A DNA stretch of 64,000 nt from Escherichia coli (GTDB lineage: Bacteria; Pseudomonadota; Gammaproteobacteria; Enterobacterales; Enterobacteriaceae), in NCBI RefSeq assembly GCF_016903815.1, contig NZ_CP069973.1, one strand, 5' to 3'. The notes beneath the pieces are model-generated. The model had not been told where the DNA came from. It made no database searches and was given only the letters and a program-made list of their open reading frames with translations. Of the stretch, positions 1 through 64,000 are shown in pieces (positions within the stretch are counted from its first letter, which is position 1; every line of letters starts with the position of its first letter). The position numbers and the translations under genes were made by a program.

Positions 1-40
1 ATTATCAAAGCCACTCTGTAGGGAATGGCTTTTGTAATAA

Positions 41-379
41 CTACTGTTCGCTTAGCTTCTGCTTCAGCAAGTAACCTTCGAGCATCCAGATTTTGTTTAC
101 AGCATTTTGCCGGGCAATCTTCCGACCAATTTCTGCATCAAAGTTTTCCGGGCTTGCACAGGCGCTTTCACCGGTGACGGTGAAGCCATTTTGTAGAGTC
201 AATACACAAAATGTCAGCAGAGCCAAACTGTCGTGATAGTCATCGCCAGTTGCAATAGCTCCATCAGCAGCAGTGAAGTACGTTTCCGCAAGAATAATGC
301 TTTCGATATGGTCTGGCGTAACGCGCTGGGCGGTTTTGCCTTTCTCAACGATTTCTTTTTCGATTTGCTGGTCGTTCAT
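41..379 (-). CDS. Conserved phage protein, probably Gp49 (N15 gp49-like) family
   Basis: 112-aa ORF downstream of the lysis cassette on the late strand. The motif LTFCVLTLQNGFTVTGESACASPENFDAEIGRKIARQNA matches my memory of the Gp49 family; not verified by search. Confidence 0.55.
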   Translation of the reverse strand: MNDQQIEKEIVEKGKTAQRVTPDHIESIILAETYFTAADGAIATGDDYHDSLALLTFCVLTLQNGFTVTGESACASPENFDAEIGRKIARQNAVNKIWMLEGYLLKQKLSEQ

Positions 380-758
380 AATTATGACCCTGTAGAGTGG
401 TTGCTTGATTAAGATGTCTTTCCATCAGTCCGCCACCACAAAGAATCTTTTTTGCCATAAGGCAGGAGGTTCATCTTTCAGTGGCTGCCAGTGTTATTTC
501 CCCCACTTACTGGCTTGGGTTGCTTCGTGGTACTGCCGTAACTGGTTGCCTAGAACAAATTCCGGTTTCATTATCAAGCCCACCCGTAGATAGGCTTTGT
601 AATGAACTGGCTCTTATCTCAACGCAGCCCCTTACCGCGCGCCAGATGCTCAATATCAAGCATCAGCAATGAGATGTTTAATCTGGATTCACTCCAGAAG
701 TGATCACCACCCTGTCTACAGAGCCAGATGTGAAGGATGATGAGTAAAATTATCGCTA

Positions 759-1226
759 TCATCGAAGGCATTGCGTCCTGATGTATTCCTGAAGCGTTCT
801 CAGTGCTGTTTGGTCGCGGATAATTCCGCCCCGGACACCGAGAACGTTTCGTCCAGCAACTGGAGAGAGTTCGACGGTGGCATCATTGCCCATGCCGGAG
901 GCGCTGGAGGTTTCGGCTGAGGATGGCATATGGCATTTTCCTTTGACGAACACCCGACCACCATTATCAAGCTTGCGCCGAAGAGCATCATTTTCAGCTT
1001 TCGCATCAGCTAACTCCTTCGTGTATTTAGCATCGAGTGCATCAGCAGAACGCTGGCGCTGCTGCATGTGAGTAATGGTGGCGGTCGCCTGCTTCAGCTC
1101 ACTGACTTTTTTATCTCGCTGCTCTTTGTAGGTCATGGCGTTATCACGGTAATGATTAACCGCCCATGACAGGCAGACGATGATGCAGATAACCAGAGCG
1201 GAGATAATCGCGGTGACTCTGCTCAT
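759..1226 (-). CDS. Rz: i-spanin Rz
   Basis: 155 aa with an N-terminal TM anchor ([18 protein letters not shown]) followed by a coiled-coil region. The N-terminal part is close to lambda Rz as recalled. 4-nt overlap with the R stop. Confidence 0.93.
800..1006 (-). CDS. Rz1: o-spanin Rz1, embedded in an alternative frame of Rz
   Basis: 68-aa ORF wholly inside Rz. Has a lipobox (LIMVVGC) and a proline-rich mature part ([16 protein letters not shown]), as in lambda Rz1. Confidence 0.85.
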
Positions 1227-1699
1227 ACATCAATCTCTCTGACCGTTCCGCCTGCTTCTTTGAATTTTGCAATTAGGCTGTCAGCCTTATGCTCGAACTG
1301 ACCATAACCAGCGCCCGGCAGTGAAGCCCAGATATTGCTGCAACGGTCAATTGCCTGACGAATATCACCGCGGTCAATCATCGGTAAAGCGCCACGCTCC
1401 TTAATCTGCTGCAGTGCCACAGCGTCCTGGCTTTTCGGAGAGAAGTCTTTCAGGCCAAGCTGCTTGCGGTAGGCATCCCACCAACGGGAAAGAAGCTGGT
1501 AGCGCCCGGCGGCTGTTGATTTGAGTTTGGGGTTTAGCGTGACAAGTTTGCGAGGGTGATCGGAGTAATCAGTAAATAGCTCTCCGCCTACAATGACGTC
1601 ATAACCATGATTTCTGGTTTTCTGCCGTCCGTTATCAGTTCCCTCTGACCACGCCAGCATATCGAGGAACGCCTTACGTTGATTATTGATTTCCACCAT
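1223..1699 (-). CDS. R: Endolysin R (lambda-type lytic transglycosylase)
   Basis: 158 aa, [39 protein letters not shown]... matches lambda R essentially along its full length from memory. Confidence 0.96.
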
Positions 1700-2006
1700 C
1701 TTCTACTCCGGCTTTTTTAGCAGCGAAGCGTTTGATAAGCGAACCAATCGAGTCAGTACCGATGTAGCCGATGAACACGCTCGTTATATAAGCGAGATTG
1801 CTACTTAGTCCGGCGAAGTCGAGAAGGTCACGAATGAACCAGGCGATAATGGCGCACATCGTTGCGTCGATTACTGTTTTTGTAAACGCACCGCCATTGT
1901 ATCTGCCGCGAAGGTACGCCATTGCAAACGCAAGGATTGCCCCGATGCCTTGTTCCTTTGCCGCGAGAATGGCGGCTAACAGGTCATGTTTTTCTGGCAT
2001 CTTCAT
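1683..2006 (-). CDS. S: Holin S with dual-start motif (S107/S105)
   Basis: 107 aa starting [22 protein letters not shown]..., i.e. the lambda S sequence with Met1-Lys2-Met3. Three hydrophobic segments. Overlaps the R start. Confidence 0.96.
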
Positions 2007-2123
2007 GTCTTACCCCCAATAAGGGGATTTGCTCTATTTAATTAGGAATAAGGTCGGTTACTGATAGAACAAATCCAGGCTACTGTGTTTAGTAATCAGA
2101 TTTGTTCGTGACCGATATGCACG

Positions 2124-2161
2124 GGCAAAACGGCAGGAGGTTGTTAGCGCGACCTCCTGCC
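2124..2161 (-). terminator. tR' late-leader terminator (end of the 6S-type PR' transcript)
   Basis: On the minus strand, GGCAGGAGGTCGCGCTAACAACCTCCTGCC is followed by GTTTTGCCCG. This is the same hairpin I recall for lambda tR', and it lies between Q and S. Confidence 0.8.
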
Positions 2162-2515
2162 ACCCGCTTTCACGAAGGTCATGCGTAGAAGGCCGCAGCA
2201 TAACTATCACTGATGAATTCAGGATAGCCAGTGGCTACGGCTCAGTTTGGGTTGTGGCGGCCGGAATCGAACCGGCTTCCATCGGTGCGCTGCCGATTGC
2301 AGTACGCGCGGCGGTCAGCTACATGACTAGTATTTTCACTGTCGCCTATCTGCTAGCTCGCCATTGAGCTTCACCACAACGATAAGAGCACTGCGCGGCA
2401 CCTTTCACCAATTCCGCGAGGTCTGCGGGTTCAATGCTCTTACCTGTTGTGCAAACAAAAAAAGCCACCATTGCAACTTAAGAGTCACTAACGGCAGCTT
2501 ATCTTCTAATTATGG

Positions 2516-3034
2516 CTAAATGGATAATTGCATGTCAAGGCTTTTAACAGCAACATGCTTAACTTTCTCAACACGTTTACGCATTTTGAAAGCATTTTGC
2601 ATTGGCTGGTACAAAACAAATAACGACGCTTTCAGGATGTCGTCAATTTCGTTTCTACAGGTTGCCAGTGAAGGTTTTCTCCATCCCTCACCACCACGTC
2701 CACACATCTTGCGTGGCTTTGCAGTCGCGTGATAGTAGGATGCAATTGCTCGCTTAGATGAACCATGAGCGTAGTAGCTGAGGAGGATGCCAAATGCTTT
2801 CTTGTCAATGCACATGACGGAATCGACGACCTGAGAAATCAACATTCCATCATCATCATTACACATTGGCCTTGTCATAACTCTTCCCGGCTCTACGCTC
2901 TCCATGAACTTCGCTATTACGCTGCTCATGCGCTTTTCCAGACGACCTGAATAAACCCATGCGCCCCACAGTTCAAGCCAGCCATTCAGCCACTCGTGCT
3001 GCTCTTTGGTGAGGTTTAGTTCTCTTATGCTCAT
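2516..3034 (-). CDS. Q: Late-gene antiterminator Q (non-lambda allele, Phage_antitermQ family)
   Basis: 172 aa in the Q position, last gene of the nin operon and upstream of tR'/S. The motif WGAW...RPMCNDDDGMLI is shared with QuuD/Q82-type proteins as recalled. Confidence 0.8.
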   Translation of the reverse strand: MSIRELNLTKEQHEWLNGWLELWGAWVYSGRLEKRMSSVIAKFMESVEPGRVMTRPMCNDDDGMLISQVVDSVMCIDKKAFGILLSYYAHGSSKRAIASYYHATAKPRKMCGRGGEGWRKPSLATCRNEIDDILKASLFVLYQPMQNAFKMRKRVEKVKHVAVKSLDMQLSI

Positions 3035-3219
3035 CGTCTTCCCCTCTTGCCTTGTTTGACCATCAGGACGCCGTTAACTATTACGTGACGCTCGCCTTTG
3101 CTGTCTCGGTTGTACTTGAGCACTGTTCCTCTTGCGCAGGAAAGCATCCTTGCCACTTCGGTCTGATTTCCTCGTGTCTGGATAAGCAGTTCTGGTATCG
3201 TTTGAATTGTGGCGTTCAT
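3031..3219 (-). CDS. ninH: NinH (Fis-like small DNA-binding protein)
   Basis: 62 aa. TIPELLIQTRGNQTEVARMLSCARGTVLKY...IVNGVLMV parallels lambda NinH. ATGA coupling to Q. Confidence 0.85.
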   Translation of the reverse strand: MNATIQTIPELLIQTRGNQTEVARMLSCARGTVLKYNRDSKGERHVIVNGVLMVKQGKRGRR

Positions 3220-3578
3220 GCGTTCTCCAGTTCGGTGATTTTTATTCCAAGCCGTCCGCCTGGTACTTTCACACCACGAATTACGCGAATGTCATCGAAT
3301 TGCTCGTCGTCTTCCGCAAATCCGGCGTGGATAAGGGAGTCGAGTAAACCTTTCAGGATGTTATCGAGGTCGCGGCGGCGGGAGTCTGGAACGTCTGCGA
3401 TGACTTTGATGCGGAGTCGTGATTTGGTGAAAATGTCTAACTTGAGTTGGCGGATGATTTGCTGAACGTCTTTTCGGTATTTCTGGCCTTTATCGCTGAT
3501 GTAGTATTGGCTTCCCCGTCTTCGCCAGTAGGTGTTCAGCGACGGTGGGTATGGAAGCACAAACTGATATTCGTTCAT
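3216..3578 (-). CDS. rusA: Holliday-junction resolvase RusA
   Basis: 120 aa. LPYPPSLNTYWR...DLDNILKGLLDSL is typical of the RusA family. Sits in the nin region. Confidence 0.9.
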   Translation of the reverse strand: MNEYQFVLPYPPSLNTYWRRRGSQYYISDKGQKYRKDVQQIIRQLKLDIFTKSRLRIKVIADVPDSRRRDLDNILKGLLDSLIHAGFAEDDEQFDDIRVIRGVKVPGGRLGIKITELENA

Positions 3579-3865
3579 GGCTTAATCTTCCCCTCCTTCA
3601 GCAGTATCGCCTGCGTCCTGATTACGCCTTCGAGGTGGTAAAGTCTGGCGTCTTTGTTGTCGAGGTTATGGGTGCGTCGGTCGATTTCATCGTGACACGC
3701 GCTACAAGCCCATGCGCCGATCAGGTCGTCAGGCTTCATTCCCGTTCCGCAAATTCCAGCCATCCGGTAATGTGCCAGAACTGTAGTTTCAGGATTACCA
3801 TTGCATACGCCGTAAATACGTACCTGGCATTCTCTGCCGCGTGCTTCTTTGCGTAGATTAGCCAT
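3575..3865 (-). CDS. YbcO-like (DUF1364) Cys/His-rich putative nuclease
   Basis: 96 aa. ANLRKEARGRECQVRIYGVCNGNPETTVLAH...ACSACHDEIDRRTH closely parallels DLP12 YbcO as recalled. Confidence 0.75.
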   Translation of the reverse strand: MANLRKEARGRECQVRIYGVCNGNPETTVLAHYRMAGICGTGMKPDDLIGAWACSACHDEIDRRTHNLDNKDARLYHLEGVIRTQAILLKEGKIKP

Positions 3866-4587
3866 TAAGCAGCCTCCCCTGTTACTTTCAGCATTCCGTT
3901 ATCGAGCAGCTTTCTGGTCAGCCACTGTTGACCACGCCCGGTGATTTTTGTGGTGAACGATATCTGTATTCCGTGATTTGTGTTGACCGCTGTTTCTTTC
4001 ACTGCGAAATAGCCGCGATCCATATATTCCTGCATTGGCACATTGCGCCGGGAACCTGAAGCAATAAGGATTTTGTGATCGCGCATCCACGCAAACAGTT
4101 TGTTTGGACCAATACCAACAACCTTTGCATAGTTTCCAATCAAAATTCCACTGGCCTCGCCAACGCGATCGGCAAACTCAACTTTAGGTGCGGCAATTGC
4201 GAGCTGGTTTTCCAGTTGCATTTTCTGCTCAGCAAGGTCAGCAGCAAGGCGCAACGCTTCTGGTAGCGTTTTTGGGATATTAACCGCAGATTCTTCAAGC
4301 TCTCGCCAACGGTCAACAAGGCGAGCGGTGAATTCCGGCGACAACTGGGCAACAACGACAATACTGTCTCGCTTACCTTGTTCGCCTTCGAAGACGTAAT
4401 GCTCGTACTGAACATTGAACCCTAAGTTATTGATTCTTCCGGAAACCTCAATTTGAGGAAGCCGGATAACACCATTTTTAGCCAGCGTTTCGATGGTACG
4501 TTTCACATTGTCATGACGCTTACCAACCAACTCAGCAATTTCAATGCTTGTCATTTTGATGGCATTGCCATTCATTAACTCATTCAT
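3865..4587 (-). CDS. Phage antirepressor / regulatory protein (Rha N-domain + KilA-C/ANT C-domain)
   Basis: 240 aa. The N-terminus TSIEIAELVGKRHDNVKRTIETL is Rha-like. The C-terminus IGNYAKVVGIGPNKLFAWMRDHKILI...EYMDRGYF is KilAC/ANT-like. Confidence 0.75.
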   Translation of the reverse strand: MNELMNGNAIKMTSIEIAELVGKRHDNVKRTIETLAKNGVIRLPQIEVSGRINNLGFNVQYEHYVFEGEQGKRDSIVVVAQLSPEFTARLVDRWRELEESAVNIPKTLPEALRLAADLAEQKMQLENQLAIAAPKVEFADRVGEASGILIGNYAKVVGIGPNKLFAWMRDHKILIASGSRRNVPMQEYMDRGYFAVKETAVNTNHGIQISFTTKITGRGQQWLTRKLLDNGMLKVTGEAA

Positions 4588-4750
4588 CGTCTTCTTCCTC
4601 GTACATTGAGCTATTCGGATCGCTCATCAGTTCTGCGCAGCAGTGCTCACACACGTGAACTTCCAGCACATGCAGCTTCTGACCGCAGTTAGCGCACGTT
4701 AAAGCTCGCTCGACGCTTTCTTGTTCGTAACTTCGATTTGGGTCAATCAC
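4580..4750 (-). CDS. ninF: NinF
   Basis: [55 protein letters not shown] matches lambda NinF. The likely GTG start at 4750 forms GTGA coupling with the ninE stop. The ORF track extends it to 4792. Confidence 0.8.
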
Positions 4751-4929
4751 CTTGTATTCCTCGCACGATTTCTTAGCCACCGGATATCCCACAGGTGAGC
4801 AGTGTAATTGAAGGTTTTTACGTCAGATTCTTTTGGGATTGGCTTGCGTTTATTTCTGGAGCGTTTCGTTGGAAGGTATTTGCAGTTTTCGCAGATGATG
4901 TCAGTGAAACTTCGTCGCTGTCGCCTCAT
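4747..4929 (-). CDS. ninE: NinE
   Basis: From the internal Met, [53 protein letters not shown] matches 60-aa lambda NinE. ATGA overlap with the methyltransferase stop. Confidence 0.85.
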
Positions 4930-5453
4930 GCCGCCCTCCTGACGCCCTGCCCGATCGCCATCAATGCCGCTTTGGATACGGTAGTAAACATCCGTCGAGG
5001 ACTGATGAACGGTCGCCAAATCAGCAGCATGGAACCTTTGCTGTTTCCCTTCTTCTCCAGCCCTGTCGATGGTTCGATAAAATTAATCCGTCCATCAGTA
5101 ATGATGCGAACTTCGTCAATACTCTCCAGAGCCTTGCTGAACCATCCGACAGACATATCCTCTGGCACAAGCATAACTACCGTCTGTCGCTGTTGTATGC
5201 ACTGCTCAGCGGCTTTTTCCACCCACGGCCTGATATTGCTGTACGGCGGGTTATTCCAGATTGCACCGTGGCTTACCCACTCAGAATTGAGCGCGTCGTC
5301 GGCCTCAGTCAGCCAGTGAGCGCACAGAGCATTTTTGTCGCTCGCTGCCGAATCCAGCCAGAATCCAAACTCAATATCCAGTGCATCAAAAAGCCAAAGC
5401 GGCGTTTGCCAGCAGTCCTTGTCGTGTGCTGGCGTATTTGATTTGATAGTCAT
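4926..5453 (-). CDS. Phage N6-adenine DNA methyltransferase (Dam-like, NPPY motif)
   Basis: 175 aa from the Met at 5453, which is ATGA-coupled to the ninB stop. Has [13 protein letters not shown] and IWNNPPYS motifs typical of phage N6A methylases. Confidence 0.8.
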
Positions 5454-5890
5454 GCAGCCCGATCTCCCCATCTCGCTTTCCACTCCAGAGCCAGTCTCGC
5501 TTCGTCTGACCACTTAACGCCACGCTCTGTACCGAATGCCTGTATAAGCTCTAATAGCTCCGCAAATTCGCCTACACGCATCCTGCTGGTTGACTGGCCT
5601 ATTACCACAAAGCCATTCCCGGCAAGGTTAGGAACAACATCCTGCTGCTTTAATGCTGCGGTAAACACACACTTCCAGCTTTCTGCATCCAGCCAGCGAC
5701 CATGCCATTCAACCTGACGAGAGACGTCACCTAAGCAGGCCCATAGCTTCCTGTTTTGGTCTAAGCTGCGGTTGCGTTCCTGAATGGTTACTACGATTGG
5801 TTTGGTTGGGTCTGGAAGGATTTGCTGTACTGCGTGAATAGCGTTTTGCTGATGTGCTGGAGATCGAATTTCAAAGGTTAGTTTTTTCAT
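5450..5890 (-). CDS. ninB: NinB (Orf) recombination mediator
   Basis: From MKKLTFEIRSPAHQQNAIHAVQQILPDPTKPIVVTIQERNRSLDQNRKLWA..., 146 aa matching lambda NinB as recalled. Confidence 0.92.
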   Translation of the reverse strand: MKKLTFEIRSPAHQQNAIHAVQQILPDPTKPIVVTIQERNRSLDQNRKLWACLGDVSRQVEWHGRWLDAESWKCVFTAALKQQDVVPNLAGNGFVVIGQSTSRMRVGEFAELLELIQAFGTERGVKWSDEARLALEWKARWGDRAA

Positions 5891-5963
5891 GACTTCCCTC
5901 TCCCCCAAATAAAAAGGCCTGCGATTACCAGCAGGCCTGTTATTAGCTCAGTGATGTAGATGA

Positions 5964-6233
5964 TCATTGCTTCATCTCCCTTTCCATTTCATCAATGTCA
6001 ACGTCATCAGGAAGATGGGAGCAATACGCCGCTATACCATGATGATTTATCTCATACCCTTTGAACGTTACCATCTGGTGCGTAATCTCAACTTCGTTCA
6101 GGAATCCGTCATCGCATAACTGCCTGGCTATTTTCGATTTGGTCTGGATTATTGGTAGTGCCTGTTCTTTCAAAGCGCATGATATTTGTGCATCCCATGC
6201 CTTTTCGAGAATGGCTAATTGTTTTTTATTCAT
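5964..6233 (-). CDS. Hypothetical phage protein (occupies the ren position)
   Basis: 89-aa ORF on the PR-operon strand, abutting the helicase stop. I recognise no family. Confidence 0.55.
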   Translation of the reverse strand: MNKKQLAILEKAWDAQISCALKEQALPIIQTKSKIARQLCDDGFLNEVEITHQMVTFKGYEINHHGIAAYCSHLPDDVDIDEMEREMKQ

Positions 6234-7669
6234 CAGAATCCTCCTTTCTTCTTGGACTGCGGTTCCTCGCGTTCACGGCGGCGCATTTCAGCAGACTGTT
6301 GGTCTGTGTCATAAATAGCGCCATTTGCCTGAATGCAATACACCGTGCCGGTATTGCCATGACGATTGAGGCGAAGGATTAGTTCGGTTTCACCAGGAGG
6401 AAAGCTGTCATCAAAAGCACCTTCACGATGGATCCCAACCCAATAATCGCAATCCTGTTCAATCTGCCCTGTATCTCGTGAGTCACTTGGTAATGGGCGT
6501 TTATTGGTTCGGCTTTCCAGTGCGCGGTTAAGCTGTGTCAGAAGCACAACAACGCAATCAAGCTCTTTGGCAAGGTTCTTCAGTCCTTTGGTGATCATGC
6601 CGTAAGCAAGGTCGTTGCGATCGGCCTTTTCAGCGGTCATTAGTGTCAGGTAATCGACCAGAATCATGCCAACACATCCTTTTTCTCGCTTGATTCGACG
6701 GCTTTCGCTGACGATTTGAGCCAGAGATAATCCCGGCGTGTCGTCGATGTAAAGCAGGTCGATTTCACTCAAGCGATTGGCTGTTTCGATCGCCCTGTTG
6801 AAGTCACCATCGTAATCACCCTGATAGCCGTCATCAGCGTCATTTGTCGCCGGAAGGTAAAAAATATTGGGGTTAACACCTGACTTTTGCCCTACCAGTT
6901 TTTCCAGTATCTGGTCACCTGGCATTTCAAGGCTGAACATCAGAGCGGGCTTTTTCTCATGCACTGCGCAGTTGATTGCCATCTGGCTGTATAGCGTCGT
7001 TTTCCCCATCTTAGGGCGAGCGCCAATGACAAACAAAGAGCCTTTCACCAGACCTTTCGGTGACAGCATCCTGTCCAGCGATGGGATCCCTGTGCTCATT
7101 CCTCGTTGTTCGCCTGACGGGTCAAAACGCTTCTCAAGGTCGCTAACCCAGTCTTCCATGACCTCACCAAATGAGCGAAGTCCGCGACGCGATCCGGTTT
7201 TTGCATGGTCTGTCAGTTGCGTGAAAATCGCCTGAATAGCTTCGTACTTCTGCGTTGCAGTCATTCCGTTGCGGGAATAGAGCAATTCCGTCGCTTCAGT
7301 CATGCGGTTGATGGCGTAGCGTTCCATTGCGGTTTCGCGAACCTGCATTGCATAGGCAACGATGTTTGCTGCGCTTGGCGTGTTCTTTGCGATCTCAGCG
7401 ATATAAGCAAAACCGCCAACAGACGCCGTTAACGATTTACGCTCCAGTTCATCGAAAAGCGTCAGGCCATCTACTGGCTTTTGCTCCCGGTGCATTCTGG
7501 TTATCTCTTCGAAAAGGATTTTGTGTGGTCGGCTGTAAAATGAATCAGGCTTCAGCATCGCCAGAACTTTCTGGACGCGCTCACTGCTGTCATCATCCAG
7601 AAGCAATCCACCAATCACCGCCTGCTCTGCCTCGATGCTATGGGGCGGCGCATAAAAATTATCGGTCAT
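6233..7669 (-). CDS. Replicative DNA helicase, DnaB family (P22 gene-12-like)
   Basis: PPHSIEAEQAVIGGLLLD N-terminus, Walker A GARPKMGKTT, and LVDYLTLM and LLTQLNR motifs. The start at 7669 is preferred because GAGGGTG lies 8 nt upstream; the ORF track starts at 7684. Confidence 0.9.
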   Translation of the reverse strand: MTDNFYAPPHSIEAEQAVIGGLLLDDDSSERVQKVLAMLKPDSFYSRPHKILFEEITRMHREQKPVDGLTLFDELERKSLTASVGGFAYIAEIAKNTPSAANIVAYAMQVRETAMERYAINRMTEATELLYSRNGMTATQKYEAIQAIFTQLTDHAKTGSRRGLRSFGEVMEDWVSDLEKRFDPSGEQRGMSTGIPSLDRMLSPKGLVKGSLFVIGARPKMGKTTLYSQMAINCAVHEKKPALMFSLEMPGDQILEKLVGQKSGVNPNIFYLPATNDADDGYQGDYDGDFNRAIETANRLSEIDLLYIDDTPGLSLAQIVSESRRIKREKGCVGMILVDYLTLMTAEKADRNDLAYGMITKGLKNLAKELDCVVVLLTQLNRALESRTNKRPLPSDSRDTGQIEQDCDYWVGIHREGAFDDSFPPGETELILRLNRHGNTGTVYCIQANGAIYDTDQQSAEMRRREREEPQSKKKGGF

Positions 7670-8558
7670 CGTGTTCACCCTCACGAACTTTCAGGTAGGT
7701 ATTGTCGTTAAGCAGGAAATCAAATCCCTTTTTGTGCCAGACGGTTCCGCGTTGATGGTTTGGGCGTTCTTCGAACATCCATCGGCAATTTTCGCCTACG
7801 TAGCTCAAATAATTTCTCCAGTCCTGCATCGTGAACCCATGTCCGTCAAGCTGGCGGGTTATCACTCCGGCTTTGCGCCAGAACGTTCGGATCTGGTTTT
7901 TACGCTTGTCATTCAGTGCGCGGATTCTTGGCGCTTCAGGAAGGATTTCGTGGTAAGCATCGACAACATCCTGACAGCTGACGGAAGGTTTTTTCTTGTC
8001 AGACTTTTTGTCTGCTGTGGCACTCTCTAATACGTCAGTATTAGAGATAATATTATTATATTCTTTATCTGTGGTAATTTGCTGGTAATCTGCTGGTACA
8101 GTATTGCTTGCAGGCATTGGTATTGCTGGCTTTGAGGTGGTAATTTGCTGGTAATCTGCTGGTACAAAACTTGACTGATAATCGTCATATTTCTCTACCG
8201 AGAAAACTGAGAATTTACCGTGTGAAACCCAGTCAATCATGCCGAGTTTTTTGAACTTTCTAAGCAGGTACTGAACGCGATCTGGTTTGAGTCCTGTTTC
8301 AAACGCCAGAGAGTTTCTACCGCCAAGTAGCTTCCCTCTGCCTACCAGAATTTCTCCTGCGTCAGTCATTACATACTCAGGCGTATGCTTTGCTTTGAGG
8401 ATTAAGTGAACCCACAGATGCGCTGCTTCTGCGTCCTTGTAAAACGGCACATCCATAATTTTACGGTGCAGCAAGGCATACCCCTTACCGCTGCTTTGAT
8501 GCGGTTGTTGTAGCCTTCTGGCCTCTCTGGCTTCGGCTAGATTAGATATGTTACTCAT
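7659..8558 (-). CDS. Replication initiator (lambda O functional analogue; wHTH N-terminus, conserved phage C-terminus)
   Basis: 299-aa ORF immediately upstream of, and overlapping, the helicase gene. It contains the iteron array and an AT-rich block internally. The protein repeat [10 protein letters not shown] x2 mirrors the DNA repeats. Confidence 0.75.
8071..8166. repeat. Phage origin of replication: iterons inside the initiator gene
   Basis: The exact 30-bp sequence GTGGTAATTTGCTGGTAATCTGCTGGTACA occurs at 8071-8100 and 8137-8166, each containing two TGCTGGTA units, with related TTGCTGGC between them. An AT-rich block (8029-8070) flanks the array. This is the lambda-ori-like layout. Confidence 0.75.
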
Positions 8559-8697
8559 GACCTTTCTCCTTCTGCATCAGCTTCACTTTTTCCAACTCAG
8601 CCCGAAATCGACCAGGCTGCTTGAAGCTGGACAGGAAGCGATCACGTAGTATGTGTTTGTGAATTTTGTCCTGGTAAGGACTGAGTTGTTTTGTCAT
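8551..8697 (-). CDS. Small ORF (48 aa) between cII and the initiator gene, P22 orf48-like position
   Basis: GGAGTAATT-ATG RBS. Translation [48 protein letters not shown]. The stop overlaps the initiator start (ATGAGTAA). Below the ORF-track cutoff. Confidence 0.5.
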
Positions 8698-8707
8698 AAT
8701 TACTCCT

Positions 8708-8785
8708 GTGGATTGATCCAGTAATGACCTCAGAACTCCATCTGGATTTGTTCAGAACGCTCGGTTGCCGCCGGGCGTTTTTTAT
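8708..8785 (+). ncRNA. oop: oop antisense RNA (antisense to the cII 3' end)
   Basis: GTGGATTGATCCAGTAATGACCTCAGAACTCCATCTGGATTTGTTCAGAACGCTCGGTTGCCGCCGGGCGTTTTTTAT is nearly the lambda oop sequence as recalled, including its terminator hairpin and U-run. Confidence 0.7.
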
Positions 8786-9023
8786 TGGTGAGAATCGAAG
8801 CAACTTGTCGTGCCAATCGAGCCATATCGTCGTCAACGACGCCCCATTCAAGAACAGCAAGCAGCATTGAGAACTTTGGAATCCAGTCCCTCTTCCACCT
8901 GCTGATCTGCGACTTATCAACTCCTACAGCTTCCGCTGTCTTCTCAGTTCCAAGCATTGCGATTTTGTTAAGCAACGCACTCTCGATTCGTAGAGCCTCG
9001 TTGCGTTTGTTTGCACGAACCAT
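8730..9023 (-). CDS. cII: Transcriptional activator cII
   Basis: From the internal Met, [61 protein letters not shown]... matches 97-aa lambda cII. Confidence 0.95.
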
Positions 9024-9102
9024 ATGTAAGTATTTCCTTAGATAACAATTGATTGAATGTATGCAAATAAATGCATACACCATAGGTGTGGTTTAATTTG
9101 AT

Positions 9103-9134
9103 GCCCTTTTTCAGGGCTGGGATGTGTAAGAGCG
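9103..9134 (-). promoter_or_regulatory. nutR (boxA + boxB)
   Basis: The minus strand reads CGCTCTTAC (boxA, 9126-9134) then AGCCCTGAAAAAGGGCA (boxB hairpin, 9103-9117), between cro and cII as in lambda. Confidence 0.85.
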
Positions 9135-9142
9135 GAAATGTC

Positions 9143-10495
<1,353 letters not shown>

Positions 10496-10544
10496 TCCCC
10501 ACCTCAATCTCGATAACCAAAAACAAACTATTTTTCATTTAAAA

Positions 10545-10612
10545 ACAATGGAGTTTGTTTTTCACGCCCCTTTTTACAATATTTCTTGTTTACAACATAC
10601 AATCTTTCTTGT
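10545..10612. promoter_or_regulatory. OL operators (434 type) with PL
   Basis: ACAATGGAGTTTGT (10545-10558), ACAATATTTCTTGT (10576-10589) and ACAATCTTTCTTGT (10599-10612), upstream of nutL and N. Confidence 0.8.
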
Positions 10613-10657
10613 AATTTTAAGCCATCAGCAGGACGCACTAACCACCATGAAGGTGAT

Positions 10658-10687
10658 GCTCTTAAAAATTAAGCCCTGAAGAAGGGC
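10658..10687 (+). promoter_or_regulatory. nutL (boxA + boxB)
   Basis: GCTCTTA (10658-10664), a spacer, then the GCCCTGAAGAAGGGC hairpin (10673-10687), as in lambda nutL. Confidence 0.85.
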
Positions 10688-10885
10688 AGCTTTCAAAGCA
10701 GAAGGCTTTGGGATTGGATGAATGAGCAGGCTGATGCTCGACCAATGTATAAACAGCGCTCATGGCAAGCAGTAACCAATCTGCGCCTCAAGACAGCGTC
10801 ACTGGTAGTGCGGGCGCTCTAACCAGTAAGCCGGGGTTCAGCGCCGGCCATCCAATCACCAAAGCTAACTGACAGGAGAATCCAG

Positions 10886-11218
10886 ATGGATGCACAAACA
10901 CGCCGCCGCGAACGTCGCGCAGAGAAACAGGCTCAATGGAAAGCAGCGAATCCCCTGTTGGTTGGGGTAAGCGCAAAACCAGTTAACCGCCCTATTCTCT
11001 CGCTGAATCGCAAACCGAAATCACGAGTAGAAAGCGCACTGAATCCGATAGACCTTACGGTGCTGGCTGAATACCACGAACAGATTGAAAGCAACCTGCA
11101 GCGTATTGAGCGCAAGAATCAGCGCACATGGTACAGCAAGCCACGCAGTGAAATGGGTGTGACTTGCTCAGGCCGCCAGAAGCAACGCGGAAAATCAATT
11201 CCAGCTTATTACGATTGA
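10886..11218 (+). CDS. N: Antiterminator N (lambda type)
   Basis: MDAQTRRRERRAEKQAQWKAANPLLVGVSAKPVNRPILSLNRKPKSRVESALNPIDLTVLAEYH... is lambda N with a divergent C-terminal ~25 aa. Confidence 0.95.
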   Translation: MDAQTRRRERRAEKQAQWKAANPLLVGVSAKPVNRPILSLNRKPKSRVESALNPIDLTVLAEYHEQIESNLQRIERKNQRTWYSKPRSEMGVTCSGRQKQRGKSIPAYYD

Positions 11219-11226
11219 GGTGATAT

Positions 11227-11478
11227 ATGGAATTTCATGAAAGTGCGATTTGTGATTTTCGCGCTAACGCAAATTCAGTAAAACCACAGCCAATTGCAGT
11301 TCTTTTTAAAACAATGGGAGCGTGGGCTGTTTTATGCTTCGCCGCTGATGACACTGACGCAAGAATGGCAATAGGCCAAGAGATGGAGATGGATCCGACA
11401 AACGATGAATTCATAATTTATGGCGCTCCATCTAATTACTTACTTGATACCTGCAACATTTACAACAAGGCTGCCTGA
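11227..11478 (+). CDS. Hypothetical early-left protein
   Basis: 83-aa ORF 8 nt after the N stop on the PL strand. I recognise no family. Confidence 0.5.
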   Translation: MEFHESAICDFRANANSVKPQPIAVLFKTMGAWAVLCFAADDTDARMAIGQEMEMDPTNDEFIIYGAPSNYLLDTCNIYNKAA

Positions 11479-11537
11479 TGGTGGTCTTTATTTTTTAGCC
11501 GTAAATAATTTCATGCTTATTACAATCAAGGTGATAT

Positions 11538-11903
11538 ATGGAAGAACAAGCAAACAAGATTCTCGTAGAACTACTGCAAAAAGCCAGCAATGGAATAGAC
11601 GCGGCTGTTTCATTTAGCCAGGCACAGATTCCTGATGTCATCCATCAGCTTTTGATGTGGCACGCCGTATCATCAGCTGGAATTCAGGCTATCTGTGTAT
11701 TGGTGATTATAGCGTGTGTTTATCTGATGATTTTTGCATGGAATAAAGGAGATGATGCAGATATTGTTCTTTCATCACTACTTGTCACATCAGGAATAGC
11801 GATTATTTCTATTGTTGTTTTCTTCAATTATTTCGACTGGCTGAAAATTTGGCTTGCTCCAAAACTTTACCTTATCGAATATGCAGCATCATTGGTTAAG
11901 TAA
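11538..11903 (+). CDS. Hypothetical inner-membrane protein (2 TM), possible exclusion function
   Basis: 121 aa with two long hydrophobic segments (AGIQAICVLVIIACVYLMIFAW and LLVTSGIAIISIVVFFNYF). RBS AAGGTGATAT precedes the ATG. Confidence 0.6.
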   Translation: MEEQANKILVELLQKASNGIDAAVSFSQAQIPDVIHQLLMWHAVSSAGIQAICVLVIIACVYLMIFAWNKGDDADIVLSSLLVTSGIAIISIVVFFNYFDWLKIWLAPKLYLIEYAASLVK

Positions 11904-12052
11904 TTTCAGGACGCATAGCCGGCCTTTATTTTTGGCACAAACAACAGAATAAACACTGCACTGTGTATTCATTCCAACGAGTGGATACACGGAGCAATGT
12001 CGCTCGTAACTAAACAGGAGCCGACTTGTTCTGATTATTGGAAATCTTCTTT

Positions 12053-12079
12053 GCCCTCCAATGTGAGGGCAGTTTTTTT
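12053..12079 (+). terminator. Rho-independent terminator in the PL operon
   Basis: GCCCTC-CAATGT-GAGGGC hairpin followed by AGTTTTTTT. Confidence 0.75.
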
Positions 12080-12092
12080 GACGGAGTAAACG

Positions 12093-12341
12093 ATGATAAA
12101 AACTGATTACCCTGCAGAGCTTAAACAAAAAGTAATAACAGCAATTAAATGCTCTTTTATCTCATGTCGTACAGATGAAGAACGATATGTCGTTGAGTGT
12201 GCAATTGTCGAGTTTCTCACAGCGATGGAATTTACCGCTGCAGAATCAATAGATGTATTAAAGCAATCAGACGGAAATGATATTGAAACGGATGATGTTA
12301 TTGACCGACTAATAAAATCATTCGAAGAAGAAATAGAGTAG
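12093..12341 (+). CDS. Hypothetical strongly acidic small protein
   Basis: 82 aa with about 20 Asp/Glu against 9 Lys/Arg by my count. I recognise no family. Confidence 0.55.
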   Translation: MIKTDYPAELKQKVITAIKCSFISCRTDEERYVVECAIVEFLTAMEFTAAESIDVLKQSDGNDIETDDVIDRLIKSFEEEIE

Positions 12342-12424
12342 CCGCCTGAGCGCGGCTTTACCGCATACCAATAATGCTTCACGAGAGGCATTTTAGTTAT
12401 GCAATCAAATATAAGGAGTTACCC

Positions 12425-12559
12425 ATGATGCACTTTCAGCTCGCGGGTAGCGGCGTCATGTCCGCTTTCTACCCGCACGAATCTGAATTATCACGCCGAG
12501 TTAAACAATTAATCAGAGCAGCAAAGAAACAAATGGAGGCGTTATGCGCAATGAAATAG
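12425..12559 (+). CDS. cIII: cIII-like FtsH inhibitor
   Basis: 44 aa with RBS TAAGGAG. MMHFQLAGSGVMSAFYPHESELSRRVKQLIRAAKKQMEAL has the AG-x-G...ES-L-R amphipathic-helix pattern of the lambda/HK022 CIII family. Sits in the expected position before kil. Confidence 0.6.
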   Translation: MMHFQLAGSGVMSAFYPHESELSRRVKQLIRAAKKQMEALCAMK

Positions 12560-12696
12560 CCATCAATCACCAGATGCTTCGTGCTGCACAGAACAAAGCA
12601 GTAATAGCCAGATTTATTGGTGATTCCAAAATGTGGCTTGAAGCAAATAAAGCGATGAAATCAGCTATCAACCTTCCGTGGTATCGCAGGAAATGA
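12544..12696 (+). CDS. kil: Kil-like host division inhibitor
   Basis: 50 aa, below the ORF-track cutoff. AVIARFIGDSKMWLEANKAMKSAI parallels lambda Kil TIATFIGDEKMFREAVDAYKKWI. Overlaps the cIII end. Confidence 0.6.
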   Translation: MRNEIAINHQMLRAAQNKAVIARFIGDSKMWLEANKAMKSAINLPWYRRK

Positions 12697-12800
12697 GTTT
12701 TACAGATAACTGGTCAGACGAAGAATTCATTCGTCAGATGAACAAAATGCTCAATCAGCACAAAGAACAGGAGAAAGATGATGATTCTGACTCTGAATGA
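12693..12800 (+). CDS. Small acidic ORF (35 aa)
   Basis: ATGA-coupled to the kil stop. Translation MSFTDNWSDEEFIRQMNKMLNQHKEQEKDDDSDSE. Overlaps the next ORF's start. Confidence 0.35.
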   Translation: MSFTDNWSDEEFIRQMNKMLNQHKEQEKDDDSDSE

Positions 12801-13089
12801 TAAGCGTGAAATATCGCAAATAATCGCAAGTTTTACTGATGAAGATTACGAACGAATCAACAGTGAAGTTGATCGCCTCTGCAAACGTTGCGACCCAATA
12901 AGCGAAATGCTTCGCTCATATAAACCAGATGAACACACTAAGGACGCTATCGACTGGCTGGAAGATGATGACTGTAACTATCAGGAAAAAGCCGCTGAAT
13001 GGTTCTGGGATGCAATAACCGAAAGAGTTAAGGCTGAATATGCCTTCGCAATATTCAAACGCAGACATATTTATGGAGAAGCTGCATGA
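12778..13089 (+). CDS. Hypothetical protein upstream of recT
   Basis: 103-aa ORF with its stop overlapping the recT start (ATGA). No nuclease motif seen. Confidence 0.55.
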   Translation: MMILTLNDKREISQIIASFTDEDYERINSEVDRLCKRCDPISEMLRSYKPDEHTKDAIDWLEDDDCNYQEKAAEWFWDAITERVKAEYAFAIFKRRHIYGEAA

Positions 13090-13997
13090 GCAATATCGTT
13101 GAATTCGTTAAACAGCAAGAGCAGTTATTCTGCGGAGCATTGACTGAACAGACGGTGACATGGGCTAAGGAAAGCCAGTTTGCAATTCAGTATTTCCAGA
13201 AAAATGATTACCTGGCTAAAACGGCACTGGCAAATCCAACCAGCGCACAGAACGCCATCATCAATGTTGCGGCGATCGGCATCACCTTAAACCCGGCCAG
13301 CAAACTGGCTTATCTGGTTCCTCGCGACGGCATGGTGTGCCTTGATATCAGTTATATGGGATTGCTCCATATTGCAATGGAGTCTGGTGTTATCTCATGG
13401 GGTCAGGCAAAACTTGTTCATGCTAACGATACCTATGAGTCAAACGGGCTTGATAAAGCACCAACCCATAAATACAACGCCTTCGGTGATCGTGGTGATA
13501 TCGTTGGCGTTTACTGCACAGTTAAGACGCCAGCAGGTGATTATCTAACGGAAGAGATGAGTCTGGCTGAAATTGAGGCTGTAAGGAAAACAAGCAAGGC
13601 GGCATTCAGCGATAAAGGACCATGGGTAAATCACTGGAATGAGATGGCGCGAAAGACGGTCGTAAAGCGTGCAAGCAAGTTTTGGCCTAAGGCATCACGT
13701 CTTGATAGTGCTATTCACGTACTAAACGAAGAAGAAGGTGTGTGGACTGAACCAGTTATGCCGCACAAATCAGAGGAAGATATCCGCGAAGATGAACGGA
13801 AACGCCAGCAGGAAATAACGGATAAAGCACAACTTCTTTGTGATGAAATGGCTCAGGCTGAAAACATGGATGATTTGAAGCGATATTTTGCAGAAGCATA
13901 TCGCCTGACATCTGGAATGAAATTGCAGCAGAACGTACAAGCCATTTACGCAGAATGCAAAGCGAAACTGGAGGTTGCCAGTGAGCAAACTATATGA
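13086..13997 (+). CDS. recT: RecT-family single-strand annealing protein
   Basis: 303 aa. INVAAIGITLNPASKLAYLVPRDG...ISYMGLLHIAMESG and KGPWVNHWNEMARKTVVKR are typical RecT signatures. Confidence 0.88.
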   Translation: MSNIVEFVKQQEQLFCGALTEQTVTWAKESQFAIQYFQKNDYLAKTALANPTSAQNAIINVAAIGITLNPASKLAYLVPRDGMVCLDISYMGLLHIAMESGVISWGQAKLVHANDTYESNGLDKAPTHKYNAFGDRGDIVGVYCTVKTPAGDYLTEEMSLAEIEAVRKTSKAAFSDKGPWVNHWNEMARKTVVKRASKFWPKASRLDSAIHVLNEEEGVWTEPVMPHKSEEDIREDERKRQQEITDKAQLLCDEMAQAENMDDLKRYFAEAYRLTSGMKLQQNVQAIYAECKAKLEVASEQTI

Positions 13998-14463
13998 AAT
14001 TGCCAATGAATACGCAAAATTGATGGATTCAGATTTAGAACCAGAGATGATTGCTGACACAATAGAAGGCATGGAAGGAGAATTTACCGATAAAATAGAG
14101 CAACTTCTTGCCATTATTAAAAATGAATCTGGTTATGCTGAACGCCTCAAGGAAGAGGCAAAGTCACTGAATGAGCGAGCCGCAGTAATTCAAAATAAGA
14201 TTGAGAGCATCAAATCATATATAGCGTCATCGCTTGAAATGGTTGGCAAGAAAAAGATTCGAGCAGGTATTCACCAGGTAACAATCCGCAAACCGTCAGA
14301 AACTGTAGAAATCATCGACTCAAGCGCCCTTCCTCCTGAATACGTTGAGTTTGAAACGACAATTAAAGCCGACAAACTGGCAATCAAACACCAACTAAAA
14401 GCAGGAATAAATATCCCCGGCGCTCAACTCAAAGTTGGGAAACCTTCACTTCTTATCAAATAA
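13975..14463 (+). CDS. Siphovirus Gp157-family protein
   Basis: 162 aa, N-terminal coiled coil. SKLYEIANEYAKLMD...EGEFTDKIEQLLAIIKN matches my memory of PF05565-type proteins that follow recT. The start codon is uncertain (TTG 13975 or GTG 13981). Confidence 0.6.
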   Translation: MPVSKLYEIANEYAKLMDSDLEPEMIADTIEGMEGEFTDKIEQLLAIIKNESGYAERLKEEAKSLNERAAVIQNKIESIKSYIASSLEMVGKKKIRAGIHQVTIRKPSETVEIIDSSALPPEYVEFETTIKADKLAIKHQLKAGINIPGAQLKVGKPSLLIK

Positions 14464-14474
14464 CGGTATCGACT

Positions 14475-14789
14475 ATGAAAAAGACTCCATGGGAGAAATG
14501 GGAAGTCGATTTCTTGCGCGAGGTAGCGGCGACAATGCCAGTTGAAGTTATCGCTGAAAAACTGGAAAGGACTGAAAAAGCAGTAATGGCGAAAGCAACA
14601 AGGATTGGCGCTGACATTGTTAGCCGACTTCGTGGAAGACGATGGACAAGAGCCGAAGTATCACTTTTCGGTAAGTTCTCCGCAGAAGAAATAGCAATTG
14701 CAACCTGCCGCTCAATTTATTCAGTAAGAGCTATGCGATACAAGCTAAAAAAACTCGATGAAGAAAGAGCAGGCATACGAATAAATTAA
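14475..14789 (+). CDS. Hypothetical DNA-binding protein with two Myb/SANT-like repeats
   Basis: 104 aa. It has an internal repeat: W-x2-W-E-x2-FL...IAEKLERTEKAV and RRWTRAEVSLF...EIAIATCRSIYSV. Confidence 0.55.
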   Translation: MKKTPWEKWEVDFLREVAATMPVEVIAEKLERTEKAVMAKATRIGADIVSRLRGRRWTRAEVSLFGKFSAEEIAIATCRSIYSVRAMRYKLKKLDEERAGIRIN

Positions 14790-14805
14790 CATGGAGTAAT
14801 TAACA

Positions 14806-15087
14806 ATGAAGCTAAACATCGACCTTGGAAAATACGTTATTACCGGAACCAAACACGACCTGATTCTTAGTGAAAGAGGAATTATCAAAGAAGGCGAGAA
14901 TGCAGGGAAAGAAACACTAAGTCGTATCGGTTATTACAGCAAGTTTGAGCATCTGGTTAAAGAGTTATGCAACCGTGAAATCCTGTTATCTCAGGCGCAG
15001 ACACTACAGGATATTCAGCAGCATATCGAGACTTTAGGTGTATCACTTAGCACGGCTGTTGACCAGTTCGCGGAGAGTAAATCATGA
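14806..15087 (+). CDS. Hypothetical phage protein
   Basis: 93-aa ORF on the PL strand, ATGA-coupled to the next ORF. Confidence 0.5.
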
Positions 15088-15251
15088 GAGGACTTGCATA
15101 CAATCCCGGCATTCTTCCGGCAGAAATGATTATTCGCCAACGCGTAAAGCCAATGCCATCGAGAGAGGAATTGCTTAAGAGAAATTCTTTTCCATCAGTG
15201 AATCAAAACAAATATCTGAATTCGATGTGGCGCAAAGGAGGCAAGCAGTGA
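15084..15251 (+). CDS. Small hypothetical ORF (55 aa)
   Basis: ATGA coupling at both ends. Translation [55 protein letters not shown]. Below the ORF-track cutoff. Confidence 0.4.
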
Positions 15252-15502
15252 GTAATTCCGCACGACTACAGCTTGGTTTTTCACCGCTATCAAAAACTAT
15301 CATGCTGGCAAAAATGCGCGATGTTGAAGGTGGACGTATGCGCGTTGGCAATGATCCAGGTCGTGATGTTACCAATGAGGCTGCTCAATTGGTGTGGCGA
15401 CTGGTCATGGCTGAAGGTGGTGAGATCGCGTGGGAACTTGATGATGGTTCTCGCATGGTGTTGAAGGCAGAGAAGCAGGAGACAACCAGTGAGCAAGATT
15501 GA
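15248..15502 (+). CDS. Hypothetical phage protein
   Basis: GTG start preceded by AAAGGAGG. 84 aa. The track version starts at 15227. Confidence 0.5.
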
Positions 15503-16181
15503 CTATCAGGCACTGCGTGATGTGGCAGTGAAAGCCGGTAAAGATAAGTGGCAAGCTAAAAAAATAAACGGTGATTTTTTCGTTATTCGTCACGGTAGTT
15601 ATACAAGACAGCATGGCTACACATTGTATCAACCCATTGCGGAGATTGATTGTAAGTCAGTCCGGGATTTTGTTGCCAAGGCTAATCCGGCTACCGTGCT
15701 TGCGCTTCTTGATGAACTGGAAGCTCAAAGCAAACGCATTGCAGAGCTGGAGAAAAAAGCTGCACCAGATTCGTTTGGCATCATCGGTGAAAATATTCGA
15801 ACACAGGATAATCGAATAACGTCAGACCCTATGTTTTGTGTGTATCAAAAGCGCGAAATCGTTGTTGATGCTGATTATGACTATGACCGGATTGTCTGGG
15901 TTGATGAAGATGGTAATGAAGCCAATAAACGCCAAAGTCGTCGTCTCGAACTACTTCACGAAAACTTTCGAGAGCCACAAGAAAAATGGCGGCGCGTTGC
16001 TGTGAAAGATATTGATGAATTCGTTACCTGCTGTTTCACCGAACAGGGTTGTAAAGACTACCTGGCAGCCAATGGTCACAATCTTCGCTTGCCATTTATA
16101 TATGTAAAAAGCGGTTTCAGGAACGCTGAATATATCGGCATAAGAAACTGGCTTGCTGGCATTCGCATCAAAGGAGAGTGA
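15489..16181 (+). CDS. Ead/Ea22-like protein
   Basis: 230 aa. The central ANPATVLALLDELEAQSKRIAELEKK motif is characteristic of Ea22-like proteins of lambdoid phages. Confidence 0.6.
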   Translation: MSKIDYQALRDVAVKAGKDKWQAKKINGDFFVIRHGSYTRQHGYTLYQPIAEIDCKSVRDFVAKANPATVLALLDELEAQSKRIAELEKKAAPDSFGIIGENIRTQDNRITSDPMFCVYQKREIVVDADYDYDRIVWVDEDGNEANKRQSRRLELLHENFREPQEKWRRVAVKDIDEFVTCCFTEQGCKDYLAANGHNLRLPFIYVKSGFRNAEYIGIRNWLAGIRIKGE

Positions 16182-16182
16182 T

Positions 16183-16392
16183 ATGGCTATCGCTGCAAGT
16201 TACACCATGCATCTCTATTGTGATTGCCTCCAGTGTACAGATGGCAAATATAAGTCGCCAGACTTCGGTGAGTATATAGGTACGTCATGGGCTGGCTGTG
16301 CAAAAGAGGCGCGCAAGGATGGCTGGCGAATAAGCAAAGACAAAACGCGTGCTTTTGCGCCCGGGCATAAAGTTTTGAGGATTAACAAATGA
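16183..16392 (+). CDS. Hypothetical Cys-rich small protein
   Basis: 69 aa from the ATG preceded by AAGGAGAG. Contains HLYCDCLQCTDGKY. Confidence 0.5.
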   Translation: MAIAASYTMHLYCDCLQCTDGKYKSPDFGEYIGTSWAGCAKEARKDGWRISKDKTRAFAPGHKVLRINK

Positions 16393-17180
16393 CCACTTTA
16401 ACCGACAAAGAACTGATTAAAGAAATCAAAGAGCGCATAGGCAGCTTGGACGTTCGAGACAATATTGAGCGCCGTGCTTATGAAATTGCACTGGCATCGC
16501 TGGAAGCAGAGCCGATAGGTTTCCGTTGCAGGCGCAATGATAACCTTGGTGACTGGAGTTACGTATATCATCGAGAGCCAGATGATTTTGAGCGCAAACA
16601 TTTAGTGATAGAGGGCATTTACGCCTCCCCTCCAGCGCCAGTAGTACCGGAAGAAAAACCAATGCCTAATCCTCTTAGCATGTACGCGGTTGATGCTGTT
16701 GCCGCTATTGCAGAGGTGAGAGGCTGGAACGCCTGCCGCGCTGCCATGCTTCATAGTGCCGAACCTGCAAGTAATCATGAAGAGTTGCCGCTTGATTATC
16801 TCCAAGGTCAAAAAGATGGTCTTGAATGGGCTGCGCAGCTTGCAGAAGCAAATCACCCACAAACTGGCGACTGGCTTTACGATGACCCGCTGGAGCTGGC
16901 TAAAGCTATCAGAAAAGGTCCTGACATGCCCGAATTCGATGGACCAACTCCGGTGACTCCGGATAGTTGGATAAGCTGTAGTGATCGAATGCCGGAAGAC
17001 ACCAAAATGTTACTGGCATTTAGTCAAGGTCAAATAGTGGCAGCATATTGGAACTGGGTAGTGAGTCCAATTGATTACAAAAAATACAGAGCTTTCACAT
17101 ATTTATCAGGCAATATCTTGGATGACGTAACCCACTGGATGCCACTACCGGAACCGCCGCAGGAGGCTGACAATGGCTAA
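16389..17180 (+). CDS. DUF551-domain phage protein
   Basis: 263 aa. The C-terminal WISCSDRMPED...VTHWMPLPEPP is the DUF551 signature as recalled. Confidence 0.6.
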   Translation: MTTLTDKELIKEIKERIGSLDVRDNIERRAYEIALASLEAEPIGFRCRRNDNLGDWSYVYHREPDDFERKHLVIEGIYASPPAPVVPEEKPMPNPLSMYAVDAVAAIAEVRGWNACRAAMLHSAEPASNHEELPLDYLQGQKDGLEWAAQLAEANHPQTGDWLYDDPLELAKAIRKGPDMPEFDGPTPVTPDSWISCSDRMPEDTKMLLAFSQGQIVAAYWNWVVSPIDYKKYRAFTYLSGNILDDVTHWMPLPEPPQEADNG

Positions 17181-17457
17181 TCTGCAACTGGCAGTGAACG
17201 GCGAATACTTCGACCAGATGAAGCGGGGCGAGAAAACGGAAGAGTATCGCCTGTGTAATGACTACTGGAATAAGCGAATTATGTTCCGGGAGTATGACCG
17301 CCTGATTATCACAAAGGGATATCCGAAGCGCGACGATTCCAGTCGCAGAATTGATGTTCCGTATGGTGGATATGAAATCAAGACAATCATACATCCACAC
17401 TTCGGTGATAAACCGGTAAAGGTGTTCGCGATAAAGGTGAATATCGGCAATGAATAA
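17173..17457 (+). CDS. ASCH-domain-like protein
   Basis: 94 aa. LAVNGEYFDQMKRGEKTEEYRL resembles the ASCH/DUF3850 N-terminal signature. Confidence 0.55.
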   Translation: MANLQLAVNGEYFDQMKRGEKTEEYRLCNDYWNKRIMFREYDRLIITKGYPKRDDSSRRIDVPYGGYEIKTIIHPHFGDKPVKVFAIKVNIGNE

Positions 17458-17528
17458 CATCCTCGCACTCGCGGGGATTTCTTTTATCTGAACTCGCTAC
17501 GGCGGGTTTTGTTTTATGGAGATGATAA

Positions 17529-17696
17529 ATGCACTTCCGAGTCACTGGTGAATGGAATGGAGAGCCATTCGACAGGGTTATAGAAGCAGAGGACATCAAC
17601 GACTGCTATAACCACTGGATGATATGGGCGCAGATAGCGCATGCAGACGTAACCAATATTCGAATTGAAGAACTGAAAGAACACCAAGACGCCTGA
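17529..17696 (+). CDS. Small hypothetical ORF (55 aa)
   Basis: TGGAGATGATAA-ATG. Translation MHFRVTGEWNGEPFDRVIEAEDINDCYNHWMIWAQIAHADVTNIRIEELKEHQDA. Followed by a short GC hairpin and T6 (17690-17711). Confidence 0.45.
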   Translation: MHFRVTGEWNGEPFDRVIEAEDINDCYNHWMIWAQIAHADVTNIRIEELKEHQDA

Positions 17697-17753
17697 TGGC
17701 GGTTTTTTATTGCCTGATTTGCAGGTTCGATTCCCTATTCGGAGATAGCACTC

Positions 17754-17954
17754 ATGCAACACGAACTACAGCCTGATTCACTGGTTGATTTGAAATTCAT
17801 CATGGCCGATACTGGCTTTGGTAAAACCTTCATCTATGACCGGATTAAGTCCGGCGACCTTCCTAAAGCCAAAGTTATCCACGGACGAGCAAGATGGTTA
17901 TATCGTGACCATTGTGAATTTAAAAATAAGCTCTTAAGCCGCGCCAATGGGTAA
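17754..17954 (+). CDS. torI: Excisionase / recombination directionality factor TorI (AlpA/MerR-type wHTH)
   Basis: 66 aa, MQHELQPDSLVDLKFIMADTGFGKTFIYDRIKSGDLPKAKVIHGRARWLYRDHCEFKNKLLSRANG, which I recall as KplE1 TorI. It lies at the prophage end next to the argW core, as in KplE1. Confidence 0.85.
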   Translation: MQHELQPDSLVDLKFIMADTGFGKTFIYDRIKSGDLPKAKVIHGRARWLYRDHCEFKNKLLSRANG

Positions 17955-18027
17955 AATAGCGGGTAAAATATTTCTCACATCTAAAAAACACCATTCCAAT
18001 CAATCCCCTGCCGCTTCAAGTAGATGT

Positions 18028-18043
18028 CTGCAGGGGACACCAT
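18028..18043 (+). repeat. att core: attR of the lambdoid prophage and attL of the adjacent island (argW 3' end)
   Basis: CTGCAGGGGACACCAT equals the last 15 nt of tRNA-Arg(CCU) argW plus T. The preceding sequence is not tRNA-like, so this is a partial copy. Confidence 0.85.
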
Positions 18044-18206
18044 CCCGCTGTACACCAACGTCTACCATTGTCTATAAATCCCATGTAAACATATAAAAAT
18101 AAAGAGATTTTATTCTCATGACGTCCATTTCCGTCTATTGAAATCAAGTAAATCTATGGGGCATAATTAGGGGCATTGCTGGTTCGATTGTATATGTGCC
18201 CCCAAC

Positions 18207-19493
18207 ATGTCCAGAAATACCCTCAACAAATTAACAGACCGTCAGTGCAAAGCAGCTAAGCCACGAGACAAAACTTATAAATTGTCTGATGGTGGTGGTC
18301 TTTATCTTGAAGTATCCCAGACCGGGTCGAAGTATTGGCGAATGAAGTATCGCCGCCCATCAGATAAGAAAGAAGACAGACTTGCTTTTGGTGTATATCC
18401 AACCATTAGCTTACAAGACGCCAGAGAAAAACGAGACAACGCCAAAAAGTTGTTAGTCAAGGGGATAGATCCCAAAGCAGAGCAAAGAGCAGCAAAAGCA
18501 GAAGAAAAAGGCGCATTCACTTTTGAGACAATAGGACGTCAATGGGTTGAAAGCCACCAGATGTGGAACGAAGACCACCGAAAACGCGTACTTAGAAGCC
18601 TTGAAATGTATATTTTCCCTCACATTGGCACTTCGGATATTCGCAAACTGGAGGCGATGACAATTTTACCTTTGTTTAAGAAGGTAGATGACGCCGGGAA
18701 ACACGATACAGCCAACCGACTTAAACAACGAGTTAAGGACATCATACATAGCGCCCGTCTGAGCGGCATTAAGACAGAAATCATCACGAATGATCTCGAT
18801 GTCCGGTTAATGCAATATGAAACTAAGCATCATGCCGCACTACATCCCAGAGATTTACCAGACTTTTTCACTCGATTGGGCAGCTTTAAAGGTAATCCTC
18901 TTACCCGCCTTGCCATTGAGCTAACCATGTTGACATTTGTTCGTTCAAGCGAGTTAAGGTTTGCCCGTTGGAAAGAGTTTGACCTTGATCGGGCTGAGTG
19001 GATTATCCCTAAAAAAAGAGAGCCTATCGATGGTGTGAGGTTTTCCACCCGTGGCACAAAAACGGGAAAAGACGAACATATCGTGCTTCTTAGCCGTCAG
19101 GCTGTTTCTATTGTAAAGCAGTTGAGAGAACTAAGCGGAAGCTACGATGTTGTGTTTCCGAATGAAAGAAACACCAAAGGCGTGATGAGTGAAAACACGG
19201 TAAACAAGGCATTACGCTTAATGGGCTATAACACGCAAGAGGACGTAACTGGACATGGATTCCGTGCCACAGCCTGTAGTTCCCTGATGGAGTCCGGTTT
19301 GTGGCAGGAGGACGCAGTAGAGCGCCAGATGAGCCACAAAGAATATAAAGACGTTAAAAGAGCCTACAAGCACAAGGCTGATTACTTAGAAGAGCGCAAA
19401 CTAATGCTTCAATGGTGGGCAGATTATCTGGACGCCAATCGAGAAATACATATAAGCCCTTACGAGTTCGGAAGGAGAACACGCCGTGACTAA
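18207..19493 (+). CDS. int: Tyrosine integrase, P4/IntS type (DUF4102 arm-binding N-domain)
   Basis: 428 aa. The N-terminus LTDRQCKAAKPRDKTYKLSDGGGLYLEV..GSKYWRMKYR, the catalytic region with HGFRATA, and the C-terminus YLEERKLMLQWWADYLD are all typical of P4-family integrases. Confidence 0.92.
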   Translation: MSRNTLNKLTDRQCKAAKPRDKTYKLSDGGGLYLEVSQTGSKYWRMKYRRPSDKKEDRLAFGVYPTISLQDAREKRDNAKKLLVKGIDPKAEQRAAKAEEKGAFTFETIGRQWVESHQMWNEDHRKRVLRSLEMYIFPHIGTSDIRKLEAMTILPLFKKVDDAGKHDTANRLKQRVKDIIHSARLSGIKTEIITNDLDVRLMQYETKHHAALHPRDLPDFFTRLGSFKGNPLTRLAIELTMLTFVRSSELRFARWKEFDLDRAEWIIPKKREPIDGVRFSTRGTKTGKDEHIVLLSRQAVSIVKQLRELSGSYDVVFPNERNTKGVMSENTVNKALRLMGYNTQEDVTGHGFRATACSSLMESGLWQEDAVERQMSHKEYKDVKRAYKHKADYLEERKLMLQWWADYLDANREIHISPYEFGRRTRRD

Positions 19494-20241
19494 GATGACA
19501 GGACTAGATGCGTTTTATAACGAGTCAGAAGATAAAATCTGGTTTGGTAATCTGATCAGCGAACTGGCAAGACTAAACAATGAAAATGAAAGAATGATCG
19601 CTGCCGCTATCTTAAGTAACTACAGATTGAGCAAAGCTAAACCAGATACTTTAGGGGGGCTGGGCTTTTATCAGTTCGATTGGGTATCAGGTTTTACAAC
19701 TAATGACGACTTTGAAAAGCAGTGTGTGGAGTTTTTAGGTCTTCTGGCTATGGGGCATGAATACAGGGAGAGCCCGATACCGGGGGAAGAAGGGACTTTC
19801 AACGTTAGGAAAGGGGAAGACTTTTTATATCACGATGATGAGGATGATTGGTATGGGTCTTACGATTCGTTTTATTTCAAGCGCTCCGAGGTTGTGAACT
19901 TCTTCCCAGAACTGGATATGAATGTTCCAGATAACGAACCAGAAATTGGAGCACTGTCAAAAAAAGTAGAAAGAGAACAAAACTGGAGAGGAAAAGATAC
20001 GGCTTTAAAGATGATCGCCGGAATGGCGATTGCCTTATTTGAATCAAGCAAAGATTTCCATAGTGGAGGAAACCTTAGTATCAATAGGGTTAGTGCCCAA
20101 GTAATAGAAAACAACATAATATTCGGGAACGATGAAGACAGCGATACCCACCCAGATACATTTCGGAGATTGCTAACGAACGCTTTGGATAAGTACGCCC
20201 CCAAATTTAAGAAAAAAGCAACCAAAAAGCGTCCAAAATAA
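19486..20241 (+). CDS. Hypothetical protein overlapping the int stop; Lys-rich C-terminal tail
   Basis: 251-aa ORF (GTG 19486 or ATG 19495) ending KFKKKATKKRPK. I recognise no family. Confidence 0.6.
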   Translation: MTKMTGLDAFYNESEDKIWFGNLISELARLNNENERMIAAAILSNYRLSKAKPDTLGGLGFYQFDWVSGFTTNDDFEKQCVEFLGLLAMGHEYRESPIPGEEGTFNVRKGEDFLYHDDEDDWYGSYDSFYFKRSEVVNFFPELDMNVPDNEPEIGALSKKVEREQNWRGKDTALKMIAGMAIALFESSKDFHSGGNLSINRVSAQVIENNIIFGNDEDSDTHPDTFRRLLTNALDKYAPKFKKKATKKRPK

Positions 20242-20397
20242 AGGAAGGATGTTCCCAAATTGTGCGTTAGAACTAAAAAATAACGCCCAATTTGGGGTAA
20301 TTCTATTCCCAAAAATTTTTTCTCCAAATTCACAGAAAACTTAAAAAAACAATGATTTACTATCTCACATAGTCAAGCAACGTATTACGAGGTAGAT

Positions 20398-20589
20398 ATG
20401 AAAAAGTCGCTGATTCGGCTATCTGAGGTTTTGAAACGCACTGGCTATAGCAAGGCGTGGGTATATGCTCTGATGAGCCGAGGACAATTCCCCCAATCAG
20501 TCAAGATTGGTGCTCGCGCAATAGCTTTTATTGAAAGCGAGATCGATGACTGGATCGATCAACGTATAGCCGAATCGCGTAGTAACTAA
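20398..20589 (+). CDS. AlpA-family transcriptional regulator / excisionase
   Basis: 63 aa. LIRLSEVLKRTGYSKAWVYALMSRGQFPQSVKIGARAIAFIESEIDDWI is the AlpA (HTH_17) pattern. Confidence 0.85.
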   Translation: MKKSLIRLSEVLKRTGYSKAWVYALMSRGQFPQSVKIGARAIAFIESEIDDWIDQRIAESRSN

Positions 20590-20637
20590 AGAACAGAAAC
20601 AAACAGGATACAAACAATACGTTATTAGGTATTAAGA

Positions 20638-20829
20638 ATGCAGTTGAAACCTACCAATCAAAAGCTGAACGTAACCCATGTTGATTTTGAAACCTTCGCG
20701 GCACTGATTAGATCAGAGCCACAAAAGGTGAGCACCAGCACCTGGGTTTATGATGTGAAATCCACCAGCGGTGGAAAAGCTATCGGCATTGCCTCTGGCG
20801 ATGATTACTTAGTAATAGATCTGATTTAA
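20638..20829 (+). CDS. Hypothetical protein
   Basis: 63-aa ORF on the same strand as the island's regulatory genes. Confidence 0.45.
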   Translation: MQLKPTNQKLNVTHVDFETFAALIRSEPQKVSTSTWVYDVKSTSGGKAIGIASGDDYLVIDLI

Positions 20830-20910
20830 TCGCACAAAAATTGTAGAGTAATTTGGGGAGACAGGAAGTCTCCTCCATATTACATTTTGGTACAACAGTA
20901 AGGGAATAAA

Positions 20911-21105
20911 ATGATTAATTACCTGACCGCTAAAGACGCAGCAGAATATCTTGGCGTCTGTCTGTCACGCTTCTATCAGTTAAAGCGATATATCCGAAGC
21001 TTTCCTCCCTATATAAATCAGACCATCAATGGACGCAAGCGCCGGGTGTGGCTTGCCTCCAGCCTTGATCAATTTGCCGACAGATTTCTGGGGGGACGAA
21101 AATGA
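20911..21105 (+). CDS. Small HTH DNA-binding protein (excisionase-family fold)
   Basis: 64 aa. LTAKDAAEYLGVCLSRFYQLKR is HTH-like. ATGA-coupled to the next ORF. Confidence 0.6.
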   Translation: MINYLTAKDAAEYLGVCLSRFYQLKRYIRSFPPYINQTINGRKRRVWLASSLDQFADRFLGGRK

Positions 21106-21488
21106 GCACTCTTACACGCTCTCAGGTCGCCGCGAATATACGCGATATCCTACTAAGTGGCAGGAAGCTTACCCCAAAAGAGTTTGACGACATATTAAGG
21201 AAAGCCGGAAATCACGAACGTAGTCGCGTTTTAACGCTGTTACGCAACGATTGGGGAATTCCTGTTGAGCAGTTTAAAACAGAGGCGTATCACGTCACAG
21301 AACGCAATTTAGAAGCATACCACAGCGATAAAGACGAAACATTGAAGATCTGGAGGACGAACGCCAGATATGTAAAGACATTGCGTAAGGTAAACATAAC
21401 GTTGTCGTTGTTGCGTGGGCTGGTGGGTAAAGTGCCTGAAGACACGCTTAGAACTGTTTACAAGGGTATTGAAACCAAATACCTGTGA
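21102..21488 (+). CDS. Hypothetical protein
   Basis: 128-aa ORF translationally coupled to the HTH gene and followed by the hairpin AAAGCCGACT...AGTCGGCTTT (21499-21527). Confidence 0.55.
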   Translation: MSTLTRSQVAANIRDILLSGRKLTPKEFDDILRKAGNHERSRVLTLLRNDWGIPVEQFKTEAYHVTERNLEAYHSDKDETLKIWRTNARYVKTLRKVNITLSLLRGLVGKVPEDTLRTVYKGIETKYL

Positions 21489-21556
21489 TTGACAAAGCAG
21501 AAAGCCGACTTTGCGAGAGTCGGCTTTGAAGCAATTGAAATATATGAACTTTACAC

Positions 21557-22609
21557 ATGGAATTATACGATAAAGACGCGAGTCTATCCACAAAATCACA
21601 AGCCGTAATCAATCACATCAATGGTCGCACATTAGCTTATGTGAGATCAGTTACGCACAAACGTAATGAATTAAAGGCGGAGAATAAACGCCAATCATCA
21701 AAGGCTAACCACTGCATACCACCAGCTTGGACAAAGAAGAAATGGCGTACAATGAGGCGAGCTTTGTTTACTCTGGATGTCGAATCAACTAGTGGTATCC
21801 CCTACTCCTTTACCTTCAGACCCGTTAAGGGAACAACGCCAGAGAAATTCAACAAAGCGTTAAAGGCACTTACCAGATGGTTGACTTCGAAAGGCAATCA
21901 GTGGGTTTACGTCATGGAGTGGGCTCAACACCAGTCAGAGCCGCATGTACACGCAATAATTATGGTGAACGAAAGAAGCATTAATGGGCAAGCAGGCAAA
22001 ATTGTCAGCAAATGGGTAACACTGGCAAACAATGCAATCCCATCAAATGTTCCTCCCCAGTGGGATCTAGATTTGAAAGGTCAGCAATATTCAGAGCCTA
22101 CAAGGTGTATAGGTAAACAGATTGATTACATGGCAAAACCCGAAACTAAGTTAAATGACTTTAATAGAGAGGCGAGCAAGAGCCTATATGATTGGTCAGA
22201 TGCCAACGTTTGGGGTTATTCGAATGGCTGGGCGCGGCATGAGATAAAAAAAGAAACACTTTCTATCACTGGCTTTCATGCTGTAAGACGCATACTAAAA
22301 GCCATTCAGGCATCAAGGAAAGACAACTACAAAGTTAAGCGACAGATACAGCGTACATTGAAACGACAAGACATAAATCGCTCACCAATCACCCCGTTCC
22401 AAGCACCGTTAATTAGCAAACACGATTGGGATTTATCAGTGATAGCGGTCACCAAAGAGGCAGAGACAGAGCGCAGGGAGTTACTATCCTCACAGACAAT
22501 AAACTCGAACAAAGTACAAACCCACCCGCTGTTAAGGATGTTAAGAAAAGCACGAGTGAGAGCATCCAGAGCCAGAAGAGAAAGCGGAGGTTATGACCAT
22601 TACTACTAG
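21557..22609 (+). CDS. Putative rolling-circle replication initiator, HUH endonuclease (inovirus Gp2-like)
   Basis: 350 aa with three ordered motifs: ALFTLDV (res 69-75), WVYVMEW...PHVHAIIMV (HUH, res 129-137) and IDYMAKP (Y-x-x-K, res 189-195). The C-terminus is basic. Confidence 0.65.
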   Translation: MELYDKDASLSTKSQAVINHINGRTLAYVRSVTHKRNELKAENKRQSSKANHCIPPAWTKKKWRTMRRALFTLDVESTSGIPYSFTFRPVKGTTPEKFNKALKALTRWLTSKGNQWVYVMEWAQHQSEPHVHAIIMVNERSINGQAGKIVSKWVTLANNAIPSNVPPQWDLDLKGQQYSEPTRCIGKQIDYMAKPETKLNDFNREASKSLYDWSDANVWGYSNGWARHEIKKETLSITGFHAVRRILKAIQASRKDNYKVKRQIQRTLKRQDINRSPITPFQAPLISKHDWDLSVIAVTKEAETERRELLSSQTINSNKVQTHPLLRMLRKARVRASRARRESGGYDHYY

Positions 22610-23252
22610 TAGTGACAGATCGTGACAAGGCAGAGCAAAAAACGACCAATATAAGAGAAATATCCCTGCCCAATCGCCAAAAGCGCGGAGCGCGGAGCGC
22701 GGCAAGCGCCGCGAGAGGCGCAAGAAGGCGAACCTATCCATTGAAACGGTCAGAAGAGCGCATCGCGCTCGATGACCGAAGTCCCCACTAACACCGTTAA
22801 CGAAAGATCAAAGTCTTAGAAAAAAATGACGTTTCTTTGAAGGGCTTCCATCCGTAAAAATCAAATTTTGAGATAAAGTACTTATAGAAATTAATCACTC
22901 TATAAGAGTGAGTTGACGTGAGTTTGAAGTGAGCAACATATTAAAAATATATATAATAATCAAACATATAATAACAACTACTGAGCAAAAATCACCAGAA
23001 AACAACGTCAACGTAACGTCACTCTGTAAGCACTTTTTCAGTCACTTTTTGGGTTGAATACACGTATAAATCCCCAACCATGAAATTTGAGCGCGTAAGC
23101 ACGACTCTGAAAGGCTTTTTATCTTTTAACCATTTAATATACCTGAGGTATTGAAGAAGATTCTGAGACATATACTAGAACTTTACCGTGCACGACTAAC
23201 AACATAAACGTTATATTTATATATAAATCAATGAGATAAATACATCCCCATC

Positions 23253-23284
23253 CAAAAAACAAGCATAACGCAAAATTGCGTTAT
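23253..23284 (-). terminator. Rho-independent terminator of the two-gene cargo operon
   Basis: The minus strand reads ATAACGCAA-TT-TTGCGTTAT followed by GCTTGTTTTTT, about 125 nt after the gene B stop. Confidence 0.7.
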
Positions 23285-23407
23285 CAACTTAAAAGGTACG
23301 ATTGAATCTGACAGTCTGCTCTGAGCGAAATGTGGGCACGTTCACCATAAGTCTCCAGATTGAAACGAAATGATAGTGTTAAATGTTCGATAGTTACTTT
23401 TCTAAGC

Positions 23408-24400
23408 TCAACGTTCGTAATAGTAATCCGACACCTCAGTAAAATCTATTTCCTCCCTAGAAAGTAATGATTCCATCTCATCTAGTTTATCGATTTGAGG
23501 CAAAACACTTGTTGGTGAAATCACAACATTAAAGTCCTCATTATATCGGTGACCTACCCTTGTGAGCTCTTTACCTAATTGCAACAATATATAATCACGT
23601 AAAATAAGTTGATTCCGTCTAAATCGAATAAGACGATAGTAATGGAAGAAATCAGAACATTTTGATGAATCATAATTTCTACCATTCCACCCGGTTTTCC
23701 TCGTAGCTCGGAATAATGCTTGCTCTTGCGTATTTTTCCAAATGCTAAAATCAAAGTGACTTTTCGGGTTAGGATTTTCGTATGTTGCTTGAGGATAAAA
23801 ATTAGTAACACCAAATTGATGCTTGTCAATGATCTTTAAAGTCCGATTTTGTTCAGACAACATCCGCCTTAAGGACCTAGGAATTTCGAAACGCATTAGT
23901 TTGTTTTTATCCAAGATTCTTAATTCTCTTGGAAGCATCTCATGATCCCGTTCTAAATATCTTTCACACCGTTTCGGCACATACTGAAAATACACTGAAA
24001 AAAAACAAAATATATTATCAGAAACGAGAGGAGTAATATGTATTTTTTCTTGCTCAGGAACGTTTTGAACAAAATAGTATGCCGTTCCTTGCCAAATCAA
24101 CGATTGCGCTACTGCCTCCACCAATTCACGTATTGTTTCATCTACCGAGTATTTCCTATATCTAGCTTGTAAATTTCCAAACATTTTACGTATGAGTTCT
24201 TCGTCGTTAGTTTCGACTTGAAACAAATTGGTATCACCGTGATTTACAAAATTAAAAACTCTAGCAAAATCCTCATAAAACATCCTTTGATAGAAACCTG
24301 GTCGTTCATTCTTAGACTTGGTCAATAGTCTATCAACAAAACTTAATTGCTCAGGATCGACGCTATAACCGTAAAGGGGTATATTCTTGATAATTTTCAT
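23408..24400 (-). CDS. Cargo gene B: 330-aa soluble protein of unknown function
   Basis: Long AT-rich ORF, ATGA-overlapped with gene A. No TM segment and no catalytic or DNA-binding motif that I can recognise. Confidence 0.85.
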   Translation of the reverse strand: MKIIKNIPLYGYSVDPEQLSFVDRLLTKSKNERPGFYQRMFYEDFARVFNFVNHGDTNLFQVETNDEELIRKMFGNLQARYRKYSVDETIRELVEAVAQSLIWQGTAYYFVQNVPEQEKIHITPLVSDNIFCFFSVYFQYVPKRCERYLERDHEMLPRELRILDKNKLMRFEIPRSLRRMLSEQNRTLKIIDKHQFGVTNFYPQATYENPNPKSHFDFSIWKNTQEQALFRATRKTGWNGRNYDSSKCSDFFHYYRLIRFRRNQLILRDYILLQLGKELTRVGHRYNEDFNVVISPTSVLPQIDKLDEMESLLSREEIDFTEVSDYYYER

Positions 24401-26862
24401 TCAAAATCCTTATCGTATTCCACGCCAAAACGACGAGCCAACTCACTAACATGGTAATCGATCTTGAAGTCAATTTGCTCGAGTTGCGGGAAAATTTCGA
24501 GAGCACAAAAGAGATGCGATGCATCTGAATGGGAGTTTAAGAACTCTCTGACAACTTTGTTCGTATGAGATTTCCCTCGATTCATTCCCATTTGATCGCT
24601 AAAGCCATCATGTCTTGCGCGGCGCTCAAATTCCATTTTCCAGTTAAGACGAATCATATCTCTCGGTGATGCGCACAAGCTGAAATTGCGCGGATTTGAA
24701 AGAATCATCATTCTCTTCAAATACTGCTGTTTGTTGGGAACAGACTCGAGCCAAGACTTAAACCTATCAAGTACTGTTTTAGATAGTTTTGCATTATCGA
24801 AATAAGCACTGTAAAGGATAGCAAAACCTAGAACTGACATCAGATCGTTGATCGCGGATGAAAGGAGATGCAGTCGAAACTCGTTGTTTATATCGAGTTT
24901 CGGATCTACAAATTTGGTATCTGATGCCAGCAATGAGAGAACCATGAACATAGGGAATACCTTGCTCAGTTTATTTTCATCATTCTGTTCAAGCGCATGT
25001 ATACATTCCTCAGCCAACTCAAAATATATCTGTCCAAAATGATCCGGTAGTTCATCATCTTGCTCTTGTTCAATGATATGTCCCACAATTTCCACCCTAC
25101 CAAGAATAGCTATAGCTTCATCCTGTGTAACGACAAACTGTTTGAGCATTTCAGCAATATTAATTTCTGGTAATGCGTATAGCTTTTCAGAGTAGTGCTC
25201 GTACTTTCTGTATCTCTCCAAGAGCAGAGAAAGTTCATTAAACCAATGGGGAAACTTCAAATGATTATGTAGGCTAGCGAGAACGACTTGCGTTGCGGCT
25301 TCCGGCATCTTCATGTTTATCAGTGAGTTAACGAAATCTGGAACCATGTTTACGTGAAAATCGCATACTTCTGGCAGAATTTTAGAATATTGTTGTAATA
25401 ACTTCTGAACCGCCAACTGCTGGACGTACTTTGGTTTGGATAATCTCTGTCCTTCAATCTCTTTTTCGAATTCGATACGTTCTACGATAAAGGCCAACTC
25501 AACCTGCAGAAAAGCAGGCAAAGTGTGTAGAGAGGTCTCTGTCCAGATATCATCTTTAAAGAACTGCTCCAATTCTTTCTCAAAAGTAATCATGCGGCGT
25601 AACATTTCAAGGCAAAGATTGCTGCCTAATGCAGCCCATGCATCCGCAATTCCAACTTTTATCACCTTTTCCTCAAAATAATTAACGACATCAGACGGTG
25701 TAAAGGCTTTTTCAATGATCGTCTTCATTTTCCGAAGTTCACGTATACCAATATCGAACTGAAACTGTTGTGCATAAGTTAATATACGAGATGAGAATAG
25801 ACTGATGAGATCCAACCCGAGCTTGAAATCACCGGCTTTGAATGCAAGTTCAATATGGCCTACCAACCTATTGATAATTTCATTCTCTAACCAAAGATAA
25901 TTTGGTTCTTCTTCAACCGTTAATTGGCTCCTTGTTTTTAAAGCAATGGATGTTACACTGTCGCCAGCTAAGAACCATTGCTTATGTTTTATTCGTCTAG
26001 GGAACCAGTAACTTTGATAATCAATTCTGTGTTTCTGATTAAGGTAATGAAGAAGTAATGCCGAATAAACATTACTGAGAGCAGGTAAATTATCTCCGAG
26101 TCCTACTTTTTCACATATCAGGCGATCATCAATGTAGTTTAACTGCTCAAAGGCCAAATGTGCGGCTTTAGAGTGATGATTAGCTAAAGATACTGAATTC
26201 TTGGGATTAGACGCACCTTCGATGTGTCGTGCAATTCGTGGGAGTATTTCACTTCGGGCTAACTGATTTAGGTCAAAAAAATTGAATAATCTTTGACCTA
26301 ATGGGAACAGAGCTAAGGAACTAACAAGTGTCAGCAATGTTCCCATTGCATAAACGAAAAGACCGGGTTCAACCCCGAACAAGTGGAGAGCAGTTGCACT
26401 AAGACAAAACACCGCAGAAAGCACTAAAGTCCGCGAATACACATTACCTACCTGCTCGGTAGTAAGCATTTGTATAATATCTCGCCGAAGTCTGGTATAT
26501 CCTGTACTTAGAATGATACCTATTGTAGCAAAGTATATTGAAAATATAGCGGTAAGTATCTGTGCGTACAACCTAAGTTGATCAATATTAAATTTTTTTT
26601 CATCATAGCTAAGAGGATGAAGCAAAATCGTATTATTCCGAATATAATCTTCAACAAAACCCAGTGCAAATAACGTTAATATGACCCATAACAAATTTTT
26701 TAAACCTACCAACGCAAAAGACATAAAAACATGAGCGTTAGACTTAGCTTTAAAAACAGACGTACGATGTATGTATGACGCACGTTCTAAAATAAATCTA
26801 ACCCTCACAAGATCTGTTCTTAATTTCCAGAACCACTTTTGAGAAATAAGCCAAACCTTCAT
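24397..26862 (-). CDS. Cargo gene A: 821-aa membrane protein (4 predicted TM + ~630-aa helical cytoplasmic domain) of unknown function
   Basis: 2.46-kb ORF (ATG 26862; the track uses TTG 26874). Hydrophobic segments at about res 50-75, 107-127, 150-169 and 173-194, with a basic loop TRLRRD between TM2 and TM3. I recognise no domain. Confidence 0.85.
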   Translation of the reverse strand: MKVWLISQKWFWKLRTDLVRVRFILERASYIHRTSVFKAKSNAHVFMSFALVGLKNLLWVILTLFALGFVEDYIRNNTILLHPLSYDEKKFNIDQLRLYAQILTAIFSIYFATIGIILSTGYTRLRRDIIQMLTTEQVGNVYSRTLVLSAVFCLSATALHLFGVEPGLFVYAMGTLLTLVSSLALFPLGQRLFNFFDLNQLARSEILPRIARHIEGASNPKNSVSLANHHSKAAHLAFEQLNYIDDRLICEKVGLGDNLPALSNVYSALLLHYLNQKHRIDYQSYWFPRRIKHKQWFLAGDSVTSIALKTRSQLTVEEEPNYLWLENEIINRLVGHIELAFKAGDFKLGLDLISLFSSRILTYAQQFQFDIGIRELRKMKTIIEKAFTPSDVVNYFEEKVIKVGIADAWAALGSNLCLEMLRRMITFEKELEQFFKDDIWTETSLHTLPAFLQVELAFIVERIEFEKEIEGQRLSKPKYVQQLAVQKLLQQYSKILPEVCDFHVNMVPDFVNSLINMKMPEAATQVVLASLHNHLKFPHWFNELSLLLERYRKYEHYSEKLYALPEINIAEMLKQFVVTQDEAIAILGRVEIVGHIIEQEQDDELPDHFGQIYFELAEECIHALEQNDENKLSKVFPMFMVLSLLASDTKFVDPKLDINNEFRLHLLSSAINDLMSVLGFAILYSAYFDNAKLSKTVLDRFKSWLESVPNKQQYLKRMMILSNPRNFSLCASPRDMIRLNWKMEFERRARHDGFSDQMGMNRGKSHTNKVVREFLNSHSDASHLFCALEIFPQLEQIDFKIDYHVSELARRFGVEYDKDFE

Positions 26863-26973
26863 TATATCAATCAAGTGATACCTGCCTTCTCATCTCTACA
26901 TGCAACATAAAAATGCTTACTATGGTGGCAAACAAAATCAAGAATCATATGTTTGAACACTTTTTACGCACGA

Positions 26974-27002
26974 ATTATCCGGTGTAAGATACTTATAGTC
27001 AA
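26974..27002 (-). promoter_or_regulatory. Candidate sigma70 promoter of the cargo operon
   Basis: The minus strand reads TTGACT-N17-GATAAT, about 110 nt upstream of the gene A ATG. Confidence 0.4.
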
Positions 27003-27050
27003 ATGGCAGGGCTAATCTCATCTGTATTGAGCTATTAACAGCCATATGTA

Positions 27051-27082
27051 AGACTAAGAAACGCGCCCAGCAAAGGCGCGTT
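27051..27082 (-). terminator. Terminator after the 58-aa ORF
   Basis: The minus strand reads AACGCGCC-TTTGCTG-GGCGCGTT followed by TCTTAGTCTT. Confidence 0.55.
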
Positions 27083-27087
27083 CTGCA

Positions 27088-27264
27088 TCAGGTAAGTTTG
27101 CTGGGGTCTACGGTTTCCATCCAATCTGGAGCAATTCCCAAACGTTCCGCTATCTCTTCGTTGGTCATGTCTTCAGTTGAGAAATTAGCCAGAGAATCGT
27201 TAACTTCAGGATAGTCAGGGGAGAGTAACAGGTATTCCCGCAACGCTTTCAGATCTTTTTCCAT
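27088..27264 (-). CDS. Small acidic ORF (58 aa), divergent from the recombinase gene
   Basis: GGAGCGTTAAA-ATG RBS. Translation MEKDLKALREYLLLSPDYPEVNDSLANFSTEDMTNEEIAERLGIAPDWMETVDPSKLT. Has its own terminator. Below the ORF-track cutoff. Confidence 0.55.
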   Translation of the reverse strand: MEKDLKALREYLLLSPDYPEVNDSLANFSTEDMTNEEIAERLGIAPDWMETVDPSKLT

Positions 27265-27435
27265 TTTAACGCTCCTTGTTTATTGACAGTCGAACGATGG
27301 TGAAGATTCTTGCCATCTCAAGTACAGGCAAGAAAATCCACCAGAACACCAAATTATCTCATAAGGTTAAATCGGTGTCGGGCTATTTCTTTCGGCTAGG
27401 TGAGTGTACCGCCTTAACCACCGGCAATTATCATT

Positions 27436-27560
27436 GTCTCAATTGGGTATACCGTAATGACAAGGTGATACAAAGTCTCAATAGGGTTGTATAGGAACAT
27501 TTTGACTACACAAAATGCATTATGTATCATTTGCACTTATATTCACAACCCTATTGAGAC
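27436..27560. promoter_or_regulatory. res-like recombinase binding region overlapping the recombinase promoter
   Basis: Three copies of (T/A)GTCTCAAT(T/A)GGGT: 27436-27448 (+), 27475-27490 (+) and 27545-27560 (-). The last two form a perfect 16-bp inverted repeat. TTGACT-N17-TATCAT (27502-27530) lies between them. The total span of ~125 bp is similar to Tn3-type res. Confidence 0.55.
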
Positions 27561-27566
27561 AATGCA

Positions 27567-28193
27567 ATGAACGTTAGAATTTACTGCCGAGCATCAACTG
27601 AGGGGCAACACGCTGATCGAGCACTTACCAGCCTACGTGAATTTTCAAAATCAAAAGGCTGGCAGATTGCAGGAGAGTATATAGAAAATGCTAGCGGGGC
27701 GAAGCTTGAGCGCGTAGAGCTTATGCGGCTATTGTCTGAAGCCCAGTCCGGCGATCTGTTGCTAGTGGAAGCTATAGATCGTCTGAGTCGCCTAGAACAT
27801 AGCGCATGGGTCGAACTGAAAGATACGCTCAACCGAAAAGGGTTAATCATCGTATCAATGGATTTACCAACGAGCTGGCAGATGGTCGAGATGGCAGGCA
27901 ATGACCTAACCAGCGGCATCCTGAGAGCCGTAAATGCCATGTTGATTGATATCCTTGCCACAATGGCACGGCAGGATTACGAAACACGTCGTAAACGCCA
28001 ACAGCAAGGCATTGAGCGAGCTAAAAGCGAAGGAATATACATTGGCAGGGAGAAAAATCAGGAAGCCCGAGAGATCGTTAGAGAGATGTTGGAGCAAGGA
28101 GTAAAACCTGAACTCATCATGAAGGCAGCAGGAATCAGCCGAGCGACTTACTACCGTATAAAAAGTGAGCTGTCAGTCGTAAAATCAGAATAA
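27567..28193 (+). CDS. Small serine recombinase (resolvase/invertase family, C-terminal HTH)
   Basis: 208 aa. VRIYCRASTEGQ (catalytic Ser), LLVEAIDRLSR, and the C-terminal HTH AAGISRATYYRIK. Confidence 0.9.
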   Translation: MNVRIYCRASTEGQHADRALTSLREFSKSKGWQIAGEYIENASGAKLERVELMRLLSEAQSGDLLLVEAIDRLSRLEHSAWVELKDTLNRKGLIIVSMDLPTSWQMVEMAGNDLTSGILRAVNAMLIDILATMARQDYETRRKRQQQGIERAKSEGIYIGREKNQEAREIVREMLEQGVKPELIMKAAGISRATYYRIKSELSVVKSE

Positions 28194-28327
28194 CCTTTGA
28201 AAGGTCGTCAGGCTTGTTTCATCTGCTAAAAGCCAGCATTTCTGACCATAATACCTGGGGGCACCTACTGGGGCACCCACCAAAATCGAAAGACAAATAA
28301 GTTATAATTCAATCTGTTAGTTTACTT

Positions 28328-28350
28328 TTCGATTCCTGCAGGGGACACCA
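28328..28350 (+). repeat. Right-end att: 23-nt copy of the argW 3' end (pawZ-like tRNA-Arg pseudogene fragment)
   Basis: TTCGATTCCTGCAGGGGACACCA equals the T-loop through CCA of argW as recalled. There is no upstream tRNA body. Confidence 0.85.
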
Positions 28351-28790
28351 GATACCCTTCAAACCAAATCTACCTTCACCCCGTAAAAGATGGGTTTGGC
28401 GCACACTAGCCCTATATCTACTCATTTTTACTGCAACAGGTTGAAATCTCAGCACTGTCAGAAAGCGCTGATGACTAAACAGCCCTGGGCCGGGCGATGT
28501 AACCATCATACAGAATCCTGATAGCGAAATATGGCGTGACTCGATACTTCACTCTGCAATGCATTCCTTGATGAATTCGCAGGCCCGTGATACTCGGGAC
28601 AGGTCGCTGAATGACGACAATGTCCTGGAAATCAGCGAACCGCGTATCCGGAGTACATTTGAGCGACTGTACCAGAACATGAATGAGGCGTTTGGATTAG
28701 GTGATTATTAGTTGGGCTAAGCATTTTTGTATTATTATTTTCCGGTTGAGGGATATGGAGATATCGACAACAACCGGAAAAAGTTTACGT

Positions 28791-30038
28791 CTATATTGCT
28801 GAAGGTACAGGCGTTTCCATAACTATTTGCTCGCGTTTTTTACTCAGGAAGAAAATGCCAAATAGCAACATCAGGCAGACAATACCCGAAATTGCGAAGA
28901 AAACTGTCTGGTAGCCTGCGTGGTCAAAGAGTATCCCAGTCGGCGTTGAAAGCAGCACAATCCCAAGCGAACTGGCAATTTGAAAACCAATCAGAAAGAT
29001 CGTCGACGACAGGCGCTTATCAAAGTTTGCCACGCTGTATTTGAAGACGGATATGACACAAAGTGGAACCTCAATGGCATGTAACAGCTTCACTAATGAA
29101 ATAATCCAGGGGTTAACGAACAACGCGCAGGAAAGGATACGCAACGCCATAATCACAACACCGATAAGTAATGCATTTTTTGGCCCTACCCGATTCACAA
29201 AGAAAGGAATAATCGCCATGCACAGCGCTTCGAGTACCACCTGGAATGAGTTGAGATAACCATACAGGCGCGTTCCTACATCGTGTGATTCGAATAAACC
29301 TGCATAAAAGACAGGAAAGAGTTGTTGATCAAAAATGTTATAGAAAGACCACGTCCCCACAATAAATATGACGAAAACCCAGAAGTTTCGATCCTTGAAA
29401 ACTGCGATAAAATCCTCTTTTTTTACCCCTCCCGCATCCGCCGCTATGCACTGGTGATCCTTATCTTTAAAACGCATGTTGATCATCATAAATACAGCGC
29501 CAAATAGCGAGACCAACCAGAAGTTGATATGGGGACTGATACTAAAAAATATACCGGCAAAGAACGCGCCAATAGCATAGCCAAAAGATCCCCAGGCGCG
29601 CGCTGTTCCATATTCGAAATGAAAATTTCGCGCCATTTTTTCGGTGAAGCTGTCAAGCAAACCGCATCCCGCCAGATACCCCAGGCCAAAAAAGAGCGCC
29701 CCCAGAATTAGACCTACAGAAAAATTGCTTTGCAGTAACGGTTCATAAACGTAAATCATAAACGGTCCGGTCAAGACCAGAATGAAACTCATACACCAGA
29801 TGAGCGGTTTCTTCAGACCGAGTTTATCCTGAACGATGCCGTAGAACATCATAAATAGAATGCTGGTAAACTGGTTGACCGAATAAAGTGTACCTAATTC
29901 CGTCCCTGTTAATCCTAGATGTCCTTTCAGCCAAATAGCGTATAACGACCACCACAGCGACCAGGAAATAAAAAAGAGAAATGAGTAACTGGATGCAAAA
30001 CGATAGTACGCATTTCTGAATGGAATATTCAGTGCCAT
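28791..30038 (-). CDS. cscB: Sucrose:H+ symporter CscB (MFS, LacY-like)
   Basis: 415 aa, MALNIPFRNAYYRFASSYSFLFFISWSLWWSLYAIWLKG... recognised as CscB. Confidence 0.95.
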   Translation of the reverse strand: MALNIPFRNAYYRFASSYSFLFFISWSLWWSLYAIWLKGHLGLTGTELGTLYSVNQFTSILFMMFYGIVQDKLGLKKPLIWCMSFILVLTGPFMIYVYEPLLQSNFSVGLILGALFFGLGYLAGCGLLDSFTEKMARNFHFEYGTARAWGSFGYAIGAFFAGIFFSISPHINFWLVSLFGAVFMMINMRFKDKDHQCIAADAGGVKKEDFIAVFKDRNFWVFVIFIVGTWSFYNIFDQQLFPVFYAGLFESHDVGTRLYGYLNSFQVVLEALCMAIIPFFVNRVGPKNALLIGVVIMALRILSCALFVNPWIISLVKLLHAIEVPLCVISVFKYSVANFDKRLSSTIFLIGFQIASSLGIVLLSTPTGILFDHAGYQTVFFAISGIVCLMLLFGIFFLSKKREQIVMETPVPSAI

Positions 30039-30099
30039 AATTACCTGCCTGTCGTTAAAAAATTCATGTCCTATTTAGAGATAAGAGCGGCCTCGCCGT

Positions 30100-31023
30100 T
30101 TACTTCTCACCTTCCAGTTCTTGTCGACATGGCAGCGCTGTCATTGCCCCTTTCGCTGTTACTGCAAGCGCTCCGCAACGTTGAGCGAGATTGATAATTC
30201 GTCGCATTTCTCTCTCATCTGTAGATAATCCCGTAGAGGACAGACCTGTGAGTAACCCGGCAACGAACGCATCTCCCGCCCCAGTGCTATCGACACAATT
30301 CACAGACATTCCAGCAAAATGGTGAACTTGTCCTCGATAACAGACCACCACCCCTTCTGCACCTTTAGTCACCAACAGCATGGCGATCTCATACTCTTTT
30401 GCCAGCGCGCATATATCCCGATCGTTCTGTGTTTTTCCACTGATAAGTCGCCATTCTTCTTCCGAGAGCTTGACGACATCCGCCAGTTGTAGCGCCTGCC
30501 GCAAACACAAGCGGAACAAATGCTCGTCTTGCCATAGATCTTCACGAATATTGGGATCGAAGCTGACAAAACCTCCGGCATGCCGGATCGCCGTCATCGC
30601 AGTAAATGCGCTGGTACGCGAAGGCTCGGCAGACAACGCAATTGAACAGAGATGTAACCATTCGCCATGTCGCCAGCAGGGCAAGTCTGTCGTCTCTAAA
30701 AAAAGATCGGCACTGGGGCGGACCATAAACGTAAATGAACGTTCTCCTTGATCGTTCAGATCGACAAGCACCGTGGATGTCCGGTGCCATTCATCTTGCT
30801 TCAGATACGTGATATCGACACCCTCAGTTAGCAGCGTTCTTTGCATTAACGCACCAAAAGGATCATCACCGACCCGACCTATAAACCCACTTGTTCCGCC
30901 TAATCTGGCGATTCCCACCGCAACGTTAGCTGGCGCGCCGCCAGGACAAGGCAGTAGCCGCCCGTCTGATTCTGGCAAGAGATCTACGACCGCATCCCCT
31001 AAAACCCATACTTTGGCTGACAT
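30100..31023 (-). CDS. cscK: Fructokinase CscK (PfkB family)
   Basis: 307 aa. MSAKVWVLGDAVVDLLPE..., GGAPANVA and DSTGAGDAF motifs. Confidence 0.95.
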   Translation of the reverse strand: MSAKVWVLGDAVVDLLPESDGRLLPCPGGAPANVAVGIARLGGTSGFIGRVGDDPFGALMQRTLLTEGVDITYLKQDEWHRTSTVLVDLNDQGERSFTFMVRPSADLFLETTDLPCWRHGEWLHLCSIALSAEPSRTSAFTAMTAIRHAGGFVSFDPNIREDLWQDEHLFRLCLRQALQLADVVKLSEEEWRLISGKTQNDRDICALAKEYEIAMLLVTKGAEGVVVCYRGQVHHFAGMSVNCVDSTGAGDAFVAGLLTGLSSTGLSTDEREMRRIINLAQRCGALAVTAKGAMTALPCRQELEGEK

Positions 31024-31127
31024 TTTTTTCCCTTAAATTCATCTGACTTACGCATAGTGATAAACCTCTTTTTCGCAAAATCGTCATGGATTTACTAAAA
31101 CATGCATATTCGATCACAAAACGTCAT

Positions 31128-31205
31128 AGTTAACGTTAACATTTGTGATATTCATCGCATTTATGAAAGTAATGGACTTTATTTTTATAAAAGTTAACGT
31201 TAACA
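31128..31205. promoter_or_regulatory. Two identical palindromic operators (candidate CscR sites) in the cscKB/cscA divergent promoter region
   Basis: AGTTAACGTTAACA occurs at 31128-31141 and 31192-31205. The core GTTAACGTTAAC is a perfect 12-bp palindrome, as expected for a LacI-family operator. Confidence 0.6.
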
Positions 31206-31238
31206 ATTCACCAAATTTGCTTAACCAGGATGATAAAA

Positions 31239-32672
31239 ATGACGCAATCTCGATTACATGCGGCGCAAAACGCACTAGCAAAACTTCACGAGCGCCGAGG
31301 TAACACTTTCTATCCCCATTTTCACCTCGCGCCTCCTGCCGGGTGGATGAACGATCCAAACGGCCTGATCTGGTTTAACGATCGTTATCACGCGTTTTAT
31401 CAACATCACCCGATGAGCGAACACTGGGGGCCAATGCACTGGGGACATGCCACCAGCGACGATATGATCCACTGGCAGCATAAGCCTATTGCGCTAGCGC
31501 CAGGAGACGAGAATGACAAAGACGGGTGTTTTTCAGGTAGTGCTGTCGATGACAATGGTGTCCTCTCACTTATCTACACCGGACACGTCTGGCTCGATGG
31601 TGCAGGTAATGACGATGCAATTCGCGAAGTACAATGTCTGGCTACCAGTCGGGATGGTATTCATTTCGAGAAACAGGGTGTGATCCTCACTCCACCAGAA
31701 GGAATCATGCACTTCCGCGATCCTAAAGTGTGGCGTGAAGCCGACACATGGTGGATGGTTGTCGGGGCGAAAGATCCAGGCAACACGGGGCAGATCCTGC
31801 TTTATCGCGGCAGTTCATTGCGTGAATGGACCTTCGATCGCGTACTGGCCCACGCTGATGCGGGTGAAAGCTATATGTGGGAATGTCCGGACTTTTTCAG
31901 CCTTGGCGATCAGCATTATCTGATGTTTTCCCCGCAGGGAATGAATGCCGAGGGATACAGTTACCGAAATCGCTTTCAAAGTGGCGTAATACCCGGAATG
32001 TGGTCGCCAGGACGACTTTTTGCACAATCCGGGCATTTTACTGAACTTGATAACGGGCATGACTTTTATGCACCACAAAGCTTTTTAGCGAAGGATGGTC
32101 GGCGTATTGTTATCGGCTGGATGGATATGTGGGAATCGCCAATGCCCTCAAAACGTGAAGGCTGGGCAGGCTGCATGACGCTGGCGCGCGAGCTATCAGA
32201 GAGCAATGGCAAACTTCTACAACGCCCGGTACACGAAGCTGAGTCGTTACGCCAGCAGCATCAATCTATCTCTCCCCGCACAATCAGCAATAAATATGTT
32301 TTGCAGGAAAACGCGCAAGCAGTTGAGATTCAGTTGCAGTGGGCGCTGAAGAACAGTGATGCCGAACATTACGGATTACAGCTCGGCACTGGAATGCGGC
32401 TGTATATTGATAACCAATCTGAGCGACTTGTTTTGTGGCGGTATTACCCACACGAGAATTTAGATGGCTACCGTAGTATTCCCCTCCCGCAGGGTGACAT
32501 GCTCGCCCTAAGGATATTTATCGATACATCATCCGTGGAAGTATTTATTAACGACGGGGAGGCGGTGATGAGTAGCCGAATATATCCGCAGCCAGAAGAA
32601 CGGGAACTGTCGCTCTATGCCTCCCACGGAGTGGCTGTGCTGCAACATGGAGCACTCTGGCAACTGGGTTAA
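31239..32672 (+). CDS. cscA: Sucrose-6-phosphate hydrolase / invertase CscA (GH32)
   Basis: 477 aa from MTQSRLHAAQNALAKLHERRGN, with AGGA 8 nt upstream. Has WMNDPNG, FRDP and ECP GH32 motifs. Confidence 0.95.
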   Translation: MTQSRLHAAQNALAKLHERRGNTFYPHFHLAPPAGWMNDPNGLIWFNDRYHAFYQHHPMSEHWGPMHWGHATSDDMIHWQHKPIALAPGDENDKDGCFSGSAVDDNGVLSLIYTGHVWLDGAGNDDAIREVQCLATSRDGIHFEKQGVILTPPEGIMHFRDPKVWREADTWWMVVGAKDPGNTGQILLYRGSSLREWTFDRVLAHADAGESYMWECPDFFSLGDQHYLMFSPQGMNAEGYSYRNRFQSGVIPGMWSPGRLFAQSGHFTELDNGHDFYAPQSFLAKDGRRIVIGWMDMWESPMPSKREGWAGCMTLARELSESNGKLLQRPVHEAESLRQQHQSISPRTISNKYVLQENAQAVEIQLQWALKNSDAEHYGLQLGTGMRLYIDNQSERLVLWRYYPHENLDGYRSIPLPQGDMLALRIFIDTSSVEVFINDGEAVMSSRIYPQPEERELSLYASHGVAVLQHGALWQLG

Positions 32673-32679
32673 CATAATA

Positions 32680-33675
32680 TCAGGTGGAACAACGGATCAA
32701 CAGCGGGCAAGGGATCCGCGTCACTCTTCCCCCTTCACGATCTTCAATAATATGCAATGCAGCTTCCCGCCCGATAATGTCATGTGGAAGCTGAATTGTG
32801 GTCAGCGGCGGTAAAAACAGATGCCCGACGCCAACCAGATTATCAAAGCCCATTACGGCGACATCCTGCGGGATACGTACCCCCTTCGCCAGGAGAACCT
32901 GATAAGCGACAAAGGCTGCGCGATCGTTACCACATATCAGAACATCAAAATCTGGTTTGCCAGATTTGAAGTGGGCATTGAGTAAACTTGCGAGATCGGT
33001 GTAGTGATCATCACCTGTTGCCATGTGAAATTGTTTCACCTCAGCCAGATCTCGTCCAGCATCACGCCAGGCCTGCTCAAATCCCTGCCGACGATACCCT
33101 GTTGCCAACGCACTTTCCGGTAGCCAGAAGCATAACGGTTGACGATAGCCCGCCGCGAGCAAATGCTGTGTTGATTCATATTGTGCAGTGTAATCATCAG
33201 GGATATAACTGGGTAACGCTGGGTCATCCGCCACACAGTTCGCCAATACAATATTTTCACCATACAGAGACTCAGGCAGCGTGATATGTCGCAGCCCCAT
33301 TGTAGTATAGATAATGCCATCCGGACGGTGGGCAAGCAGCTGACGAGCAGCACGGGCAGCGTCATCTTCAGAAAAAATATTGATTAAAAAACTATTCCAG
33401 CCGAACTCGCTGGCGGTTTGCTCAATGGCAAGCAGAATATCAACAGAGAAAGGAGTGGTAGCAGTGTCCTGCGCCAGCACGGCGAGAGTCGACGGCTTAC
33501 GTCCTTGAGCGCGCATCTTACGGGCGGAAAGATCAGGAACATAATTCAGGGTCTGGATTGCCTGCAATACGCGGTCACGCGTTGCAGGACGCACAGATTC
33601 TGCATTATGCATCACCCGGGAGACTGTCATCATCGACACTCCCGCCAGGCGTGCGACATCCTTTAATGAAGCCAT
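32680..33675 (-). CDS. cscR: LacI-family repressor CscR
   Basis: 331 aa from the internal Met, MASLKDVARLAGVSMMTVSRVMHN... The 397-aa track ORF has a non-homologous N-terminal extension. Confidence 0.92.
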   Translation of the reverse strand: MASLKDVARLAGVSMMTVSRVMHNAESVRPATRDRVLQAIQTLNYVPDLSARKMRAQGRKPSTLAVLAQDTATTPFSVDILLAIEQTASEFGWNSFLINIFSEDDAARAARQLLAHRPDGIIYTTMGLRHITLPESLYGENIVLANCVADDPALPSYIPDDYTAQYESTQHLLAAGYRQPLCFWLPESALATGYRRQGFEQAWRDAGRDLAEVKQFHMATGDDHYTDLASLLNAHFKSGKPDFDVLICGNDRAAFVAYQVLLAKGVRIPQDVAVMGFDNLVGVGHLFLPPLTTIQLPHDIIGREAALHIIEDREGGRVTRIPCPLLIRCST

Positions 33676-33917
33676 ACCCAAGCCGTTTGCCGTAAAACGG
33701 GCACTGTAGCAGAAACAGACGTCACTGGCGAGATCCAACGATATTCTCGACGCCCTATCACCCGACACGGCAATACAATAAAAAATAACAATAATTCCCG
33801 GACAATTGTACCCAATTCCGCCTCTGTTCTCGCCAACGAGTAACCATGTAGGCAAGTAGGTAAAACATGCCAACTGGCATCGCCAACCTGGAGAAGAAAA
33901 TATAAATATGGATCATT

Positions 33918-34136
33918 GTGCTGCCGCTGTATCCCGACATCAGCCCGGAAATTATTGCGATTGCTATCGGTTCAGGTGCGATTGGCTGCACGATCGTTAC
34001 GGACTCGCTTTTCTGGCTGGTGAAGCAATATTGCGGCGCTACGCTCAATGAAACATTTAAATACTATACGACCGCGACATTTATCGCTTCAGTCGTCGCT
34101 CTGGCGGGCACATTCCTGCTGTCATTTATCATCTAA
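33918..34136 (+). pseudogene. dsdX: dsdX 3' remnant (D-serine transporter, GntP family), truncated by the csc islet
   Basis: [71 protein letters not shown] is the C-terminus of DsdX. There is no upstream remainder and no dsdC. Confidence 0.85.
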
Positions 34137-34153
34137 GCGCAAAGAGACGTACT

Positions 34154-35482
34154 ATGGAAAACGCTAAAATGAACTCGCTCATCGCCCAGTATCCGTTGGT
34201 AAAGGATCTGGTTGCTCTTCAAGAAACCACCTGGTTTAATCCTGGCACGACCTCATTGGCTGAAGGTTTACCTTATGTTGGCCTGACCGAACAGGATGTT
34301 CAGGACGCCCATGCGCGCTTATCCCGTTTTGCAGCCTATCTGGCAAAAGCATTTCCTGAAACTGCTGCTACTGGGGGGATTATTGAATCAGAACTGGTTG
34401 CCATTCCGGCTATGCAAAAACGGCTGGAAAAGGAATATCAACAACCGATCAGCGGGCAACTGCTACTGAAAAAAGATAGCCATTTGCCCATTTCCGGCTC
34501 CATAAAAGCACGCGGCGGGATTTATGAAGTCCTGGCACATGCAGAAAAACTGGCTCTGGAAGCGGGGTTGCTGACGCTTGAAGATGACTACAGCAAACTG
34601 CTTTCTCCGGAGTTTAAACAGTTCTTTAGCCAATACAGCATTGCTGTGGGCTCAACCGGAAATCTGGGGTTATCAATCGGCATTATGAGCGCCCGCATTG
34701 GCTTTAAGGTGACAGTACATATGTCTGCTGATGCCCGGGCATGGAAAAAAGCGAAACTGCGCAGCCATGGCGTTACGGTCGTGGAATATGAGCAAGATTA
34801 TGGTGTTGCAGTCGAGGAAGGACGTAAAGCAGCGCAGTCTGACCCGAACTGTTTCTTTATTGATGACGAGAATTCCCGCACGTTGTTCCTTGGGTATTCC
34901 GTCGCTGGCCAGCGTCTTAAAGCGCAATTTGCCGAGCAAAGTCGTATTGTCGATGCTGATAACCCTCTGTTTGTCTATCTGCCGTGTGGTGTTGGCGGTG
35001 GTCCTGGTGGCGTCGCATTCGGGCTTAAACTGGCATTTGGCGATCATGTTCACTGCTTTTTTGCCGAACCAACGCACTCCCCTTGTATGCTGTTAGGCGT
35101 CCATACAGGATTACACGATCAGATTTCTGTTCAGGATATTGGTATCGACAACCTTACCGCAGCGGATGGCCTTGCAGTTGGTCGCGCATCAGGCTTTGTC
35201 GGGCGGGCAATGGAGCGTCTACTGGATGGCTTCTATACCCTTAGCGATCAAACCATGTATGACATGCTTGGCTGGCTGGCGCAGGAAGAAGGCATTCGTC
35301 TTGAACCTTCGGCACTGGCGGGTATGGCCGGGCCTCAGCGCGTGTGCGCATCAGTAAGTTACCAACAGATGCACGGTTTCAGCGCAGAACAACTGCGTAA
35401 TGCCACTCATCTGGTGTGGGCGACGGGAGGTGGAATGGTGCCGGAAGAAGAGATGGAGCAATATCTGGCAAAAGGCCGCTAA
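34154..35482 (+). CDS. dsdA: D-serine ammonia-lyase (dehydratase)
   Basis: 442 aa, [22 protein letters not shown]...SGSIKARGG (PLP Lys motif). Confidence 0.97.
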
Positions 35483-35589
35483 TTACTTTTCAATTCAGCA
35501 TCGCCATCCTTTCCCTGGGTGAGCGATGCTGCCGATGGCGCAGACTTAAGGTCCCTGGTCTTACCTGCTATAACCCCCTCCTTTTATCA

Positions 35590-37128
35590 TCACCCAACGC
35601 CTTTCGCTGTAAACGGCGGTTTCGCAAACCAAACCAAAACTGTAAGTAAGATAAAAGCAATAGCCGCCATACGGAAAATCTCATTTGCAGAAATTGAAAG
35701 TGACTGCTGAGTTATTTCATTATTAATTTCATTAAGAACCCCTGAAAGCGAACCATAGTATTTATCCATAATTTGTGACGATGAATTAAACACGGGGTTA
35801 AATTGATCGATGGTTGCTGTCAACTGACTATGGTGTAACGATTCGCGTCGTCCCCACAGCGTCATTGTCAACGACGTACCAACTGATCCTGACAAGGTGC
35901 GAAAAAAATTACTCATACTCGAGGCATTGGCAAATTTATTATCTGGCAACCCTGAAAACGAAATCGTTGTTAAGGGTAAAAAGAAACAGGCAACGGCGAA
36001 TCCCTGGAAAAACTGTGGCAAAATGATGCCTGTAAAATCAATCGTTGGCATAAATGTCACAGAACGCCAGTAATAGCAAACCGCATACATTAAAAAACTA
36101 AATGTCACCAACAACCGCATATCAATTTTGTTGCCATAACGTCCTATCAAAGGTGATATTAATAGCGGCATGATGCCGATGGGCGCATAGGCAAGTCCGG
36201 CCCATATCGCATTATACCCCATCGTTTCCTGGAGTAACTGCGGCATAAGGACTATCGCCCCAGAGTAAAATAAATACGCGCATGTGATACTCACAATACC
36301 AATGGTGAAATTACGGGACTTAAACAAACTGAGATCAAGAATCGGGTTCTCTGAGGTCGACTCCCAAATGACTAAAGAAATCAGAGAAATAACTGACACT
36401 ACTGTTAGTATTATTATTGTACTCGAGTTGAACCAATCCAGGTCGCGCCCTTTATCAAGCATTATCTGCAAGCCACCAACACCGAGCACTAACAGGGTCA
36501 GTCCTGGTAGATTCATTTTGACCGGTGAAGTCTCAGTTTCTCTTCCTTTAAGTAAGGTTAAGCATAATGTCAGAACGATAATCCCCATAGGGACATTGAT
36601 TAAAAATATCCAACCCCAGCTAAAGTTATCACAAATATAACCGCCCAATATCGGCCCACATATCGGCGCGATAATCACGGTCATAGACCATAATGCCAGA
36701 GCAAATGTTCTTTTTTCTGGTGGATAATTCCTTAATAATAAACTCTGTGACAGTGGAATTAACGGCCCCGCCATTAACCCCTGAACGACTCTAAAAAATA
36801 TCAGCACATCAAGATTGGTCGATAGGCTACACATTAATGAAGATAGCGAAAAAAAGGTTACTGAAAGTAAAAATAATCTTAATTCGCCTATTCTTTGTGC
36901 CAACCTGCCGGTAACAGGGATCGCAATGGCATTTGCTACACCAAACGAAGTGATAACCCAGGTGCCTTCGTCTGTTGATGCTCCCAGAAAGCCAGATATT
37001 GTCGGTATTGCGACGTTAGAAATAGTGGAATCCAACATTTGCATAAACGTCGCTAATGACAATGCAATAGTGACGCACCATAACGTCCCACCGGTTAATG
37101 GTGCCGGAGTTGATTTAGTGATTGCCAT
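35590..37128 (-). CDS. emrY: Multidrug efflux MFS transporter EmrY (EmrB paralogue)
   Basis: 512 aa, 14-TM MFS, in K-12 order after emrK. Confidence 0.93.
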   Translation of the reverse strand: MAITKSTPAPLTGGTLWCVTIALSLATFMQMLDSTISNVAIPTISGFLGASTDEGTWVITSFGVANAIAIPVTGRLAQRIGELRLFLLSVTFFSLSSLMCSLSTNLDVLIFFRVVQGLMAGPLIPLSQSLLLRNYPPEKRTFALALWSMTVIIAPICGPILGGYICDNFSWGWIFLINVPMGIIVLTLCLTLLKGRETETSPVKMNLPGLTLLVLGVGGLQIMLDKGRDLDWFNSSTIIILTVVSVISLISLVIWESTSENPILDLSLFKSRNFTIGIVSITCAYLFYSGAIVLMPQLLQETMGYNAIWAGLAYAPIGIMPLLISPLIGRYGNKIDMRLLVTFSFLMYAVCYYWRSVTFMPTIDFTGIILPQFFQGFAVACFFLPLTTISFSGLPDNKFANASSMSNFFRTLSGSVGTSLTMTLWGRRESLHHSQLTATIDQFNPVFNSSSQIMDKYYGSLSGVLNEINNEITQQSLSISANEIFRMAAIAFILLTVLVWFAKPPFTAKGVG

Positions 37129-38291
37129 TAAAGTTGTCCATTATGCGAAATAATGTTGCTAATTTCTTTTTCTATCGGACTGGTATCGATAACTAAAGCC
37201 TTACTGGTATAAGCAGGCATGGACGTCACGGTTGAAGCCAGCTCAGGCATCTCGGCAATGTCTTCGTTCTTCGTATCAATAGTTGCTGTCATCGATAAAC
37301 CAATACGTAAGGGATGTTCCATGAGTTCTTTTGGATCAAGAGAAACTTCAACCGGTACACGCTGAACGATTTTGATCCAGTTCCCTGTCGCATTTTGTGC
37401 AGGTAATAAGGAGAACGCATTGCCGGTTCCCATATTGATCCCTGTCACCCGACCATGAAACACAACATTTTCACCATAAAGATCGCTGATAATATTGACC
37501 GATTGACCAATCCGTACATCCGTGAGTTGTGTTTCTTTAAAGTTGGCATTAACCCACATTTGACGTGCCGGTACGACAGCCATTAACGATTGTCCGGGAC
37601 TCACTGTTTCGCCGACCTGAACGCTTCTCTGGGCAATATAGCCGGTAACAGGACTCTTAATATCCGTACGTTTAAGCGCTAACCAGGCTTCTTTGGTTGC
37701 ATCCGCCGCTTCAACGACTTGTGGCTGACGGTTTAATGGTGTGTTCATTACTAAAGCTTTATTCGCTTTATAAGCCTGGATAGCGGCATTCAATGCCGCT
37801 TTGCTACTTATTAACGTATCTTTGGTATGCTCCAGCGTTTCTTTTGAAATAACCCCCTGCTTCGCTAAAGGTACACGACGGTTATAATCTTCTAAAGATT
37901 GTTGATACTGAATACGTGCTGAAGCGACTTCGGCACTGTATTGTTTATCCTGTAAGTACAGTTTATTCGTTTGCCGAACAATATTGGCCAGATTATTTTT
38001 AGCTTTATTGAGTGCGATAGTGGCATCAGTCTTATCCAGTGAGACTAAAATGTCACCCTGTCGAACGTAGTTCGTATCTTTATGATTAACGACAGTGACG
38101 CTGCCTGAAACTTGTGCAGAAATTGGATCTGCATTCCCCGTGACATAGGCATCATCTGTACTAATCATGTCTTCTAATTCCATTGACCAATAGGCATAGG
38201 CACCTGAAAACGCAATAAATAAAACTACCGCCAATAAAGAAAAGTATTTTCTTCTGTTAGAATGTTTTTTATTTGAATTAATCTGTTCCAC
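37128..38291 (-). CDS. emrK: Multidrug efflux membrane-fusion protein EmrK (EmrA paralogue)
   Basis: 387 aa with an N-terminal anchor and HlyD-family coiled coil. Divergent from evgA. Confidence 0.93.
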   Translation of the reverse strand: MEQINSNKKHSNRRKYFSLLAVVLFIAFSGAYAYWSMELEDMISTDDAYVTGNADPISAQVSGSVTVVNHKDTNYVRQGDILVSLDKTDATIALNKAKNNLANIVRQTNKLYLQDKQYSAEVASARIQYQQSLEDYNRRVPLAKQGVISKETLEHTKDTLISSKAALNAAIQAYKANKALVMNTPLNRQPQVVEAADATKEAWLALKRTDIKSPVTGYIAQRSVQVGETVSPGQSLMAVVPARQMWVNANFKETQLTDVRIGQSVNIISDLYGENVVFHGRVTGINMGTGNAFSLLPAQNATGNWIKIVQRVPVEVSLDPKELMEHPLRIGLSMTATIDTKNEDIAEMPELASTVTSMPAYTSKALVIDTSPIEKEISNIISHNGQL

Positions 38292-38464
38292 TATTATCTC
38301 TCATTTCGCATAGATGAAATTTATGAATTGAATGAAAAGAGTATTCATTCTTCATATCAAACACAGTGCATGTGTTGCACATTGTCCCAGGAACGTTGGA
38401 GGCCTAATTTAAATGAGGTGCAAAAAAAACAACAGAGGACTAAACCGTGGCTTTTGCAATACAA

Positions 38465-38482
38465 TTCTTACGCATGTAGGAT
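38465..38482. promoter_or_regulatory. Candidate EvgA box in the emrK-evgA intergenic region
   Basis: Imperfect inverted repeat TTCTTAC-GCAT-GTAGGAT, resembling the published TTCYTACA-type EvgA half-sites (from memory). Confidence 0.4.
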
Positions 38483-38706
38483 TAGTGAGAAGACTTATAG
38501 TACTAATGTGAAACTATAAATCATCGGTACAATCCCTGATTTTATTGTTGACATTTCATATATGCCGACTATTTATATGGTATACTTGTCGAATTATCTT
38601 AAAGGAAGCTCAAATTTTCTTATTTTTATTGAGAAAATGAGATGATGCCTTATGTCTGTATTACTACAGGGAGAAGGGAGATGCTTCATTGCAAAGGGAA
38701 TAATCT

Positions 38707-39321
38707 ATGAACGCAATAATTATTGATGACCATCCTCTTGCTATCGCAGCAATTCGTAATTTATTGATCAAAAACGATATTGAAATCTTAGCGGAGTTGA
38801 CTGAAGGGGGAAGTGCCGTTCAGCGGGTGGAAACACTTAAACCTGATATCGTCATCATTGATGTCGATATCCCCGGAGTTAACGGTATCCAGGTGTTAGA
38901 AACGCTGAGGAAGCGCCAATATAGCGGAATTATTATTATCGTCTCCGCTAAAAATGACCATTTTTACGGGAAACATTGTGCTGATGCTGGCGCTAATGGA
39001 TTCGTGAGTAAAAAAGAAGGCATGAACAATATCATTGCGGCTATTGAAGCTGCAAAAAATGGCTACTGCTATTTCCCCTTCTCTCTCAACCGGTTTGTTG
39101 GAAGTTTAACGTCCGACCAGCAAAAACTCGACTCCTTATCGAAACAAGAAATTAGTGTCATGCGATATATTCTTGATGGCAAGGATAATAATGACATTGC
39201 TGAAAAAATGTTCATCAGCAACAAAACTGTCAGCACTTATAAAAGTCGCCTGATGGAAAAATTAGAATGTAAATCACTGATGGATCTTTACACATTCGCA
39301 CAACGTAACAAAATCGGCTAA
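38707..39321 (+). CDS. evgA: Response regulator EvgA (NarL/FixJ family)
   Basis: 204 aa, MNAIIIDDHPLAIAAIRNLL..., with a LuxR-type HTH at the C-terminus. Confidence 0.97.
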   Translation: MNAIIIDDHPLAIAAIRNLLIKNDIEILAELTEGGSAVQRVETLKPDIVIIDVDIPGVNGIQVLETLRKRQYSGIIIIVSAKNDHFYGKHCADAGANGFVSKKEGMNNIIAAIEAAKNGYCYFPFSLNRFVGSLTSDQQKLDSLSKQEISVMRYILDGKDNNDIAEKMFISNKTVSTYKSRLMEKLECKSLMDLYTFAQRNKIG

Positions 39322-39325
39322 CCAC

Positions 39326-42300
39326 ATGAAGTTTTTACCCTATATTTTTCTTCTCTGTTGTGGTCTTTGGTCGACCATAAGTTTCGCAGACGAAGATTAC
39401 ATCGAATATCGTGGCATCAGTAGTAACAACCGTGTCACGCTTGATCCACTACGTCTGAGCAACAAGGAATTACGTTGGTTAGCGAGCAAAAAAAATCTTG
39501 TGATTGCAGTACACAAGTCCCAAACGGCTACTTTGTTGCATACCGATTCGCAGCAACGGGTTCGTGGTATTAATGCTGATTATTTAAATCTTTTAAAAAG
39601 AGCGTTAAATATTAAATTAACACTCCGGGAATACGCAGATCATCAAAAAGCAATGGACGCGCTTACAGAAGGGGAAGTCGATATAGTGTTATCACATTTA
39701 GTTGCTTCGCCGCCTCTTAATGATGACATTGCTGCAACCAAACCGCTGATAATTACCTTTCCGGCGCTGGTCACCACCCTTCACGATTCAATGAGCCCGC
39801 TTACCTCATCAAAACCAGTAAATATTGCTCGGGTAGCAAATTACCCTCCAGATGAGGTAATTCATCAATCATTTCCAAAAGCAACAATTATCTCTTTTAC
39901 AAATTTATATCAGGCATTAGCATCCGTCTCAGCCGGACAGAATGATTACTTTATTGGTAGTAACATTATTACCAGCAGTATGATTTCCCGCTATTTCACT
40001 CACTCCTTAAATGTAGTGAAATATTATAACTCGCCGCGTCAATATAACTTTTTCTTAACCAGAAAAGATTCAGTCGTTCTTAATGAAGTACTCAATCGAT
40101 TTGTTGATGCTTTAACAAATGAAGTTCGCTATGAAGTATCACAAAATTGGCTTGATACAGGAAACCTGGCCTTTCTGAACAAACCATTAGAACTCACTGA
40201 ACATGAAAAACAGTGGATTAAGCAGCATCCCGATTTAAAGGTGCTGGAAAATCCTTACTCGCCACCCTATTCTATGACAGATGAAACTGGCTCAGTTCGG
40301 GGCGTGATGGGTGATATTCTTAATATTATTACCTTGCAAACAGGTTTAAATTTTTCTCCGATCACCGTTTCACACAATATTCATGCGGGGACACAGCTTA
40401 ACCCCGGTGGATGGGATATATTGCCCGCCGCTATTTATAGTGAAGATAGAGAAAATAATGTTTTATTTGCTGAAGCCTTCATAACAACGCCTTACGTTTT
40501 TGTCATGCAAAAAGCGCCTGACAGTGAACAAACATTAAAAAAAGGAATGAAAGTTGCCATTCCCTATTATTATGAGCTTCATTCGCAATTAAAAGAGATG
40601 TATCCGGAGGTAGAGTGGATAAAAGTCGATAACGCCAGCGCTGCATTTCACAAGGTCAAGGAAGGCGAACTTGATGCTCTGGTCGCGACACAGTTAAATT
40701 CACGTTACATGATCGACCATTACTATCCTAATGAACTTTATCATTTTCTTATTCCCGGCGTTCCGAATGCATCGCTTTCGTTCGCTTTTCCTCGCGGAGA
40801 ACCGGAACTTAAGGATATTATTAATAAAGCACTGAATGCAATTCCCCCAAGCGAAGTTCTGCGCCTGACGGAAAAATGGATTAAAATGCCCAATGTGACC
40901 ATTGACACATGGGACCTCTATAGCGAGCAATTTTATATTGTCACGACATTATCCGTTTTATTAGTTGGCAGTAGCCTTTTATGGGGATTCTACCTGTTAC
41001 GCTCAGTTCGTCGTCGTAAAGTCATTCAGGGTGATTTAGAAAACCAAATATCATTCCGAAAAGCACTCTCGGATTCCTTACCGAATCCAACTTATGTTGT
41101 AAACTGGCAAGGTAATGTCATTAGTCATAATAGTGCTTTTGAACATTATTTCACTGCGGATTACTACAAAAATGCAATGTTACCATTAGAAAACAGTGAC
41201 TCACCCTTTAAAGATGTTTTTTCTAATGCGCATGAAGTTACAGCAGAAACGAAAGAAAATCGAACAATATACACACAGGTATTTGAAATTGATAATGGCA
41301 TCGAGAAAAGATGCATTAATCACTGGCATACATTATGCAATCTGCCAGCCAGCGATCATGCTGTTTATATTTGTGGTTGGCAAGATATTACCGAGACGCG
41401 TGATTTAATTCATGCACTCGAGGTAGAGAGAAATAAAGCGATCAATGCAACTGTCGCAAAAAGCCAGTTTCTGGCAACAATGAGTCACGAAATAAGAACA
41501 CCAATAAGCTCCATTATGGGCTTCCTGGAACTTCTGTCGGGTTCTGGTCTTAGCAAGGAGCAACGGGTGGAGGCGATTTCACTTGCCTACGCCACCGGAC
41601 AATCACTCCTCGGCTTAATTGGTGAAATCCTTGATGTCGACAAAATTGAATCGGGTAACTATCAACTTCAACCACAATGGGTCGATATCCCTACTTTAGT
41701 CCAGAACACTTGTCACTCTTTCGGTGCGATTGCTGCAAGCAAATCGATCGCATTAAGTTGCAGCAGTACGTTTCCTGAACATTACCTGGTTAAGATCGAC
41801 CCTCAGGCGTTTAAGCAGGTCTTATCTAATTTACTGAGCAATGCTCTCAAATTTACCACCGAGGGGGCAGTAAAAATTACGACCTCCCTGGGTGACATTG
41901 ATGACAACCACGCTGTTATCAAAATGACGATTATGGATTCTGGAAGTGGATTATCGCAGGAAGAACAACAACAACTGTTTAAACGCTATAGCCAAACAAG
42001 TGCAGGTCGTCAGCAAACAGGTTCTGGTTTAGGCTTAATGATCTGCAAAGAATTAATTAAAAACATGCTGGGTGATTTGTCATTAGAAAGTCATCCCGGC
42101 ATAGGAACGACATTTACGATCACAATCCCGGTAGAAATTACCCAACAAGTGGCGACTGTCGAGGCAAAAGCAGAACAACCTATGACACTCCCTGAAAAGT
42201 TGAGTATATTAATCGCGGATGATCATCCAACCAACAGGCTATTACTCAAACGCCAGCTAAACCTATTAGGATATGATGTTGATGAAGCCACTGATGGTGT

Positions 42301-42919
42301 GCAAGCGCTACACAAAGTCAGTATGCAACATTATGATCTGCTTATTACTGACGTTAATATGCCGAATATGGATGGTTTTGAGTTGACTCGCAAACTCCGT
42401 GAGCAAAATTCTTCCTTACCCATCTGGGGGCTTACAGCCAACGCACAGGCTAACGAACGTGAAAAAGGGTTAAATTGCGGCATGAACTTATGTTTGTTCA
42501 AACCGTTGACCCTGAATGTACTGAAAACACATTTAAGTCAGTTACACCAGGTTGCGCATATTGCACCTCAGTATCGCCACCTTGATATCGAGGCCCTGAA
42601 AAATAATACGGCGAAAGATCTACAACTGATGCAGGAGATTCTCATGACTTTCCAGCATGAAACGCATAAAGATCTACCCGCTGCGTTTCATGCGTTAGAA
42701 GCTGGCGATAACAGAACTTTCCATCAGTGTATTCATCGCATCCACGGTGCGGCTAACATCCTGAATTTGCAAAAGTTGATTAATCTTAGCCATCAGTTAG
42801 AAATAACGCCCGTTTCAGATGACAGCAAGCCTGAAATTCTTAAGTTGCTGAACTCTGTTAAAGAACACATTGCAGAGCTGGACCAGGAGATAGCTGTTTT
42901 CTGTCAACAAAATGACTAA
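39326..42919 (+). CDS. evgS: Hybrid sensor kinase EvgS (two periplasmic PBP domains, HK, receiver, HPt)
   Basis: 1197 aa with H-box SHEIRTPISSI, a receiver domain with DVNMPNMDG, and a C-terminal HPt. Confidence 0.97.
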   Translation: MKFLPYIFLLCCGLWSTISFADEDYIEYRGISSNNRVTLDPLRLSNKELRWLASKKNLVIAVHKSQTATLLHTDSQQRVRGINADYLNLLKRALNIKLTLREYADHQKAMDALTEGEVDIVLSHLVASPPLNDDIAATKPLIITFPALVTTLHDSMSPLTSSKPVNIARVANYPPDEVIHQSFPKATIISFTNLYQALASVSAGQNDYFIGSNIITSSMISRYFTHSLNVVKYYNSPRQYNFFLTRKDSVVLNEVLNRFVDALTNEVRYEVSQNWLDTGNLAFLNKPLELTEHEKQWIKQHPDLKVLENPYSPPYSMTDETGSVRGVMGDILNIITLQTGLNFSPITVSHNIHAGTQLNPGGWDILPAAIYSEDRENNVLFAEAFITTPYVFVMQKAPDSEQTLKKGMKVAIPYYYELHSQLKEMYPEVEWIKVDNASAAFHKVKEGELDALVATQLNSRYMIDHYYPNELYHFLIPGVPNASLSFAFPRGEPELKDIINKALNAIPPSEVLRLTEKWIKMPNVTIDTWDLYSEQFYIVTTLSVLLVGSSLLWGFYLLRSVRRRKVIQGDLENQISFRKALSDSLPNPTYVVNWQGNVISHNSAFEHYFTADYYKNAMLPLENSDSPFKDVFSNAHEVTAETKENRTIYTQVFEIDNGIEKRCINHWHTLCNLPASDHAVYICGWQDITETRDLIHALEVERNKAINATVAKSQFLATMSHEIRTPISSIMGFLELLSGSGLSKEQRVEAISLAYATGQSLLGLIGEILDVDKIESGNYQLQPQWVDIPTLVQNTCHSFGAIAASKSIALSCSSTFPEHYLVKIDPQAFKQVLSNLLSNALKFTTEGAVKITTSLGDIDDNHAVIKMTIMDSGSGLSQEEQQQLFKRYSQTSAGRQQTGSGLGLMICKELIKNMLGDLSLESHPGIGTTFTITIPVEITQQVATVEAKAEQPMTLPEKLSILIADDHPTNRLLLKRQLNLLGYDVDEATDGVQALHKVSMQHYDLLITDVNMPNMDGFELTRKLREQNSSLPIWGLTANAQANEREKGLNCGMNLCLFKPLTLNVLKTHLSQLHQVAHIAPQYRHLDIEALKNNTAKDLQLMQEILMTFQHETHKDLPAAFHALEAGDNRTFHQCIHRIHGAANILNLQKLINLSHQLEITPVSDDSKPEILKLLNSVKEHIAELDQEIAVFCQQND

Positions 42920-42974
42920 ATAGCGGCTCCCACAATATTCAAATGTGGGAGCTATTTACCAGCACATCTTACAT

Positions 42975-44120
42975 TTATGATGAGAACTCCTGGCGAATTT
43001 GTTCCCCATGCTGGTCGAGCGTTGCCGCTCCCGGCATAACATGCGGGTCCGCGCAGCCGCTGATTTTTATCGGATTACCTGGCATCATTATTCCCCCGGC
43101 TTCAATCAACATATTTCTCGCCTGAGTTTGTGGCAAATTAATGGCCTCAGCCACACTTAATAACGGCGCGACGGGCACACCAACTTCATGTATTTTGGCT
43201 AACCAAACTTCAGCTGCCTGCGTTTTTAACGTTCGCTCAATATATTGTTTAAGAATAGCCTGGTTTTGTACGCGTAAAATATTGCTGCTAAATCGGGGAT
43301 CATTAACCAGTTCCGTAAGCTCCAGTGCCTGGCATAACGCAGAAAAAAGCTTGTCATTACCACAACAAATAGTAATCGGCTTATCCTGAGTATCAAAAAC
43401 ATCAAAAGGTGCCATGTAGGGATGGCGATTTCCCAGGCGTTGTGGTGACTTCCCTGTCGCAATATATGCCATCAGACCATGCTCCAGAAAACTCAGCGTG
43501 GCATCAAACATCGCTATATCGACATGCGCCCCTCTCTGGCTCTTTTCGCGGCCATAAAGTGCACTCACTATTCCGCTGAATAAATAGACACCGCCACATA
43601 AATCCGCAAGAGAGGTACCCACGCGCACTGGCGGAGCATCAGAGTACCCTGTTTCCATCATTATCCCGCTCATTGCCTGAATGATGGTATCGTAGGCAGG
43701 AGCATCTTTTAGCGGGCCGGTATGCCCAAAACCTGACGATGAAGCATATATGAGACGCGGGTTGATTTCTTGTAGCGTTTCCCATGAAAACCCCAGTTTT
43801 TCCATTGTACCTGGGCGAAAATTCTCAGCTAATACATCCGCTTGTTTAAGCATATTTATAAATATGCTTTTATCGTGATCATTCTTTAAATCAAGAACCA
43901 CACTCTCTTTGCCATGATTAATAAAACTGTAATAGAGTGACTGTCCATCCACATAGGGACCAAATGTGCGGGTATCATCACCATGACCTGGCGGCTCAAC
44001 TTTAATTACCCTTGCGCCCATATTACAAAGAAGTTGAGTTCCGAAAGGCCCATTAAGGACATGCGTCATATCGATAACTAATAAGCCTTCAAACGGCCCT
44101 TTGCATTCATTATTGGTCAT
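42975..44120 (-). CDS. yfdE: Acetyl-CoA:oxalate CoA-transferase YfdE (family III CoA-transferase)
   Basis: 381 aa from MTNNECKGPFEGLLVIDMTHVLNGPFG. The track ORF is 13 codons longer. Confidence 0.92.
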   Translation of the reverse strand: MTNNECKGPFEGLLVIDMTHVLNGPFGTQLLCNMGARVIKVEPPGHGDDTRTFGPYVDGQSLYYSFINHGKESVVLDLKNDHDKSIFINMLKQADVLAENFRPGTMEKLGFSWETLQEINPRLIYASSSGFGHTGPLKDAPAYDTIIQAMSGIMMETGYSDAPPVRVGTSLADLCGGVYLFSGIVSALYGREKSQRGAHVDIAMFDATLSFLEHGLMAYIATGKSPQRLGNRHPYMAPFDVFDTQDKPITICCGNDKLFSALCQALELTELVNDPRFSSNILRVQNQAILKQYIERTLKTQAAEVWLAKIHEVGVPVAPLLSVAEAINLPQTQARNMLIEAGGIMMPGNPIKISGCADPHVMPGAATLDQHGEQIRQEFSS

Positions 44121-44193
44121 TTGCTTATACCTTGAAAAAAGCCGAAGGTGAAAAGACACTTCGGCATTTATGTAAAATCAATAACATGATTAA

Positions 44194-45138
44194 TTATGAA
44201 ACCAGTCGACTGACATAAATCCACAAGGGAGCCGTGACGACAAAACCCAGTACGCTCACAGCCAATGACGCTGTACCAGTGCGGGTGTAGACATTAAACC
44301 GACTGGCAATAATGATTCCGGAGAATGCCGGCGGTAATGCGCCTGCCAGTACCATCATCTGCAGATGTTCGCTGTTCAAATGACATGCCATACCCACGAG
44401 AAGCAGCGCCAGTGGCATCAGAATCAGCTTCAGGAAGGTGTTATAAGCAATTTCGGCACTGAACTCGAATTTATGTGCAGCCAGAGTCAACCCCGCAGCG
44501 AATACCGCCACCCCTGAGTTAGCCTTCGCAATCAGATTAAAGGTTGGGTCCCATGCTGCCGGAATTTTTACCCCAACCAACACCAGGATCGTTGCCAGAA
44601 CAGGTGCCCATACTACTGGCTCCTTTGCCGCAGAAATTAATGCGCTCAGATTACTATTCTTCTTACCATCTGCTCCTGAGGAAGGATTCAGCAAATACAG
44701 ACCAATAGGAATAGTAATTGCGTTAACAATAATAGAAATAATTGCTACAACTAAACCTGTTGATACGGAATCACCATAAATAGGATCGAGAACTGCAAAT
44801 CCCAGGAATCCGATGGTAGGTGAACCTGCAATTAATGCACATACTGCTGCTTCTGCATGAGTACGTTTAAAAAATTTGTAGCAACCAAACCAGGAGAAAA
44901 AGAAACATCCGACAATAACCACAAGTGATACAAGGGTCAGGCGAGTGTCCGCAAAAATCATTTCCCTGTTTGCCCGGGTAATAGAAACAAATAGGGCCGC
45001 AGGAAGAGCGTAGTTTAATACCAGTTTATTAAATGCCCGGGCTTGATCTTCTGAAAAAGTTTCTCGTCTGCCGCTAAAATAACCCAACAGCATGATTACG
45101 ATAATAGGCAATAAATCGCCAATAAAAAATGTTAGCAT
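44194..45138 (-). CDS. yfdV: AEC-family transporter YfdV
   Basis: 314-aa polytopic membrane protein in K-12 order. Confidence 0.9.
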
Positions 45139-45206
45139 AATAGTATTTCCGATAAGGGTCCCCTCACCATCGATAATGAGTTGGCAAGAGGAGACGATGT
45201 CAGTAT

Positions 45207-46901
45207 TTAATTACCAGCGACTTGTTTTGGGTTAAGTTTGGTAATATGGCCACTTTCAGTTCCTGCTGCAGGGTCGATGACCACATTAATAATGGTCGGT
45301 TTGCGCGACTGAATACCGGTGGTTAAAGCATGACGAAGTTCATCTGTCGTAGTGACGTTATAGCCAACGCCACGAAACGCATCCATTAATTTGTCATACC
45401 TTGCATGGTGCAATAGATCTGTTGGTGATGGTGCACCAGCGCCACTGAGATCAACACCGTCTCCTCTGTAGATGCCGCCATTATTAAAAATAACGATCGT
45501 CACCGGCAGGTTATATCGACAAATCGTTTCAATCTCCATCCCACTGAAACCAAAAGCACTATCACCTTCAATGGCGACAACCGGAGAACCAGAGGTCACG
45601 CTAGCACCGATGGCATAGCCCATACCGATGCCCATGACACCCCAGGTTCCACAATCCAGACGGCGACGTGGTTTATACATATCAATAATATTTCGTGCAT
45701 TATCCAGGGTATTTGCACCTTCATTAACTAAATAAATATCCTGGTTCTCGCGCAATACATCGCGCACAGCACTTAATGCATTAAAGTAATTTAATGGTTG
45801 AGTATCTGTACTTAATTTTTCATGCATTTTTTGTGCATTTTGCTGCTTGTGGATATTTAAAATATCGCGCCATACCAGTGGAGTCGTAAATGTGTTTTGT
45901 TTCAGTTCTGCCAGCATACCTTGCATACTGGATGCAATATCGCCAACGACTGGCACAGCAATGGGGCGGTTGCTGTCAATTTCCTGCGGTTCAATATCCA
46001 GTTGAATAAACTGTGTATCTGCCGCCCATCCTTTTTTACCGTGTGCCAGTAACCAATTCAGTCGTGCACCAACAAGCATGACAACGTCAGCATTTGCCAG
46101 GGCAAACGAACGCGCAGTTGCCGCAGAAAGTGGATGTGTATCTTCGAGGATCCCTTTCGCCATAGACATTGGCAGGAATGGAATCTGGGCACTTTCAATA
46201 AATTCACGAAGCTGTTCATCCGCTTGTGAATACGCCGCGCCTTTGCCAAGGATAACTAATGGTCGTTCAGCTTTTGCTAAAAGCGAAATTGCGCTAGCGA
46301 CTGACTTCGGGCATGGCAATAATGCTGGCGACGGATTTTCAACTTTTACAATCGTGGTTAACGCTTCGTCTTTTTCCATCGTCGCGGCCAGGACATTTGC
46401 AGGCAAATCAAGATAAACTCCGCCAGGGCGACCCGATACTGAGACCCGGATAGCGCGTGCCAATGCAATGCCAAGATCCTGCGGCTGATTAACGCGAAAT
46501 GCTGCTTTGGCATACGGTTTTGCCGCATTCATTTGGTCCAGCTCTTCATAATCACCTTGCTGTAGGTCGACGATCGCGCGGTCGCTGGAGCCGCTAATCA
46601 TGATCATCGGAAAACCATTTACCGTTGCGTTGGCCAATGCGGTCAAACCATTGAGGAATCCTGGCGCAGACACTGTCAGGCAGATCCCTGGTTTTTGGGT
46701 AAGAAAACCGCTTGCAGCAGCGGCATAGCCTGCCGACTGCTCATGACGAAAACCAATATAACGAATGCCTTCCGCCTGGGCATGGCGTGCCATATCCGTC
46801 ACAGGAATACCTACAACACCATAAATAGTGTCAATATTATTCTGTTTTAATGCTTCAACGATGATATGCATACCATCTGTCATTTGAAGTTGATCTGACA
46901 T
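45207..46901 (-). CDS. oxc: Oxalyl-CoA decarboxylase (ThDP-dependent)
   Basis: 564 aa with the ThDP motif [31 protein letters not shown]. Confidence 0.95.
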
Positions 46902-46954
46902 GATTAATAACCTCGAAATTTTTATAAATTGGGAGCCAGAAGCCCCCGTTAATA

Positions 46955-48205
46955 TCAGATGGCGTGGTTTTGCTTCATTGCAGCAATTTCATCGTCGCTA
47001 TAACCCAGCTCCTGCAATACAGCAGCGGTATGTTCACCTAATAGCGGCGCAGCTTTAATATCCGGCGTAAAGGCAGAGAATTTCATTGGACAACCAACTG
47101 TCAGATATTTTCCACGCAATGGTTGTTCCACTTCAACAACACTGCCACTTTGGCGCAAAGAGGGATCAAGTGAAATTTCTTTCATACTTAAAACCGGTGC
47201 ACAAGGAATATCAAACTGAGTCAAATAGGCCACCGCTTCATGTTTATCAATAGTGACAGTGTATTTTTCGATTTCAGCAAAAATATCGAAAATATGTGGC
47301 TGTCGGGCATGGGCTGTACTGTATGCCGGATCGGTAATCCAATCTGGTTTGCCGATGGCTTTACAGGTGTTTTCCCAGTTTTGCTCCTGAATAGTGAAAT
47401 AAATATAGGCGTTAGGATCGGTTTCCCAACCTTTACATTTCAGGATCCAGCCAGGCTGACCGCCACCACCCGCATTACCTCCGCGGGGAACTGCATCACC
47501 AAATGTGCCATTCGGATACTGCGGGTATTCTTCCAGATAACCCAATTTATCGAGACGCTGCTGGTCGCGTAATTTCACGCGGCAAAGGTTCAATACGGCA
47601 TCCTGCATTGACATGGTGACTCGTTGCCCACGCCCCGTTTTTTCGCGATGCAGCAAAGCAGCAAGTAAACCGATCAGTAAATGCATTCCGGTGTTGCTGT
47701 CACCCAACGCTGCAGCGCTTACCAGCGGCGGACCGTCCCAAAAACCCGTAGTGGATGCCGCACCACCCGCTGCCTGAGCAACGTTTTCATAGGCTTTTAC
47801 ATTCACATAAGGCGAACACTCATCAAACCCTTTGATCGAACCAAAAATCAGACGTGGATTGATTTCTTGAATATGCTCCCAGGTGAAGCCCATGTGATCA
47901 ATGGCCCCTGGATGAAAGTTCTCGACTAAGATATCAGCTTCGCGGATCAGCTTTTCCATTACCTCTTTGCCTTCCGCTGTTTTGGTATTTAATTCAATAG
48001 AACGTTTGTTACTGTTAAGCATGGTGAAGTAAAGCGCATCGATATCAGGAATATCTCGCAGCTGGTGACGCGTTACGTCACCAACGCCGGGACGTTCAAT
48101 TTTAATGACGTCAGCGCCAAACCAGGCCAGCATTTGAGTACAAGATGGGCCAGATTGCACACCGGTGAAATCGAGAACTTTAATTCCTTGAAGTGGAGTT
48201 GACAT
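46955..48205 (-). CDS. frc: Formyl-CoA:oxalate CoA-transferase
   Basis: 416 aa, [40 protein letters not shown]... Confidence 0.95.
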
Positions 48206-48716
48206 AGCAATACCTATTAGTTAATTAAATATGTGTTAATTTAGCGTTTATTTAAGACATAACGCCTCTATAAATAATCCGCAAAATATCGTCGTAGCTG
48301 CACTCGATATTTTTAAATTCCTGTATCAAGTACTGAAAATCATTTCATCGCTACTTCCAATTCCTTTCTGCATGGTAAGTAGTGAGGACGAAAAGAAGAA
48401 TATGATAAATATTGGTTCGCGGTAATCAGAGAGAGCCGCGACATTTGTGATGTTATTCTTACAACTGTAAGAAGCGCCGGTGATTTACAAGTAAGGGTAT
48501 GATTACGCTTTTTAAAGCGTACCATAAAACATAACATAATAAATGATTTGTGATGACACGGGATTATTGCGGTTTACTTTGAGGAAGATAAAATGCGAGT
48601 TTATAGAACCGCGAGCGCCAAATAATTTTATGACCACAATCTGTCGTATTGTGGTCATAAAAAATTGTCGGCTGGAGGGAGTTAAATCCTTTACCTCAAT
48701 ATACTGCCTGTCAGCA

Positions 48717-49349
48717 TTAGTTCACAAACAGTGCTTCGCTATCGACGATGATTCCATCTTCCGCACCTTTAAGCGCCAGGTTTGCCTCGTAGTATTGCTT
48801 TTTATCAAGCAGTTTCTGCGCATCAGCAAGTGCATTACGAGTCTGTTTGAGCGGCATCAGATATTGGTTTTTCATTACGCCAACACCGGCCAGGCGAAGC
48901 TCTTCCATTGCGCCCTTTTTATCCCCTTTCGCCATTTTTTCGTTGGCAATTTTTATCGCGGCTTCTTTTTCGGGTGTCGCTACATAACTCTCAGAAATTC
49001 CGATAGATGCATTAATGACAATATATTGGTCATCATTGACATTGGTTTTTTTACCTGGCTTAGCGAACTTTGCCCATTCGGTACTGTCATCTGACAACAA
49101 AGCTGAAGCTTCATTGGTCAGTTCTTTTGCCTTTTCCGGATCGCCATGAAACAGAGCCAGGCGCGCTACCTGCACGTCACGCATCGCATATAAACCTTGT
49201 TCAGAGATACGCTCTGCTGCTGCCGTTTTCTGGGTTTGCTGAACTTGCTGAGTTTGCTGTTGTGCCGCTACCGGTGCATTATCAGCCGCCCATACAGTTG
49301 AAGATGCCAGAATTGCTGTGACCATCGTAGCCATAATTAAACGTTTCAT
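48717..49349 (-). CDS. yfdX: Periplasmic YfdX-family protein
   Basis: 210 aa with a signal peptide ([21 protein letters not shown]), in K-12 order. Confidence 0.9.
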
Positions 49350-49644
49350 ACTTACCTCATTCTTTAACAGTTTTAGAAAACGCCGCCATCATATTGGGTG
49401 AGCATGAAATGAGAAATCAGAGAGCAACGGTCATTTTGAAAGGGTTATCTTACAGTTGTAGTTATTATCGCAAGAAGTATTTTAGTCTTACAATTGTAGG
49501 AATATGCTTCCTGTCGCAGAGAACTATTCTTATATACCACAAAGAGATGTCATTTATTATATCGATGTAAATACTGATTAATTAAATGTAAATACAGCCA
49601 TAACATCGTAGGTTCTCAGTGAGCCATTCTCAGGATAACTTTCT

Positions 49645-49920
49645 ATGAAAGTAAACTTAATGCTTTTTAGCTTATTTTTATTGGTCTCTATTATGGCATG
49701 CAATGTTTTTGCATTTTCCATTTCTGGTGGTGGAAGTGAGACGAGCTATAAAGAGACAGAAAAAACGTCAGTGATGACGACAACTCATTCTACAAAACTT
49801 CAGCCATCACAGGCGATTTTGTTTAAGATGAGAGAAGATGCGCCACCATTAAATCTCACAGAAGACATCACGCCCCCTTTTCCGACAAAGGCGAATTATC
49901 TTATTCATCCTGTGCGATAG
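49645..49920 (+). CDS. ypdI: Small exported protein/lipoprotein YpdI
   Basis: 91 aa with a signal sequence ending in Cys (LLVSIMAC). Confidence 0.8.
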   Translation: MKVNLMLFSLFLLVSIMACNVFAFSISGGGSETSYKETEKTSVMTTTHSTKLQPSQAILFKMREDAPPLNLTEDITPPFPTKANYLIHPVR

Positions 49921-49996
49921 CGTCTGTCACATGGCAGGTGAACAATCATATCTGTTGATGATGTGAGCACCTGCCCAAATGATCCATCCTGAACTA

Positions 49997-50239
49997 CTAC
50001 CGCCTGCCATACCCCACCATAAAGCGAATCATCAAGCCACAAGCCGGGGCAAGAAACATAAATATCCCCGTCACCAGTTCATTACCGCCTGTTAACCACA
50101 TGGTGAAGTAGTAAATGAGTGCAGCGAGGATCACCATGCCGAAGAAAGAAGAGACCGCCGAGACCACGTTCAGTACCTGACCGATGTATCCGCTTACGCA
50201 GACAATACACAGGGCGAGAAACATCCATAAATAAATCAT
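49997..50239 (-). CDS. yfdY: Small membrane protein YfdY (DUF2545)
   Basis: 80 aa with three hydrophobic segments, in K-12 order. Confidence 0.8.
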   Translation of the reverse strand: MIYLWMFLALCIVCVSGYIGQVLNVVSAVSSFFGMVILAALIYYFTMWLTGGNELVTGIFMFLAPACGLMIRFMVGYGRR

Positions 50240-50591
50240 AGCTCAACCTCCTGCCGCGCTAAAAAACCTGTAACTTCAGTCAATTTAATAGTAAGACAAT
50301 CCTTAACCTCTGGCAATTTTTGCTAAGCATCAATGAAAACAGCATGTTAAATGCAAGACTGTTGCGTACGGAAAAATATTTACTTTGCACGATTAATAAT
50401 CAGTAGCTGAAAGCAGTCAGCCAGTGATAAAGTACAGATACCGCATTCATGCTCCTCGTGGTTATGTCCTGACTAGTCTTTACACTCTTTACAGGAACCA
50501 TTGTCGTACATGATGGCCCAACCAATTGAGTGTACCGCTGTCGACATGGAATCTTCTGCGATACAACAATTCGTATCTACAGAAGGTAACT

Positions 50592-51512
50592 ATGTTTCCA
50601 AAATGCAAATTTTCCCGCGAGTTTCTGCATCCTCGCTACTGGCTCACATGGTTTGGGCTTGGTGTACTCTGGCTTTGGGTACAGCTTCCTTATCCTGTTC
50701 TCTGCTTTCTCGGCACGCGTATTGGCGCAATGGCGCGACCATTCCTGAAACGGCGTGAATCTATCGCCCGTAAAAACCTGGAACTTTGTTTCCCGCAGCA
50801 TTCTGCTGAAGAGCGCGAGAAGATGATCGCCGAAAACTTTCGTTCACTCGGCATGGCGCTGGTAGAAACCGGCATGGCGTGGTTCTGGCCCGACAGTCGC
50901 GTACGCAAATGGTTTGATGTTGAAGGGCTGGATAACCTTAAACGCGCACAAATGCAAAATCGCGGCGTAATGGTTGTCGGCGTCCATTTTATGTCGCTGG
51001 AACTGGGCGGCCGCGTGATGGGACTGTGTCAACCAATGATGGCTACCTATCGTCCACATAATAATCAGCTGATGGAATGGGTGCAGACCCGTGGGCGCAT
51101 GCGCTCTAACAAAGCGATGATCGGCAGAAATAATCTGCGCGGCATTGTTGGTGCACTGAAGAAAGGTGAAGCGGTATGGTTTGCTCCCGATCAGGATTAT
51201 GGTCGTAAAGGCAGCTCCTTCGCGCCGTTCTTTGCGGTGGAAAATGTCGCCACAACCAATGGTACGTATGTCCTTTCACGTCTCTCTGGCGCAGCCATGT
51301 TAACCGTAACGATGGTAAGAAAAGCGGATTACAGCGGATATCGTTTGTACATCACCCCAGAGATGGAAGGCTACCCGGCAGATGAAAATCAAGCCGCTGC
51401 CTATATGAACAAGATTATCGAAAAAGAGATCATGCGCGCACCGGAGCAGTACCTCTGGATCCACCGTCGCTTTAAAACGCGCCCGGTGGGAGAATCGTCG
51501 CTATACATTTAA
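50592..51512 (+). CDS. lpxP: Cold-induced lipid A palmitoleoyl acyltransferase LpxP
   Basis: 306 aa from MFPKCKFSREFLHPRYWLTWFGLGVLWL..., an LpxL paralogue. Confidence 0.93.
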   Translation: MFPKCKFSREFLHPRYWLTWFGLGVLWLWVQLPYPVLCFLGTRIGAMARPFLKRRESIARKNLELCFPQHSAEEREKMIAENFRSLGMALVETGMAWFWPDSRVRKWFDVEGLDNLKRAQMQNRGVMVVGVHFMSLELGGRVMGLCQPMMATYRPHNNQLMEWVQTRGRMRSNKAMIGRNNLRGIVGALKKGEAVWFAPDQDYGRKGSSFAPFFAVENVATTNGTYVLSRLSGAAMLTVTMVRKADYSGYRLYITPEMEGYPADENQAAAYMNKIIEKEIMRAPEQYLWIHRRFKTRPVGESSLYI

Positions 51513-51867
51513 CAAACTGCTCTAACTCTTTCCCTCCTCAAATCAGCCATAATAACCTCATGGTTTTTATGGCTTTTTTCTTAAGGTTTTTTCCTTCGCT
51601 GAATCTCTAATTATTACCGTCAGAAATTAAACTGTCGCCGATATGAGACACCTGTAAGTTACTAAAAGTAAATAAGAAAATGCCTCTTGTCTCGTTTCAG
51701 TTTTAGGCGTACATTAGCGCCGTCTGGAGCAGTTTAGCTCAGAATTCTGGGGTGATGCCCACGGTAAAATACAGGACTTTTAAGGTCGTTTTGCCCGGTG
51801 TCAACTCACTGTATCAGGTGTAATGAAGTCATTCAGGCGTAACAGTAATTACGCGGAGAGATGTAAA

Positions 51868-51939
51868 GTGAAATATTTCTTTATGGGCATTTCTTTTATG
51901 GTCATCGTTTGGGCCGGTACTTTTGCCCTGATGATCTAA
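51868..51939 (+). CDS. ypdK: 23-aa membrane peptide YpdK
   Basis: GTG start. KYFFMGISFMVIVWAGTFALMI matches K-12 YpdK as recalled. Followed by a terminator. Confidence 0.7.
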   Translation: MKYFFMGISFMVIVWAGTFALMI

Positions 51940-51956
51940 AAGCAAACTGTGCAATG

Positions 51957-51993
51957 AAAAACAGGAGCCATCAGGCTCCTGTTTGCATTTTTG
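51957..51993. terminator. Bidirectional terminator between ypdK and alaC
   Basis: ACAGGAGCC-ATCA-GGCTCCTGT hairpin flanked by AAAA upstream and TTGCATTTTT downstream. Confidence 0.6.
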
Positions 51994-52003
51994 AGGTCGG
52001 TGT

Positions 52004-53242
52004 TTATTCCGCGTTTTCGTGAATATGTTTGCTGCTGGCGGGTAGTAAACCATCGGCACGGAACATCGCTTTAATCCCACGAATCGCCTGACGAATACGG
52101 TCGCGGTTTTCAATCAGTGCAAAGCGAACATGCGTGTCGCCGTAGTCGCCAAAGCCAATCCCCGGAGAGACACAGACCTTCGCTTCGTTCAGCAGCTTCT
52201 TGGCAAATTCCAGCGAGCCCATGGCAGCATACGGTTCCGGGATTTTCGCCCAGACATACATCGAAGCCTTCGGCATTTCGACCATCCAGCCCGCTTCATG
52301 CAGCCCTTTTACCAGTACATCACGGCGGCGTTTGTACTGTTCAGCAATGTCGCGCACGCACTGCTGATCGCCCTCCAGCGCCGCAATCGCTGCCACCTGC
52401 AACGGCGTAAAGGTGCCGTAATCGTGATAGCTTTTAATACGTGCCAACGCGCTGACCAGCGTTTTGTTGCCAACCATAAAGCCGATACGCCAGCCCGCCA
52501 TGTTGTAACTTTTCGACAGGGTAAAGAACTCGACCGCCACGTCGCGTGCGCCCGGCACCTGCATGATTGACGGCGCTTTCCAGCCATCGTAGACGATATC
52601 GGCATAGGCCAGGTCATGGACCACCAGCACATCGTAGCGTTTTGCCAGCGCCACAACCTTCTCAAAGAATTCCAGTTCCACGCATTGCGCGGTTGGGTTC
52701 GACGGGAAGCCGAGGATCATCATCTTCGGTTTCGGATAACTTTCGCGAATGGCGCGTTCCAGTTCGTTGAAGAAATCGACACCTTCCACCAGCGGCACTG
52801 AGCGTACCTGCGCCCCGGCAATCACCGCGCCGTAAATATGAATCGGGTAGCTTGGATTAGGCACCAGTACAGTGTCACCATGATCCAGCGTCGCCAGCAT
52901 CAGATGCGCCAGTCCCTCTTTCGAACCAATGGTGACGATGGCTTCTGATTCCGGGTCGATCTCGACGTCGTAGCGATCCTGATACCAGCGGGAAATGGCG
53001 CGACGTAGCCGCGGAATGCCGCGTGACGTGGAGTAACCATGCGTGTCCGGGCGCTGGGCCACCGTACATAATTTTTCGACGATATGCGGCGGAGTCGCAC
53101 CGTCCGGGTTACCCATACTGAAATCGATAATATCTTCGCCGCGCCGACGCGCAGCCATTTTCAGTTCAGCGGTAATATTAAAAACGTAGGGCGGGAGACG
53201 ATCAATGCGCGTAAAGCGACGTTCAGGGCGAGTGTCAGCCAT
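52004..53242 (-). CDS. alaC: Glutamate-pyruvate aminotransferase AlaC
   Basis: 412 aa, class I aminotransferase with the [13 protein letters not shown]-Lys motif. Confidence 0.95.
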
Positions 53243-53618
53243 AATTTCCTCAGATTAACGTTAGCGCCCGGACCGTCCGAGCGACGCTGCCACGATGGTG
53301 GCTGTTTTGAAAATAGCCTGATTAATTTCTGTCTGTCCAGCGTTTTAGAACATTTTTATCAATGGCTTTAAATGAGGAACTCCACTTCAAAAACAGGAAA
53401 TTTATCTGCGCTAACAAGAAAATTACCACTCATTTTATTAACATTATAATTTCAATAAATTTACCAAGCAGATGTGCATTATCAAGAGATGCATTGCTAA
53501 TACACCATTTATCTTTCAATCCCCTTTTAAAATTGTGGTTTTTCCTCAAAAACGGCCTGCTGGTCATCAGCCTTCAGGTTACCTATCATAGAGGTTTAAT
53601 CCTTATTCAGAGTCACCC

Positions 53619-55316
53619 GTGCACGAAATATTCAACATGCTGCTGGCGGTCTTCGATCGGGCAGCGTTAATGCTTATCTGCCTGTTCTTTCTCATCCGTA
53701 TCCGCCTGTTTCGCGAACTGTTGCACAAGTCGGCGCACTCCCCAAAAGAGCTGCTCGCTGTTACCGCCATTTTCTCGCTGTTCGCCCTGTTCAGCACCTG
53801 GTCCGGCGTTCCCGTAGAAGGCTCGCTAGTGAACGTTCGTATTATCGCGGTGATGTCAGGCGGGATTCTGTTTGGCCCGTGGGTAGGCATCATTACCGGC
53901 GTGATTGCGGGTATTCACCGGTATTTAATTGATATCGGCGGCGTGACGGCGATCCCCTGCTTTATCACCAGCATTCTGGCGGGTTGTATATCGGGCTGGA
54001 TCAACCTGAAAATCCCCAAAGCACAGCGCTGGCGCGTCGGTATTCTCGGCGGCATGTTATGTGAAACGTTGACCATGATTCTGGTGATTGTCTGGGCACC
54101 AACTACCGCGTTGGGGATCGATATCGTCTCTAAAATCGGCATTCCGATGATCCTCGGTAGCGTCTGTATCGGCTTTATTGTGCTGCTGGTGCAAAGCGTT
54201 GAGGGCGAAAAAGAGGCCAGCGCCGCGCGGCAGGCCAAGCTGGCGCTGGATATCGCCAACAAAACGCTGCCGCTGTTTCGCCATGTCAATAGCGAGTCAT
54301 TACGCAAAGTTTGTGAAATTATCCGCGATGATATTCATGCCGATGCGGTGGCGATTACCAATACCGATCATGTGCTGGCCTATGTTGGCGTGGGTGAACA
54401 CAACTATCAGAATGGCGATGACTTCATTAGCCCGACTACCCGACAGGCGATGAATTACGGAAAAATCATCATTAAAAACAATGATGAAGCCCACCGCACA
54501 CCAGAGATTCATTCCATGCTGGTGATCCCATTGTGGGAGAAAGGCGTTGTGACCGGAACACTGAAAATTTACTACTGCCACGCGCATCAGATTACGTCAT
54601 CATTACAGGAAATGGCGGTCGGTCTGTCGCAAATCATCTCCACGCAACTGGAGGTTTCACGCGCCGAGCAGCTACGTGAAATGGCAAATAAGGCAGAGCT
54701 TCGCGCCCTGCAAAGCAAAATTAATCCCCATTTCCTGTTTAACGCTTTGAACGCTATTTCATCGTCAATCCGTCTGAATCCGGATACCGCTCGCCAGCTG
54801 ATCTTTAATCTGTCGCGTTATCTGCGCTATAACATTGAATTAAAAGACGATGAGCAAATCGATATCAAAAAAGAGCTGTATCAAATTAAAGACTATATTG
54901 CCATTGAGCAGGCCCGCTTTGGCGACAAGCTGACGGTTATCTATGATATTGATGAAGAGGTGAATTGCTGCATTCCCAGCCTGCTGATCCAGCCGCTGGT
55001 GGAGAACGCCATTGTCCACGGTATTCTGCCTTGCAAAGGTAAAGGCGTTGTCACCATCAGCGTTGCAGAGTGCGGTAATCGGGTACGCATTGCGGTGCGG
55101 GATACCGGGCACGGCATCGATCCAAAGGTGATTGAGCGGGTCGAAGCGAACGAAATGCCGGGCAATAAAATTGGCCTGCTGAATGTCCATCATCGCGTGA
55201 AGTTATTGTATGGCGAGGGGCTGCATATCCGCCGCCTGGAACCGGGGACGGAAATTGCGTTTTACATTCCTAACCAACGCACCCCAGTCGCCTCACAGGC
55301 TACGTTATTGCTTTGA
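53619..55316 (+). CDS. ypdA: LytS-family sensor histidine kinase YpdA
   Basis: 565 aa with an N-terminal 5TM-LytS domain, a GAF domain, and the His_kinase motif [11 protein letters not shown]. Confidence 0.93.
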
Positions 55317-55330
55317 GCCGGAGTGATATT

Positions 55331-56065
55331 GTGAAAGTCATCATTGTTGAAGACGAATTCCTGGCACAACAGGAACTGAGCTGGCTAATTAAAGAGCACA
55401 GCCAGATGGAGATTGTCGGCACCTTTGACGACGGTCTGGACGTGTTGAAGTTTTTGCAGCATAACCGCGTCGACGCCATTTTTCTGGATATCAATATTCC
55501 GTCGCTGGATGGCGTGTTGCTGGCGCAAAACATCAGCCAGTTCGCCCATAAACCGTTTATTGTGTTCATCACCGCGTGGAAAGAACATGCGGTAGAAGCA
55601 TTTGAACTGGAAGCGTTTGACTACATTCTCAAACCGTATCAGGAGTCACGCATTACCGGGATGCTGCAAAAACTGGAAGCAGCCTGGCAACAACAGCAGA
55701 CCAGCAGTACGCCTGCCGCGACGGTAACGCGTGAGAATGACACCATTAATCTGGTGAAAGATGAGCGAATCATTGTCACGCCAATTAACGATATCTATTA
55801 CGCCGAAGCGCACGAGAAAATGACCTTTGTCTATACGCGGCGTGAATCCTACGTAATGCCGATGAACATTACCGAGTTTTGCAGCAAGCTGCCGCCGTCG
55901 CATTTTTTCCGCTGCCATCGCTCATTTTGTGTCAATCTGAACAAAATCCGCGAGATCGAACCGTGGTTTAATAACACCTATATTCTGCGGCTGAAAGATC
56001 TGGATTTTGAAGTGCCGGTCAGCCGCAGCAAAGTTAAAGAATTCCGCCAGTTAATGCATCTTTAA
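55331..56065 (+). CDS. ypdB: LytTR-family response regulator YpdB
   Basis: 244 aa from the GTG start (VKVIIVEDEFLAQQEL...) with a LytTR C-domain. Confidence 0.93.
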   Translation: MKVIIVEDEFLAQQELSWLIKEHSQMEIVGTFDDGLDVLKFLQHNRVDAIFLDINIPSLDGVLLAQNISQFAHKPFIVFITAWKEHAVEAFELEAFDYILKPYQESRITGMLQKLEAAWQQQQTSSTPAATVTRENDTINLVKDERIIVTPINDIYYAEAHEKMTFVYTRRESYVMPMNITEFCSKLPPSHFFRCHRSFCVNLNKIREIEPWFNNTYILRLKDLDFEVPVSRSKVKEFRQLMHL

Positions 56066-56077
56066 TCGGGAACTTTC

Positions 56078-56935
56078 ATGAAAGCACCAGGCTTGCCCGC
56101 CGATCAACAATTTTTCGCCGATCTGTTCAGCGGCCTGGTGCTTAACCCGCAACTACTGGGGCGCGTCTGGTTTGCCAGCCAGCCTGCCTCATTGCCAGTG
56201 GGCAGTTTATGTATTGATTTTCCCCGTCTGGATATCGTGCTACGCGGCGAATACGGCAATCTGCTGGAAGCAAAGCAGCAACGTATGGTGGAAGGAGAAA
56301 TGCTGTTTATTCCGGCACGCGCGGCTAATTTACCGGTCAACAACAAACCGGTGATGCTGTTAAGCCTGGTGTTCGCTCCGACCTGGCTTGGGTTATCGTT
56401 TTACGATAGCCGCACCACGTCGTTGTTGCATCCTGCTCGCCAGATCCAGCTTCCCAGCCTGCAACGCGGTGAAGGTGAAGCGATGCTTACCGCCCTCACC
56501 CATCTTAGCCGTTCACCGCTGGAGCAGAATATCATTCAGCCACTGGTGTTAAGTTTGCTGCATCTTTGCCGCAACGTGGTGAATATGCCACCGGGCAATT
56601 CGCAGCCGCGCAGCGATTTTCTCTATCACAGCATTTGTAACTGGGTTCAGGATAATTATGCCCAGCCGCTCACCCGCGAGAGCGTGGCGCAGTTTTTTAA
56701 TATCACGCCCAATCATCTGTCAAAACTGTTTGCCCAACATGGGACGATGCGTTTTATCGAGTATGTTCGCTGGGTGCGAATGGCGAAGGCGAGGATGATT
56801 TTGCAGAAATATCATCTGTCGATTCATGAAGTGGCGCAGCGTTGCGGTTTTCCGGATAGCGATTATTTTTGTCGCGTCTTCCGGCGTCAGTTTGGTCTGA
56901 CGCCGGGAGAGTACAGCGCCCGCTTTCGGGGCTAA
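56078..56935 (+). CDS. ypdC: AraC-family transcriptional regulator YpdC
   Basis: 285 aa with a C-terminal double HTH (RFIEYVRWVRMAKARMIL...GFPDSDYFCRVFRRQFG). Confidence 0.9.
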   Translation: MKAPGLPADQQFFADLFSGLVLNPQLLGRVWFASQPASLPVGSLCIDFPRLDIVLRGEYGNLLEAKQQRMVEGEMLFIPARAANLPVNNKPVMLLSLVFAPTWLGLSFYDSRTTSLLHPARQIQLPSLQRGEGEAMLTALTHLSRSPLEQNIIQPLVLSLLHLCRNVVNMPPGNSQPRSDFLYHSICNWVQDNYAQPLTRESVAQFFNITPNHLSKLFAQHGTMRFIEYVRWVRMAKARMILQKYHLSIHEVAQRCGFPDSDYFCRVFRRQFGLTPGEYSARFRG

Positions 56936-56937
56936 CT

Positions 56938-59433
56938 TCAGAAGGTTAATTCCGTTTCCAGCAGCGTCAGGATGCTTTGCGCATCTTGCGCGGCGAACAG
57001 CGACTGGCGGAAGTTTTTATTCACCAGTTTACGCGCCAGCTGCGAGAAGACTTTCACATGATTCATCCCTTCGTTAGCGCCCAGTGTCAGCATGATCACC
57101 AGTTCGACTTCGCCCATTTCTGACTGCCAGTCAACCGGTTTCACCAGCCGGGCAATGCTGATACTGGAATGACGGATCCACTGAGATTTGGTGTGCGGGA
57201 TCGCTACGCCAAAACCAACGCCGGTGGTAACAATCTCTTCCCGCTGCCAGACATCCTCTTCCAGCTCGAACGGATGTTCAGTACGCCCGTTAACGCCGAG
57301 GTTGCCGCACAGAAACTGGATCGCCTGCTCTTTATTACTAACGGCCTGATCAACGAAGATATTCTCCAGCGCCAGCAGCGGGCGAACGTCTTCTTCCGGC
57401 GTAAAGGCGGTGAGTAACGCTTCAATTTCCTGCGCGCTGCGACATTCACACGCCTGACGTGCCAGTTCCCGACACGCCTCGCTATCCAGTTGACGAAGCT
57501 GGCTTTTCACCGCCGGAATGCGCGGGCTACTCATACTCAGCTCATCCAGGCCCAGCCCAAGCAGTAGCGGCAGATAACGGCTTTCACCGCCCAGTTCACC
57601 GCAAATTCCTACCCATTTGCCCCGCTGATGCGCAGTGGTAACTATTTGCTGCAACATGCGCAGGAACGATGGCGTAATCGGGTTATATAGCGGCGATACA
57701 CGCGGGTTATTACGATCGACCGCATACAGATACTGGGTCATATCGTTAGAACCGATACTGAAGAAATCGACCTCATCGCAGAAGTGATCGATGATGTAGC
57801 ACACCGATGGCACTTCCACCATGATACCCAGCGTAATCGTCTCTGCATGACGCAGGCCATCGCGCTTAAGCTCAACGATCGCTTTTTGGATCTCGCCCTT
57901 CACCCATAAGATCTGATCGAGGCTGTGGACCATCGGGATCATCAACTGGGCGTTGCCGAAACTGGCGGCGCGCAAAATAGCCCGCAGTTGAGTGCGGAAC
58001 AGGCCAGCAAATTCCGGGTAAATTCGTACCGCACGATAGCCGAGGAACGGGTTCTCTTCCTGGGGAATGTTGAGGTAAGGAATGCTTTTATCGCCGCCGA
58101 TGTCCATTGTGCGGAAGATAATCGGCTTGTCGCCCGCGGCCAGTAGCACCTGCTGGTAGGCTTCAAATTGCTCCTGCTCGTCCGGCGCGCTGTCGCGATC
58201 CATATAGAGCATTTCGGTACGGAACAGCCCGACGCCTTCCGCGCCGTTGGCAAACGCGCCAGGCGCTTCCAGAGCGGTGCCAATATTCGCCGCGATATCA
58301 ATACGCTTGTTATCACGGGAATAAGCCAGCTGCGCGGCAGCCTGCGCCTGTTGTTTTTGGCGTTTATCCGCCAGCGTCTGCGCGACCTGATAATAACCGC
58401 TCACCGCGTCATTCGGGTTAATCGCCAGCACGCCGCACTGGGCGTCAAGCACTGCCGGTTGCCCGGCATAACGGGCAATCGCATCCAGCGGCAGGCCGCT
58501 CAGTACCGGGATCGCCGAGGCGCGGGCCAGAATCAGGGTATGCGAGGTGCGCCCGGTTTTCTCCAGAATCATGCCCGCAAGATTTTTTAAATCGAGGCTC
58601 AAAAACTGGCTTGGGGTTAAATCTTCAGCCACCAGAATAGTCGGTTTTTCAAGCACCAGATTATTGCGCGGTTTTAGTTCCGGCCAGGTGATATGCAGTA
58701 ACTGTTCGCTGATATCGCGAATGTCGCTGACCCGCTCGCGCAGATAATCGCTGGCAGAAGCAGAAAGTTTGGCACAAACTTGCTCCATATTGCTGATGAT
58801 CGCCGCCCCCAGCCCCTGATGCTGTTCTGCCATCAGGTGACGGATATTGCCTGCAAATTCATCATCCTGAATCAGCGACAAATGGGCGCTGAGGATAGTT
58901 TTGCTTTCGCCGTCACGCTCACGCAGCTGCTGGTTCAGTTGCTCGGCAAGCGTTGCCAGGCTGTGCTCCAGCCGGGTGGAGTCTTGCGCACTGGCCGGGA
59001 TGGCCCGATAACTGTCGAGGCTGTCGCTCTGTAACAGGGTCAGCGTACCCACGCCGACGCCGCTTGCCAGCACATTGCCGTACAGTAAATCAGGATTCAG
59101 ACGGCTTAATGAACGCGGCAGCGGATGCGCCGTCAGTTCTGCCTGTGTTGGCTGGATGCTGTCGCTGTCGATAAAGCGCACCTGGATGTACTCTTCCAGC
59201 ACGCGCCGCGCCTGCTCTTCATCGCTGCCGCTAATGTTCAGGCTGCAACTGTCATTAAATAAAGTGCCGGTGCCAATCAGCGCCAGCGAACTTTTCGCAT
59301 CGGCCTTTGCGTTCTGGCGATGGTTAATAAAAGTGATTTCGCTTTGCCACTGGCTGCACTGTTCTTTAAGTTCCCACGCCGGACGAGCATGAATACCGTT
59401 AGGCAAAGGACAGAGAAATTGAATCGTTAACAT
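56938..59433 (-). CDS. fryA: PTS multiphosphoryl transfer protein FryA (HPr-EI-EIIA fusion)
   Basis: 831 aa with an EI-type PEP-utilising core (GGxTSHxxIxAR-like GRTSHTLILARA) and an EIIA-Fru-like C-terminus. Confidence 0.92.
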   Translation of the reverse strand: MLTIQFLCPLPNGIHARPAWELKEQCSQWQSEITFINHRQNAKADAKSSLALIGTGTLFNDSCSLNISGSDEEQARRVLEEYIQVRFIDSDSIQPTQAELTAHPLPRSLSRLNPDLLYGNVLASGVGVGTLTLLQSDSLDSYRAIPASAQDSTRLEHSLATLAEQLNQQLRERDGESKTILSAHLSLIQDDEFAGNIRHLMAEQHQGLGAAIISNMEQVCAKLSASASDYLRERVSDIRDISEQLLHITWPELKPRNNLVLEKPTILVAEDLTPSQFLSLDLKNLAGMILEKTGRTSHTLILARASAIPVLSGLPLDAIARYAGQPAVLDAQCGVLAINPNDAVSGYYQVAQTLADKRQKQQAQAAAQLAYSRDNKRIDIAANIGTALEAPGAFANGAEGVGLFRTEMLYMDRDSAPDEQEQFEAYQQVLLAAGDKPIIFRTMDIGGDKSIPYLNIPQEENPFLGYRAVRIYPEFAGLFRTQLRAILRAASFGNAQLMIPMVHSLDQILWVKGEIQKAIVELKRDGLRHAETITLGIMVEVPSVCYIIDHFCDEVDFFSIGSNDMTQYLYAVDRNNPRVSPLYNPITPSFLRMLQQIVTTAHQRGKWVGICGELGGESRYLPLLLGLGLDELSMSSPRIPAVKSQLRQLDSEACRELARQACECRSAQEIEALLTAFTPEEDVRPLLALENIFVDQAVSNKEQAIQFLCGNLGVNGRTEHPFELEEDVWQREEIVTTGVGFGVAIPHTKSQWIRHSSISIARLVKPVDWQSEMGEVELVIMLTLGANEGMNHVKVFSQLARKLVNKNFRQSLFAAQDAQSILTLLETELTF

Positions 59434-59457
59434 AACCGCTCCGGGTTAATCAGGAGA

Positions 59458-60495
59458 TCATCTGAAATCCGTCAGTTGAACAACCGTCTCACGCGTAAGA
59501 CGTTGAATAAGGGCAGATAAAAGTTGCTGCATCTGCAAAATGTCGCGGCAATCGGCAATCGATGCCGCACAATGTCCGTGGCGCGTCGCTGGCCCCATCA
59601 CCACCGTGGGTACGCCGGTGCCAGTTAAATGCACCGCTCCGCCATCTGTGCCGCCGTTGCTGAACATATCCGCCTGCAACGGTACGCCAATTTCTGCCGC
59701 CACGGTTTCAATCCACGCGGTAAGTTTTGGCGGCGCAATCAGCGACTTGTCGCTTAATACCAGCATCGGCCCGTTACCAATCTGGCGATGGTTAGCCGCG
59801 CCATAATCAAAGTTTTTCGCCCAGCAGGCGGTATCAAGCACAATGGCGACATCCGGCGACACCGCGCGGGTGGCAGTTTTCCCGCCGCGTAATCCCACCT
59901 CTTCGCTGGAACTTGCCACCAGCCACACTTCCGCAGGCAGTTCGGCGTCGTGCAGCTCACGCAGTAACGTCACCAGCAGATAGCAACCGAGGCGGTCATC
60001 AAAGGCTTTCCCCATCACTCGCTGGTGGGGTAGAACCTGAAAAGTTGTATCAAAGGTGACGCGATCGCCTGGACGAATTCCCGCCTGCATCACTTCGTCA
60101 TACGAGCGAGCGCCAATGTCCACGCGCATGGTGCTGACGTCATTTCCCTGCCGGTCGCCATCAAGCAGACCGGGAATTTTGCACTCTTCACGGGTGGTGA
60201 TGCGCACCGGCTGCAGCTGGCGGGCAGCCATGCGCACGTTACCAACTGGCAGCACATCAATCGCCCCTTCGCGGGAGATGCTGCGCACCATAAATCCCAC
60301 TTCATCCATATGCGCACAGATCATCACCTTCGGACCTGTCGATTCATTGAGGCGGATCAGCACCGATCCCAGACCATCAAATCGCACCTCCTTTTGCAGG
60401 CGATCCGCTTCTTCCAGCAGGATCTGCCGCACTTCCTGTTCCGAGGAGGCGATCGCATCTGCCTCGCTCAACGCTTTTAATAGCGATAAATCCAT
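59458..60495 (-). CDS. ypdE: M42-family aminopeptidase YpdE
   Basis: 345 aa in K-12 order. Metal-ligand motifs HMDEVG and SSEEVG. Confidence 0.9.
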
Positions 60496-61580
60496 TATGC
60501 CTCTCCCGTGAGCAACACTGTTTTCGGCATGGCGTAGAGCACTTCTGCGCCTTGCGGGGTGACCAGCACAACATCCTCGATGCGCACGCCCCCTTGCCCT
60601 GGCAAATAAATCCCCGGCTCCACGGTCAGTAACATGCCTGGCTGTAGCGTCGTGGTGTCCCGCGGTGAAAAACGCGGATCTTCATGGACTTCAATGCCGA
60701 TAGCATGACCGGTGTTATGACCGAAATAGTCGCCATAACCGGCTTCTGTAATCACCCGGCGCGCGGCGTCGTCAACCTGCTGGCAACGCACGCCGGGGCG
60801 AATCGCGGAGATTGCCGCGAGCTGTGCCTGCAAAACAATCTGATAGACGTCAAACAGCGGGTGAGATTCGGCGCTCACCCCTTCGCCATTCACCAGCAAG
60901 GTACGCGTCATATCAGAGCAGTAGCCCTGATACAGCGCACCGAAATCGAGAGTGACAAACTCGCCCGCTGCAACAATCTTGTCGCTGGCTTTGCCGTGCG
61001 GTAGCGCCCCACGCCAGCCGCTGGCGACAATGGTATCGAAAGAGGCTTTTTCTGCGCCCTGCTGGCGCATAAACCACTCCAGTTCAGCGGCTATCTCGCG
61101 CTCGCTCATCCCCGCCTGAATAAAGCGGCGAATATGCTCAGCACCGCGATCGGCAATCCCACAGGCGAGGCGGATTTTCTCCACCTCCTCTGGCGTTTTG
61201 ATTTGCCGCAGCACATCCGGCGTGGCGCTAACCAGTTTCGCATTGAGTTCAGACTGCCAGCGGTGCGCGGTTTCCCAACATACCTGCTGGCCTTCAAAAC
61301 CGAGCGTTTGCAACTGCTCATCGGCAATGATTTGATTGACGATAGTGGTAAGCGTGTTCGTCGCGTCAAGCAAATGCAGCTGGTAGCCTTGCGTGCGGGC
61401 TTCTACATCCGCGTAATAGCGCGAGTCCACCAGAATGTGCGCACTTTCACGGCTAATCAGCACATAGCCTGATCCGGTGGAGATCCCCAGATGCGGCTGT
61501 TTGTTCTGCCGTGAGGAGAGAAGCACCGCATCCAGTTGTTGCGCCTTAAGCCAGTCACGCAGCGAAGCGAGTAATGTCAT
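60495..61580 (-). CDS. ypdF: M24-family Xaa-Pro aminopeptidase YpdF
   Basis: 361 aa with a pita-bread fold signature ([13 protein letters not shown]). Confidence 0.9.
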
Positions 61581-61594
61581 CTGGATTTTCCTTC

Positions 61595-62842
61595 TTACAG
61601 GCTATCGATTAACAATTTGCCTTTACGGAACATCATCAGACGCAGGAACACCACCATCAGCGCAGTTATGACTGCCCCCAGCGCGATCCCCGCCATGTAG
61701 ACGCCGAGGTTAGTGACCAGCGGCCATGCCCAGATAGCGGACTCCGGGAACCATTGCACTGCGCCCAGCCAGACTGCAGCGGTTGAGCCGACAATCGCGC
61801 CGACCATATAGGACGGAATGGCGGTGATGGGGCTTTCCAGTGCAAACGGAATCGCACCTTCACTGATCCCCATAAAGGCCAGGAACATGGCGGTTTTACC
61901 CTGCGGATAAAGCTGAGCGTTGAACAGGCGTTTGCCGGTTAAACGGCGGTCGATAATGGTCGCCAGACCCAGACCAATCGGCGGAATAACGATAGCGATA
62001 GAACGTGCGGTGACCGGTAATACGTGGTCCGTGGTAAAGCTGAAGGCAACGAAACCAGCTGCTTTGTTGATCGGGCCACCAAGGTCGATTGCTGTCGCCG
62101 CGGCGATCCCCATCGCGTACATCAGCGCGCCCTTCTCACCTGCGGCAGTCAGCACGGTACGGATACCGCCGTTGATCCAGCCGCCAAAGGGGGTGATGAC
62201 GTAGTACATCGCCAGCATGACAAAAATGGCGGAAAGAATCGGTAGCAAAAAAGTGGTTTTGAACGCTAACAGGAAATCCGGTAACTGGATTTTCTGGTTC
62301 ATCCATTTCACAAGGTAACCAGCAACGATAGAAATAATCAGGGCACCAATGAAGGTGGACGGCACCGGCGAAGAGGTCGCCCATTGCATAGTGCTGGGAT
62401 CGAAGTTCAGCAGTTGCGTCGGCTGGGTAGACATCAAGCCGCCGATAAAACCAGCCGGGAACGCCAGTTTGCCACCGATAGAGTTCGCCACAAATGCAGC
62501 AAACATCGGAATGGCGAAACCAAACAACACGCCGCCGAAGGATTGCGACAGCCAGGCAAATTTCAGTAAGGAAAGGTCGAAACCGGAGAATTTCCCGCTA
62601 TTAAGAGCATCCATGATGCCGATATCAGCAGGAATTTTAAGCCAGCTATAAGCAATCAGCTGGCTGAAAGCGAGGATCACACCGCCCATAATTAAGGTCG
62701 GCACCATGCGTGAAATCCCTGACATCACATGCTGCGGGAGTTCACCCCAGAAGCTGCTTTTAGAGGCCTGCGGATTCTTAACTGCCGCTGCCGCACCGGA
62801 TGCGCCAGGCACAACGGTTGCACTGCGTTTTTTAATGGCCAT
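61595..62842 (-). CDS. fryC: PTS fructose-like EIIC component FryC
   Basis: 415-aa polytopic membrane protein in K-12 order. Confidence 0.9.
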
Positions 62843-62863
62843 AACAATTATCCCTGTCGAATA

Positions 62864-63190
62864 TTACTGTTGTTCAGAGGCAATCATCTCTTCGATTTCT
62901 TTGATGATGCCCGCAGCGTTTTTAATTGCGTCCTGCAAAGTGATTTCATAAACGTCGCGTGATTCGAAACGTTCGTTATCTTCCGGGGTAACCGCCACGG
63001 AGTGGATGATGATGGTCGCTTCGGCGATATCCTGCGCGGTCAGACGATTCTGGATACCGTCCGCACCCTGGGTTTCAATTTTCACTTCATAACCGGCTTC
63101 TACCGCCGCTTCTTCCAGCGCCTGAGCGGCCATAAAGGTGTGAGCCAGGCCCATTGGGCAGGCACATAAGGCAATCAGTTTCTTACTCAT
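62864..63190 (-). CDS. fryB: PTS fructose-like EIIB component FryB
   Basis: 108 aa from MSKKLIALCACPMGLAHTFMAAQALE (active-site Cys). Confidence 0.9.
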   Translation of the reverse strand: MSKKLIALCACPMGLAHTFMAAQALEEAAVEAGYEVKIETQGADGIQNRLTAQDIAEATIIIHSVAVTPEDNERFESRDVYEITLQDAIKNAAGIIKEIEEMIASEQQ

Positions 63191-63360
63191 CGTTAATTCC
63201 TCGTTCAGTGATAGTTGACGAGTGAAATTATGAACGTGCAAAACAAATCGCCGTTACCAGACAAATAATGCATTTACTGGAGAATTAATCCCGCTGCACG
63301 GAAGTGTGACGCAGGTCGGCCTTGTGAGGGGACACAAAGGAAAATTGAATTAACTGTATG

Positions 63361-63395
63361 ATTTAAAAGATTATCGGGAGAGTTACCTCCCGATA
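63361..63395 (-). terminator. Likely glk terminator
   Basis: The minus strand reads TATCGGGAG-GTAACT-CTCCCGATA followed by ATCTTTTAAAT. Confidence 0.5.
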
Positions 63396-63408
63396 TAACA
63401 GGAAGGAG

Positions 63409-64000
63409 TTACAGAATGTGGCCTAAGGTCTGGCGTAAATGTGCGCCGGAACCGAGAAGGCCCGGATTGTCATGGACAATGAGATACACCGGAATATCAT
63501 GGACATATTCTTTAAAGCGCCCTTTATCCTCAAATGCGGCACGGAAACCGGAGGCTTTGAAGAACTCAAGGAAACGTGGCACGATGCCACCTGCAATATA
63601 AACCCCACCGAAAGTTCCCAGCGTCAATGCAAGGTTGCCGCCAAAACGACCCATAATCACACAAAATAGCGACAACGCGCGGCGACAATCGGTGCAGCTG
63701 TCAGCCAGCGCGCGTTCAGTAATATCTTTTGGCTTGAGATTTTCTGGCAGGCGGTTGTCGGCTTTCACAATCGCGCGATACAAATTCACCAGCCCAGGAC
63801 CAGAAAGCACGCGCTCTGCCGAAACATGACCAATTTCTGCACGCAGTATTTCGAGGATAATGGCCTCTTCTTCACTATTCGGCGCAAAATCAACGTGACC
63901 GCCTTCGCCTGGCAAACTTACCCAACGCTTATCGACATGGACCAGATGCGCAACCCCAAGCCCCGTTCCGGCACCGTAAACCGCAATAGGCTTACCTTCG
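63409..64000 (-). CDS. glk: Glucokinase, C-terminal part (gene continues beyond the right edge)
   Basis: ...[55 protein letters not shown]...[10 protein letters not shown] matches the Glk C-terminus. Confidence 0.95.

Follow-up and report, generated by a model that had tools for sequence, protein, structure and literature searches.

A putative resolvase and tripartite res site in an argW-integrated island of Escherichia coli

Site-specific resolution systems of the kind considered here are well known, and the autoregulated tripartite res is a textbook mechanism. By analogy, the best functional precedent for the locus described below is the Res/res pair of SGI1; a 2025 study showed that this Res and its tripartite res rid the island of multimers or tandem arrays (PMC12217951). 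RP4 ParA offers a further precedent by analogy, and in the IncP-1 module the resolvase gene has the resolution site for its regulatory region (PMC6312765). For IncP-9 plasmids a 'par and res' region has been described as maintenance functions (PMC2885752), and beyond that statement we found no functional dissection of the IncP-9 res in the literature searched. In alphaproteobacterial islands at the Mg-chelatase gene, a large serine recombinase had earlier been found paired with a small one, which was suggested to be a resolvase (PMC11551731).

Here we analysed a small serine recombinase gene and the repeats ahead of it in a 64-kb stretch of E. coli DNA, the whole of which is called the window below. 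The locus was previously uncharacterised. A preliminary description of the same DNA had read it as a resolution module, and this reading is supported by our sequence comparisons once the subsites are parsed differently. These data indicate that the module is probably the resolvase and res of an island at argW, serving multimer or tandem-array resolution with autoregulation.

The recombinase and its island

The gene at 27567–28193 (plus strand) encodes a resolvase-type small serine recombinase of 208 aa, which RefSeq lists as a recombinase family protein. Pfam Resolvase (PF00239) matched residues 5–156 with 83.4 bits against a cut-off of 23.3 (E 2.2e-23). HTH_7 scored 18.1 bits, which is under its cut-off of 23.8, and alignments to Sin and gamma-delta extend through the DNA-binding domain to residue 201. 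When the single sequence was compared with proteins of solved structure, Sin (Tn552 bin3) was the best match over the full length (1.5e-15), with gamma-delta and Tn3 resolvase next. A family profile built from 24 homologues scored Sin (100 bits, 1e-27), gamma-delta (67 bits, 2e-17) and Tn3 (63 bits, 2e-16) above Gin invertase (39.7 bits, 3e-9), and the match to Gin was confined to its N-terminal part. This ranking agrees with the kinship to resolvases rather than invertases that had been proposed for the protein. No equivalog threshold was passed in NCBIfam, where the Mpi invertase model reached 37.9 bits against a cut-off of 272.

Residues Y6, R8, S10, D71, R72 and R75 are invariant in the 24 homologues, which span 47–97% identity. 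Comparison with the copies in O157:H7, E. albertii and Citrobacter gave pN/pS values of 0.10–0.12, and no copy contains a stop codon. The recombinase is intact and, judged by these values, under purifying selection. Because the catalytic residues are invariant, pN/pS is about 0.1 and the profile scores rank as they do, the enzyme looks active and nearer to resolvases than to invertases.

The setting is an E. coli chromosome in which a 10.3-kb island (18043–28350) is integrated at argW (tRNA-Arg), in tandem behind a lambdoid prophage. The attR is a copy of the 3' end of argW at 28328–28350 (plus strand), and within it the 15-nt direct repeat CTGCAGGGGACACCA occupies 28336–28350. A direct-repeat search placed the attL-side copy of CTGCAGGGGACACCA at the left island end, at 18028–18042 (plus strand). 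In sampled genomes that lack the module, annotated tRNA-Arg matches the window sequence 28328–28360. Because of these direct repeats and the match to tRNA-Arg, the recombinase is assigned to the right end of the island.

The plus strand of the island encodes a tyrosine integrase (18207–19493; Pfam Arm-DNA-bind_3, Phage_int_M and Phage_integrase), an AlpA-family regulator or excisionase-like protein (20398–20589; Pfam Phage_AlpA, 3.6e-18) and a rolling-circle-type Rep (21557–22609; Pfam REP_ORF2-G2P, 7.6e-7). RefSeq names the last of these a rolling circle replication-associated protein and gives it a shorter CDS, 21752–22609. An HTH_17 protein is additionally encoded. The host element had been expected to pass through a circular, replicating form, and the presence of the tyrosine integrase, AlpA and rolling-circle Rep is in keeping with this. 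No transposase was found in the island, the neighbours of the module being integrase, AlpA, Rep and cargo.

Variable cargo lies between Rep and res on the minus strand (23408–27264), with ORFs of 330, 825 and 58 aa. The 330-aa and 825-aa ORFs matched no family in Pfam, NCBIfam, PADLOC or PHROG, and in the same searches the 58-aa ORF gave merely a sub-threshold match to Sigma70_r4_2 and a PHROG of unknown function. A defence-system identity for these ORFs was considered and rejected, as PADLOC, Pfam, NCBIfam and PHROGs returned no informative match. In E. albertii and O157:H7 the segment 23408–27264 is swapped for other genes.

We found the module (27265–28360) in 546 of 5426 complete E. coli genomes, in every case on the chromosome. 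Members of the resolvase clade occur widely on islands and plasmids of proteobacteria, and about 10% of complete E. coli genomes, O157:H7 among them, have one. In O157:H7 EDL933 the module is kept at 93.6% identity, the island integrase and Rep are missing and the cargo is different. An intact res and recombinase in a setting that has lost the mobility genes may reflect either recent decay or a further role of the module. In E. albertii and Citrobacter, homology to the module runs from 27416/27430 to 28350/28355.

Architecture of the res-like site

Three copies of a repeat had been reported ahead of the gene, and all are present at the positions claimed: GTCTCAATTGGGT at 27436–27448, GTCTCAATAGGGT at 27475–27487 and the reverse complement of GTCTCAATAGGGT at 27548–27560. 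The final copy stops 6 nt short of the recombinase ATG (27567), as had been noted. Also present are the perfect 16-nt inverted repeat (27475–27490/27545–27560), the palindrome CATTTTG-N6-CAAAATG (27498–27517) and the TTGACT-N17-TATCAT motif (27502–27530) of the preliminary description. A 17-nt inverted repeat, 94% complementary, joins copy 1 and copy 3 (27432–27448/27548–27564). Searching the 64-kb window for GTCTCAATWGGGT with at most 1 mismatch gave 4 matches against 0.07 expected, and no count as high as 4 arose in 100 shuffles. One of the matches, the fourth, is an isolated half-site within an ORF (20078–20090). Alignment of enterobacterial upstream regions showed that the perfect 16-nt repeat is clade-specific and is not kept as such in relatives. 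The CATTTTG-N6-CAAAATG palindrome was rejected as a functional element, as it is not conserved beyond the window's own clade.

The repeats belong to a res-like site of 125 bp (27436–27560, plus strand) that is made up of three dyads in the order I-II-III, with site III adjoining the recombinase start codon. Site I, the presumed crossover site, is 28 bp long (27436–27463, plus strand) and reads GTCTCAATTGGGT-AT-ACCGTAATGACAA, with its half-sites 2 bp apart. Its axis falls between A27449 and T27450, at the centre of the GGTA/TACC palindrome GGTATACC. A dyad had been described here and is indeed present, but family conservation puts the axis 1 bp to the right of the TGTC...GACA axis first given. 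Site II is 34 bp long (27475–27508, plus strand) with half-sites 8 bp apart, and its left half is GTCTCAATAGGGT with 13/13 matches. The right half of site II (27496–27508) is degenerate in the window, where it matches at 7/13 by a count made by hand on the sequence, and reaches 9–11/13 in relatives. Site III is 37 bp long (27524–27560, plus strand) with half-sites 11 bp apart. Its left half is GTATCATTTGCAC here, with 8/13 matches, and GTATCATTTGGGT in relatives, and its right half is ACCCTATTGAGAC (13/13), 6 nt from the ATG.

The strong copies are thus the left half-sites of sites I and II and the right half-site of site III (I-L, II-L and III-R). Their weak partners in the window's clade are I-R with 9/13 matches together with II-R and III-L, that is, 3 of the 6 half-sites. 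Both II-R and III-L are clear in relatives, for example as GTCTCAATAGGGTTAAATTCAACCCTATTGAC and GTATCATTTGGGT-N11-ACCTTTAAGAGAC. The three strong copies of the earlier parse stand, but the arrangement of an inverted-repeat pair plus a dyad does not, and the copies are instead the strong half-sites of three separate dyads. Centre-to-centre distances are 42 bp between sites I and II and 50.5 bp between sites II and III, and the gaps between the dyads are 11 and 15 bp.

We also conducted an unbiased scan of the upstream regions of 16 enterobacterial loci for 13-mers with at least 9/13 matches to GTCTCAATAGGGT. Half-site-like 13-mers occurred only at offsets -14(+), +1(-), +25(+), +46(-), +74(+) and +98(-) from the site I centre, an orientation that alternates + - + - + -. 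The scan returned 66 matches in total against 4.0 expected. When the 16 regions were aligned, the half-site blocks were conserved and the spacers variable. The six fixed positions in relatives bear out the proposal of a res of about 125 bp with three subsites. An Rfam search of the leader gave sub-threshold chance matches only and no known RNA element.

The palindrome GGTATACC has a single occurrence in the 64-kb window. Because the window has only one site I, the enzyme would be without a substrate while one copy of the island is integrated. In some relatives the gene stands at the edge of an inserted segment beside core genes (locus L083), as might be seen if the small serine recombinase were the integrase or excisionase of a sub-element and site I its att site. 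However, the island already has a tyrosine integrase and tRNA-derived att repeats, no second site I exists within the 64 kb, and a three-dyad accessory layout is typical of resolution sites and not of att sites. We consider an integrase role of this kind highly improbable.

To place the site in its family, we fetched 80 loci with homologues of 44–98% identity from alpha-, beta- and gamma-proteobacteria, plus further contexts. The core GGGTATACC is exact in 13 of the 14 close relatives that keep a res, and the remaining one has AGGTATACC. A GGGTATACC-like core with 0–2 mismatches lies approximately 95–127 nt 5' of the ATG in most of the 80 loci, and near 153 nt from the ATG in three loci, pWW0 included. 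A text search of papers for the core sequence GGGTATACC gave nothing relevant. Elsewhere, homologues adjoin tyrosine integrases or large serine recombinases in small islands, and in the contexts L092–L095 a large and a small serine recombinase are paired.

The outer block of the half-sites covaries with the C-terminal helix-turn-helix motif of the recombinase. GTCTC/GTATC pairs with SRAT(F/Y)YRI(K) proteins, GGTTC pairs with (C)SRSTL(SRLAK) proteins at about 4 copies per upstream region, and GTATC pairs with ST(S/T)T(V) proteins. As a control, coding sequence contained no more than 0.7 copies of the motifs in question per 150 nt. Covariation of the half-site block with the helix-turn-helix motif argues well, if indirectly, for recognition of these sites by the recombinase itself. 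Another explanation, that they are operators for the divergent 58-aa protein, was considered and rejected, as the gene for this protein is not beside the module in E. albertii and Citrobacter and the sites covary with the recombinase.

The res had been said to overlap the promoter of its own gene, and this holds for the promoter that we predict. A putative sigma-70 promoter at 27502–27530 (plus strand), with TTGACT at 27502–27507, N17 and TATCAT at 27525–27530, scores 10/12 in a consensus scan and is conserved in the aligned relatives. The TTGA of the -35 box and the GTAT of the -10 region TGTATCAT are invariant in the 16 aligned relatives, a signal that cannot be separated from the conservation of the half-sites. 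The outer part of II-R is formed by the -35 box (TTGAC) and that of III-L by the -10 box (TGTATCAT), each of them nearly invariant. Site II would thus lie on the -35 box, and site III on the -10 box and the transcript start. Because of this overlap, binding of the recombinase should repress its own promoter.

The position of the -35 and -10 boxes under sites II and III could also mean that the repeats are operators only, the protein now being mainly an autoregulator or local regulator and recombination having ceased at this locus. The degenerate half-sites of the window's clade would fit this, as would the survival of the module in O157:H7 in the absence of the island mobility genes. However, the catalytic Ser and Arg are invariant, the entire catalytic domain is under purifying selection, and site I is the best-conserved core of the array even though it is upstream of the promoter. 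We regard a purely regulatory function as very unlikely.

The predicted promoter is in addition bracketed by the perfect inverted repeat, as would be expected of an invertible promoter switch in which the 16-nt repeats (27475–27490/27545–27560) flank a 54-bp cassette flipped by the recombinase. The preliminary description had already held a switch to be less likely, and the comparisons agree. The repeat is perfect in the window's clade alone and its arms are half-sites of two different dyads, 54 bp would make a very short spacer for a serine invertase, the enzyme is closer to resolvases than to Gin, and the 64 kb contain a single site I (GGTATACC). The 54-bp spacer was found in inverted form in none of about 546 E. 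coli genomes. In the query with the inverted spacer, the best full-length match was 92.4%, the value expected for the normal orientation, and the lone record at 99% or above must be a short partial match because it ranked below the full-length matches. With no inverted genome, a clade-specific repeat and one site I in 64 kb, we rejected the invertible switch, which seems hardly credible. Membership of the DNA invertases (Hin/Gin/Cin/Pin) was rejected as well, on the single GGTATACC site in 64 kb, the lack of an inverted variant and relatives that are not invertases.

Proposed resolution and homology breaks at site I

Under the preferred reading, that of a resolvase acting at its res, dimers of the recombinase would bind the three dyads of 13-bp half-sites (2, 8 and 11 bp apart). 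The substrate would be two directly repeated copies of res on one molecule, either in a multimeric form of the excised island circle or in a tandem island array. The two copies would synapse via the accessory sites II and III, and strand exchange at the central AT of site I (27449/27450) would then yield monomers.

The sequence around site I may also bear a trace of recombination. Several groups of close relatives share 85–100% identity to the right of the site I centre and have unrelated flanks past the left half-site. In most groups compared, members differ in the left half-site and have identical or nearly identical right halves. The left halves GTCTCTTTAGGGTA, GTATCGATTGGGTA, ATCTCTTTTAGGTA and ATATCAATAGGGTA occur in one group, each joined to TACCTGATAAAGAC. 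The plasmid copy pDSMZ13645 belongs to the TACCTGATAAAGAC group. In O157:H7 the jump in divergence coincides with the left boundary of site I, and the change of cargo comes farther out, past the 58-aa gene. The genes found to the left of site I across loci include EcoRII restriction-modification with AAA_13, SMEK_N with DUF2326, TIR with HNH, and unknown large proteins.

These breaks suggest, not conclusively, past crossovers at site I that joined the module to different res-bearing partners. Low-frequency intermolecular recombination has been documented for Tn3, pKLH2 and SGI1 Res (PMC12217951). Site I could then be a recurrent exchange point, and not only a resolution site, at which rare resolvase-mediated crossovers between the res copies of different islands and plasmids swap defence-like cargo blocks; we put this forward as a tentative and rather doubtful idea. 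If true, small integrative islands would have an integron-like acquisition of cargo, with a constant end formed by res and recombinase.

A stronger form would make cargo exchange between islands, via rare intermolecular crossovers at site I, the main role of the module and multimer resolution a secondary one, with the site serving to dock defence-like cargo. Many independent pairs lose homology at site I with left half-sites that differ and right halves that are identical, variable DNA, often of a defence-like kind, directly adjoins site I on its left, and the documented intermolecular events of Tn3, pKLH2 and SGI1 Res (PMC12217951) supply a route. However, resolvases with accessory sites strongly prefer intramolecular, directly repeated sites, and a resolution system could generate the breakpoints as an evolutionary by-product. 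Breakpoint by-products of this sort have long been known in Tn21-type transposons. In O157:H7, moreover, the cargo differs farther left and not at site I, and the comparison covered a few dozen loci only. Exchange as the main role seems improbable to us, and multimer or tandem-array resolution is the reading that we carry forward.

The map of the res site, with six half-sites, a predicted crossover dinucleotide and the overlap with the promoter, is precise and testable. The homology breaks at site I may help to explain the reshuffling of variable, defence-like island cargo, and whether site I acts as a recurrent point of cargo exchange is the most interesting point that the locus raises. The recombinase and its 125-bp site could also be a further orthogonal excision-only tool, comparable to ParA-MRS and CinH-RS2.

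Comparison with known resolution systems

Among proteins of solved structure, the best match to the family is Sin, which acts at resH (Staphylococcus, Tn552 bin3), with 1e-27 in an alignment that spans the full length, DNA-binding domain included. The Sin res has two subsites, the second of which is a direct repeat, and a gap of about 30 bp that is bound by HU/IHF/Hbsu; its site I may be centred on GGGTATACCC. The half-site grammar is alike in the two systems: 4 bp separate an outer block of 5 bp from an inner GGGT, as in TATGATTAGGGTGT upstream of a Sin-like gene. This grammar is all that the one Sin-like locus fetched shares with the window. By contrast with Sin, the window has six alternating half-sites in three dyads with gaps of 11 and 15 bp. 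A two-subsite res of the Sin/beta type was rejected for the window, as the alternating orientation of the half-sites and the 11/15-bp gaps do not fit it.

The layout is closer to that of Tn3/gamma-delta, for which the reference geometry is 28/34/25 bp with the centres of sites I and II about 5 helical turns apart (in part from PMC12217951). Both have three unequally spaced dyads in the order I-II-III towards the gene, a site I of 28 bp, a site II of 34 bp, a central AT and a promoter inside res, which in the window is a predicted one. The two differ in site III, which is 25 bp in Tn3/gamma-delta and 37 bp in the window, and in the distance between the centres of sites I and II, which is approximately 51–53 bp in the former and 42 bp in the latter. 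In addition, the window's island has no Tn3-family (DDE) transposase or terminal repeats of about 38 bp, and protein similarity to Tn3/gamma-delta is lower than to Sin.

RK2/RP4 ParA resembles the proposed module in being a small serine recombinase for plasmid multimer resolution that acts at an MRS site of about 106 bp (PMC5698047). The sequences are distant, and a gene annotated parA (RK2/RP4-type resolvase) encodes a product with 35% identity to the window protein.

The closest named relative is the backbone 'res' of the IncP-9 plasmid pWW0 (NC_003350, 638–1273), with 47.8% identity over 98% of the protein. It has a GGGTATACC-centred dyad upstream, in a region that contains GTCACAAATGGGTATACCTGAAATGGTAC. 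It differs in being carried by a conjugative plasmid and not an integrated island, in the outer half-site block, which is GTCAC/GATAC, and in the position of site I, 153 nt from the ATG. On protein homology and a GGGTATACC-centred site I, the window module belongs to the IncP-9-type clade of plasmid and island resolvases.

SGI1 is alike in having its resolvase gene behind a tripartite res in an integrative, replicating island, with box III adjoining the start codon, box I distal and the promoter within res (PMC12217951). The proteins differ in affinity, SGI1 Res grouping with the resolvases of Tn3, Tn5044 and ISXc5 and the window enzyme being Sin/IncP-9-like. The boxes of SGI1 are 28, 30 and 25 bp with centres of I and II 51 bp apart and a central AC (PMC12217951), whereas the sites in the window are 28, 34 and 37 bp with centres 42 and about 50 bp apart and a central AT within GGTATACC. 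Judged from these comparisons, the module combines a Sin-like protein affinity with a Tn3-like layout of three dyads, in a geometry of its own.

The argW neighbourhood and its cargo genes

The island at argW does not stand alone in this region. In the annotation of the window, it is preceded in tandem by a prophage of lambdoid or P22-like type (about 1-18042) with torI at its end. On the 3' side of attR (28351-33000) there is a fragment of a DUF4942 gene and then the csc sucrose genes, which stand in place of dsdC and part of dsdX. Because a prophage and the island lie in tandem and are followed by this gene fragment and the csc genes, the argW locus is a multi-element mosaic.

Within the island, the predicted res site is adjoined by a two-gene cargo unit on the minus strand (23408-26874) that encodes proteins of 825 and 330 aa. 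Neither protein had a match in Pfam, NCBIfam, PADLOC or PHROG, and a few sources label the 825-aa protein DUF2254. We also observed that the N-terminal part of the 825-aa protein is hydrophobic. Homologues of this protein with 63-74% identity occur in very distant Proteobacteria, with hosts including Pectobacterium, Yersinia, Vibrio, Nitrosomonas, Alteromonas and Rhodobacterales. Since sequences this similar reach such distant hosts, the comparison points to recent horizontal transfer of the gene. Transfer of this kind is typical of defence genes.

Retention and loss of the res-recombinase module

An ORF of 58 aa (27088-27264, minus strand), divergent from the recombinase gene, matches PHROG 35119, which is of unknown function, at 4.5e-30. 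It is kept with the res-recombinase module in O157:H7 and Kluyvera and is not in E. albertii or Citrobacter. In O157:H7 EDL933 (L099, locus 10224-13094) the 58-aa gene, res and an intact recombinase gene are retained next to csc, together with a different cargo gene of 470 aa and without the island integrase, AlpA and Rep. This remnant, with its intact resolvase gene, is apparently immobile.

Two other genomes carry altered forms of the region. In Kluyvera genomosp. 3 (L016, locus about 5839-6711), the counterpart of 27215-27579 in the window is absent, with a few bases in its place. The absent segment comprises the beginning of the 58-aa gene, the complete res with the promoter, and the first recombinase codons. 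The remainder of the recombinase gene is still 88% identical, so a natural deletion or a pseudogene is the probable reading of this gap. In one genome, E. coli AR_0137 (NZ_CP021879.1), IS903B is inserted somewhere in the equivalent of 27000-28400.

Half-sites and accessory-site layout

A fourth copy of the 13-mer half-site, GTATCAATAGGGT, with 1 mismatch, lies away from res at 20078-20090, inside a 251-aa ORF 3' of the island integrase. It stands alone, with no dyad partner visible, and is a variant used in some relatives. This copy may be due to chance (about 0.07 expected) or may be a relic.

At the recombinase start codon there is a two-codon mini-ORF, ATG CAA TGA (27562-27570), which overlaps that codon (ATGA overlap) and is conserved only in the window's own clade.

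For the alpha- and beta-proteobacterial homologues (L020-L080), we inspected the layout at about 100 nt on the 5' side of each gene. In the GGTTC/GAACC clade, where the half-sites carry GGTTC as their outer block, the gene-proximal repeat copies resemble direct repeats (...CGAACC-N9-AACGAACC) more than they do a pair in inverted orientation. Because these copies look directly repeated, the layout of the accessory sites may differ between clades, with that of the GGTTC/GAACC clade perhaps nearer to the layout of Sin.
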